Positions 1 through 43,805 of a stretch of DNA of 43,805 nt are shown here, piece after piece. Source of the DNA: Patescibacteria group bacterium (GTDB lineage Bacteria > Patescibacteriota > Minisyncoccia > Minisyncoccales > JANBVM01); contig JANBVM010000004.1 in NCBI GenBank assembly GCA_024239015.1, positions 1-43,805 of the forward strand, written 5' to 3'. Both the position numbers and the translations under genes were made by a program. Position 1 is the first letter of the stretch. Each line of letters begins with the position of its first letter. The notes below the pieces were generated by a model that was not told where the DNA came from, did no database searches, and saw only the letters and a program-made list of their open reading frames with translations.

Positions 1-693
1 ATTTCAAAGGCTCTTGAGGGATCAGATATGGTTTTTATCGCTGGAGGCTTAGGAGGAGGAACTGGTTCTGGAGCAGCTCCAGTTGTAGCTAAAATAGCCA
101 TGGACTTGGGAGCTTTAACCGTTGCCATAGTGACTCTTCCTTTTTCTTTTGAAGGTTCTTATAGAAGAAGAGTTGCTAAACAAAGCAAAGATCTTTTGGA
201 GAAAAACATTGATGCTCTATTGGTTATCAAGAATGACAGACTTCTTGAGGGAATTGAACCCAAAACCTCTTTATTAAATGCTTTTTGGGTCTGCGATGAT
301 GTTTTAAGGGAAGCAGTTAGAGGGATTTCTGATTTAGTTGTACTTCCTGGAATAGTAAATGTTGATTTTGCTGATGTAAGATCTATTCTCAAGGGGGCAG
401 GCACTGCTCTCTTTGGAGTAGGCAGGGCTCAGGGCGAAAGAAGAGCCGGAGAAGCAGTAAGGCTGGCTCTTAGTTCTCCATTATTGGACGTGACTCCAAA
501 AGGGGCAAAAGGGGTTTTGTTTAATATCTCAGGTGGAGACATTTCTCTTTCTGAGATTGAAGAGGTTGGCAGTATTATTACCAAAGAAATTAATCCCAAA
601 GCCAAGGTAATTTTTGGAGCAGTTCAGGATGAAAAGCTGAAAAAAGGAGAAATAAAAGTAAGTGTAATTGTCACTGGTTTTAAAAAGTCTTAG
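1..693 (+). CDS. ftsZ: Cell division protein FtsZ, 5'-truncated by the window edge
   Basis: Frame is open from base 1 (ISKALEGSDMVFIAGG...). Tubulin signature GGGTGSG, T7 loop VNVDFADV, PFSFEG and SPLLD motifs. Confidence 0.97.
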   Translation: MSKALEGSDMVFIAGGLGGGTGSGAAPVVAKIAMDLGALTVAIVTLPFSFEGSYRRRVAKQSKDLLEKNIDALLVIKNDRLLEGIEPKTSLLNAFWVCDDVLREAVRGISDLVVLPGIVNVDFADVRSILKGAGTALFGVGRAQGERRAGEAVRLALSSPLLDVTPKGAKGVLFNISGGDISLSEIEEVGSIITKEINPKAKVIFGAVQDEKLKKGEIKVSVIVTGFKKS

Positions 694-702
694 CTTTTCC
701 AC

Positions 703-731
703 TTGACCGACTGATCGAGAAACGATATTCT
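703..731 (+). promoter_or_regulatory. Sigma70-type promoter for the cobalamin operon
   Basis: TTGACC (703-708), 17 bp spacer, TATTCT (726-731), directly upstream of the riboswitch. Confidence 0.65.
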
Positions 732-739
732 TAAATATA

Positions 740-885
740 ATAATAAGTACTATAAAACAAGCGGGGAAACAGGTGAAAATCCTGTGCTGTGCCGCAACTG
801 TAATCTCTTCCTCTTTTTTTCAAAGAGGAGGGTAAGCCAGAATGCCGCTAGAAATCTTTTAACGCCTACCTTCGAGCAAAGGAGA
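740..885 (+). ncRNA. Cobalamin (B12) riboswitch, compact form
   Basis: Canonical elements in order: GGGAA, acagg-TGAAAAT-cctgt, GCTGTGCCGCAACTGTAA, a single hairpin and the B12 box AAGCCAGAATGCC. The stem AGCGG/CCGCT closes the aptamer, followed by a P13-like hairpin CCTTCGAGCAAAGG. Confidence 0.93.
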
Positions 886-921
886 GAGTGTTAATCTTTT
901 TTTGAAATAAAGATTACTTCT

Positions 922-945
922 GTCCCACTCGAAGTGGGATTTTTG
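922..945 (+). terminator. Riboswitch expression-platform terminator
   Basis: GTCCCACT-cga-AGTGGGAT followed by TTTT just before the ATG at 950. CTCGAAG (928-934) can alternatively pair with CTTCGAG (870-876). Confidence 0.75.
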
Positions 946-949
946 ATTT

Positions 950-2767
950 ATGAAAAAGAAAATTTTTATTACTTCTTTAGCCATAATCTTACTTGCCATA
1001 CTTGGATTAACTAATTTTCCCAAAATTTACTCACAAAGCCAATCAGAAATTGATAAAACAGTAAGTTATCTTAAATCCCAACCTCAAACAGCCTGGAGCA
1101 CTATAGCACTAGCTGGGGCTGGAGATAGTGGTATTGATTTGAACCATTTAAGGTCTGTTCCTTCTGATCAAAAATCTACCACTGCTTACGCCAAATATAT
1201 CTTAGCTTTAGTGGCAGCTGGGAATAATCCTACTAATTTTGGAGACGAAAATTACGTAGAAAAATTAAAGAGTTATTATCAAGAGGACCAATTTGGAAAC
1301 ACTAATTTAATTAACGATGATATCTGGGCAATATTAGCTTTAGGTTCAGTCGGTCAAGAGAATCTATCAATAGTCCAAAAATCTAAAGATTATGTTTTGA
1401 ACCACCAAAATCTGGATGGGGGGTGGAGCTATGACATTTCTATTTCTTCTTCTGACACCAATGACACTGCAGCTGCTATTATGGCTTTACTTGAAGCTGG
1501 GGTTTCCGACTCATCTTTGGCTATTCAAAATGCTGTTTCTTATCTTAAATCAGGACAAAACTCAGACGGAGGTTTTCCTTATACTTCAGGTTCAATTTCT
1601 GATTCTTGTTCTGATTCATGGGTGATTTCATCTATCTATAAACTAGGACAAGTCCCTACAGACTTAAATTGGACAAAAGATGGGAAAAACGCTCTGGACC
1701 ACCTTAAATCTTTACAAGACGAAGATGGTGGTTCTTGGTGGCAGTCTACTGGAGACAACAAATTCTGTAGTGCTTATGCTTTAACTGCTTTGTTAGGAAA
1801 ACACTATCCAGCTGGAACTATTTATAATAGTCATCGTCTAAGAATCGAGGGTTTATATAGTACTGTTTGCGAAATCGATACTAATGGAGGAACTGCTATG
1901 GATTTGATAATCTCAGGATCAAAAATATGTGGCTATAATTACTCAATCATTGAATATCCTGGACTAGGTCTATATCTAGCAGAGCTAGGAGGCGAGACCA
2001 GCTGGATGTATCTGGTAGACAATATTCCTCCAACGATAGGAGCAGATAATTATTATTTAGAGATTGGAGACGAAACTTTATGGCATTCCGGACAATGGCT
2101 GGAGAAGGGTTGGAATCTGACTAAAGTAGAATTAATTGAGAGCGGCGATTTAGTTAAAATTCAAGTCAAATATTACGATTCTACTACTGGTGATTGGCAT
2201 AGCCTAGAAGTAGGAGAGCTAAAGGTAGAGATTGGCTCTTCGGAACTAACAACTAATGATTTAGGCCAAATAGAATTCTCTTTAGCTAGCTTAGAAGATG
2301 GCTTTTATGATGTATTCGTTGAGACTCAAATTATAAATGAGGAAGGTTATATTAGGAGTGAAAAAGAAAGCTTAAAAATAGGTACAGTTCCACCAGAGCA
2401 TGGAGTGAGTTTAAAAGTAGATGTTGAAAGATTAAAAGTTCAGACTGCTGGACTACAAACTACCATTAGCTTTTCTATAAGCCCAGACATATTGGACTTT
2501 GGAAAGTTAAAGCCAGGGGAAAGTTCAACCAAAGATTTAACTATTGATAATCAAGACACCGGAATTTATTTAGAAACAGAAGTAAGTGGAGCTAGTATTT
2601 TTCAGGAAAACTTAGATATCGATGGAGAATTCTGGCAAGTTTTCTCATCTGGGGTAGAGGCGGGAGAAACTAAGACTTTACCTATTAAAATAATCATTCC
2701 CAAAAACTATAGTGGGAATTTTGGCTTACTAGAAGGAGAGCTTACTTTTTGGGCTATTAAGAAATGA
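950..2767 (+). CDS. Secreted/surface transcobalamin-like protein: prenyltransferase/squalene-oxidase repeats, DUF4430-like domain and Ig-like domains
   Basis: N-terminal signal/TM segment. QW-type repeats (HQNLDGGW, GQNSDGGF, LQDEDGGSW). DUF4430-like segment (SWMYLVDNIPPTIGADNYYLEIGDETLW). Beta-rich C-terminus (LDFGKLKPGES). First gene behind the B12 riboswitch. Confidence 0.8.
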   Translation: MKKKIFITSLAIILLAILGLTNFPKIYSQSQSEIDKTVSYLKSQPQTAWSTIALAGAGDSGIDLNHLRSVPSDQKSTTAYAKYILALVAAGNNPTNFGDENYVEKLKSYYQEDQFGNTNLINDDIWAILALGSVGQENLSIVQKSKDYVLNHQNLDGGWSYDISISSSDTNDTAAAIMALLEAGVSDSSLAIQNAVSYLKSGQNSDGGFPYTSGSISDSCSDSWVISSIYKLGQVPTDLNWTKDGKNALDHLKSLQDEDGGSWWQSTGDNKFCSAYALTALLGKHYPAGTIYNSHRLRIEGLYSTVCEIDTNGGTAMDLIISGSKICGYNYSIIEYPGLGLYLAELGGETSWMYLVDNIPPTIGADNYYLEIGDETLWHSGQWLEKGWNLTKVELIESGDLVKIQVKYYDSTTGDWHSLEVGELKVEIGSSELTTNDLGQIEFSLASLEDGFYDVFVETQIINEEGYIRSEKESLKIGTVPPEHGVSLKVDVERLKVQTAGLQTTISFSISPDILDFGKLKPGESSTKDLTIDNQDTGIYLETEVSGASIFQENLDIDGEFWQVFSSGVEAGETKTLPIKIIIPKNYSGNFGLLEGELTFWAIKK

Positions 2768-3333
2768 AAAAAAATCTATCAATCTTAATAATAACCTTTC
2801 TTTTATCAGCTGCTCTTGTCCAAGCTGTAGCAGTTAAGGTTGAGCCTTCTGAATTAAGAATTGAAACCAATTTCAAAACTCATTTTAAAGAAGAAATCAT
2901 CGTAGAAAATCCAGATAATAACGTAGCCCTATATGAAGTTTATCTGGATAATTTTTCAGATTGGATTAAGGTAGAACCAGAAAGTTTTATTCTAGAAAGC
3001 GAAGATTCACAAACAGTAATTTTAGAAATTGATAGTAAAGAAAAAGGTGTTTTTTCAACCACCATTTCAGTTGTAGCTAAACCTTTGTCTGGAAGGAAAT
3101 TCAAGGCAAACTCTGGGGTAAAGATTCCCTTAGAAGTTAGGGTCGTTGAAGGAGAGAAGGAAACCCTTTTAGCTACCGTTTATAGAAACGGAACAAACCT
3201 TGTTTATAACTCAAAGAATCTAATTAATGTTTTGAGTTTAATCTTAATCTTAGTTCTAGGGATTTGGATAACAAATAAAAAGATGAAATCAAAAGACAAA
3301 GACCATTATAACTTCCCAGCTATAAAATTCTAA
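2764..3333 (+). CDS. Membrane-anchored Ig/PapD-like hypothetical protein
   Basis: Signal peptide, VEPS-type beta-sandwich motifs, C-terminal TM helix with basic tail. ATGA overlap with the upstream gene. Confidence 0.7.
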   Translation: MKKNLSILIITFLLSAALVQAVAVKVEPSELRIETNFKTHFKEEIIVENPDNNVALYEVYLDNFSDWIKVEPESFILESEDSQTVILEIDSKEKGVFSTTISVVAKPLSGRKFKANSGVKIPLEVRVVEGEKETLLATVYRNGTNLVYNSKNLINVLSLILILVLGIWITNKKMKSKDKDHYNFPAIKF

Positions 3334-3337
3334 AAAG

Positions 3338-3775
3338 GTGACAAAAAGCACAAAGATAATAATTGGCACAGGGACACTTTTTATCTTAACTGTTCTATTG
3401 GTGTTTGGTTTTTCAGATTTTGATTTGAAAGAGGGTATAAAAACCCAAATTGAGGAAGGACGCTTAGTAGGTAAAGTAAATTTAGTTATTGATTTTGGAG
3501 AGGGAGAGATCGAAACCTTTGAAAGAGAAACAAAAGAAACAATGACAGCCTTTGATTTATTAAAAGAAGGAACAGAAGAGTTAAGTTTATCTCTAGAAAC
3601 TAAGAACTATGATATAGGAGTATTTATTGAAACAATCGGGGATAAGAAAAATGGTCAGGATGAAAAATATTGGCTATATTATATCAATAATCAACCTCCT
3701 CCTGTTGCAGCTGATAAAAGAGGAATAGAACCAGGAGATAAGGTTGAGTTTAGGTTTGAGAAACCACCTTTTTAA
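3338..3775 (+). CDS. DUF4430 (transcobalamin-like C-terminal domain) protein with N-terminal membrane anchor
   Basis: Motifs TAFDLL, GVFIETIG, YWLYYINNQPPPVAAD, GDKVEFRF. GTG start. Confidence 0.85.
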   Translation: MTKSTKIIIGTGTLFILTVLLVFGFSDFDLKEGIKTQIEEGRLVGKVNLVIDFGEGEIETFERETKETMTAFDLLKEGTEELSLSLETKNYDIGVFIETIGDKKNGQDEKYWLYYINNQPPPVAADKRGIEPGDKVEFRFEKPPF

Positions 3776-3777
3776 TT

Positions 3778-4350
3778 ATGAAGATTTTTAAGGATCAAGA
3801 AGAATTCTTCCAAATTTTTATTGCTTTAGTCTTTATCTTGATTGGGGTCTTAATGAGATTAGTGCCTCATCCTCCCAATTTTGCCCCCATTTTAGCTATT
3901 GCTCTCTTTGGCGGGACCTACCTTTCTAAAAAAATAGCTCTTACTTTACCGATAATAGCTATGATAATTTCAGATATTTTTATCGGTTTTTACAATCCCT
4001 TGGTGATGGCATCTGTTTACATAAGTTTCATTCTAACTGCAGTTTTAGGGCTTTGGTTAAAAAACAATAAAAGATGGTATGCAGTAAGTGGAAGCGCCCT
4101 TCTATCTGCTTTTTTGTTTTTCTTAATTACTAATTTTGCTGTGTGGGCTTTTGGCCACATGTATTCAAGAGACTTTTTTGGCCTGATGCAATCTTATTTT
4201 ATGGCTATACCCTTTTTTAAGAACACTTTTTTATCGAATTTATTCTACGTGATCGTATTCTTTGGCGCCTATGAAGCGGTCTTATTCTGGGTCAAAATAA
4301 AATTTAAAATTCCTCAAGTTGCTGTTTTGAGAAATGATTCGCGACAATAA
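3778..4350 (+). CDS. DUF6580-family / ECF S-component-like membrane transporter, probably for corrinoids
   Basis: About six TM helices, with RLVPHPPNFAPILAIALFGG, FFLITNFAVW and AIPFFKNT motifs. Last gene of the riboswitch operon. Confidence 0.8.
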   Translation: MKIFKDQEEFFQIFIALVFILIGVLMRLVPHPPNFAPILAIALFGGTYLSKKIALTLPIIAMIISDIFIGFYNPLVMASVYISFILTAVLGLWLKNNKRWYAVSGSALLSAFLFFLITNFAVWAFGHMYSRDFFGLMQSYFMAIPFFKNTFLSNLFYVIVFFGAYEAVLFWVKIKFKIPQVAVLRNDSRQ

Positions 4351-4386
4351 AAAAGCGAGATGTGAGGTGACATCCGGCTTATTTTT
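4350..4386. terminator. Probable bidirectional terminator
   Basis: A-run, AAGC-ga-GATGT...ACATC-cg-GCTT, T-run, lying between convergent ORFs. Confidence 0.5.
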
Positions 4387-4606
4387 ATTCATCTGAAAGG
4401 GCTTCTATTTCTCTTCCAAGGGATGGATTAGTTATATCCACTTGCTCTGCAACTTCTACAGTAAATTTGTAAAGATCTTTTATGATCTAGACGAGATTAC
4501 CTTTTTTTGAATTACCTGGATTAACCGCTTTCAACTGCTCAACGCTTTCTTCTAATTCTTCTACTCTTTCTTCTAATTCTTTTACTCTGTCAACTAGTTT
4601 TTCCAC
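4385..4606 (-). pseudogene. Small coiled-coil ORF interrupted by an in-frame TAG (or a 39-aa peptide)
   Basis: GAGGCG RBS, GTG at 4606, MEKLVDRVKELEERVEELEESVEQLKAVNPGNSKKGNLV*IIKDLYKFTVEVAEQVDITNPSLGREIEALSDE*. TAG at 4489-4487, TAA at 4387-4385, then a terminator. Confidence 0.5.
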
Positions 4607-4660
4607 TAAGAATCGCCTCGCTAAATAAAATACCTAAACTCAAAAGCCTTATCAACTGTC

Positions 4661-6133
4661 ATGACAAAATCTAAAATCTTATTATACCTTTGTCTTTCTT
4701 TTATTGGAGGAGTTTTCTTAAGTTCAGTATTTAAAACATCTCAGCCAAGTATGCTGGGATTTTTGATTTTAAGTACAATTTTCATTTCGGTCTTCTGGCG
4801 ATATAAAAAGATGGTGATTTTTGGCTTCTGTTTATTTCTTCTTTCAGCTGGAGTTTGGCGTCATCAGACAGCTGAGCTGAGAATTAACAACAACGGATTA
4901 AGGAAACATATAGGAGAGGAGATTTCTCTAACCGGGTTTATTTTTTCACAACCGAGTATTGGAGAAAAAAGCACCAAACTATTAGTCCAAGCTGAGGATT
5001 TAAATGGAAAGGAAATAAAAGAAAAGATTTTAGTTAGGACTTGGAAATATCCTCAATATGAATATGGAGATAGGTTAATAATTATTGGACTGCTGGAAGA
5101 ACCAGAGGTCTTCGAAGGTTTTAATTATAGGGAGTTTTTAGCAAAAGATAACATTTATGCCTTAATGTATTTCCCGAAAATAGAACTAGTTGATAAAGGG
5201 TCTGGGAGTTTAGTAACGAGATATCTTTTTTCTTTCAAAAGTGGGCTAAGCAAGAGTTTGAATAAAATAATGCCTTCTCCCCAATCTGGACTCTTGGAGG
5301 GACTGATGTTTGGAGACGAAGATAATATTTCAACAGAATGGAAAGAAAAATTTAATCTCACTGGTACTCGTCATATTACAGCTGTCTCTGGAATGAATAC
5401 TACGATTATTTCTACCTTAGTTTTGGGTTTTCTTTTGTCTTTGGGTTTTTGGAGACGCCAGGCCTTTTATCTTTCTGTGATTTTTATATTTTTCTATATT
5501 CTAATGATAGGCGCTCCAGCCTCAGCTATCAGGGCTGGTATCATGGGAGCTCTTTTTCTAACGGCCCAGCATCTTGGCAGGGTTTCAAGTGGTTTTAGAA
5601 TAATTGTTTTTGCAGGCGCCATAATGCTGTTTTTAAACCCTTTGCTTTTAAAATCAGATGTTGGGTTTCAGCTGTCTTTTTTAGCGACATTGGGCTTAGT
5701 TTTGTTACAACCAATTCTCTCAAGTTTATTTAAAAAAATTCCAAATATAATTGAACTTAGATATACTTTGTCAGCTACCTTAGCTGCTCAATTTTTTGCT
5801 CTTCCGATTTTAATTTATAACTTCGGGCAAGTTCCTTTAATAGGGCCTTTAGCTAATGTCCTTATTGTCCCTCTTTTGGTAGTGATTACAATTTTAGGCT
5901 TTATTTTTTCTTTCTTAGGAATGATTCTTTATCCTCTTGGCCAAATCCTTTCTTTTCCAGCCTGGTTTCTTCTGACTTATATCTTTAAAGTAATTGATTT
6001 TTCTTCAAAAATTCCCCATGCAACCTTAAGCCTTGAAAATATTCCCTGGATTTTTATTTTTACCTCTTATTTATTTTTAGGAGTTGTGGTCTGGCGCCTA
6101 CAAGAGAAAGATAGACTGAAACTTTTGCAGTAA
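4661..6133 (+). CDS. comEC: ComEC/Rec2 competence DNA-uptake channel, without the C-terminal metallo-beta-lactamase domain
   Basis: GTRHITAVSGMN, ASAIRAGIM and DVGFQLSFLAT motifs, an N-terminal OB-like region and many TM helices. Confidence 0.93.
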   Translation: MTKSKILLYLCLSFIGGVFLSSVFKTSQPSMLGFLILSTIFISVFWRYKKMVIFGFCLFLLSAGVWRHQTAELRINNNGLRKHIGEEISLTGFIFSQPSIGEKSTKLLVQAEDLNGKEIKEKILVRTWKYPQYEYGDRLIIIGLLEEPEVFEGFNYREFLAKDNIYALMYFPKIELVDKGSGSLVTRYLFSFKSGLSKSLNKIMPSPQSGLLEGLMFGDEDNISTEWKEKFNLTGTRHITAVSGMNTTIISTLVLGFLLSLGFWRRQAFYLSVIFIFFYILMIGAPASAIRAGIMGALFLTAQHLGRVSSGFRIIVFAGAIMLFLNPLLLKSDVGFQLSFLATLGLVLLQPILSSLFKKIPNIIELRYTLSATLAAQFFALPILIYNFGQVPLIGPLANVLIVPLLVVITILGFIFSFLGMILYPLGQILSFPAWFLLTYIFKVIDFSSKIPHATLSLENIPWIFIFTSYLFLGVVVWRLQEKDRLKLLQ

Positions 6134-6191
6134 ACGGAACTTTATTCCTAAAAAATTTGATTATCCAACTTATATTTGATATTTTTAAACA

Positions 6192-6935
6192 ATGAACCGA
6201 ATAGAAGTATATAATAAAAAGATATACAACCGAATATGGAAATCAGGAGATATCCAGAAACCAGAAAGCTGGTCGCTCTGGGAAATCACAAAGAATTTTC
6301 AAGGAAAGAAAAGTTTGGAGGTGGGTCCAGGGAACTATCCCAAGATTGCAATTAAAAATAGTTATTTTGTGGAAATTAGCGAAGAGGCAGTAGAGCCTCT
6401 GAATAAATTGGGGGGTAAGGCCGCAGTTGGAGACGTAACAAATCTTTCTTTTGAAAACCAATTTTTTGATCTAGTGGTAGCGGCTGAAGTCTTGGAACAC
6501 ATCAAGAATGATAAAAGGGCATTTTCTGAAATCGCTAGAGTTTTAAAGCCTTCTGGTTTTTTCTTGTTTTCTGTACCCTTGAGGCAAGAACTATATGATG
6601 AGTTCGATGTCATTACCGGCCACGAAAGAAGATACGAAATTAAAGACCTAAAGGATATACTTTTAGATAATGGTTTTAAGATATTGAAATATCGTCCCAG
6701 GAGCTATTTACTAACAACATTAGATGTTTTGGCCAAAGCTCTTCTTATCAAGAAAATCCTGTTAAGGAATAAAGAACACGAGGTTTTTTTCAATTCACCA
6801 AAACCTTTTGTTAATTTATATTCAAGAACCTATGCTTTTTTGGAGAAAGCTGGAACTCCTAAGTGGAGATTGGACGTTGAGAATCTCTTAAAGCGTAGAT
6901 ATAGGGGGATTACAATTCTTTGTCAAAAAAGATAA
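6192..6935 (+). CDS. Class I SAM-dependent methyltransferase
   Basis: LEVGPG, FDLVVAAEVLEH and ARVLKPSG motifs. Confidence 0.88.
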   Translation: MNRIEVYNKKIYNRIWKSGDIQKPESWSLWEITKNFQGKKSLEVGPGNYPKIAIKNSYFVEISEEAVEPLNKLGGKAAVGDVTNLSFENQFFDLVVAAEVLEHIKNDKRAFSEIARVLKPSGFFLFSVPLRQELYDEFDVITGHERRYEIKDLKDILLDNGFKILKYRPRSYLLTTLDVLAKALLIKKILLRNKEHEVFFNSPKPFVNLYSRTYAFLEKAGTPKWRLDVENLLKRRYRGITILCQKR

Positions 6936-6985
6936 AAAAAATCAGCTCTCTTCTTTTATACATCTTGTATATAGATGAGAGCTTT
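6934..6985 (-). terminator. Terminator hairpin, copy 1 of a duplicated element
   Basis: A8-TC-AGCTCTCTTCT...AGATGAGAGCT; near-identical to 7929-7980. Confidence 0.7.
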
Positions 6986-6996
6986 ATCTAATTCTT

Positions 6997-7284
6997 CTAA
7001 CCTATGACTTCAAGATCGCATTCATCTTCGAATCCGGGTATTACATCCCTAAAAGTTATAATCTTATACGAGGGATACTCATTTTCGATCTCTTTTAACT
7101 CTTCTTGAGTTAAGTTCTTCATGGTAGCAAGAGTCTTATCGTCTTCTCGACTACGATCGTCTCGACTACGTATGTTAATGACCTTACCAGCCACTATTTT
7201 TTCGGTACCCCTTACTTTTATTGTCAGGATTCCGGTTTCAGGGTTGTATTCATGATGTTTTTTAGTATGTTTTTCAGTACTCAA
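6997..7284 (-). CDS. Hypothetical protein (95 aa ORFan)
   Basis: Own promoter (TTGACG 7361-7356, 17 bp, TTTAAT 7338-7333) and downstream terminator. TTG start. Confidence 0.65.
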   Translation of the reverse strand: MSTEKHTKKHHEYNPETGILTIKVRGTEKIVAGKVINIRSRDDRSREDDKTLATMKNLTQEELKEIENEYPSYKIITFRDVIPGFEDECDLEVIG

Positions 7285-7473
7285 TCTCTTTCATCTCTAT
7301 CCTTTATTTTCTATTAATAAAGGAACAGTTTTATTAAAACAAGATAATGATTATCCGTCAAATGTGGGTAACTCAGCGGGGCATACAGATTACTCTATAG
7401 GAAAATAGATAAAATAAAAAAATAAGCCCACAAATTATTGATCATGGGCTAAAAAGCACAGAAAAAGTGGATT

Positions 7474-7794
7474 CTACAAAAAATCAACTTCTATAAACTT
7501 ACCATATTCCTTTCTGATAATTTCCTTAATCTCTTCTTTTTCTTTTAAATCTCTTATTTGTTCAATATCTATTTTGTCTCTATCAATGTTATTTTTGATA
7601 GAGCCAGCAACTAAAGCTAGATACCCCACAGAGATTTCATCTATTATGTATAGAGAGAACAAAACTTCCTTTTTGTTCGCAAAAAGCCTTGCATTCAGGA
7701 GATTAATTTCTACATCGTGTAATGTAAACGCATAATTCAGCATTTCATTTTCTATACATATCGGTTTGTCTATCCCTTCTATTTTGTATTTCAT
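7474..7794 (-). CDS. Hypothetical protein (106 aa ORFan)
   Basis: SD GAGGTGA before the ATG. Promoter TTGACA (7913-7908), 17 bp, TATAAA (7890-7885). Hairpin plus T-run at about 7415-7455. Confidence 0.7.
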   Translation of the reverse strand: MKYKIEGIDKPICIENEMLNYAFTLHDVEINLLNARLFANKKEVLFSLYIIDEISVGYLALVAGSIKNNIDRDKIDIEQIRDLKEKEEIKEIIRKEYGKFIEVDFL

Positions 7795-7928
7795 TCACCT
7801 CACCTAAGTATCTACCAAACTTGATAGACACTTCGGTAAGGTAAATCTTCCTTCCTAAATTTAAAAGAGCCAATTTATAATTAATTTATAGATTCATATT
7901 GATAACTTGTCAATAAGATTATAGAAGT

Positions 7929-7980
7929 AAAAAAAATCGGCTCTCTTCTTTTGCATTATAAATACATAGATGAGAGCCTT
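7929..7980 (-). terminator. Terminator hairpin, copy 2 of a duplicated element
   Basis: A8-TC-GGCTCTCTTCT...AGATGAGAGCC, with a compensatory A-T to G-C pair relative to copy 1. Confidence 0.7.
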
Positions 7981-8011
7981 AGCTCTTGAAGAGGATTATT
8001 CTGTTTAAGAA

Positions 8012-8314
8012 TTAAGGCATTATTATATCAATGCCGTCGCTAATATCGATATCAGCCGGACTATACCATAAAGAATAACCCTTTTCCTTGTCCCATTCCT
8101 CCACCACCCTTGTGGTAGAATGAGCTCTTTTGATATCAACATAGAAATCCTCGATGAAGGGGTGTAAGTTAGAATAGTTTCTTTCAAGAGACTTCATCAT
8201 TTTTTCTGCTTCTTTTCCAGAGCTGAAAGTGGAATGAAACCTTTTTCCTTCTACTATTAGGATTAGATTTGTCAGTGTTTTAAACCCTCCAAAGTACCGC
8301 CCATAGGATAGCAC
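8012..8314 (-). CDS. Hypothetical protein (ORFan); the true start is probably downstream of 8314
   Basis: Open frame of 100 codons. The promoter TTGACG...TGcTATCCT overlaps the listed start, and the SD GGAGGG precedes an in-frame CTG at 8275. Confidence 0.6.
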   Translation of the reverse strand: MLSYGRYFGGFKTLTNLILIVEGKRFHSTFSSGKEAEKMMKSLERNYSNLHPFIEDFYVDIKRAHSTTRVVEEWDKEKGYSLWYSPADIDISDGIDIIMP

Positions 8315-8382
8315 ACATTAATGATTCGTCAAATAAAAGAGGTAGAAATAAAAAAAGCCTCTATATTATTTTAGAGGACATT

Positions 8383-8811
8383 TTACTTTGTAGGGACAAA
8401 TAATTCATATCCAGAATTTTCCAAAAGCTCAATCATTTCTTCCTCTAGGGATATCTGATCCTCAATCAAGTCTATAGATTCAAAATCTATACTATATATG
8501 CCCATGCTCTCGTTCTCTATTCTGGCTTTCTCACATTGTTCCCTTGTCCTCATAAGCTCTTGCCTTCTTTCTGCAAGATTTAGAAATAAAGACTCTACTA
8601 CGTCGGGGCTGACTACTTCCCAATTACGGTATTTCTTTATCAAGGCCTCCAGTTCCTCTTGGCTTACTCTAGATGCTTCGGAGAATGGGAGTCTAACCCC
8701 ACCCTCAACAGCACAGCCGTCTTTGAACTTTATTACAGCAATAGTTCTTTTTTCTTCATCTTTATGAATTAAGAATTCTTTTATTGTATCAAACTCAATA
8801 CTCTGGACCAT
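8383..8811 (-). CDS. Hypothetical protein (142 aa, acidic helical C-terminus)
   Basis: SD AGGAG before the ATG, upstream TTGACA (8971-8966), downstream hairpin plus T-run at about 8350-8378. Confidence 0.72.
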   Translation of the reverse strand: MVQSIEFDTIKEFLIHKDEEKRTIAVIKFKDGCAVEGGVRLPFSEASRVSQEELEALIKKYRNWEVVSPDVVESLFLNLAERRQELMRTREQCEKARIENESMGIYSIDFESIDLIEDQISLEEEMIELLENSGYELFVPTK

Positions 8812-9017
8812 TGTTTATCTCCTACTATCTTGTGTCATCACAGGATAGTAAACTTATCTACCAACAGCTTAATTGATAAACAAATTAGCTATCCCGTGAT
8901 TTTTCTCCCTCCCCTTCAGTTGAAAAAGACCGTTCTGTGTATAATTAGAGCATACTGTAAAAACTTGTCAAGTTGACATTTATCATATTAACAAAATTTT
9001 GATAGAATGAACTTAGT

Positions 9018-10295
9018 ATGAGTCAAAAAGCCTGGATAGTCGATGTTAATATGGGTTATGGCCACCAAAGAGCAGCTTATCCTTTGAAGAATTTAGCCCC
9101 AGGAGGTAAGGTTATTAGCGCCAACGATTATGGTGGAATTCCTGAAAGAGATAGAAGGGTTTGGGAGAACTCAAGGAAATTTTATGAATTTGTTTCAAAA
9201 TTTAAGAGACTGCCTTTAATCGGCGAGCCCTCTTTTTTCATTTTTGATCAATTCCAGAAAATCCTCAGCTTTTATCCCAGAAGAGATCTGTCTAAGCCGA
9301 ATCTTTATCTAAAAAGGATTTATTATTTATTTAAAAAAGGGTGGGGGAGACACTTAATCGAAAAATTAAAAGAAAATCCCCTGCCCTTAATTTCTACTTT
9401 CTTTGTTCCAGCTTTTATGGCAGAAGCCTTTGGTTACCCCGGAGAAATTTTTTGTGTTATTACTGATACTGACGTAGCCCGCCATTGGGCGCCCCTGAAC
9501 CCTTCTTTGAGTAAAATTAAATATTTAGCCCCCAACAATAGGGTGGTCGAAAGATTAAAGCTTTATGGGGTAAGGCCAGAAAATATCTTTTTAACTGGCT
9601 ATCCTTTGCCGCTTGAAAATCTTGGTACAGAAAATTTAGAAGTTTTAAAACAAGATTTGAATCATCGTCTTTTCAACCTCGACCCCAAAAAGAAATACTT
9701 TCAGAGATACCAGTCATTGATTGAAAAATATTTGGGTAATTTAACAAAAGAACCAGATCATCCCTTGACAATAACATTTGCTGTAGGGGGAGCTGGGGCT
9801 CAAAAAGAAATAGGGGTTAGGATTTTGAAGAGCTTGAAAAAAAGAATCGATAATAAAGAAGTTAAGATTATTTTGGTGGCTGGCATCAGAGAACCAGTCA
9901 AAGAATATTTTTTAAAAAATATCGAAAATTTAAATTTAAAAGATAATATCGAAATAGTTTTTAATAGTAAAATAGAGGATTATTTTAAAAGCTTTAATTC
10001 AGCTTTGAGAAAAACAGATATTTTATGGACCAAACCAAGCGAGTTGTCTTTTTATTCGGCTTTGGGTTTACCAATTATTATTGCTCCTACAATTGGCTCT
10101 CAAGAAGAATTTAATCAGAAATGGCTTTTGAAATTGGGCTCTGGTATTTTACAGCATAATCCAGACCACACTAATCAATGGCTTTTTGATTTGTTGGGAG
10201 AGGGTTCGTTTGCCGAGGCTGCGATGCAGGGGTTTGTTGAAGCTGAAAAGAGAGGAACGTTTAATATCCAAAAAATCATTTCTGAAATCAAATAA
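9018..10295 (+). CDS. GT-B fold glycosyltransferase, MGDG-synthase/UgtP-like
   Basis: MGYGHQRAA, ITDTD, TGYP, LWTKPSE and GSQEEFN motifs. Confidence 0.72.
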   Translation: MSQKAWIVDVNMGYGHQRAAYPLKNLAPGGKVISANDYGGIPERDRRVWENSRKFYEFVSKFKRLPLIGEPSFFIFDQFQKILSFYPRRDLSKPNLYLKRIYYLFKKGWGRHLIEKLKENPLPLISTFFVPAFMAEAFGYPGEIFCVITDTDVARHWAPLNPSLSKIKYLAPNNRVVERLKLYGVRPENIFLTGYPLPLENLGTENLEVLKQDLNHRLFNLDPKKKYFQRYQSLIEKYLGNLTKEPDHPLTITFAVGGAGAQKEIGVRILKSLKKRIDNKEVKIILVAGIREPVKEYFLKNIENLNLKDNIEIVFNSKIEDYFKSFNSALRKTDILWTKPSELSFYSALGLPIIIAPTIGSQEEFNQKWLLKLGSGILQHNPDHTNQWLFDLLGEGSFAEAAMQGFVEAEKRGTFNIQKIISEIK

Positions 10296-10297
10296 AA

Positions 10298-11287
10298 ATG
10301 AAAGTGAAATTTAAAACAGTTCTATTTCTGCTATTGGCTATTTTCTTGATTTTTGTGAGCTATTTTTTTATTGGTTCAGCCCCAAAAGCAGAGGAGATTA
10401 TTTTTGGAGTTAATTTTTCACAAAAACATTCTCAAAAATTAGTTTTAGATTGGAAAGAAAACTATTTGGCTTTATTAGATGACTTAAAAGTAAAAGATAT
10501 AAAATTACTGACTCATTGGGATTTAATTGAACCAGAAAAAGATATTTTTTACTTTGACGATTTAGATTGGCAAGTTGAAGAAGCAGAAAAAAGAAAAGCC
10601 AAGATTCTTTTAGTGATTGGCATGAAGACTGGCCGTTGGCCAGAGTGCCATATCCCAGGTTGGGCAACAAATCTAAACCGAGAACAACAACAAAAAAGAA
10701 TATTGAATTTAATTGAAACAATTGTTTTAAGATATCAGGATTCGTCATCAATAACTACTTGGGACGTAGAAAACGAGCCTCTCTTTCCCTTTGGTGAATG
10801 CCCCTGGATCGATAAGGATTTTTTAAAAGAAGAAATAAACTTAGTAAAATCGCTTGATCCAAAACGGCCAATCTTAATCTCAGACAGCGGTGAAGGTTCT
10901 TTTTGGATTCAAGCTGCAAAACTCGGCGACATAGTCGGAACAACTATGTACAGAAAGGTTTGGTTTCCTAAACCTGGTATTTATATTAATTATTACTTTC
11001 CCCCTGTTTTTTATTGGAGGAAAGTCCAGTTGATAGAAAAGATTTTTAAAAAAGAAGTAATCAATGTTGAACTTCAAGCAGAACCTTGGTGTCCATCATT
11101 GCTCTATGATTGTTCATTAGAAGAGCAGCAAAAAACAATGGATCTGGGACAATTTAGAGATAATATTGAGTTTGCAAAAAAAACCGGCCTTGATGAATTT
11201 TATTTGTGGGGAAGTGAATGGTGGTATTGGTTAAAAGAGAATCAGAACCAACCCGATATTTGGAAAGAGGCCAAAGGATTATTTTAA
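10298..11287 (+). CDS. Membrane-anchored clan GH-A glycoside hydrolase (GH5/GH42-like)
   Basis: N-terminal TM helix, WDLIEPEKD, acid/base motif VENEP and nucleophile region VELQAEPW. Confidence 0.75.
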   Translation: MKVKFKTVLFLLLAIFLIFVSYFFIGSAPKAEEIIFGVNFSQKHSQKLVLDWKENYLALLDDLKVKDIKLLTHWDLIEPEKDIFYFDDLDWQVEEAEKRKAKILLVIGMKTGRWPECHIPGWATNLNREQQQKRILNLIETIVLRYQDSSSITTWDVENEPLFPFGECPWIDKDFLKEEINLVKSLDPKRPILISDSGEGSFWIQAAKLGDIVGTTMYRKVWFPKPGIYINYYFPPVFYWRKVQLIEKIFKKEVINVELQAEPWCPSLLYDCSLEEQQKTMDLGQFRDNIEFAKKTGLDEFYLWGSEWWYWLKENQNQPDIWKEAKGLF

Positions 11288-11290
11288 TTT

Positions 11291-12004
11291 ATGTTGTTAA
11301 GTATTATTATTCCAGCTCTAAATGAAGAGAGATATCTTCCTTTGCTGTTAAAAAGCATTAAGAAACAGAGCTTTAAAGATTACGAAATAATTATTGCTGA
11401 CGCAGGTTCCGAGGATAATACAGTTGAATTAGCTGTTAGTTTTGGATGCAAGGTTGCCAAAGGCGGCTTGCCAGCTAGAGGAAGAAATGAAGGCGCTAAA
11501 ATTGCTAGAGGGAAGCTATTTTTGTTTACTGATTCAGACAACATTTTTTTGTCCGCTAACTTTTTACAAAATCTCATTAAAGAATTCAAAAAAAGAGACT
11601 TAGATTTAGCTTATTTCCCTATTTATGCTGATGGTGGCAAAATCGATAGATTAGTTTACGGAGCTTTTAATTTATGGACAAAATTGACCCAAAGATTTCT
11701 AGCTTATTCTACTAATAGTGTTTTAATAAAAAGAGAAATTCACCAAAAAATAGGTGGGTTTGATGAAGAAGTAAAGATAGCTGAAGACCAAGAATATGTC
11801 TGGAGGGCTAAAAAATACGGGAAGTTTGGTTTTATTGAAACGGAACCCGTTTTAACTTCTTCCCGCAGATATGAAAGAGAGGGAAGGATTAAAACTTATT
11901 TAAAGTATATTCTAGCTGGAATCTGGATGATCTTTTTCGGTCCAGTAAAATCGAATCTATTCAATCTATTCAAGGAATATTGGAAAAGACCCATTGAAAA
12001 GTAA
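11291..12004 (+). CDS. Glycosyltransferase family 2
   Basis: SIIIPALNEE, DAGSED, RNEGA, FTDSD, GGFDE and AED motifs. Confidence 0.92.
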   Translation: MLLSIIIPALNEERYLPLLLKSIKKQSFKDYEIIIADAGSEDNTVELAVSFGCKVAKGGLPARGRNEGAKIARGKLFLFTDSDNIFLSANFLQNLIKEFKKRDLDLAYFPIYADGGKIDRLVYGAFNLWTKLTQRFLAYSTNSVLIKREIHQKIGGFDEEVKIAEDQEYVWRAKKYGKFGFIETEPVLTSSRRYEREGRIKTYLKYILAGIWMIFFGPVKSNLFNLFKEYWKRPIEK

Positions 12005-12029
12005 AAAAAACTGAGAGATAATACAACAT

Positions 12030-13355
12030 ATGATTGGCTATAATTTGCCAAAACTTAAATTGCCTAAATTGAAAAAATCAAAGGTAAGAATTCCTAAATT
12101 CTGGAGAGATAAATTATTTTGGCTTTTTACCCTAGTTATCTTCACCTCTTCTCTTTTTGGCTTTTTGGCCGGGACAATTTCTGGCAGTTTTTTCTATATT
12201 GAAATAGCTGGTTATTTAGAGAACCTGGGGCTTAGCACTGATCAATTAAGGTCTGGTAAAAGTGAGACTTATATTCCTCAAACTTCGCAAGAGCAGGCAG
12301 TTACCAGGGTGGTAAAAGAAAACTCAAAAGCAGTAGTGAGTATTATAATTAGCAAAGACCTTCCGATAATTGAAGAATATTATTATTCTCCCTTTGAGGA
12401 TTTCTTCGGAGATCCCCTTTTTGATATTAAAGTTCCGGGCTACCGTCAGAAAGGAGTGGAGAAAAAGGAGGTTGGCGGAGGCACAGGTTTTATCATATCT
12501 GAAGACGGAATGGTCCTCACCAATAAACACGTTGTCTTAGACAAAGAAGCTGATTATACTATTTTGACTTCAGATGGTAAGAGATTTTCAGCCCAGGTCT
12601 TAGCTAGAGACTTGGCTCAAGACATAGCCATATTGAAGATTAAACAAGAGATAATAAACGATGACCAGGGAGAGACAATTTTAAAGCCTTTTCCTAAGGT
12701 AAAACTAGGCGATTCCGATAAAATACAGATTGGGCAAACAGTAGTAGCTATTGGTAATGTTTTGGCAAGGTACCAAAATACTGTCTCTGTTGGAATCGTT
12801 TCTGGCTTGGGGAGAACCATTACAGCTTCAGGTGGAGGATTTTATGAAACCTTAGAGGATGTAATTCAGACAGATGCTGCCATAAACAGAGGAAATTCAG
12901 GCGGTCCCCTTTTAAATTTAAAAGGACAGGTAATAGGGATTAATACAGCAGTTGACATCCAAGGGCAAAATATTAGCTTTGCTATTCTTATTAACAAGGC
13001 CAAAAGAGGAATTGAGCAGGTTAAAACTTTAGGTAAAATAGTTTACCCATTTTTAGGAGTAAGATATGTTATCATTAACGAAAGCATTCAGAAAGATAAC
13101 AACTTGCCGGTAGATTATGGAGCCCTGATAGTGGGATCCCAGGGTCAAGCCGCTATTTTCCCAGACTCTGCCGCTGAAAAAGCAGGCCTGAAACAAGGAG
13201 ACATAATCTTGGAATTTAATGGAGAGAAGATCACCACTGAAAACAGCTTAGCAAAAATTATTATGAAATATGATCCAGGAGACGAAATTACTTTAAAGAT
13301 TCTAAGAGAGAAAGAAAAAACCATTAAAGTGGTTTTAGAGGGAAGGAGCGAATAG
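12030..13355 (+). CDS. htrA: HtrA/DegP-family serine protease with a PDZ domain
   Basis: TM anchor, triad motifs LTNKHVV, DIAILK and GNSGGPL, and a PDZ domain (SAAEKAGLKQGDII). Confidence 0.95.
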   Translation: MIGYNLPKLKLPKLKKSKVRIPKFWRDKLFWLFTLVIFTSSLFGFLAGTISGSFFYIEIAGYLENLGLSTDQLRSGKSETYIPQTSQEQAVTRVVKENSKAVVSIIISKDLPIIEEYYYSPFEDFFGDPLFDIKVPGYRQKGVEKKEVGGGTGFIISEDGMVLTNKHVVLDKEADYTILTSDGKRFSAQVLARDLAQDIAILKIKQEIINDDQGETILKPFPKVKLGDSDKIQIGQTVVAIGNVLARYQNTVSVGIVSGLGRTITASGGGFYETLEDVIQTDAAINRGNSGGPLLNLKGQVIGINTAVDIQGQNISFAILINKAKRGIEQVKTLGKIVYPFLGVRYVIINESIQKDNNLPVDYGALIVGSQGQAAIFPDSAAEKAGLKQGDIILEFNGEKITTENSLAKIIMKYDPGDEITLKILREKEKTIKVVLEGRSE

Positions 13356-13410
13356 TTCAAATTAACTTGATTTTTTAAGAATTTATTGTAAAATATCAAT
13401 AAACAATAAT

Positions 13411-16119
13411 ATGAATGGAGGTCAATTTACTCACAAGGCCCAAGAGGCCATAATCTCAGCTCAAAAACTATCCAGAGATAAAGAACAGCAGCAGATCGAT
13501 GCTCTGCATCTACTTTATGCTTTACTAAACCAGGAGGAAAGCATTGTTTTGAATTTGCTGGAAAGGATAGGAGCAGATATTGAAGGATTGAAGAAAAAAA
13601 CAAAATTAGCCTTGGGTAAAATCTCAACAATAGTCACTCCTCAGACGCTTGGCCAGTTTTATTTAACACAAGATATGGCTAAAGTCTTAGATAATGCCAA
13701 AAAGGAGGCATCCCGTATGGGGGACGAATATATCTCAGTAGAGCATCTTTTTTTGGGCCTTTTGAATACCGACACCAAGGTCAAGGAAATTTTAGATAAA
13801 TCCACCTTTTTAAAACCTCAAACTAAGCCAGGTTCTTTGGAGTTTGGGAAATTGGACTATCAAACACTTTTGAAAGAGCTGGCTAAAATCAGGGGCGGAC
13901 AGAGAATTACTGACCCAAAACCTGAGACAAAGTATCAAGTGATTGAAAAATATGCTAGGAACCTAACTTCTTTGGCTAGAAAAGGAAAACTAGACCCAGT
14001 TATTGGCAGAGAGAATGAGATAAGGAGATTAATGCAGATTCTTTCTCGAAGGACAAAGAACAACCCGGTTTTAATTGGTGAGGCAGGGGTGGGTAAAACA
14101 GCTGTTGCTGAAAGCTTAGCCCAGAGAATTGTTTCTGGCCAGGTCCCAGAAAGCTTGAAAGAAAAAGAAATCATTGCTTTAGATCTGGGGTCTTTGGTGG
14201 CCGGGACAAGATATAGGGGAGAATTTGAAGACAGGGTAAAAGCCCTTTTACGAGAGATTAATAGGGCCAAAGGTCAATATATACTATTCATTGATGAATT
14301 GCATACTCTAGTTGGAGCTGGAGCTGCTGAGGGCGCAATTGATGCCTCCAGCTTGCTTAAACCGGCCCTAGCCAGAGGAGAGTTAAGAGCAATTGGAGCT
14401 ACCACCTTAAAAGAATACCAAAAGTATATTGAGAGAGACCAGGCTTTAGAAAGAAGGTTCCAGCCAATTTATGTTACAGAACCCTCAACTGAGGACACCA
14501 TATCGATTTTGAGAGGAATTAAGGAGAGATACGAGCTACATCATGGAATAAAGATAAAAGATGCAGCTTTGATTACCTGTGCCCAGCTGGCAGCCCGCTA
14601 TATAACTGACAGATTCCTGCCCGACAAAGCAGTTGACTTAATGGATGAGTCAATGTCAGCCCTTCGCTTGGAAATTGAATCAGAGCCCAGTCAGCTGGAG
14701 GATCTAAGGAAAGAAATTCAAAAACTAAAAATTGAAAAAGAAGCAATTAAAAGAGAAAAAGGAACTAAAAGAAGACAGAGCGTTATTGCCAGGCAACTCT
14801 CAGACCTTAGAGAGAAAGAGAAAACAATTAGAACTAAATGGCAAACAGAGAAAGAATTGATTTTTAAGATAAAAGATTTTAAAAAAGAAATAGATAAATC
14901 TCGCTTTGAAGCTGAAAAGGGAATAGCTTCAGCTGATTTGCAAAAAGTTGCTGAAATAAAATACGGGAAAATACCAACTCTTTTAAAAAACTTAAAAGCT
15001 GCTGAAAAGAATCTGACCAGGGTACAGAAAAAACATTCAATCTTAAAAGGAGAGGTTTCTGAGGAAGATGTGGCCAAAGTAGTTTCTAAATGGACTGGTA
15101 TTCCTATTACCAGGTTGCTAGAAGAGGAGATCAAAAAATTAGAGAAAATGGAAAATATTATCTCAAAGAGGGTGATTGGTCAGAAAGAGGCAGTCTTGGC
15201 TATTTCTAGTGCTATCCGAAGGGCCAGGGCCGGTATCTCAGAAGAAAACAGGCCCCTGGGTTCTTTTATGTTCTTGGGTCCAACCGGAGTAGGAAAGACC
15301 GAAACTGCCAAGGCTTTATCTGAGTTTTTATTCAACGATGAAAATGCTTTAATCCGCCTTGATATGTCAGAGTATATGGAAAGGCATGCTGTTTCTAAAA
15401 TGATAGGATCTCCCCCGGGTTACGTTGGTTATGACGAAGGCGGTCAGTTGACTGAAAAGATTAGGAGAAGACCATACAGCGTGGTGTTATTGGATGAGAT
15501 TGAAAAAGCTCATCCTGAAGTATTTAATATCCTGCTTCAGATTTTGGAAGACGGTAGATTAACCGATGCCAAGGGAAGGACAGCTTCTTTTAAAAACACA
15601 ACCTTAATTATGACCTCAAATGTTGGTTCTGACATCATCGCCAGAGAAGCTTCTCTGGGTTTTATTGAAGGAGACAAAGAAAAAAGCCAGAAAGAGAGTT
15701 TGAGAGATAAAGTTATGACTGCCCTAAGAGACAGCTTTAGGCCTGAGTTTTTGAACAGGATTGATGAAATAATCATATTTAACTATCTCTCAAAACCAGA
15801 GATAAGGAAGATAGTTGATTTGGAGCTTCAGAAAGTGACTAAAAGACTTTTGCAAAAAGGGATCGAAATTAAGGTCGAAAAAAGAGTCAGAGAACTTATT
15901 GCTAAAAAAGGCTTTGACCCTAATTTGGGAGCTAGACCCCTAAGAAGGGTAATACAAAAACAACTTTTAGATCCTCTTTCTTTGAAGATTGTTTCGGGAG
16001 AATTAAGAGAAGGAGACAGGATCTTAGTTAATTTAGAAAACAAAAACATAGTTTTTCTTGACCCAAAAGACTTACTCAAACTTAAAAGTAGGGTCAAGAA
16101 ACAGAAAGTTTCTGTTTAG
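13411..16119 (+). CDS. clpB: ClpB-type Hsp100 AAA+ chaperone carrying an LGF loop
   Basis: Clp N-domain, Walker A motifs GEAGVGKT and [12 protein letters not shown] pore loop and a long coiled-coil M-domain with AEIKYG. Confidence 0.9.
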
Positions 16120-16121
16120 AC

Positions 16122-16841
16122 TTGAATATGAGAAAGGCTATCTTGAAGATTTTAGGCATTTTTATCTTAGGTATTTTTGGTGGAATTTTTGCTGACCAGA
16201 TTCTCTGGCCTTATCTTGTTGAGAGGCCTCTTTTTTATGAATACCGGTTAGAGAAAAATCCAGTCTATGTCACAGAGAAAGAAGAAATTACCATTCAAGA
16301 GAACGTTGCCTTGCAGAATGCTATTGAGAAAGTAGAAAAAGCAGTAATTGGAGTGAAAACAGAGACAAAAGAGAAAATCCTGCAGGGCTCTGGCTTAATC
16401 TTGACCTCAGACGGTTTGGTCGTAACTTTAGCCGATTTAGTCCCTCAAGGCGGTAGTTTTCTTTTTTTTATTGAAGGAGAGCCAGCTTCTTTTCAAGTTT
16501 TAAAGAGAGACTTAAAAGAGAATTTAGCCCTCATTAAGCTTGAAAAAGATAGTTTGTCAACTGTAGGATTTGCTAATATTGAAAGATTAAAACTGGGAGA
16601 AAGAGTATTTTTGGTTGGGACAGCCTTTGGAGTAAAAGATTTTAGAAGGACGGTTAACGAGGGGATTGTGAGCAATTTTAATGAGGACGAAATCCAGACA
16701 AGTATCTTGGAAGTAGGCACTCTTGCTGGCAGTCCTCTGTTTAATATTGAAGGAGAGCTTTTAGGATTAAGCACAGTTGATTATTGGGGAAGAGTCAGGG
16801 CTATCCCGGTCACCAAGGTGAGAACCTTTGCCGGCTTTTAA
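16122..16841 (+). CDS. Trypsin-like (S1C) protease homolog, apparently catalytically inactive
   Basis: GSGLILTSDG, LKLGERVF and GSPLFNIEGELLG motifs are present, but the His and Ser motifs are altered. Confidence 0.8.
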   Translation: MNMRKAILKILGIFILGIFGGIFADQILWPYLVERPLFYEYRLEKNPVYVTEKEEITIQENVALQNAIEKVEKAVIGVKTETKEKILQGSGLILTSDGLVVTLADLVPQGGSFLFFIEGEPASFQVLKRDLKENLALIKLEKDSLSTVGFANIERLKLGERVFLVGTAFGVKDFRRTVNEGIVSNFNEDEIQTSILEVGTLAGSPLFNIEGELLGLSTVDYWGRVRAIPVTKVRTFAGF

Positions 16842-16987
16842 AGATGAAACTGATTAATCAACAAAAAGGATTCCATATTTTTTACCTAGACTTTATATTT
16901 ACTCTAATTTTAATTGGGGGGATGCTCTACGTTCTATTCCAGAGAGACATTTCTTGTACCGGGAACTGTCAAGTTTTTATTAAGAAC

Positions 16988-17015
16988 TTGACGGCTTTTG
17001 TCAGTCAGTTAAGAT
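16988..17015 (+). promoter_or_regulatory. Sigma70-like promoter reading into the non-coding region
   Basis: TTGACG (16988-16993), 16 bp spacer, TAAGAT (17010-17015). Confidence 0.5.
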
Positions 17016-17020
17016 GAAAA

Positions 17021-17382
17021 TTAGAGGTTGCGGAGACAATATTTTTTACTCCACAATCTCTTTCCCTCCCCCAGTTAGTTCTTTTTATATATATAAGGTC
17101 TCTTTCTCGCACCTAATGGCGCGCCGCAGTCGATAACATTGGCGACGAGGAAAACCATGGACATCGAGAGCCATGTGTAAGGAGAAAAGAGCCTAATTTT
17201 AATAGGAGAGCAACTCATTTATTCTGCTCTCCCTGTTTTTTTATAAGAATAGAGAGTGAAAAAAGAGATAGGAAGTCTCCGTTTGCGTCCCAGGCAAGTT
17301 TCCATTTTGAGAGACCCTGTCTTTCTTCACACATCCCTAGTTCTTTAAAGCAAAAGAACCCTTACCAGGTTCTTATTTTTTT
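17021..17382 (+). ncRNA. Candidate structured non-coding RNA(s), family unknown
   Basis: Successive stems whose G-U pairs favour the + strand (17023-17061, 17096-17194, 17256-17330) and two terminator-like hairpins (17201-17242, 17354-17382). No credible ORF. Confidence 0.45.
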
Positions 17383-17395
17383 ACAAAATAATTTA

Positions 17396-17475
17396 GTTTT
17401 CCACAGGTTGTTTCATGGTTTTTCCATAAGTTAATCACTAGTTACACATTAGTTTTTCCGCAGCCTTATCTACAG
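17396..17475 (+). repeat. Phased array of degenerate DnaA-box-like units
   Basis: Seven units of 11-12 bp, including TTTTCCACA, TTTTCCATA, TTTTCCGCA and TTATCTACA, followed by an AT-rich tract. Confidence 0.6.
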
Positions 17476-17585
17476 TTTAGTTTACCGTATAGAACATATA
17501 ATTTTTTGATTTTTTTATGATTTATACTATAATTAAAATAGTAATCATAAGATATTAAGGCGAGCTATAATAAAAATTAAAAAAT

Positions 17586-17798
17586 ATGGATAAATCATTA
17601 AACTTTACTCAAATTACCAAAAAATACAGAGGTAAATGGATAGGTCTTACCGACGACGAGAAGAAGGTAATTTCTTCTGGCAAAACTGCTAAAGAAGCTT
17701 TAGAGAAGGCGAAAAAAAGAGGATACAAAAACCCCATTCTTTTTAAAGTTTCTGTTGTTCTTATGCCCTACGTAGGGAATATCCTACTTACCAAATAA
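17586..17798 (+). CDS. DUF5678-family small protein
   Basis: KYRGKWIGL...VISSGKTAKEALEKAKKRG...PILFKV pattern. Confidence 0.75.
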   Translation: MDKSLNFTQITKKYRGKWIGLTDDEKKVISSGKTAKEALEKAKKRGYKNPILFKVSVVLMPYVGNILLTK

Positions 17799-17825
17799 GT
17801 TAATGTGGTTCGGGTTCTATAACTT

Positions 17826-17877
17826 GAGCTCGGTAGCGAAAACAGGACTAAAAACCCTGTTTTTTGCTTGAGCTTTT
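17826..17877 (+). terminator. Long hairpin/terminator after the DUF5678 gene
   Basis: GAGCTCG..AGCGAAAACAGG pairs with CCTGTTTTTTGCT-TGAGCTT, then a T-run. Confidence 0.55.
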
Positions 17878-17941
17878 CAAAAAATGAGGCTATTCTGAAA
17901 GCATGAGAGATAATTTTTAAAAAATCATAAAACAAAATAAA

Positions 17942-18217
17942 ATGGGTTTAAATAAAATTCTTAAAATTCTAATAATTATAGCTCTTATTTGGGTTGCTTT
18001 TTCGATATCAGGCGCTAGGATATTAGTTTCAGAGGTAAAAGTTAAACCTGGGCAAGAATACTATGTTGAGGGATGGGGGAACTTGGGAGAGGCTAGTCAG
18101 ACCCAATTAGTTTGCAGATATTTTAATGGCAGAAAAATATTAACCAAAGTTTTATGGTATTCGTCAAACAACATTTTAGGTAGGGACTCTTGTCCATTTT
18201 TGTATAGTTCCCAATAA
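17942..18217 (+). CDS. Small secreted/membrane hypothetical protein with two Cys
   Basis: N-terminal hydrophobic helix; LVCRYFNG...SCPF. Confidence 0.7.
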   Translation: MGLNKILKILIIIALIWVAFSISGARILVSEVKVKPGQEYYVEGWGNLGEASQTQLVCRYFNGRKILTKVLWYSSNNILGRDSCPFLYSSQ

Positions 18218-18226
18218 AGGTTTTAG

Positions 18227-18523
18227 ATGAAAGAAAAAATTAAGAAGTATTTGATTCTCATAATGATTATTGGAGGATTGTTTGCCTTCAATACCTTAAC
18301 ATTTGCCCATCCTGGAAGAACAGCAGCTGATGGTTGTCATTATTGTAGAACCAATTGTAGCTCCTGGGGGGTTGCTTGGAATCAAAGACATTGTCATGGA
18401 GTAAGGGCATTACCTCAAGCCGAGGTTCCTAAAGAAGGTAGCGACGGTTCTTTTTGGGGGTGGATAATTGGATTAGGTGTTGTAGGTTATATCTATTATA
18501 TTTCCAAAAATAGAAATGAATAA
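18227..18523 (+). CDS. YHYH-like His/Cys-rich membrane-anchored protein
   Basis: Signal peptide, then HPGRTAADGCHYCRTNC...RHCH, then a C-terminal TM helix. Confidence 0.75.
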   Translation: MKEKIKKYLILIMIIGGLFAFNTLTFAHPGRTAADGCHYCRTNCSSWGVAWNQRHCHGVRALPQAEVPKEGSDGSFWGWIIGLGVVGYIYYISKNRNE

Positions 18524-18845
18524 AGAAGTTATAAGAAATAAAAATATTGCCTCTGGAATTGCCACTCTAATGCTTTTACTGGCCATGCCTTCAGGAATAT
18601 GGCCTTATGGTTATTATGTTCTCCTGCGTTGGGTGGTTGCTGGAGCAGCTGTCTTTATATGGTGGGTAGCCTCCGAATTAGAAAGAAAGAACTGGAGCTG
18701 GCTAATGATAGGGATTGCTATTCTTTTTAATCCTTTAATTCCTATTTATCTTGATAAAGGAGTTTGGGTGGTAATTGATTTTATTGTTGCTATTTTATTC
18801 TTAATAGCTATATTTAAATTAGGAGAGTCGGAGACTAATAAGTAA
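18516..18845 (+). CDS. DUF6804-family membrane protein
   Basis: WPYGYYVLLRWVV and ILFNPLIPIYL motifs; four TM helices. Confidence 0.78.
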   Translation: MNKEVIRNKNIASGIATLMLLLAMPSGIWPYGYYVLLRWVVAGAAVFIWWVASELERKNWSWLMIGIAILFNPLIPIYLDKGVWVVIDFIVAILFLIAIFKLGESETNK

Positions 18846-18863
18846 TTTAGTGGATATTGGGAA

Positions 18864-19235
18864 ATGCCAGAAACAAAAAAATCAATTCTATCTGTAGTAG
18901 CCCCAATCACCGCATTCATTATTGCCTATGCTCTAGCTAGATATTTGGGGTTGGTCTTTCTCCTTTTTTTATTAACAGGGTACGCTGGCCATTGGTTTGC
19001 TAATTGGTATTCAAAAAGAGAAAATCAAAGCTATAAATTAAAGAATGTCATTTGTTGGTCTAATGTAGTCACTTGGATCTCTCCAGTGGTAGGAGTCGGT
19101 ATGGGAATAATGGCATACGGATTCGGTAAAACCGAGAATAATAAAAAATATAGAAACTTAGGAATATTTGGTCTGACCTTATCAATTGTTAACGGACTAC
19201 TTGGAGTGTATCTTAGATATATTAGTTATATTTGA
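18864..19235 (+). CDS. Hypothetical membrane protein
   Basis: 123 aa with about four hydrophobic helices, co-oriented with its neighbours. Confidence 0.7.
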   Translation: MPETKKSILSVVAPITAFIIAYALARYLGLVFLLFLLTGYAGHWFANWYSKRENQSYKLKNVICWSNVVTWISPVVGVGMGIMAYGFGKTENNKKYRNLGIFGLTLSIVNGLLGVYLRYISYI

Positions 19236-19298
19236 TTGTTACTCAATGGCTATTAAACCCTAGTCTCAAAATTGAGAATTTAAAAATGAGAACAAAAA

Positions 19299-19320
19299 GC
19301 CCAGCTGCTGGGCATTTTTT
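19299..19320 (+). terminator. Rho-independent terminator
   Basis: GCCCAG-ctg-CTGGGC followed by a T-run and preceded by an A-run. Confidence 0.7.
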
Positions 19321-19397
19321 ACAAAAAAGTAAACGTGATATGCTAAATAAAGAGGTGAGCGAGGGTTGCTAAAACAGTACAACCCTCGCCGCTTCGG

Positions 19398-19559
19398 TTA
19401 GCTTCTACAGTTTTTTGAATCACGCTTAGCTAAACACTCATTACACCATTCTCCACTACTGGGTCTTGAATATCTTTCCCCGTAGTTAGAAATTGGCCAG
19501 TTTGAGCAGTTTCTGCAGAAGTGCCAGGTATCGTGCCCCTTTCTTTTTCTGTAAGTCAT
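19398..19559 (-). CDS. Unannotated 53-aa Cys/His (zinc-finger-like) protein
   Basis: Manual translation: MTYRKRKGHDTWHFCRNCSNWPISNYGERYSRPSSGEWCNECLAKRDSKNCRS*, with HxCxxC and CxxC motifs. Upstream promoter TTGACA (19701-19696), 17 bp, TAAGGT. Confidence 0.78.
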   Translation of the reverse strand: MTYRKRKGHDTWHFCRNCSNWPISNYGERYSRPSSGEWCNECLAKRDSKNCRS

Positions 19560-19672
19560 CTAGGTAAAGTTAATTTTAGGTTAATTATTTATTTCTTCAA
19601 GCAAAGACCTTGAGAGCCTTTTTAAAAGGTGCTTGGTTTTTGTTTTTATTAAAAGAACTCCCTTTCTCAATC

Positions 19673-19752
19673 ACCTTAGGTTATTTTTCAACTGGTGTCA
19701 AGTTTAAGGACTTACTAGGTTTCCTTGTATTATTTTTAGAACATGCTATAGT
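19673..19752. promoter_or_regulatory. Divergent promoter pair
   Basis: Minus strand: TTGACA-17-TAAGGT. Plus strand: extended -10 TGcTATAGT (19744-19752), 8 nt before the repressor ATG. Confidence 0.55.
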
Positions 19753-19760
19753 GTGATTAT

Positions 19761-20429
19761 ATGATGCATTTAATCCAAGAAGAGCTTTTGAAGCTTTCTA
19801 AAAAAAAGAATCTTGCCAAGCTTAGCCTTAGAGAAATGGCTAAGTTAATTGGGATGCCTAACCAATCGCCACAGAAGATTAAACATCACCTTCTCCAGCT
19901 TCAAAAGAAGGGATTTTTAAAGATTGATAGAATAAAGGGAGTGATGAAACGTACTTCTTCTACCCCTGATTGGGCTAAAGGGTTGCTTAATAAATCCGCA
20001 CGGCTTTTTTCAATTCCAGTTGTTGGAACAGCAAACTGTGGTCCACCAACAATCTTTGCAGAAGAAAATTTTCAGGGATTTTTACGTGTATCTAATAAAT
20101 TGATTAAACGTTCAAGACCAGATGGTCTTTATGCCATTAAGGCTGATGGCTCATCCATGAATCGAGCAAAAATAGAAGGAATATCTCTTGAAGATGGTGA
20201 TTTTGCTATAGTTGACAAAGAAGATAAAAATGTAGTAAATCAAGATATTGTGCTTGTAATCATTGATGATGTGGCGACCATTAAACGATTTATAGATGAT
20301 AGGCAAAATGGCCAAATTGTTCTTAAGGCAGACTCTTCTTTTGATTATGATCCTATTTATCTTCACGAAGATGATGACTTTAGTGTCTGCGGGAAAATTA
20401 TTCAGATTATTAAAAAGCCGAAGAATTGA
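19761..20429 (+). CDS. LexA/CI-like repressor with an S24 autopeptidase domain
   Basis: N-terminal HTH (LSLREMAKLIG...HLLQLQKKG), IPVVGTANCG cleavage site, catalytic Ser (GSSM) and Lys (ATIKRF). Confidence 0.9.
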   Translation: MMHLIQEELLKLSKKKNLAKLSLREMAKLIGMPNQSPQKIKHHLLQLQKKGFLKIDRIKGVMKRTSSTPDWAKGLLNKSARLFSIPVVGTANCGPPTIFAEENFQGFLRVSNKLIKRSRPDGLYAIKADGSSMNRAKIEGISLEDGDFAIVDKEDKNVVNQDIVLVIIDDVATIKRFIDDRQNGQIVLKADSSFDYDPIYLHEDDDFSVCGKIIQIIKKPKN

Positions 20430-20488
20430 TTAATAATAAAGTAAGTTTTAGACTAAGGGGTAAATTAATTTCGTAACAAACAACTCAT

Positions 20489-21676
20489 ATGAATAAAAAA
20501 ATAAAAAAACAATCTAAAAAAAATCAGATAGAAACTATTAAAAACAGTAAGAGAACTTATATAAGTCAATCTGATATTCCTAGATACCAGCTTTCACAAG
20601 CATTAAGGGTTGCAAATGCAATTGCTGATAATTATGGAAAAAAGCCCACCAGACCGCTTCGGGTTGCAGAAGCAATGGAAGTCTTACCAGCTTCGAGTAA
20701 TTTCAGAATGTTATGTGGAGCTTCCATCGCTTACGGTCTTACAGAGGGTGGGTACAACGCGAATTTAATATCATTAACGCCATTAGCAAAAAGGATTGTT
20801 GCTCCGACTGTCGATGGAGACGATTTATCCGCAAAACAAGAAGCAATACTAAAACCTAAAATTATTAGAGAATTTTTGACAAAATATGACACCTCTTCTC
20901 TTCCTGCGGAAAAAATTGGTTATAATGTTCTTGAAGAGATGGGGGTTCCAACTGTAAAAACTAAAGAAACCTTTGACCTCATTTTAAAATCCGCTAAAGA
21001 AGTTGGTTTTATTCGAGAGATGAAAGGTAAAAATTTTGTTGATTTGAGCGTTACCTCGGGAACAAAAGAAAATAATAATGGTGAAACAGTATCGCCAGAT
21101 GAATCAGAAAACATTACAGATGAAATAGGGGATCAAAATAATTTAGACTTGGCTCCATCTGATGACCAGACAAAAGAGACCATGAAACAAACTGGGGATG
21201 TGAAAAAACGACTCCAACGAGTATTTATAACCCACGGGAAAAACCAAGCTTTTATAAGTCCTATAAAAAAGTTCTTAATATTTGGTGGCTTTGAACCTGT
21301 GGTGGCAGTAGAAAGGCAGACCACTTCTCAACCTGTACCTGAAAAAATAATAGGTGAAATGCAAAGTTGTGGTGCAGCTATAATTCATATTGAAGCAGAG
21401 CAAAAATTGATCAGTACAAAGGGGAAGGAACAAGTAATTTTGAACCCAAATGTTTTAGTTGAGATTGGTGCCGCAATGGCTCTTTATGGAAAAAGATTTG
21501 TACTTTTAGTAAAAGAGGGGGTTGATTTGCCTTCAAACTTGCAAGGATTATATCAGGTTCGATATTCTAATAGTTCATTGAGCAGTGGAGAGACTATTAA
21601 ACTTTTGGAAGCAATTAATGATATTAAAAACCATTCGTTACCAGGATTTTTAAAGGGAAATCAAGATTCAATTTAA
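20489..21676 (+). CDS. TIR-like nucleotide-binding domain protein (Cap12/PycTIR-type TIR) with an N-terminal helical or winged-helix region
   Basis: C-terminal RVFITHG, NPNVLVEIG and LPSNLQG motifs, joined by an acidic linker to a roughly 190-aa N-terminal region. Confidence 0.85.
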   Translation: MNKKIKKQSKKNQIETIKNSKRTYISQSDIPRYQLSQALRVANAIADNYGKKPTRPLRVAEAMEVLPASSNFRMLCGASIAYGLTEGGYNANLISLTPLAKRIVAPTVDGDDLSAKQEAILKPKIIREFLTKYDTSSLPAEKIGYNVLEEMGVPTVKTKETFDLILKSAKEVGFIREMKGKNFVDLSVTSGTKENNNGETVSPDESENITDEIGDQNNLDLAPSDDQTKETMKQTGDVKKRLQRVFITHGKNQAFISPIKKFLIFGGFEPVVAVERQTTSQPVPEKIIGEMQSCGAAIIHIEAEQKLISTKGKEQVILNPNVLVEIGAAMALYGKRFVLLVKEGVDLPSNLQGLYQVRYSNSSLSSGETIKLLEAINDIKNHSLPGFLKGNQDSI

Positions 21677-21906
21677 TAAGATTTCCTCTAATTTTTATCT
21701 AATCAATGATTCTAAATACGTTGTTCAATGGGTAAAGCTAATTCCAAACTCCTATGAAACCTTTTAATTTCCAATAGCTTCTCCCTCATCATTACCATAT
21801 AGTCTTTATTCTCTAAAATTATAATAAGCTTTGAATTAGGACGGTGTCCTTAATAATAGTAAATGAATTTTGACATTTTTCTTAGAGAAGAATACAATGA
21901 AAATAT

Positions 21907-22125
21907 ATGAGCAAAATTGTTGCCATCCCAAAACAGTTATCAAAAAAGGGAGAATTAGTTATAATACCCCGTTCTGATTACGAAGAGCTTTTACGCTTGA
22001 AAAAGGTCATTCCTTTAGTGAAACCGACTCTATCTGAAAAAAAAGCAATTCAATCTGGAAGAAGAGAAATTAAAAGAAAAAAGTATTTGACTCTTAAACA
22101 ACTAAAAGATGAGCTGGAGGATTAG
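21907..22125 (+). CDS. Putative type II antitoxin
   Basis: 72 aa, ELVIIPRSDYEEL...GRREIK..YLTL, overlapping the downstream toxin start. Confidence 0.7.
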   Translation: MSKIVAIPKQLSKKGELVIIPRSDYEELLRLKKVIPLVKPTLSEKKAIQSGRREIKRKKYLTLKQLKDELED

Positions 22126-22378
22126 AGTTGCAAAAAGAGTTTCAAAGGAGGTAAAACGAATCCCTAAGAAAGACGCAAAGCGTCTTTTATCTGTCTTGGA
22201 GGAGCTAGCAGAAAATCCTTATCAAGGAGATATTGAGAAAATCAAAGATGAAGATAATGTGTGGCGACGGAGGGTAGGTAGCTACAGAGTCCTTTACGAA
22301 GTGGTACCGAAAAGAAAGTTTTTAAACGTTTTCCAAATCAGCAGAAGAACTACCACCACTTATCATAAAAGAGCGTGA
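22109..22378 (+). CDS. RelE/ParE-family toxin
   Basis: 89 aa basic protein with ENP, WRRRVGSYRVLY and C-terminal RR...Y motifs. Confidence 0.9.
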   Translation: MSWRIRVAKRVSKEVKRIPKKDAKRLLSVLEELAENPYQGDIEKIKDEDNVWRRRVGSYRVLYEVVPKRKFLNVFQISRRTTTTYHKRA

Positions 22379-22511
22379 GTAAATCAAGAAATCATTCAAC
22401 CTCATACTTTTTCCTACAGATAAAATAACATTAATCCTTTGACGAAAAGCGAATTATAGTTTATAAATAAGACGGCAATTTAACAAATTTTAATAAGAAG
22501 GAGGTTATGAA

Positions 22512-22661
22512 TTGTCGTTTGATAAAGGTGAAAGAGTTAATAAGTACTACAGAAGAGTAGCTAACAAAGATAAACACGAAGAAAAAAAGATTGAAAGAGG
22601 AGAAAACAGAAAAATGATCCCACCTTCTAAAAAAATGGGAAGAGGTAAAACCAATAGTTAA
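22512..22661 (+). CDS. Unannotated 49-aa basic peptide
   Basis: SD GGAGG 7 nt before a TTG; MSFDKGERVNKYYRRVANKDKHEEKKIERGENRKMIPPSKKMGRGKTNS*. Promoter TTGACG-17-TATAAA upstream, terminator GGTGC-acta-GCACC downstream. Confidence 0.55.
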   Translation: MSFDKGERVNKYYRRVANKDKHEEKKIERGENRKMIPPSKKMGRGKTNS

Positions 22662-22690
22662 AAAAAACGGTGCACTAGCACCATTTTTTA
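22662..22690. terminator. Bidirectional terminator
   Basis: A-run, GGTGC-acta-GCACC, T-run, between convergent ORFs. Confidence 0.6.
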
Positions 22691-22714
22691 TTTCCTTAAT
22701 TTTTTAAAAAGGAA

Positions 22715-22945
22715 TTACTGAGACTCTGATTCTTTGTGCATTCCGTGCTCTTTGTGCATTCCGTGTCCTTTTTGACCCCAGCTGCAACACCAACAACGAC
22801 TACCACGCTTTTTAAAGAAAAACGATAAACCAAGAAGAATCAGTAAAATTGGCCAAAGCATTCCCCATGCTCCAGCGGCTATAAAGCCCATATTTTGGAG
22901 AAGGAAAATTAAACCAATTATTATAAGTAAAATTGCGAAATACAT
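22715..22945 (-). CDS. DUF5668/LiaI-LiaF-like small membrane protein with Cys/His tail
   Basis: LIIIGLIFLLQNMG...LWPILLILLG, then CWCC and a repeated HGMHKE. Extended -10 TGcTATAAT upstream. Confidence 0.78.
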   Translation of the reverse strand: MYFAILLIIIGLIFLLQNMGFIAAGAWGMLWPILLILLGLSFFFKKRGSRCWCCSWGQKGHGMHKEHGMHKESESQ

Positions 22946-23084
22946 TTTATTATTGTGTAGTTTAAAGTTAGCTACGACCTTTATTGAATTATAGCAAATA
23001 TTCTTTAAGTAATAAAAGAGGTAAGTTATTAACTTTTGTTATGAGCAAAGCCGTCGAGAAATTTTTTGACCGCAAGCCTTAATT

Positions 23085-23705
23085 TTGGTATATTTTTTTA
23101 ACAACTGGATTATGGATAAAAACTATTTACTTCAGGTCACAAATGAAATCTATCGCATAACTTTACTTTTTCCCAAAAAGGAGCCCTTAAGATATAGGAT
23201 GAGGGAGGTGGCTGACGATGTTTTATCTGGATTTATTTCTATTACGATTGATGCTGATCCAAAGATTAAATCCGCAAGGATCAACGACTTAGAAAGGAAT
23301 GCCGAAATTATCAATAGTTTTTTAGAACTTGCAAAAACCCAAAATTGGGTTAAGTCTCCTGACATATTGAGACTACAAGAAGAGTATAGTAGAATAGGGG
23401 AAGAGTTAGAAAAATTTAGAACAGAAAAAGAGACTGAAGAATTACCCAAAGAAACAGCAGATATTGCACTTCCGCTGGTTTCTGTGTCAAAAGATGATAA
23501 GGTTGATATACCTGACCGTCAAGAAAAGATTTTAGAGATTTTAAAAGAAAAAGGAAGAGCTCAGGTTTGGGAGATAAAGGGTCTCCTTCCAGAGGTAAGC
23601 AAAAGAACTTTGAGGAGAGATTTTAATAGTTTAGTCAAAGAGGGCCTGGTACAAAGGATGGGCGAAAGAAATGAGACTTTCTATCAGATTATTGATAGGT
23701 CATAA
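23085..23705 (+). CDS. Four-helix-bundle plus DeoR-type winged HTH protein (likely start ATG at 23112)
   Basis: N-terminal YRITLLFPKKEPLR helix bundle; C-terminal RQEKIL...VSKRTLRRD...L HTH. Confidence 0.8.
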   Translation: MVYFFNNWIMDKNYLLQVTNEIYRITLLFPKKEPLRYRMREVADDVLSGFISITIDADPKIKSARINDLERNAEIINSFLELAKTQNWVKSPDILRLQEEYSRIGEELEKFRTEKETEELPKETADIALPLVSVSKDDKVDIPDRQEKILEILKEKGRAQVWEIKGLLPEVSKRTLRRDFNSLVKEGLVQRMGERNETFYQIIDRS

Positions 23706-23789
23706 ATAGGACAGCGGTAATTTATTTAGTAGGACGCGTTATGTCCTACTATTTCATATCTCTTCTCTAGAACAAAAATAGGGAATTTT

Positions 23790-24293
23790 ATGGAAAGAAA
23801 AAAAAGATTATTTAGTAAAATATACGACAAATACATAGATAAAATATATGGTTTTACCTTCTTTAAGGTAAACTCTCAAGAAATAGCTGAGGATTTGACT
23901 TCTGAGGCTTTCTCAAGAACATGGGCTGTTTTTAGAAAAAAAGACAAAGAGATTGATAATATTCAAGCATTTTTGTATAAGACCGCCAAAAATTTAGTAA
24001 TTGATCACTATCGGCAAAAAGGGAAAACTCAGGTAGTATCGACTGAAGATATCTCTATTGCCGATCCAAGACATAATTTGGAAGAAGAAGCTATATTAAA
24101 TTCAGACGTTGATAATATAAAAGAAATCTTGTATACCTTAAAAGAAGACTATCAGAACGTTATTATCTGGTATTATCTGGATGACCTATCAATTTCTGAG
24201 ATATCTAATGTATTAGGTAGGACAAAAGAGACTACTCGTGTCCTACTACACAGAGCTCTGAATGCATTAAAGGTTAAAATTAAAGAGAATTGA
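23790..24293 (+). CDS. ECF-type RNA polymerase sigma factor
   Basis: Region 2 (AEDLTSEAF, FLYKTAKNLVIDHYR) and region 4 (LSISEIS...RVLLHRAL) only. Confidence 0.93.
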   Translation: MERKKRLFSKIYDKYIDKIYGFTFFKVNSQEIAEDLTSEAFSRTWAVFRKKDKEIDNIQAFLYKTAKNLVIDHYRQKGKTQVVSTEDISIADPRHNLEEEAILNSDVDNIKEILYTLKEDYQNVIIWYYLDDLSISEISNVLGRTKETTRVLLHRALNALKVKIKEN

Positions 24294-24339
24294 TTCTTTT
24301 TAGCGTTAGTTAATTTGGTAGGTTGATAAACTTCAGAAG

Positions 24340-24365
24340 TGTAACAAAAATGACCTTTTTACGTC
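24340..24365 (+). promoter_or_regulatory. ECF-sigma-type promoter
   Basis: TGTAAC, 16 bp spacer, CGTC, matching the AAC...CGT ECF pattern. Confidence 0.6.
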
Positions 24366-24405
24366 ATAAATCTAGGTAAGGGTAAAAAAGCCTTTATTTC
24401 GTTTT

Positions 24406-25110
24406 TTGACTACATTTTTTGTGACAACATCTCAATTAATTAGGAAAATTAAAGAATTGAAGGGGGTAAAGCCCAATCAAGACTGGGTCTTACTTACTAA
24501 AAAACAGATATTGGGAGAAGAAGTAACCCCTGAATTGTTCCCATTCCTGAGGCCAGCTTATGCTGGTTTGTTTGCCTTGTTTCTACTATTGGGTCTCTTC
24601 GAATTCTCTCAGGGAGCCCTGCCTGGTGAATCTCTGTATTATTTCAAGAAGATTGTTGAAAGGGGCCAGATAATTATTTCGTCTGAAGAGGCAAGGCCCA
24701 GTTTCAATCTTGAGTTAGCCAATAAGAGATTAGAAGAATTGAATGAGATTGCCCTGGGTAATGAAGCAAAGAAATTAGCGCCAGCCATGCATGAATTTCA
24801 GATCAAAGTTGCAGAAGCTGCAGAGAACCTGACAAAAGTAAAGAAAATTAATAAAGAGATTGTTTTTCAAACCCAAAAATTAGAGGAAAATAAAGAGAAG
24901 GTGGAAAAAGTTTTGGCAGCAAAAATTGATACCGATGACTACGATACTGCTTTGTCCCAGCTAGTTGAAAGTCAGATTTTAGATTTAGAACAAAGAACGT
25001 TAAGCGAAGAAGATCAAGAAATTTTAGAAGCTGTAAGACAAGATTTTGAATCAGGCAATTATTCTGAAGCTTTGATAGGAATTTTGGATCTAAGCCAGAA
25101 CGATCTTTAG
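24406..25110 (+). CDS. DUF5667-domain membrane protein, possible anti-sigma factor
   Basis: Single TM helix followed by ALPGESLYYFKK and KRLEEL motifs; directly downstream of the ECF sigma. Confidence 0.75.
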   Translation: MTTFFVTTSQLIRKIKELKGVKPNQDWVLLTKKQILGEEVTPELFPFLRPAYAGLFALFLLLGLFEFSQGALPGESLYYFKKIVERGQIIISSEEARPSFNLELANKRLEELNEIALGNEAKKLAPAMHEFQIKVAEAAENLTKVKKINKEIVFQTQKLEENKEKVEKVLAAKIDTDDYDTALSQLVESQILDLEQRTLSEEDQEILEAVRQDFESGNYSEALIGILDLSQNDL

Positions 25111-25174
25111 GAGGTAATTTTATCATTAAAAGTTTTCCACAAGTATTTTTTTGACAATTTGATACAATATAAAA

Positions 25175-25300
25175 TTGGAAGTCGCAGTTCGTGACTGATA
25201 GCTAGGGTCGCGAACAATTCCTTTCTTAGATAGAACTCAATTGGTTGAGATTCTAACTTTGTGTTCTACTAAAAAGGAATAAAGTGGTCGACGCGACAAA
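25175..25300 (+). promoter_or_regulatory. Structured 5' leader of the surface-protein gene
   Basis: GTCGC/GCGAC closes two stems: GTTCGTGACT/GGTCGCGAAC and ATTCCTTT..TAGAAC/GTTCTA..AAAGGAAT. Extended -10 TGaTACAAT at 25160-25168. Confidence 0.55.
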
Positions 25301-25337
25301 AGTAATAATAAATTAATCACTTAAAAGAATAAAAAGA

Positions 25338-28300
25338 ATGACTATAAAAATGTCTATAACGAAGAAAATTATTTCGATTGCTACTGTTGTTGGTATGTTG
25401 GCCCCCATTGCCCCTGCTTTGGCTATAACAGCAGCTGATCTTCAGGTACAAATTGATGCTTTATTAGCTCAATTGTCCTCATTACAGGCTCAGTTGACTA
25501 CACTTGAAGGGGGAGAAACAACTCCAACTGTTAGTGGTTGTACAATTACTTCTTTTGATAGAAGCCTAAAAGTAGGCTCGTCAGGAGAAGATGTTAAATG
25601 TCTACAGATTATCTTGAATTCAGCCGCCGATACCCAGGTAGCTGCAACAGGCGTAGGATCTTCTGGTAGTGAAACTACCTACTTTGGTCCTTTAACCCAA
25701 GCTGCAGCAATTAAATTCCAGGAAAAATACGCCAGTGAAGTTTTAGCTTCTTGGGGATTAACTACTGGAACTGGTTTCATTGGCTCAACAAGTAGAACTA
25801 AGCTGAATAGTCTCTTGGGCGCAGGAGTTCCTGGAACACCTGGAACACCTGGCGAAGTCGGCACTACAGCCGCTGTTTCTTTAGCTGCTGATACTGCAGT
25901 CGCAGGTGCTGTGGCTAAAAACTCTCAAGATGTACCTTTCACCAAGATTAGATTTTCAGCTGGTGCCACTGCTTATACCGTTACCCAGATTGTTGTTGCT
26001 CGAGGCGGAGTTTCAGCCGATGCTGATATTTCATCTATAAAGTTATATGATGGAACAGCCCAGCTAGGTTCAACTCAGGCCTTAAACACTAACACCCACA
26101 AAGCAACCTTTGGAAGCCTTTCATGGGAAATTCCTTCCTACACCGTTAAATACCTAAGTATTCTTGGAAGCATTGCTGCTTCACCTACAGTTGGAGATGT
26201 TATCCAGTTAGGAATTTCTGCTGCTTCAGACATTAGTGCAACGGTAAGTCCTTCAGGAACTTTCCCAATCATGGGAAACTTGAAGACAGTTGCTGGAATT
26301 TCAGTTGGTCGACTTGATGTTGACAAACAGGCTACTCCAGCTACCACCACTGTTCTATCTGGAGCTACTGACCAAGAAGTTGCTTGTTGGAAGTTTACGG
26401 CTGACAACACCGAAGGCTTCGACGTTAATTCAATTAAGGTTTCCCATGTTGGTTCTGCTGCTAGAGCTGACCTAAGCAATCTAGTTCTTAAAGTTTCAGG
26501 AACTCAGATTGGTTCAACCATGCTCAGTTTAGATGCTTCTAACCAGGTAATGTTTGACCTATCTGCTTCTCCTTTGAACATTAGAACTGGATCAGCTAAG
26601 ACAGTTTGTTCTTACACTGATGTTGCTTCTGGAATTTCGACCTCAAGGACAGCAATCTTTGAGCTTACCCAAGCTACAAATATAGTGGCTTACGGTGCTA
26701 ATTCCGGAGGAATAGTGACAGTTACTATTACCTCTGCTACTTTTGTTAAGCAGACCGGTAATACCATGACCATTGGTCAGGGTACTTTAACCGTTGCTTT
26801 GGATGCTGCTCAAAATCCTGCCGCTCAGAATTATGTTAAGGGAACCGCAAACAGATTAATTACTGCTGTTAAGTTCTCAACTGGTGCAAGAGAGGGAGTT
26901 AGGATGGTAAAACTTGTATTCACCCTAGGTGGAACAGGTTCTGCTACCGATATCTCTAATGTTACCCTTTGGGACGGAACCACTCAGATTGCAGGTCCTG
27001 CCTCAGTTATTGGTACTAGCGTCACCTTTGGTGCTAACACTATTGGTTACGATGTAACTGGACTATTTGATGTGCTGAAATCAGCTAATACTACTGTTTT
27101 AGTTAAAGCTGATGTTCCAACCGGGGCTGATTCTACAAAGACAGTAAGCCTGAGCTTATCTGCAGCATCTGATATTTCTGCCGATGGCCTAGGATCACAA
27201 TACGACTTGCCTTCTTCAGCTATTACTGGAACAGCTACGGGTAACGCCCACTCTGTGACGGCTAATGGTACTTTATCAGTGGCTTTGGCTGCTGATACTC
27301 CACCTGCTCAGACTTATGTGAAGGGATCAACCGCAAAATCATTCACTAAGATTAACTTTACTGCAGGTTCTGGAGAGGACATGACTGTGACCTCTATTAC
27401 AGTTAGATGTTATGTAGGATCTGGTACTGGATCCACTTGTGCTTCAGGAGACGTCACCAACGTTAAGTTGTTGAAGTCAGACGGATCACAGTTTGGATCA
27501 GTTGTTACCAGCCCAACAGCTTCTGCTGGATTTAGCGGTACTTTCACAGTTACAGCTGCTCAGACCGGATCCATTACCGTAGTAGCTGATATTCCTACCA
27601 CTGCCGCCGCTGCCTCTGTTCACTTTGACCTTCCGGGAGCTGGAACAGTTGCCAGTGATATTACTTCAACTGGTGCTTCTTCTGCAGCTGATATTACAGA
27701 AACAGGTTCTGCCACTGGTAAATTAGTAACTATTGGTTCAGGATCTTTGACTATTGCTGCAGCCGCAGTCCCAGCCGATCAGACCCAGATTATTGGAGCC
27801 ACTCAAATTCCTATTGTTGGTTTAGTACTAACAGCTGGAACAGGTGAGGATGTTAGGATAACTAAGTTAAAGTTCACCAGGAGTGTTCTTACTTCTAGTG
27901 AAGGTTCTTCAACTGACTTGTCTAACATTGCAATTTACGATGGATCTACCAGACTAACTGCTAATAAGCCTTGGGATGGCACTGACACCGAAGTTACATT
28001 TACAGCCTCTGATTTCTTGAACTTATTGGGGATTGATATTGTCAAAGGACAGCAAAAGACGGTTACCGTCAATGCTGATGTTCCTTCTACCGCAGTCAAT
28101 CTACACGTAGTTGCTATAGGTATAGCCACCTCTACTGATCCTGGTAGTACTACTACTAGTGACGTTACGATTGTTGGGCTTTCTTCAAATACAAGTCCAG
28201 CTCCTACCGTAACAAAGGCCAATACGGCTTTGGAGGGAGCTAACTACAGCTCAAATGGTGATGGTAATGCTTATTATCTGACTCTTAACACTAAGGGTAC

Positions 28301-29453
28301 TTTAACAGTAGCTTCAGCTGCTGATACCCCTGGTCAGGCAATTCAGTCTGTAGGGTCACAAGGTTATGCATCTCCGCCAACTGTTTCATTCTATAAGGCT
28401 TCATTCAGCCCAACTCTTGAGGCTAGTGATGTTAAGTCAATTACTGTAGAAAGATCAGGTGGTCGTGATTCTGACTTTAGTTCAATTACTATTTGGGATG
28501 GAACGACTCAGTTAGGTACAGCTCAGTCCCTAGTTAATGCTTCAACTACATTTAGTTTTGTAGCTGGAAGTTACTGGAGAATTGACGCTGTTAAAAACCT
28601 AACAGTCAAAGGTGTACTGAACGGTATTAGGCTTAGCACTGGTTCTGGATCTGAAACAGGTGATGCTCCTCAGCTTGGTGTTGATAACATCACAGCCGAA
28701 GGTGTGTCTTCTGGTTTGTCACCAACTGGCGCTGGACAAATTGACCTACTCGGTAATGCTCAACACCTGAGACAGTCTCAACCTACTATAGCTTTGGCCT
28801 CACCCGTAGATACAACTATAGGTGGAACCAAGCAGCTTATTAGGTGGACGGTGACAGCTGATGGAACTGACGATATTGCTTGGAAGAAAGTTATCCTTGA
28901 TGTGTCAGGAGCAATAACCGTTGCAACCGTTAGCAATACAGTTGGTTGTATTAGTGGCGACACAGGTTGTACTGGAAAGACAGATGGTATATACACGTCT
29001 ACTAGTAGTGACATAGGAGTATCTCCTACCCAGTTAATTGCTACCAGCTCAATGAAAATCTATGATGTTGGATCTGGCAGCGCAATTACAGCTACTACTA
29101 CTGATACTGCCTGGACCGTTGATCAATCTACTTCACCTGGAACAGCTAGAGTCGCATTTGTAGCCGCCGCAGAACAAACAGTTGCTGCAGGCACTACAAA
29201 GACTTACTACCTAGAAGGTGCTTTCTTACAAGGTGGTGCTGCCGGTGACAGTATAACGACTAGAATTAATACCAGGCCTACCTCAGCTACTAGTGATACC
29301 TATGTAACAGTTGCAGGCACTACAGGAACCTTTATCTGGTCAGATAAATCAGGAGCTAGTTCAGGTAACGCACACTCTTCATTAACTGCTGACTGGACTC
29401 ACGACTACAAAGTTTCTGGCTTGCCAACTTCTGTAAATACTTTGACCAAGTAG
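25338..29453 (+). CDS. Large S-layer-like surface protein with a peptidoglycan-binding domain and repeated beta-sandwich modules
   Basis: Signal peptide, coiled coil and PG-binding motif (RSLKVGSSGEDVKCLQ...YFGPLT..A..KFQ). Thr/Ser/Ala/Gly-rich repeats begin G(T/S)L(T/S)(V/I)A and contain LxDGxTQ. Confidence 0.85.
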   Translation: MTIKMSITKKIISIATVVGMLAPIAPALAITAADLQVQIDALLAQLSSLQAQLTTLEGGETTPTVSGCTITSFDRSLKVGSSGEDVKCLQIILNSAADTQVAATGVGSSGSETTYFGPLTQAAAIKFQEKYASEVLASWGLTTGTGFIGSTSRTKLNSLLGAGVPGTPGTPGEVGTTAAVSLAADTAVAGAVAKNSQDVPFTKIRFSAGATAYTVTQIVVARGGVSADADISSIKLYDGTAQLGSTQALNTNTHKATFGSLSWEIPSYTVKYLSILGSIAASPTVGDVIQLGISAASDISATVSPSGTFPIMGNLKTVAGISVGRLDVDKQATPATTTVLSGATDQEVACWKFTADNTEGFDVNSIKVSHVGSAARADLSNLVLKVSGTQIGSTMLSLDASNQVMFDLSASPLNIRTGSAKTVCSYTDVASGISTSRTAIFELTQATNIVAYGANSGGIVTVTITSATFVKQTGNTMTIGQGTLTVALDAAQNPAAQNYVKGTANRLITAVKFSTGAREGVRMVKLVFTLGGTGSATDISNVTLWDGTTQIAGPASVIGTSVTFGANTIGYDVTGLFDVLKSANTTVLVKADVPTGADSTKTVSLSLSAASDISADGLGSQYDLPSSAITGTATGNAHSVTANGTLSVALAADTPPAQTYVKGSTAKSFTKINFTAGSGEDMTVTSITVRCYVGSGTGSTCASGDVTNVKLLKSDGSQFGSVVTSPTASAGFSGTFTVTAAQTGSITVVADIPTTAAAASVHFDLPGAGTVASDITSTGASSAADITETGSATGKLVTIGSGSLTIAAAAVPADQTQIIGATQIPIVGLVLTAGTGEDVRITKLKFTRSVLTSSEGSSTDLSNIAIYDGSTRLTANKPWDGTDTEVTFTASDFLNLLGIDIVKGQQKTVTVNADVPSTAVNLHVVAIGIATSTDPGSTTTSDVTIVGLSSNTSPAPTVTKANTALEGANYSSNGDGNAYYLTLNTKGTLTVASAADTPGQAIQSVGSQGYASPPTVSFYKASFSPTLEASDVKSITVERSGGRDSDFSSITIWDGTTQLGTAQSLVNASTTFSFVAGSYWRIDAVKNLTVKGVLNGIRLSTGSGSETGDAPQLGVDNITAEGVSSGLSPTGAGQIDLLGNAQHLRQSQPTIALASPVDTTIGGTKQLIRWTVTADGTDDIAWKKVILDVSGAITVATVSNTVGCISGDTGCTGKTDGIYTSTSSDIGVSPTQLIATSSMKIYDVGSGSAITATTTDTAWTVDQSTSPGTARVAFVAAAEQTVAAGTTKTYYLEGAFLQGGAAGDSITTRINTRPTSATSDTYVTVAGTTGTFIWSDKSGASSGNAHSSLTADWTHDYKVSGLPTSVNTLTK

Positions 29454-29508
29454 TAGGTTCGGACCGAAATCTTGAACTGAAATCTATTTATGCCTTTCCT
29501 TGTGAGGC

Positions 29509-29544
29509 AACCAAAAGCCGCTCCATTGGAGCGGCTTTTGGGTT
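29509..29544. terminator. Strong bidirectional terminator
   Basis: CCAAAAGCCGCTCCA-t-TGGAGCGGCTTTTGG. Confidence 0.88.
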
Positions 29545-29559
29545 CACTTAATATATTTT

Positions 29560-30726
29560 TTAGAGCAGCTTTTCAGTTTCTTGAATCATTTCTCTGATAG
29601 AGAATTTTTTCAGTTTTTCTTTAGCTTGACTTATTAATTCCTGAGCCAGTTTGGGATTTTTAATTAGTTTTAGCGTTTTTTCAGCTAATTCCTTAGAACT
29701 TCTGGGCTTTATTAGAATTCCTTCTTTCCCATCCTCAATTATTTCTGGTATAGCGCCTACATTTGTGGCTATAATTGGGACCCCTGAAGCCATAGCCTCT
29801 AAAATTATCCAAGGAAAACCTTCTTTTAAAGAAGGCAGAACAAAAACATCAAAAGCCTTTAAATATTTATATGCGTCAGGGATTCGACCCAATAGAAAAA
29901 CTTGGTTTCCAAGGTCATATTTTTTGATTAGTAATTCCAGTTCTCTTCTTTGTCTTCCTTCACCGATTATTAATAACTTAAAATCAGCTTTCAAGAGATG
30001 TGCTGACTTTATTAAGTATTCCAAACCCTTTGTTTTATATAGATTAGCTACGCTGCCGATTAAAATTGTTTCAGGCTCCAATCTGTAGCCTGCAGGGAGT
30101 AGCCCAGAAAGCTTTTGGCGAGCCTCACCTTTTGATAAGAATTTTAGCTGATTAACGTCAATGCCATTATAAATCTTGACTATTTTTTCAGGCAGGCAAA
30201 TTCTGTATTTTATTGCGATATCTCTGTCAACTTCTGAATTAACAACAATTTTATCTTTGAGGGGAGAGGTAATCTTTTCAGCCCAGAGGAGAGTTCTATT
30301 CATAAACCATGGCCTGGGATCGCGGAAAGACCAGCCACCGATTCGATATATAACTTGGAACTTAAAATCCGAAGCTCGAAGCTTATATAGGAAAGAGGCG
30401 ATTGAACCCATTATGCCGGCCGAGGTAGAACATAAAAAAAGAGTATTAGGCCTTTCCTTTTTCAAAAGGTTGAGAATTTCTAATATTGAAAAAGGAACTT
30501 GCCAGGGTAGGGGAGTTCTTTTCATGTGTTTCAGATACACGATTTTGACAGACAGACTTTTTAGTTTTCTAAAAAGCTCACCATCTCCCTCACCGGCGGC
30601 AACCAAAATATCGTATTTATCCTTATTTAAATTGGAAGCCATCTCAAAAATATATCTTTGAGCTCCGCCGAATTCTGATTGAGTGGCCAAAAATATGATT
30701 TTTCTTTTATTATTGACAGTTTCCAT
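29560..30726 (-). CDS. Glycosyltransferase family 4
   Basis: GGAQRY, IYNGID, KGLEYL and EGFPWIILEAMASG motifs. Confidence 0.93.
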   Translation of the reverse strand: METVNNKRKIIFLATQSEFGGAQRYIFEMASNLNKDKYDILVAAGEGDGELFRKLKSLSVKIVYLKHMKRTPLPWQVPFSILEILNLLKKERPNTLFLCSTSAGIMGSIASFLYKLRASDFKFQVIYRIGGWSFRDPRPWFMNRTLLWAEKITSPLKDKIVVNSEVDRDIAIKYRICLPEKIVKIYNGIDVNQLKFLSKGEARQKLSGLLPAGYRLEPETILIGSVANLYKTKGLEYLIKSAHLLKADFKLLIIGEGRQRRELELLIKKYDLGNQVFLLGRIPDAYKYLKAFDVFVLPSLKEGFPWIILEAMASGVPIIATNVGAIPEIIEDGKEGILIKPRSSKELAEKTLKLIKNPKLAQELISQAKEKLKKFSIREMIQETEKLL

Positions 30727-30776
30727 AATATTCAGTAACGTTATAACATTCTACAATTTAAAAGGAGAAGATAAAA

Positions 30777-31439
30777 TTGTCAGATAAAGTACATAATATA
30801 GGAATATGGGCTCATGGTCATTCTCTTGACCGTGATCCTGAAATATGGAAAAGAGTTATCTGGGGAGTACCTCCGAATAGACTAGGAAGGGCCTCTCTAG
30901 CGACATTGCTGGCTATAAAAAATAAAGCAAGACTACTGGGATTTGGAACTGGGTCAAGTCGAACATCGGAAGGTAAGATTGAGGCTGAAGTGATCCGGGA
31001 CTTTATACTGGATAACTTCAATAATTTAGGAGAATTTCAACAGTTCAATGGAGTAGACCTCAGAGAGGCTAAGGATAAGATAAGCCGAATAGTAGAAGTT
31101 GACACAGCATCCAAGAATACCTATGAAGAACTTCAATGTGCCGCTAGAATCTTTTTAGAAAAAGGAGTAAAGACTGTGATTTTTGTCACAGATCCTGCTC
31201 ACGGCTCTAGGGTTTTCAAAAATGCCTGCGAAGTCTTTTTAGAAAATAATAGTTTCAGCAACATCCTCCAACACTTCTCTGTTGCAGCAAGCGCAGTTCC
31301 TTACTCTGGTACTGCTGGTGATGTAGTTGTAGCAGAGCCTCCATATCCGTTACGTAAAGTATTCCAAAATATCATGCAGGCTCCAGAAGAAAGAAGAAAA
31401 GAAATCAACTTACTTCTCAAAAGATACCGCTTTGTTTAA
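30777..31439 (+). CDS. YdcF/DUF218 (ElyC/SanA)-like protein
   Basis: EAEVIRD, SKNTYEEL and VTDPAHGSR motifs. Confidence 0.6.
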   Translation: MSDKVHNIGIWAHGHSLDRDPEIWKRVIWGVPPNRLGRASLATLLAIKNKARLLGFGTGSSRTSEGKIEAEVIRDFILDNFNNLGEFQQFNGVDLREAKDKISRIVEVDTASKNTYEELQCAARIFLEKGVKTVIFVTDPAHGSRVFKNACEVFLENNSFSNILQHFSVAASAVPYSGTAGDVVVAEPPYPLRKVFQNIMQAPEERRKEINLLLKRYRFV

Positions 31440-31449
31440 AATACTCTCT

Positions 31450-31480
31450 GCTTTTGATTCAAAAATCGAAAGCATTTTTT
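31450..31480 (+). terminator. Rho-independent terminator
   Basis: GCTTTTGATT-caaa-AATCGAAAGC followed by a T-run. Confidence 0.65.
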
Positions 31481-31550
31481 ATTGTAATAGTTTGACTTTT
31501 AACTCGTCTTATTTATAATAGACTATTGAATTTAGATAGGCAATTTTTTT

Positions 31551-32372
31551 ATGTTCAAAAAAGTAGGCATTATTGGTGTGGGAATGGTGGGTGGCGCTTT
31601 ACAGCGCTACTTTGAGAAAATAAAGAAAATAGAACCTCTTTTATATGATAGTGGTAGAAACTTAGGGTCTATTCAGAACGTCAACCAGGCAGAGGTTATT
31701 TTTATTTGTGTTCCTACCCCATTTAATAAAGAAAAAAACTATTTTGACTTATCTTATATTGAAGATGCAATTTCAAAAATTGAAGGTGAAAAAGTTATAG
31801 TTGTTAAATCAACAGCTTTACCCGGTACTACTGAATCTTTACAGCAGAAATATCCCCAACATAAAATATTGAATAATCCTGAGTTTTTAACTGAACTTAC
31901 AGCCGATCAAGATATGTCTTATCCCGATCGTCAAATAATTGGTCACACTAAAGAGTCTTATACCGTTGCCAAAGACGTTCTCCAGCTCTTACCCTTAGCT
32001 CCCTTTGAGAGAATTTTGACAGCTACCGAAGCTGAAATGGTTAAATATTTTGGAAACACTTGGTTCTCGACAAAAGTCATATTTGCCAATCAAATTTATG
32101 ATTTGTGCCAAAAATTAGGAGCTAACTATGACAGGGTTAGGGATGCTGCAGCTGCCGACAAAAGAATCGACAGAACTCATTTAGAGGTCATACACAAGGG
32201 GTACAGAGGATATGGAGGGAAGTGTTTGCCCAAAGACATAAAAGCTCTTATCCGTTTTGCCGAAGAAAGAGGGATTGATTTAAAACTTCACAAAACTGTT
32301 GATGAAATCAATGATAAACTCTTAAAGGAGCAGAATATTTCTGATCCGGAAAAACATAGTATAAGAGAATAA
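31551..32372 (+). CDS. UDP-glucose/GDP-mannose dehydrogenase family protein, short form
   Basis: GVGMVG, CVPTP, KST, NPEFL and catalytic GYGGKCLPKD motifs. Confidence 0.9.
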   Translation: MFKKVGIIGVGMVGGALQRYFEKIKKIEPLLYDSGRNLGSIQNVNQAEVIFICVPTPFNKEKNYFDLSYIEDAISKIEGEKVIVVKSTALPGTTESLQQKYPQHKILNNPEFLTELTADQDMSYPDRQIIGHTKESYTVAKDVLQLLPLAPFERILTATEAEMVKYFGNTWFSTKVIFANQIYDLCQKLGANYDRVRDAAAADKRIDRTHLEVIHKGYRGYGGKCLPKDIKALIRFAEERGIDLKLHKTVDEINDKLLKEQNISDPEKHSIRE

Positions 32373-32373
32373 T

Positions 32374-33273
32374 ATGTCTAAAATTTTAGTTACAGGAGGA
32401 ACAGGTTTTATCGGCTCCCACCTAGTAGATGCTTTAATTGAAAATAACCATCAAGTTTCACTTGTTGACAATTTAAGTACTGGTAGAAGGGGGAATATTA
32501 ACCCAAAAGCTGACTTCTTTGAGACTGATATTAAAGATTTTAATAGGATCAGACCTCTATTTAATGGGATTGATTTTGTCTTCCACTTAGCTGCTAATCC
32601 TCGTATTCCTTTGTCTATTGAAAAACCAAGAGAGACAAATGAGGTTAATATTAATGGGACTTTAAATGCTCTGCTAGCCTCTAAAGAGGCTGGAGTTAAA
32701 AAATTTATCTACAGCTCTTCTTCTTCAGTATATGGGGATCAAGAAGAATTACCTGTAAAAGAAGGCATGACCTGTTCTCCCTTAAGCCCCTATGCTTTAC
32801 AGAAATATGTTGGCGAAGCTTATTGTAAAATTTTCTCTGAGATATATGGATTACCCACAGTCTCTTTACGTTATTTCAGCGTGTATGGTCCTAGATATTC
32901 AAAAGAAGGAGAACATCTTCAGGTTATAGCTCTTTTTCTCGAAAAGAAAAAACAAGGCGAACCTTTGACCATCACCGGAGATGGAGAGCAGACAAGAGAT
33001 TTCACTAGCGTTTTTGATGTAGTCAGAGCTAATATTTTGGCTATGGGATCAGGAAAAGTAGGAAAAGGGGAAGCTATTAATGTCGGAGGGGGAAAAGATT
33101 ATAGCATTAAAGAAGTAGCCAAATTAATTGGAGGTGAAATTAAATATATCCCCTTACAGCCAGGCGAAGTAGACCGTAATTTGGCAGATATCAGCCTAGC
33201 TAAGGAATTATTAAACTGGGAACCTAAAATTAAATTAGAAGAGGGTATTAAACAATTACTAAAAGAGTTATGA
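32374..33273 (+). CDS. NAD-dependent nucleotide-sugar epimerase/dehydratase
   Basis: TGGTGFIG, SSSSVYG, SPYALQK and GDGEQTRDF motifs. Confidence 0.93.
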   Translation: MSKILVTGGTGFIGSHLVDALIENNHQVSLVDNLSTGRRGNINPKADFFETDIKDFNRIRPLFNGIDFVFHLAANPRIPLSIEKPRETNEVNINGTLNALLASKEAGVKKFIYSSSSSVYGDQEELPVKEGMTCSPLSPYALQKYVGEAYCKIFSEIYGLPTVSLRYFSVYGPRYSKEGEHLQVIALFLEKKKQGEPLTITGDGEQTRDFTSVFDVVRANILAMGSGKVGKGEAINVGGGKDYSIKEVAKLIGGEIKYIPLQPGEVDRNLADISLAKELLNWEPKIKLEEGIKQLLKEL

Positions 33274-34247
33274 AAAGAAATAAAACTGTACTAGTCACAG
33301 GCGGCGCTGGCTTTATTGGTTCTCATCTCGTTGAAGAACTTTTACAAAAAGGACAAAAAGTTATTGTTGTTGATAATCTTTCAACTGGAAGCTTAAAAAA
33401 CATCGAACATCTTAAAAAGAACAAAGAATTTCATTTTATTAAAGGATCTATTTTGGATGAGAATTTAATGGAGGATTTAATAAAGAAAGTAGACCAAATC
33501 TATCACTTAGCAGCAGTAGTTGGTGTAAGAATGGTATTGGGGAAGCCTTTGAATTCTCTTTTAACTAATATAAAAGGGACAGAGATCGTTTTGAAGGAAG
33601 CGGCAAAAAGAAAAACGAAAATTCTATTAGCTTCAAGCTCTGAAGTTTGCGGAAAAGACGATAATATTCCTTTTGGAGAAGAAGACGATAGAACCTATGG
33701 TTCTGTCTATAATGATCGCTGGGTTTATGCTTTTGCCAAGGGAGTTGATGAATTTTTAGGTTTGGCTTATTGGAGAGAGAAAAAACTGCCCGTTGTTATC
33801 GTTCGTCTTTTTAATGTGATAGGTCCTAGACAGACAGGTAGATATGGCATGGTAGTGCCAACCTTTGTAAAACAAGCCCTTTCTAAAGGACCAATTACTG
33901 TCTTCGGAGACGGTAAACAGACTAGATGTTTTGCTGATATTCAGGATGTAGTAATAGCCTTAGTTAAGTTAATGGTAGCAAAGAATGCTGAAGGCCATGT
34001 TACTAATTTAGGCTCAGATTACGAGATAAGCATTAATCAATTGGCGAAAAAAGTAAAAGGATTAACTGGCAACTACTCCTCAGAGATCATTTATGTCCCT
34101 TACAAGAAAGCCTATCCTGATGGCTACGAGGATTTTAGGCGTAGGGTGCCTAATATTTCAAAAATCAAAAAGACGATCAACTACAGGCCAAGTGTTGGCT
34201 TAGAGGAAAGCATTAAAAGAATCATAAAGTATTACGACAACAAATGA
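33270..34247 (+). CDS. NAD-dependent epimerase/dehydratase, UDP-glucuronate decarboxylase-like
   Basis: TGGAGFIG, ASSSEV, RWVYAFAK and GDGKQTRCF motifs. Confidence 0.9.
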   Translation: MKRNKTVLVTGGAGFIGSHLVEELLQKGQKVIVVDNLSTGSLKNIEHLKKNKEFHFIKGSILDENLMEDLIKKVDQIYHLAAVVGVRMVLGKPLNSLLTNIKGTEIVLKEAAKRKTKILLASSSEVCGKDDNIPFGEEDDRTYGSVYNDRWVYAFAKGVDEFLGLAYWREKKLPVVIVRLFNVIGPRQTGRYGMVVPTFVKQALSKGPITVFGDGKQTRCFADIQDVVIALVKLMVAKNAEGHVTNLGSDYEISINQLAKKVKGLTGNYSSEIIYVPYKKAYPDGYEDFRRRVPNISKIKKTINYRPSVGLEESIKRIIKYYDNK

Positions 34248-35032
34248 AGATTTGTTTTGTCTCAATAGATGTCGAATCTGATTTTGCTGAGAATAAAAAC
34301 TTTGAAGGAATAGAAAACTTAGACAAAATTTTAAGCATTTTTAAAAAGCACAATATCTCAGCTACTCTCTTTGTTACCGGGAATGTCTTAAGAAGATATG
34401 CCGAAATAGTAAAAAACTGGTCAAAACATTATGAAATTGCCTGTCACAGTTTTTCTCATCAATTTTGGAATACTTTAAATAATCAACAGAGAAAAGAAGA
34501 GTTGGAAGAATTTTCTGGTCTCTATCGAGGAATTTTTACCAGAAGCCCAAAAGGTTTTCGTGCTCCTTCTCATCTTATCGATGAAGAAGGATTAAAGCTC
34601 TTACAAGATAACAATTTTTTATACGATAGTAGTGTCGTTCCTCACTATCCTTTTTTTAAAAAATATCGAGGGTATAAAGGACGAGCCCCGCTTTTTCCTT
34701 ATTGGCCAAATATTAAAGACCGTAGACAAAAGGGTCAAATGGAAATTCTGGAAATTCCAGTAAGAGGACAAATATTCGGAATTCCTTTAGCCGGAGCTTG
34801 GATTGCGCGACTTCCTTTTTCTTTTTATAGATTTTTATTTGAAATTTATCGTCCCTCCTTCCTTACAATAAATATGCATTCCTGGGATATTCTCGATACT
34901 CCCCAAAGAAAAAGTACTCCGGCTCAATTCTTGAGAAACCTTGAAGAAACCTTATTGTTATTAAAAAAGAAGAGTTACAAATTTCTAGAAGGTTTTCAGA
35001 TTTATGAGTCAATTTCGAAGAATAGACAATAG
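34244..35032 (+). CDS. Polysaccharide deacetylase family protein
   Basis: SIDVE, ATLFVTG, EIACHSFSH, GFRAP, YDSS and HSWD motifs. Confidence 0.9.
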   Translation: MKICFVSIDVESDFAENKNFEGIENLDKILSIFKKHNISATLFVTGNVLRRYAEIVKNWSKHYEIACHSFSHQFWNTLNNQQRKEELEEFSGLYRGIFTRSPKGFRAPSHLIDEEGLKLLQDNNFLYDSSVVPHYPFFKKYRGYKGRAPLFPYWPNIKDRRQKGQMEILEIPVRGQIFGIPLAGAWIARLPFSFYRFLFEIYRPSFLTINMHSWDILDTPQRKSTPAQFLRNLEETLLLLKKKSYKFLEGFQIYESISKNRQ

Positions 35033-36002
35033 AAAAGAGTGGCAGGAATTACTTAATAAGGTTTTGTTTAAAACCTTTTTTCATAATTTAGAATGGGAAG
35101 ATTTCTTAGAAAATAATTTTAAATGGTTGAAATTCGAACACTATTTATATGGAGACGAGGTTTTGTTAAGTTTAGCCCGGTATAAAGTTTTTGGTAAAGA
35201 AAGACTAATTTCTCACCCCTTTTGCGAGTACGGAGGGCCGTTGCCTTTAAAAAAAGACATTGACGGTAGAAGGTTTAGGGAGGGTCTTTATTTAAACTTT
35301 AAGGATTTTTTTAGAATTAGCTTTCATCCCCAAATTCCAGCATATTTTAAAAACTTGGCTCTAAAAGAACCAGACAGTTCAAGGGATACCTATTTTATTG
35401 AAAATATTAACCAGAAAACTGAAGAGAATATTTTTTCTTCTTTCAGGAAGACGCTTCGCCACTCTATAAATAAAGCCCAAACCCAGAATCTTGAAATTAA
35501 AAAATGTGGAGATAAAGAGGAATTGAAATATTTTTATAATCTATATCTAAAAACTACCAAAAGACATAAAACCATACCTTATCCTTTTTCTTTTTTTCAA
35601 TATTTTTTAGACTCCCAAAATTCTGAAATTATTCTAGCTAAAAGTGAGGATAAGATAATAGCTGGTAGCGTTTTTCTATTTTATGATAAATTTATACATT
35701 ATTTTTTGAATGCCTCTGACGAAATACACAGAGACAAAAAAGCTAATTATCTGATTTTGTGGGACCAAATTAAAAAACATCTCAGAGGAAGCTATCAAGT
35801 TTTTGATTTCGGAGGAACAGGTAGAGGATCTGCTCTTGAAGTTTTCAAGAGGGGGTGGGGGACGAGGAGATATCCGATTTTTGAGCTGAAGAATTTTTCA
35901 GAGAATAAGCTGAAGAAATCAAAGCTAAGAAATATCTTTGGTCTTCTTCCCTCCTTTTTGATTAAAAAAGTCGGCTCTTATCTGCTTAAATATAAATTAT
36001 AG
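35004..36002 (+). CDS. FemAB-like GNAT acyl/aminoacyl transferase
   Basis: PFCEYGGP, RHSINKA, FDFGG and FKRGWG motifs. Confidence 0.85.
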   Translation: MSQFRRIDNRKEWQELLNKVLFKTFFHNLEWEDFLENNFKWLKFEHYLYGDEVLLSLARYKVFGKERLISHPFCEYGGPLPLKKDIDGRRFREGLYLNFKDFFRISFHPQIPAYFKNLALKEPDSSRDTYFIENINQKTEENIFSSFRKTLRHSINKAQTQNLEIKKCGDKEELKYFYNLYLKTTKRHKTIPYPFSFFQYFLDSQNSEIILAKSEDKIIAGSVFLFYDKFIHYFLNASDEIHRDKKANYLILWDQIKKHLRGSYQVFDFGGTGRGSALEVFKRGWGTRRYPIFELKNFSENKLKKSKLRNIFGLLPSFLIKKVGSYLLKYKL

Positions 36003-36008
36003 GTAACT

Positions 36009-36725
36009 ATGCGAGGTTATAAAAAGAGAAAACAGAAATGGGAAGGAAAGAATCGAAAATATGAATTAAATTCAGCTCGAGAAGCAACTATTATTCTAAC
36101 CGTTAAAAACACACTTGAATTGTTAGGAAACAAAAGAGAAGGTGAGGTATTAGATATTGGGTGTGGTTTTGGAGAAATTGATTTGTTATTAGCCAAAGTT
36201 ACAGATTTCAGAATTACTGGATGTGATATTTCTGAGAATGCATTAGGGATTGCCAGAAGCAATATTAAGCAGGCAGATTTGGCTGGTCGGGTCAAAATTG
36301 AAGAAGGGGATGTTTACAACCTTAAATATCCTGATAATTCTTTTGATGTTGTCCTGAGCTTTGGTTATGTATCAGCAGCCACTTACCCTGGAGTGCAAAG
36401 GGAGGTAGCTAGAGTTTTAAAACCAGGAGGTGTTTTAGTCTGTGATTTTATAAATTGTCTATCTTTCTATAAATTTCTCAATACTTTTGCAAGAATTATA
36501 AAAAGAAATGAGAACCCTTACTATATTTCTGCTGCTAGAATCAGTCAAGAATTTGAAAAAGCAGGTCTTATGTTTATAAACCAACGCTTCTTTAATACTT
36601 ATCCACCAATAAACCTAAAGATGGATTCTGGTGTGTTCTTTACTTTCGAGAACACTATAGGGAAAGTGTTTCAAAATTTTTTAGGGAGGGTAAGATTAGT
36701 TAGCTTCCAAAAATTTAAACCTTAA
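36009..36725 (+). CDS. Class I SAM-dependent methyltransferase
   Basis: VLDIGCGFG, DNSFDVV and RVLKPGG motifs. Confidence 0.92.
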   Translation: MRGYKKRKQKWEGKNRKYELNSAREATIILTVKNTLELLGNKREGEVLDIGCGFGEIDLLLAKVTDFRITGCDISENALGIARSNIKQADLAGRVKIEEGDVYNLKYPDNSFDVVLSFGYVSAATYPGVQREVARVLKPGGVLVCDFINCLSFYKFLNTFARIIKRNENPYYISAARISQEFEKAGLMFINQRFFNTYPPINLKMDSGVFFTFENTIGKVFQNFLGRVRLVSFQKFKP

Positions 36726-36727
36726 AA

Positions 36728-37867
36728 ATGTTTTTTGTTCACCCTCAAATTAAATTGAATAGAGAGAACTTAAAGAGAATATTTTTTAGTTTTCTGGGGA
36801 AATCTGATTTTGTTTCTTTGAAAAAGAAACTTTCTTTAATGTTCACTGAAAAACAGCTTGTTTTCACTGATATGGGGAGATCTGCTTTTAAGATTATTGT
36901 TGAAAAATTAAACCTGCAAAATTCTCAGATTATCATGCCAGCATATATCTGTGACATTTTTTACCCTATTTTAAAGCAATACAATATTAAGCCAATTTTT
37001 TTGGACATTGACCTTAATACTTTTAATGTTAATCCAGATAAAATTTCACAATCAGTTACTCCTCAAACTAAGGCGATTTTAGTAGCTCACACCTATGGAT
37101 TACCGGTTGATATGGAGAGAATCAAAGAAATTAAGGGACCTATCATTATTGAAGATTGTGCCCACACTTTTGGAGCTAGATACCAGAATGAGTTTGTTGG
37201 AAATTTTGGCCAAGCCTCGTTTTTTAGCCTTTATAAACAGTTTCCGACCTTTCGGGGTGGGTTATTAATCTGTCCTAATAATTGGGATATTAATCTTTCC
37301 AAAACAAGTTTTAACACTAGAGATTTTATTTCATTCTTAAACTCTTTCCCTTTTTTTAGTTTTCTTTTTAAAACATTTGGAGAAAAGGCAGCTGAAAAAA
37401 TGCCCAGGAAAGAGAAAACCCTAAAACCCAGTGCCCTTAATTCAGTTTCATTAAACTTTTTCTCTTACTTTTTGGAAGATTATGAAGAGCCTTTAAGAAG
37501 AAGAATCGCTCTTGCTTTATTCTTTCAAGAGGAATTAAAGAAGTTGGGGCTTTTAGTTCAAGAATCAACAAATAATGTTTTTTGTTATCTTTCAGCTTTA
37601 GTTCCTAAAGAATTAGAGGGAAAAAGAGATGAGTTAGTAAAAAAACTGAGAAGGGAAGGAGTTTTTTGTACTAGAATGTGGAATACTTCCAGAACCATTA
37701 TTCTGAATCCAGACGTTCAACAGGAATATAATATTGATTTAAATGAATTCCCTAATACTGTTGAAGCTGCAAATAGGGTTATTAATTTTCCTCTACAGAA
37801 TCATTACACCAAAAAAGACATCGAAAAAATAATACAGGCAATAAAAAAGGTTTTAACTAAACTATGA
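36728..37867 (+). CDS. DegT/DnrJ/EryC1/StrS PLP-dependent sugar aminotransferase
   Basis: TKAILVAHTYG, IEDCAH and FSLYK (PLP lysine) motifs. Confidence 0.88.
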   Translation: MFFVHPQIKLNRENLKRIFFSFLGKSDFVSLKKKLSLMFTEKQLVFTDMGRSAFKIIVEKLNLQNSQIIMPAYICDIFYPILKQYNIKPIFLDIDLNTFNVNPDKISQSVTPQTKAILVAHTYGLPVDMERIKEIKGPIIIEDCAHTFGARYQNEFVGNFGQASFFSLYKQFPTFRGGLLICPNNWDINLSKTSFNTRDFISFLNSFPFFSFLFKTFGEKAAEKMPRKEKTLKPSALNSVSLNFFSYFLEDYEEPLRRRIALALFFQEELKKLGLLVQESTNNVFCYLSALVPKELEGKRDELVKKLRREGVFCTRMWNTSRTIILNPDVQQEYNIDLNEFPNTVEAANRVINFPLQNHYTKKDIEKIIQAIKKVLTKL

Positions 37868-38964
37868 AAGTTTTAATACCGGTTTTACATTATTATCCAG
37901 TGATTGGGGGATTAGAAACATGGACCCAGAATATTGCAGAAAGGCTTTCTGATAAAGCCGATATCTTTATTGTTACTGGCAAAGTGAAAGATAAACCTAA
38001 TAAAGAGAATTTAAGAGAGGTTGATATATCTAGAACCTCTCTGTATTCTCTGAGAGATCTTTCTTATTCTTCTCCTCTCTATATACTCACAGCTCTACCT
38101 TTTATCTTTTTAAAGTCTCTTTTTTTGATAAAGAAGGAAAAAATCAATATCTGCCACTGCCAAGGATTTCTCAGTAGTTTTTTAGGATATCTTCTTTTCA
38201 ATCTGACCAAAACCCCATACGTTGTAACTGTCCAAAGATTGGAAAAAAATAGCTTCTTGAGAAAATTAGTCTACAGAAATGCTAAAACTTGTATTGCTGC
38301 TAGCTCAGCTATCAAAGATTATTTTATTGAAATTGGCAGCAAGGATATAGTAGTTATTCCTAATGGAATTGATCTGAGAAGATTCAGTAATTTAGACCGT
38401 AAAGAAAACAGAGCAAAATTAGGCTTAGACAACAAGTTTACGATAATGACTATAGCAAGACTGGAGAAGGTTAAAGGAATAAGATACTTGATTCAATCAC
38501 TACCTTTATTAGATATTAACTACCAGTTACTGATCGTTGGGGATGGTTCAGAAAGGGAAAGCTTGGAAAACATGGTAAAGAAGTTAGGATTGGATAATAA
38601 AGTAGAATTCTTGGGGCAAATTCAAAATGAAAAAATTCCAGACTATTTAATCGTTGCTGACTGCTCCATCTTACCTTCTTTAAAAGAAGGCTTTGGAATA
38701 GTGATCTTAGAGGCGATAGCCTCAAAAGTTCCTGTTGTAGCTACCAGGGTGGGTGGTATTTTAGATATAATCGAGGATGAAAAAACAGGTCTTTTAGTAG
38801 AATCTAAGAATCCGGACCAAATCGCAAAAGCTATATATAGAATTTATTCCCAGCCAGAACTGGCTAGGGATTTGGTGGCTAATGCTAGCTTAAATTTAGT
38901 AAAATATGATTGGCAAAATATTACAGGGGAGGTTCATAAAATTTATAAACGATTAATCTTATGA
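37864..38964 (+). CDS. Glycosyltransferase family 4
   Basis: IGGLE, IPNGID, RLEKVKG and EGFGIVILEA motifs. Confidence 0.93.
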   Translation: MKVLIPVLHYYPVIGGLETWTQNIAERLSDKADIFIVTGKVKDKPNKENLREVDISRTSLYSLRDLSYSSPLYILTALPFIFLKSLFLIKKEKINICHCQGFLSSFLGYLLFNLTKTPYVVTVQRLEKNSFLRKLVYRNAKTCIAASSAIKDYFIEIGSKDIVVIPNGIDLRRFSNLDRKENRAKLGLDNKFTIMTIARLEKVKGIRYLIQSLPLLDINYQLLIVGDGSERESLENMVKKLGLDNKVEFLGQIQNEKIPDYLIVADCSILPSLKEGFGIVILEAIASKVPVVATRVGGILDIIEDEKTGLLVESKNPDQIAKAIYRIYSQPELARDLVANASLNLVKYDWQNITGEVHKIYKRLIL

Positions 38965-40049
38965 AGATATTGTTAGCTACACCAACTTATCCACCAGAAA
39001 TTGGAGGACCTTCTCAATATGCAAAGAATTTGGCGGAAAAATTGAGAGAAAGAGGCACTAAGACAGAAGTCGTTTCTTATAACAACTTAAAAGAAAGCCC
39101 TCGACCTTTTAAATTTTTCATCTATTTCTTGAATCTTTTCAAAAAAGCTAAAAACAGCCAAATAATCTATACCTTTAACCTTATTAGTTGCGGCCTACCT
39201 GCTTTTTTTTGCAGTAAAATTTTAAGGAAGAAATTTCTCATAAGATTAGGTGGTGATTTCTTATGGGAGCGGGCAGTGGAATTAGGAAATATTAAAAAGA
39301 CTTTAAGAGAATATTATCGAGAGCCCAAAAGCATAATGGAGAAATTTTGGTTATACTTGATGGAAATAGTCCTAAATTCGGCCAATAAAATAATCTTTAC
39401 TAGTAACCTGCAAAAAGAAATTTACAAGAAATATTTTTGCATTAAAGAAGAAAAAACCATAGTCCTTTCCAACCCGTTTCCAGAATACAAACCATTAAGT
39501 TATCGGCTACCAACCGTTAATTATCAGATATTATATGCTGGCCGTCTGATAAAGCTTAAAAACTTGGAAATCCTGATCGAAACTTTTGCCAGAGTGATGG
39601 AAAAAACCAATATTGCTATAACATTAAAATTAATAGGAGAAGGACCAGAGAGAGAGAGTTTAGAATTGAGAATTAAAGATTTGGGGCTGGAGAACAAAGT
39701 AATTATAGAAAAATCTATTCCTCACTTCGCTTTATTAAAAGAGATTGAAAAAAGTTATTTTTGTATTTTACCCTCCTTAACTGAGATTTCACCAAATTTT
39801 GCCCTAGAATGCATAAGACTAATGAAACCGATCTTGTTAACTAAAGAAACTGGGATTTACGAAGATTTTAAAACCAACCTGACTTTTATTAATCCTCAAG
39901 ACGAAAAAGACATTAGAGAGAAAATACTCTATCTCTTAGATGAAAAGAACTACCAATCTTATATTGAGAGAATGAAAGATATTCCAACTTCTTACTCTTG
40001 GAATAATGTGACAGAAAAACACATTTCATTATTCAAAACATTGACATGA
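38961..40049 (+). CDS. Glycosyltransferase family 4
   Basis: YPPEIGGP, GRLIKLK and EISPNFALE motifs. Confidence 0.88.
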   Translation: MKILLATPTYPPEIGGPSQYAKNLAEKLRERGTKTEVVSYNNLKESPRPFKFFIYFLNLFKKAKNSQIIYTFNLISCGLPAFFCSKILRKKFLIRLGGDFLWERAVELGNIKKTLREYYREPKSIMEKFWLYLMEIVLNSANKIIFTSNLQKEIYKKYFCIKEEKTIVLSNPFPEYKPLSYRLPTVNYQILYAGRLIKLKNLEILIETFARVMEKTNIAITLKLIGEGPERESLELRIKDLGLENKVIIEKSIPHFALLKEIEKSYFCILPSLTEISPNFALECIRLMKPILLTKETGIYEDFKTNLTFINPQDEKDIREKILYLLDEKNYQSYIERMKDIPTSYSWNNVTEKHISLFKTLT

Positions 40050-41143
40050 AAAAAGTTTTATTTATTAGTGTGACAAATTATAATTTCGAGAAAGAAGAGT
40101 TAGTTTCGCATCTGGAAGACAAATTTAAGGGTTTAGCTCAAAAAATAAAGCCTTATGTTTTGGCCAAAGGTAAACCTTTCCACAAAAGGATTTGGGATAC
40201 TGATTTCTATCTTTTAAAACCAGGAGTTCTCTTTTGGCCCCTAGCTTCTATCTTGGCTTTTTATTTATGTTTGGTAAAAAGAATTGATGTGATCATAGCC
40301 CAATCTCCACTCATTGAAGGATTTATAGGTACAGTCTTAAAGAAAGTCTTAAGGAAAGAATTAATTGTTGAAATCCACGGGGATTGGAAAGAGGGTCCTT
40401 TTCTTTCAAAAAGAAGAAGGTTCGAAGCTTTACAAAAGAAGATCGTTCCTTCCTTGGCTAAAATAAGCTTTAAAAATGCTGACAAGATTAGAGCAGTAGC
40501 TGCTTATTTGATCAGAGAGGCAAAGAGATTTGCTCCTGAGAATAATTATTTTTTGTTTCCGACCTTTACTAATCTAGACTCATTTTCAAGAGAAAAAGAT
40601 ACAAGCTATCAAAAGTTTATTTTGTCTGTCGGGCAATTAGAAAAAGTGAAAGGAATGGATGTAGTAATAGATGCTTTCAATGAGATTAGTAAAGAATTTC
40701 CTGATTTTAAACTAATAATTATTGGCGAGGGCTCTCAGAGGAAGAATTTAGAACTTAGAATTAAGAATTTAGGATTAGAAAATAAAGTAGAGCTCAAGGG
40801 AAGATTGTCTCTTGAACAGACAAAAAACACCATGAGAGAATGTTACTATTTCATTTTACCTTCTTTATCCGAGGGATTACCTAGGGCATTAATGGAAGCA
40901 ATGGTTTTGGGAAAACCAGTGATCGGGAGTAATGTCGGTGGAATACCAGATTTAATAAAAGATGGTCAGAATGGTTTTCTATTTATTGCCGGTGATTCCA
41001 ATGAGCTAGGTAAAAAAATGAGAATTCTATTAAATAATAAAGAGTTATCGCTTAATATGGGACAGGCAGGCAAAGAGCTTATAAAGAATAATTTTTCTAA
41101 TAAAAAATATATTGAAAATTATATTAAGATGGTTAATCTTTAA
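40046..41143 (+). CDS. Glycosyltransferase family 4
   Basis: GQLEKVKG and EGLPRALMEAM motifs. Confidence 0.92.
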   Translation: MKKVLFISVTNYNFEKEELVSHLEDKFKGLAQKIKPYVLAKGKPFHKRIWDTDFYLLKPGVLFWPLASILAFYLCLVKRIDVIIAQSPLIEGFIGTVLKKVLRKELIVEIHGDWKEGPFLSKRRRFEALQKKIVPSLAKISFKNADKIRAVAAYLIREAKRFAPENNYFLFPTFTNLDSFSREKDTSYQKFILSVGQLEKVKGMDVVIDAFNEISKEFPDFKLIIIGEGSQRKNLELRIKNLGLENKVELKGRLSLEQTKNTMRECYYFILPSLSEGLPRALMEAMVLGKPVIGSNVGGIPDLIKDGQNGFLFIAGDSNELGKKMRILLNNKELSLNMGQAGKELIKNNFSNKKYIENYIKMVNL

Positions 41144-41151
41144 TCACCACC

Positions 41152-42192
41152 ATGAAACTGTTAATCATTACTCAAAGAGTAGATATTAATGATAGTAATT
41201 TAGGTTTTTTCCACAGCTGGTTAGAAAAGTTTTCTGAAAGATTAGAGAAAGTATATGTAATTTGCCTATGGCAAGGAGAACATAATCTTCCAGACAATAC
41301 CATTGTTTATTCAATGGGGAAGGAAAAAGGATATTCTAAGTTAGTACAACTTTTTAATCTCCAAAAAGTTCTCTTAAAACACATCAGAGAAGTTAACGGT
41401 ATTTTTATCCACATGTCACCGATTTACGCTATAGTTAGTTTTCCATTAGCTAAAATTTTTGGAAGTAAAATGATATTGTGGTTTGTTCATAAATCAGTTA
41501 ATTGGAAATTGAAATTGGCTGAAAAATACGTAGATAAGATTTTAACTGCTTCAAAAGAAAGTTGTCGCCTAAGAAATAGCGATAAGATTGAAATTGTGGG
41601 TCATGGTATTGATATAAATCAGTTTCAACCCACATATCATACTCACCCTTCATTAATGCTCAGAATATTATCAGCAGGAAGAATCGCTCCAGTCAAAGAT
41701 CTAAAAACTCTAATTAGAGCTATAGATATTTTATTTAATCAAAAAAACATTAAAGATATTAAGGCAAAGATTATTGGAGAACCGCTTTTAGATTCTGAAG
41801 TAATATATTTAAATAAATTGAAAAATTTAGTAAGAGAAAAGAAACTAGATAGCTGTATAGAATTTTTTGGGGGTCTGCCGCACGCTCAGATGCCAAGACA
41901 CTATCAAAACTCTGATTTAATCATAAATCTTAGCCAAACAGGAAGTATTGATAAGACAGTGCTAGAGGCTATGGCGTCTGGTTGTTCAGTTTTGACTTGC
42001 AATGAAGCGTTTGTAAATATACTAGACGATAGATACTTTTTTGAGAAGAAAAACCCTCAAGATTTAGCTGAAAAAATCATTAGTTTTAAAAATAGCCCTC
42101 GAGAAGAAAATTTAAGAGAGATAATAATTAAAGACTATAATTTAGATAATCTAATCGATAAAATAATCTCAAAGTTTTATGTGCAGCATTAA
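41152..42192 (+). CDS. Glycosyltransferase family 4
   Basis: GHGID, GRIAPVK and DKTVLEAMASG motifs. Confidence 0.9.
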   Translation: MKLLIITQRVDINDSNLGFFHSWLEKFSERLEKVYVICLWQGEHNLPDNTIVYSMGKEKGYSKLVQLFNLQKVLLKHIREVNGIFIHMSPIYAIVSFPLAKIFGSKMILWFVHKSVNWKLKLAEKYVDKILTASKESCRLRNSDKIEIVGHGIDINQFQPTYHTHPSLMLRILSAGRIAPVKDLKTLIRAIDILFNQKNIKDIKAKIIGEPLLDSEVIYLNKLKNLVREKKLDSCIEFFGGLPHAQMPRHYQNSDLIINLSQTGSIDKTVLEAMASGCSVLTCNEAFVNILDDRYFFEKKNPQDLAEKIISFKNSPREENLREIIIKDYNLDNLIDKIISKFYVQH

Positions 42193-43805
42193 TGGCTTTA
42201 GTTTTCAAGACAGAGACCTGATTAGGAAGATGGTTCATACGACCAAGCACCGGGGACCGGATCAAGAAGGTTTTTATTATGGCGATAATGTGTCTTTGGG
42301 ATCGGCCAGACTCTCTATTATCGATTTATCTGAAAAGGGAAGGCAACCAATCTGGAATGAAGACAAATCAATCTGCGTGATTTGCAATGGAGAGATATAT
42401 AATTACAAAGAAATAAGAAAAGATCTTAAGCGGAAAGGCCATAAATTTTCATCTAATTCAGACACAGAAGTCATCTTACATCTCTACGAAGAAAAAGGAG
42501 AGAAGCTTTTAGATGATTTAAATGGAATCTTTGCTTTTGCTATTTTTGATAGAAATATAAATAAGCTGTTCTTGGCAAGAGACAGGTTTGGAGTAAAACC
42601 ACTTTATTATTTTTTTGATAAAGGAAAACTCATTTTTTCTTCTGAGATTAAAGCAATTCTCTCTCACTCAATACCTAGAGATATTGATCAAGACGCCTTA
42701 TCTCATTATTTCCGCCTTTTCTTCGTCCCCAGTCCCCTTACTTTATTTAACAAGATTAAGAAACTTCCTCCGGCTCACTATTTAACTTATCATGATAAAA
42801 AGGTCACTGTTGGCAAATATTGGGAACTTAAGGATGCCCCAGAGATAAGATCAAAGGAAGATGCAATCAGAGGAATAAAATCTTTGCTCAGAGATTCTGT
42901 AAAACGTCAACTTATATCTGATAGACCCTTGGGTATATTTTTAAGCGGAGGGGTTGATTCAACATCTGTTTTAGGAATTGCTTCTGAATTCATTCAAGGT
43001 AAAATTAAAACCTATTCAGTCGGGTTTGATATTAAAACAGAACAAGAAAAATTTAATAGAGATTTTTATTTTGCTCGTCAGACCAGCCAATATTATGATA
43101 CCGACCATCATGAACTTTTGGTGAGTGATATCGATGCTAGAGATAGTATTGAAAAGGTAATTTGGCATATGGAAGAACCAGTTCCTAACCCTACCCAGAT
43201 TGCAACTTTTCTTTTAGCAGAAGAGGCCAAAAAAGAAGTCACCGTAGTTTTAGGAGGAGATGGTGGAGATGAAATTTTCGGCGGGTATCCAAGATATTAT
43301 TACAGTAAATTAATAGACAGATATCAGCTTTTTCCTTCTTTCCTAGGGGAGAATATTTTTCCTTATTTCATTGAATTACTATTTAATAGGAGAGGATTAA
43401 AAGAAAAACTGAACACTCCGCCTGGAATCTCTCGCTATCTGTTATTCATGGGACAAAAAGAAAAAATCTTAAACCGAGTTTTAAATAAACAATTTGAAGG
43501 AGGTTTAACTGAAGATTTTTTTAAAAAACACTATCCCGAGAATAAATTTAAGGATCAAAACAAGTACCTTATGTATTTAGATCTCTCAACTTGGCTCCCT
43601 GACGAATCTTTACTTCGTTCCGACAAAATGACCATGGCTTTTGGGCTAGAGGAAAGGGTGCCAATTTTAGATCATCGATTAGTAGAGTTTGCATTTAGGA
43701 TTCCTACTAAATATAAAGTGCGTGGTAAAAAGAATAGTAAATGGATTTTTCAGCAGGCAATGAAAGAATATTTACCTCCTCATGTTTTTGAAAAAGAAAA
43801 AAGAG
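42179..43805 (+). CDS. asnB: Asparagine synthase (glutamine-hydrolysing)-like amidotransferase, 3'-truncated by the window edge; absent from the ORF track
   Basis: ATG at 42179 gives MCSINGF with the N-terminal nucleophile Cys, followed by HRGPD, RLSIIDL, NGEIYN, ARDRFGVKPLYY, LSGGVDS, GDGGDE and RVPILDH. Confidence 0.95.
   Translation, partial: MCSINGFSFQDRDLIRKMVHTTKHRGPDQEGFYYGDNVSLGSARLSIIDLSEKGRQPIWNEDKSICVICNGEIYNYKEIRKDLKRKGHKFSSNSDTEVILHLYEEKGEKLLDDLNGIFAFAIFDRNINKLFLARDRFGVKPLYYFFDKGKLIFSSEIKAILSHSIPRDIDQDALSHYFRLFFVPSPLTLFNKIKKLPPAHYLTYHDKKVTVGKYWELKDAPEIRSKEDAIRGIKSLLRDSVKRQLISDRPLGIFLSGGVDSTSVLGIASEFIQGKIKTYSVGFDIKTEQEKFNRDFYFARQTSQYYDTDHHELLVSDIDARDSIEKVIWHMEEPVPNPTQIATFLLAEEAKKEVTVVLGGDGGDEIFGGYPRYYYSKLIDRYQLFPSFLGENIFPYFIELLFNRRGLKEKLNTPPGISRYLLFMGQKEKILNRVLNKQFEGGLTEDFFKKHYPENKFKDQNKYLMYLDLSTWLPDESLLRSDKMTMAFGLEERVPILDHRLVEFAFRIPTKYKVRGKKNSKWIFQQAMKEYLPPHVFEKEKR

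Follow-up and report, generated by a model that had tools for sequence, protein, structure and literature searches.

The locus and its promoter region

The locus lies in a 43,805-nucleotide stretch of DNA (the window, taken whole) from a Patescibacteria group bacterium, and consists of a 53-residue His/Cys microprotein gene on the reverse strand (19398–19559) and, on the forward strand, a 222-residue HTH and S24 repressor gene, its product predicted to be self-cleaving (19761–20429), followed after an intergenic gap of 59 bp by the gene for a 395-residue stand-alone TIR protein (20489–21676). These three frames were confirmed where the original prediction had placed them, as were the gap, the Cys-Gly site (C93-G94) and Ser/Lys dyad (S132 and K175) of the repressor and the TIR glutamate (E325, codon at 21461–21463, forward strand). 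All three genes occupy a variable hotspot (16842–23084) that is flanked by a trypsin-like protease gene and a DeoR-HTH gene, also holds a ParE/RelE toxin-antitoxin pair, and differs in content in every relative compared. This hotspot block yielded neither a recombinase nor an att site, and in the window no tRNA, Rfam match, telling repeat or att site was found. A public contig covers 18291–20672 without differences and may come from the source sample. Just 3' of the microprotein stop, a GC-rich hairpin with a 10-bp stem (19359–19389) was seen by eye, is absent from the scan list and is a possible terminator; a second terminator-like hairpin (19299–19313), scored on both strands, lies between the microprotein and a convergent membrane gene.

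Back-to-back promoters had been proposed between the divergent genes, and both can indeed be read by eye: a candidate extended -10 element (TGn-TATAGT, 19744–19752, forward strand) 8 nt before the repressor ATG, which would give a leaderless or near-leaderless transcript, and a candidate leftward promoter (TTGACA-17-TAAGGT, 19673–19701, reverse strand) with a perfect -35 and a weak -10. A consensus scan, however, lists neither of them, and its 10 sites compare with 9.0 ± 3.0 by chance. Judging from the starts used across the family, the second methionine of the repressor (19764) may serve as its start. A leaderless promoter was considered as a family trait and rejected, the leaderless-type -10 being present in 7/28 family loci versus 29/170 control genes.

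The intergenic region also contains a candidate operator, a 19-bp block (19696–19714) present as a single copy in the genome and kept in the closest repressor relative, which combines a TAAG-N2-CTTA dyad with a family-wide TGTCAA. The hexamer occurs no more than 110 nt upstream of the repressor in 24 of 28 loci, as against 20/317 or 13/139 control genes, and in 8/13 of a second sample; its spacing to TTGAC ranges from 4 to 45 nt among loci. As TGTCAA is the reverse of a -35 hexamer, it may mark a promoter rather than an operator. We consider it likely that the repressor binds at 19696–19714. The block overlaps the leftward -35 and is set some 50 bp upstream from where the repressor begins, a placement that speaks for the microprotein arm as the one induced.

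The repressor family and the slot behind it

In profile searches the repressor matches PF00717 (E 8e-20) and, weakly, a LexA DNA-binding domain. G94, S132 and K175 are invariant in 25/25 aligned relatives, and position 93 is Cys in 21 and Ala in 4 of them (rows L204, L220 and L223 were left out of alignment A3, and L058, with a stop in its slice, out of A4). With scissile bond and Ser-Lys dyad intact, the protein is predicted to be a self-cleaving repressor of the LexA/CI type. It is neither the sole nor the housekeeping LexA of this genome, a possibility that had been named as one which would undo the proposed switch. It scores 77.5 bits against the LexA equivalog cut-off of 110.95 (TIGR00498), the family is patchy (24/401 genomes of the order), and the source genome carries two repressor paralogues. 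Furthermore, recA is present, and the TGTCAA/TTGAC motif is absent from the 200 nt before it (recA being the sole repair gene checked, in a bin 92.5% complete), while the recA-linked LexA proteins of the phylum, encoded in lexA-recA operons, group apart from the repressor family in a quick tree with SH-aLRT supports. Viral matches to the family comprised only two full-length close ones among 20 loci, and a single-protein viral scan gave no match. LexA in Patescibacteria is reportedly the subject of a 2017 paper.

A tightly coupled same-strand gene begins within 80 nt of the repressor's stop codon in 25/25 related loci of the order, and by Pfam this cargo includes restriction-modification parts at eight loci (with one more by eye), PemK at seven, and a RelE-type pair, Shedu, a nucleotidyltransferase with Cap15, AGS-C and NYN at one each. 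These kin are not independent, the PemK loci forming one clade. On another contig, the genome's own paralogue of the repressor stands at the head of a run from a KAP-NTPase to a SMODS cyclase, next to a block with recombinase, terminase-like and ParB-methylase genes. A second, phylum-wide sample (13 strong matches, counted without the unparsed L301) shows recombinase or ParB/terminase-like neighbours, with PemK as cargo three times and SMODS twice; it is weaker in that Pfam names a defence or toxin cargo in only 5/13 strong matches, and at several loci (L285, L291, L294, L295 and L306) a closely coupled gene on the same strand is missing. The small proteins of the left arm also differ among repressor loci (HNH, DUF1508, DUF2188 and DUF3892). 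The closest repressor relative (L123; 63% identity, SH-aLRT 99) lies on an element with a serine recombinase and retains the 19-bp block as well as the microprotein gene in divergent orientation; the TIR gene is absent there. At the present locus the TIR gene takes the place that is given, behind related repressors, to varied defence or toxin genes.

The TIR protein and the microprotein

The TIR domain matches PF10137 at residues 244–360, and the same Pfam family is found in 44/44 members of a protein family that numbers at least 4485. E325 is likewise invariant in all 44 and aligns with the conserved glutamate of PycTIR (8jsj); we take this conserved residue of PF10137 to be the catalytic one. 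The best fold matches of the protein (9lmq and 7un8) are TIR-STING (Z 12.1, rmsd 3.2, 130 aligned). PADLOC models of the PDC-S35 group match at residues 157–374 or so (E 4e-15, best 54 bits, no cut-off being given), and with 231–278 positions they cover only the disordered linker and the TIR domain, not the N-terminal domain. The family is patchily spread, at about 50% identity, through many phyla of bacteria and also some archaea; the gene was found in only three viral loci and not in plasmids.

That the TIR protein stands alone, as had been supposed, is borne out by its genomic company. It has no recurring neighbour across 80 loci, and five nucleotidyltransferase queries, of limited reach, match at 0/83. 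A STING or cNMP-binding Pfam domain is present in 0/44 members, and NF050171 reaches 14.3 bits against 450. The earlier statement that no cyclase is evident holds for the locus block, and PF00211 was not found in the genome; the genome nevertheless holds the SMODS cyclase described above. Most TIR loci sit among housekeeping genes, with clear defence neighbours by PADLOC in 6/32; the other 26 lack a specific defence neighbour within two genes, a raw count with no control set. The neighbours scanned were 81 from loci L017–L064 (Pfam) and 108 from L065–L096 (PADLOC), of 260 listed. The TIR protein is a partnerless, widespread one-gene protein, and we predict that it acts alone as an NAD+-destroying anti-phage protein.

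The N-terminal domain (residues 23–188; 20555–21052, forward strand) also occurs without a TIR domain, and in the model consists of two units, each of three helices plus a beta-hairpin. From secondary structure and weak matches, we read it as a predicted tandem winged helix. Among these matches, DUF5343 (PF17278) leads in the Atlas at 0.84 and 0.85, under 0.9, and hhalign with a five-row profile puts it at 0.2%, which is not significant; a tail resembling DUF5343 is common to the relatives that lack a TIR domain (58%, E 1e-4). One relative matches PF09821 (E 2e-4), and the model of a homologue resembles AAA_assoc_C with a TM of 0.49. The domain has no Pfam or PHROGs match and nothing useful among PDB sequences; the fold searches used the full-length protein, whose TIR domain filled the match lists. 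In viral contigs the TIR-less family gave one partial match. No description of the repressor family, the TIR family or DUF5343 was found in a literature search that reached a minority of subscription papers and covered main texts. The TIR family may be listed in the supplementary data of PMC11350192 and of the TIR survey on bioRxiv.

The 53-residue HxCxxC/CxxC protein belongs to a real and conserved family (21 matches in one search and at least 431 confirmed stretches in another), unnamed and widespread, for which a metal-binding mini-fold is predicted. H13, C18, C42 and C51 are kept in 22/22 members and C15 in 21/22; the CxxC part of the proposed signature, however, is not a family motif, since position 39 is Asp in 12/22. 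Searches of Pfam, NCBIfam, PHROG and the PDB sequences gave no match, nor was one found in annotated phages. N-Ada is the top entry of two fold searches, weakly so (Z 3.0, rmsd 3.0, 48 aligned; E 7); the Ada-type zinc finger PF02805 is not matched by the microprotein and was not found in 21 genomes. We consider the microprotein a probable passenger, carried on the other of the repressor's two promoters.

Possible wiring of the locus and its kinship to known systems

It is reasonable to postulate, with a probability of roughly 0.58, that the TIR gene occupies a swappable repressor slot, that the repressor acts at 19696–19714, and that the TIR protein alone destroys NAD+. The repressor would stem from small recombinase-carrying integrative elements, the copy at this locus having been stranded in a chromosomal hotspot. 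Bound repressor would block the leftward promoter, and its own transcript would supply repressor and TIR protein steadily, in the manner of lambda PRM for cI-rexAB. Upon DNA damage, RecA filaments would trigger cleavage at C93-G94 and switch on the microprotein arm; TIR output may also rise upon cleavage if autorepression is lost. The winged-helix-like N-terminal domain would sense some cue tied to the phage, DNA being the likeliest, and cluster the TIR domains, which would cleave NAD+ via E325 and so stall the infected cell. The microprotein would be one of several interchangeable small proteins of the left arm, with no control over the TIR protein.

Three other explanations must be weighed against this. 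LexA-style negative autoregulation could dominate, such that the repressor-TIR transcript would be low and damage-induced, the TIR protein a damage-primed abortive effector and the microprotein a passenger. In many relatives TGTCAA and TTGAC do flank the -35 region of the repressor itself or run into it, even where there is no divergent gene, and tight repression would be apt for toxic cargo of the PemK kind. Restriction-modification ought to be expressed before infection, however, and it is the commonest cargo class; the conserved block, furthermore, lies here over the leftward -35, well upstream of the repressor start. Despite a precedent in the CapP/CapH control of CBASS (PMC10904395), we regard this alternative as unlikely. 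Still less probable is that the TIR gene has no part in defence, its product being a DNA-binding stress or nucleotide enzyme, and came to lie behind the repressor by chance, in a locus that is a decayed pile of hotspot insertions. The scarcity of defence neighbours at most TIR loci, the near tie with the nucleotide N-glycosidase MilB in the fold search (Z 12.0) and the differing hotspot content of each relative would suit such an origin; the universal PF10137 match, the PADLOC and PycTIR similarity, the patchy spread across phyla, the intact frames and a coupling as tight as that of other cargo argue against it.

The original prediction, a fixed switch of three genes with the microprotein as trigger or inhibitor of the TIR protein, is the least tenable of these, and we consider it very improbable. 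In its favour are the adjacency in the source genome and two of 109 other loci where an S24 repressor stands opposite the microprotein. Against it, none of 83 TIR loci holds the microprotein and none of 109 microprotein loci holds the TIR gene. The proposed check of co-occurrence found 83/83 TIR loci without the microprotein or a repressor of this family, and 0/400 other genomes of the order match the TIR profile at E 1e-40. In the order's four other genomes that encode the microprotein, neither a repressor nor a TIR gene lies within 1.5 kb of it, and L123 pairs repressor and microprotein with no TIR gene. The three genes are mutually independent, with no fixed three-gene team, and the proposed switch is not a conserved system.

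A bolder extension of the preferred reading would have the 395-residue protein found a very widespread one-gene immune system, in which tandem winged helices read phage DNA and directly assemble a Cap12-type NADase with no cyclic-nucleotide messenger, and would make one family of RecA-cleavable repressors a universal plug-in switch for the defence cargo of tiny-genome bacteria, the repressor of one branch being fused to an antitoxin-like tail for PemK; we hold this to be doubtful. The repressor marks the swappable slot, so that genes of unnamed function behind it become defence candidates by position, and it offers a handle on the regulation of immunity in ultra-small bacteria.

In the lambda cI-rexA-rexB arrangement, a self-cleaving S24 repressor lies between divergent promoters, is made from a near-leaderless message and has a defence gene behind it. 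The analogy drawn earlier fits, in that an S24 repressor lies here between candidate divergent promoters with a defence-type gene directly behind. Unlike lambda, the repressor has a LexA-like winged HTH rather than the lambda HTH and belongs to a cellular, patchy family, the cargo is a swappable TIR gene, and there are no lytic genes here. The HTH and S24 domains, scissile bond and Ser-Lys dyad are also those of LexA and of HdiR-type non-canonical SOS repressors (PMC8565304); unlike housekeeping LexA, the repressor falls below the TIGR00498 cut-off, is confined to few genomes of the order, has two copies here and no site at recA. According to PMC10904395, CapH/CapP is a dedicated regulator beside the CBASS operon that is freed by proteolysis after DNA damage, with a separate metallopeptidase, whereas the single S24 protein here would need RecA.

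Stand-alone TIRs were set aside by a recent TIR survey (10.64898/2025.12.03.692087). In PMC11350192 only 12/32 cloned TIR candidates defended in E. coli, and TIR-V, TIR-VI as well as TIR-IX of that species are described as single, short, TIR-only proteins that need the TIR active site. The present protein is likewise a one-gene TIR, set apart from these, by that description, through its N-terminal domain. With Cap12 (TIR-STING) and PycTIR it shares a PF10137 TIR with the conserved glutamate, and a profile match to PycTIR 8jsj; unlike them it has no STING or cNMP-binding domain and no linked cyclase, and its TIR makes up the C-terminal part, behind a folded domain that has no name and a long linker that is disordered. 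The family keeps the Cap12/Pycsar catalytic domain and swaps the messenger sensor for an unnamed domain and, if the TIR protein does defend, an NADase otherwise gated by a messenger would here be wired straight to its sensor.

Gene layout and distribution

The three open reading frames lie where the original prediction placed them: the gene for a 53-aa microprotein (19398-19559, minus strand), that for a 222-aa repressor (19761-20429, plus strand) and, starting 59 bp after the latter, that for a 395-aa TIR protein (20489-21676, plus strand). In the repressor, S24 is recognised at E 8e-20 and the LexA DNA-binding domain weakly, and the Cys-Gly site and Ser/Lys dyad claimed for it are all kept in alignment (C93-G94, S132, K175). 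PF10137 spans residues 244-360 of the TIR protein, and the glutamate singled out there, E325, is invariant in 44/44 aligned homologues.

The initial observation is thereby confirmed and its interpretation partly supported; what fell is the fixed three-gene module, as the three genes do not travel together. Among 83 TIR loci (80 from genomes and 3 from viral contigs, median 13 kb), neither the microprotein nor a repressor of the window's family is found, and any one neighbour family is shared by at most 5 of the 80 genomic loci. The TIR gene is likewise absent from 109/109 microprotein loci (80 from metagenomes, 25 viral and 4 from genomes of the order, some contigs being identical and many short), an S24 repressor lying opposite the microprotein in two of them, L123 and L099, and a TIR profile search of the 400 other genomes of the order returned none at E 1e-40. 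The sole other S24-TIR adjacency (1/83) is at L018, a Saccharibacteria record in which the gene for a Schlafen-group-3 helicase fused to S24 (3775-5829, plus strand) comes after a MazG-like gene and immediately before the TIR-family gene. A damage-responsive switch in which the microprotein triggers or inhibits the TIR protein would suit the order of genes in the window, and is very improbable given these distributions.

A hotspot extends from a protease gene ending at 16841 to a DeoR-HTH gene starting at 23085: its contents differ among the five relatives in which both flanks are visible, and these have 0 of the window's 12 tested genes. As no recombinase, tRNA or att repeat is present at the window locus, the repressor-TIR unit looks stranded. 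An antitoxin-like gene and a ParE/RelE toxin (21907-22378, plus strand), distinct from the TIR unit, have their own strong promoter match at 21870-21898. The bin is 1.03 Mb and 92.5% complete with 5.6% contamination (relatives' genomes, 0.3-1.5 Mb); its contig GC is bimodal (~0.28 and 0.355), with C3, C4 and the recA contig C10 in the higher class.

The repressor family and its cargo slot

The repressor family is present in 24/401 genomes of the order, and in 25/25 related loci there a same-strand gene lies within 80 nt behind it. By Pfam, this cargo slot holds restriction-modification parts at 8 loci (a ninth by eye), PemK at 7, a RelE-type pair at 1 (with two further likely remnants), and Shedu, a nucleotidyltransferase with Cap15, AGS-C and NYN at one locus each; the remaining loci carry DUF2188 or an unnamed gene preceding a helicase. 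The phylum, with profile matches in 21/401 genomes, provides a partial check only: among 13 strong matches, PemK is the cargo in 3 and SMODS in 2, recombinase or ParB/terminase-like genes adjoin several, and 5 are without tightly coupled cargo, while 2 of 8 weaker matches are lexA-recA operons and one is unparsed. In a quick tree, recA-linked proteins separate from those that head cargo, the support being moderate (89 and 93); since L297, which belongs to the recA-linked LexA branch, heads a small membrane-like gene and a ThsB-type TIR on a ParB-carrying element, the slot is not confined to one repressor branch. At 50% identity, 259 clusters match the repressor below E 1e-30, a count that will take in some ordinary LexA.

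A second repressor in the bin, 41% identical to the first, heads a KAP-NTPase-to-SMODS region adjoined by recombinase, terminase-like and ParB-methylase genes, all within an integrative element on contig C3 (~10600-30100) with a SMODS operon; at its left edge is a three-gene block that by eye resembles an ABC-three-component system. The PemK-linked repressors (L206, L208-L210, L212, L213, L215, L286, L288, L290) form one clade (SH-aLRT 98) and are coupled to pemK, whose start overlaps or abuts the repressor stop. They have an additional acidic tail of ~30 residues C-terminal of the S24 domain, as though a self-cleaving repressor had acquired the tail of an antitoxin.

The left arm and its candidate operator

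To the left of the repressor, related loci carry changing small soluble proteins (HNH, DUF1508, DUF2188, DUF3892 and unnamed ones), a class into which the microprotein fits; at L229 its gene lies immediately ahead of DUF1508 and DUF7508 genes. It has no family match in Pfam, NCBIfam or PHROG searches and is conserved in 21 proteins at 58-74% identity, with H13, C18, C42 and C51 invariant, C15 nearly so and Cys or Asp at position 39. Two fold searches weakly link its model (pLDDT 84) to the metal-binding domain N-Ada (Z 3.0 in one, E 7 in the other), a predicted likeness that we take as a lead only; most likely, the microprotein is a small metal-binding, nucleic-acid-facing protein expressed upon left-arm release. 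At 16/80 microprotein loci, e.g. L139 (504-785, minus strand) and L172 (1736-2011, minus strand), a second small CxxC protein with no Pfam or PHROG family is convergent and at most 500 nt away, where the window has a membrane-protein gene. IS1-like or IS1595 transposases are frequent at microprotein loci.

Ahead of the repressor start, TGTCAA occurs at a distance of up to 110 nt in 24/28 loci, as compared with 20/317 control genes and, in a second control of GC-matched contigs, 13/139; it is found in 8/13 strong matches of the phylum sample, and is kept also at repressor loci without a divergent gene. As TGTCAA is a reversed -35 box too, it may mark either an operator or a promoter. The window and L123, the locus of the closest relative of its repressor (63% identity, tree support 99), have a single clear intergenic block in common, 19696-19714, with a TAAG-N2-CTTA dyad and one copy only in the bin. 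The block overlaps a leftward TTGACA and lies ~50 bp ahead of the repressor start, a geometry that would fit repression of the left arm better than of the repressor's own promoter. The proposed back-to-back promoters are readable by eye, but a promoter scan was at chance level. At L123 the divergent microprotein gene is preceded by another small gene, and a serine recombinase is present; no TIR start occurs in the 180 bases after its repressor (L123:1-180), which read by eye as what we take to be a comM/YifB fragment and suggest the insertion site of the L123 element.

The TIR protein, proposed mechanism and known systems

The TIR protein has at least 4485 homologues, those fetched being 45-57% identical and from many bacterial phyla, with two archaeal records. 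Its profile matches PycTIR, to whose conserved Glu E325 aligns, and fold searches place TIR-STING best, level with the nucleotide glycosidase MilB. The prediction of no cyclase, STING or cNMP-binding domain held, with no sensor domain in the protein (Pfam, 44 members) and no linked cyclase at 83 loci by five nucleotidyltransferase queries of limited reach. The N-terminal region, thought possibly DNA-binding, is modelled confidently as a folded domain (23-188), which a disordered stretch (189-236) links to the TIR; its two helix-helix-helix plus hairpin units weakly suggest tandem winged helices. Further matches are AAA_assoc_C to a homologue's N-terminal model (TM 0.49), PF09821 in one relative (E 2e-4) and DUF5343 leads scoring <0.9, hhalign of the domain profile against DUF5343 being negative. 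As the domain occurs in proteins without TIR, it is marked as a separate module. Of the TIR-less proteins with a tail of at least 55 residues, 37/77 have a DUF5343-like short conserved C-terminal motif (group P0317-P0361, e.g. P0359), and two DUF5343 genes adjoin Swt1-like HEPN genes.

That the TIR protein has no part in defence and merely sits within a pile of insertions would be in keeping with the hotspot, and with a Pfam scan of 81 neighbours in other TIR loci that found mainly housekeeping genes and, among the rest, Mrr, AbiTii, TIR_2, Fic and transposase. We regard it as improbable. A PADLOC scan, run without a control and leaving out generic kinase, ATPase, sigma and helicase matches, found specific defence neighbours at 6/32 TIR loci: a Thoeris-like pair, R-M, AbiV with Argonaute, AbiTii, GmrSD-like and DRT4. 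Somewhat less unlikely is the induction of the TIR itself by DNA damage; the geometry of the 19696-19714 block points to the left arm instead. We favour, with a probability of roughly 0.58, a lambda-like logic. Gene layout, distribution and motif conservation are observed directly, and we infer each biochemical step: repressor and TIR would be made from one message at a steady level, DNA damage would release the left arm, and the TIR would act alone upon a phage cue. In this, the window locus may work like the lambda cI-rexAB system.

In the part of the literature that was searched, we found no account of the window's TIR family or repressor family. Single-protein TIR defences are described in PMC11350192 as short, TIR-only proteins; a bioRxiv TIR survey (10.64898/2025.12.03.692087) set stand-alone TIRs aside, and non-canonical SOS repressors are treated in PMC8565304. 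Unlike Cap12 and PycTIR, the window TIR is without a sensor domain or linked cyclase. Nor is the repressor the only protein of its kind in the genome or the housekeeping LexA, since there is a second copy, it scores below the LexA equivalog cut-off, and recA of the bin has no TGTCAA-type motif upstream. With CapH/CapP (PMC10904395), the window locus may by analogy share its manner of working.
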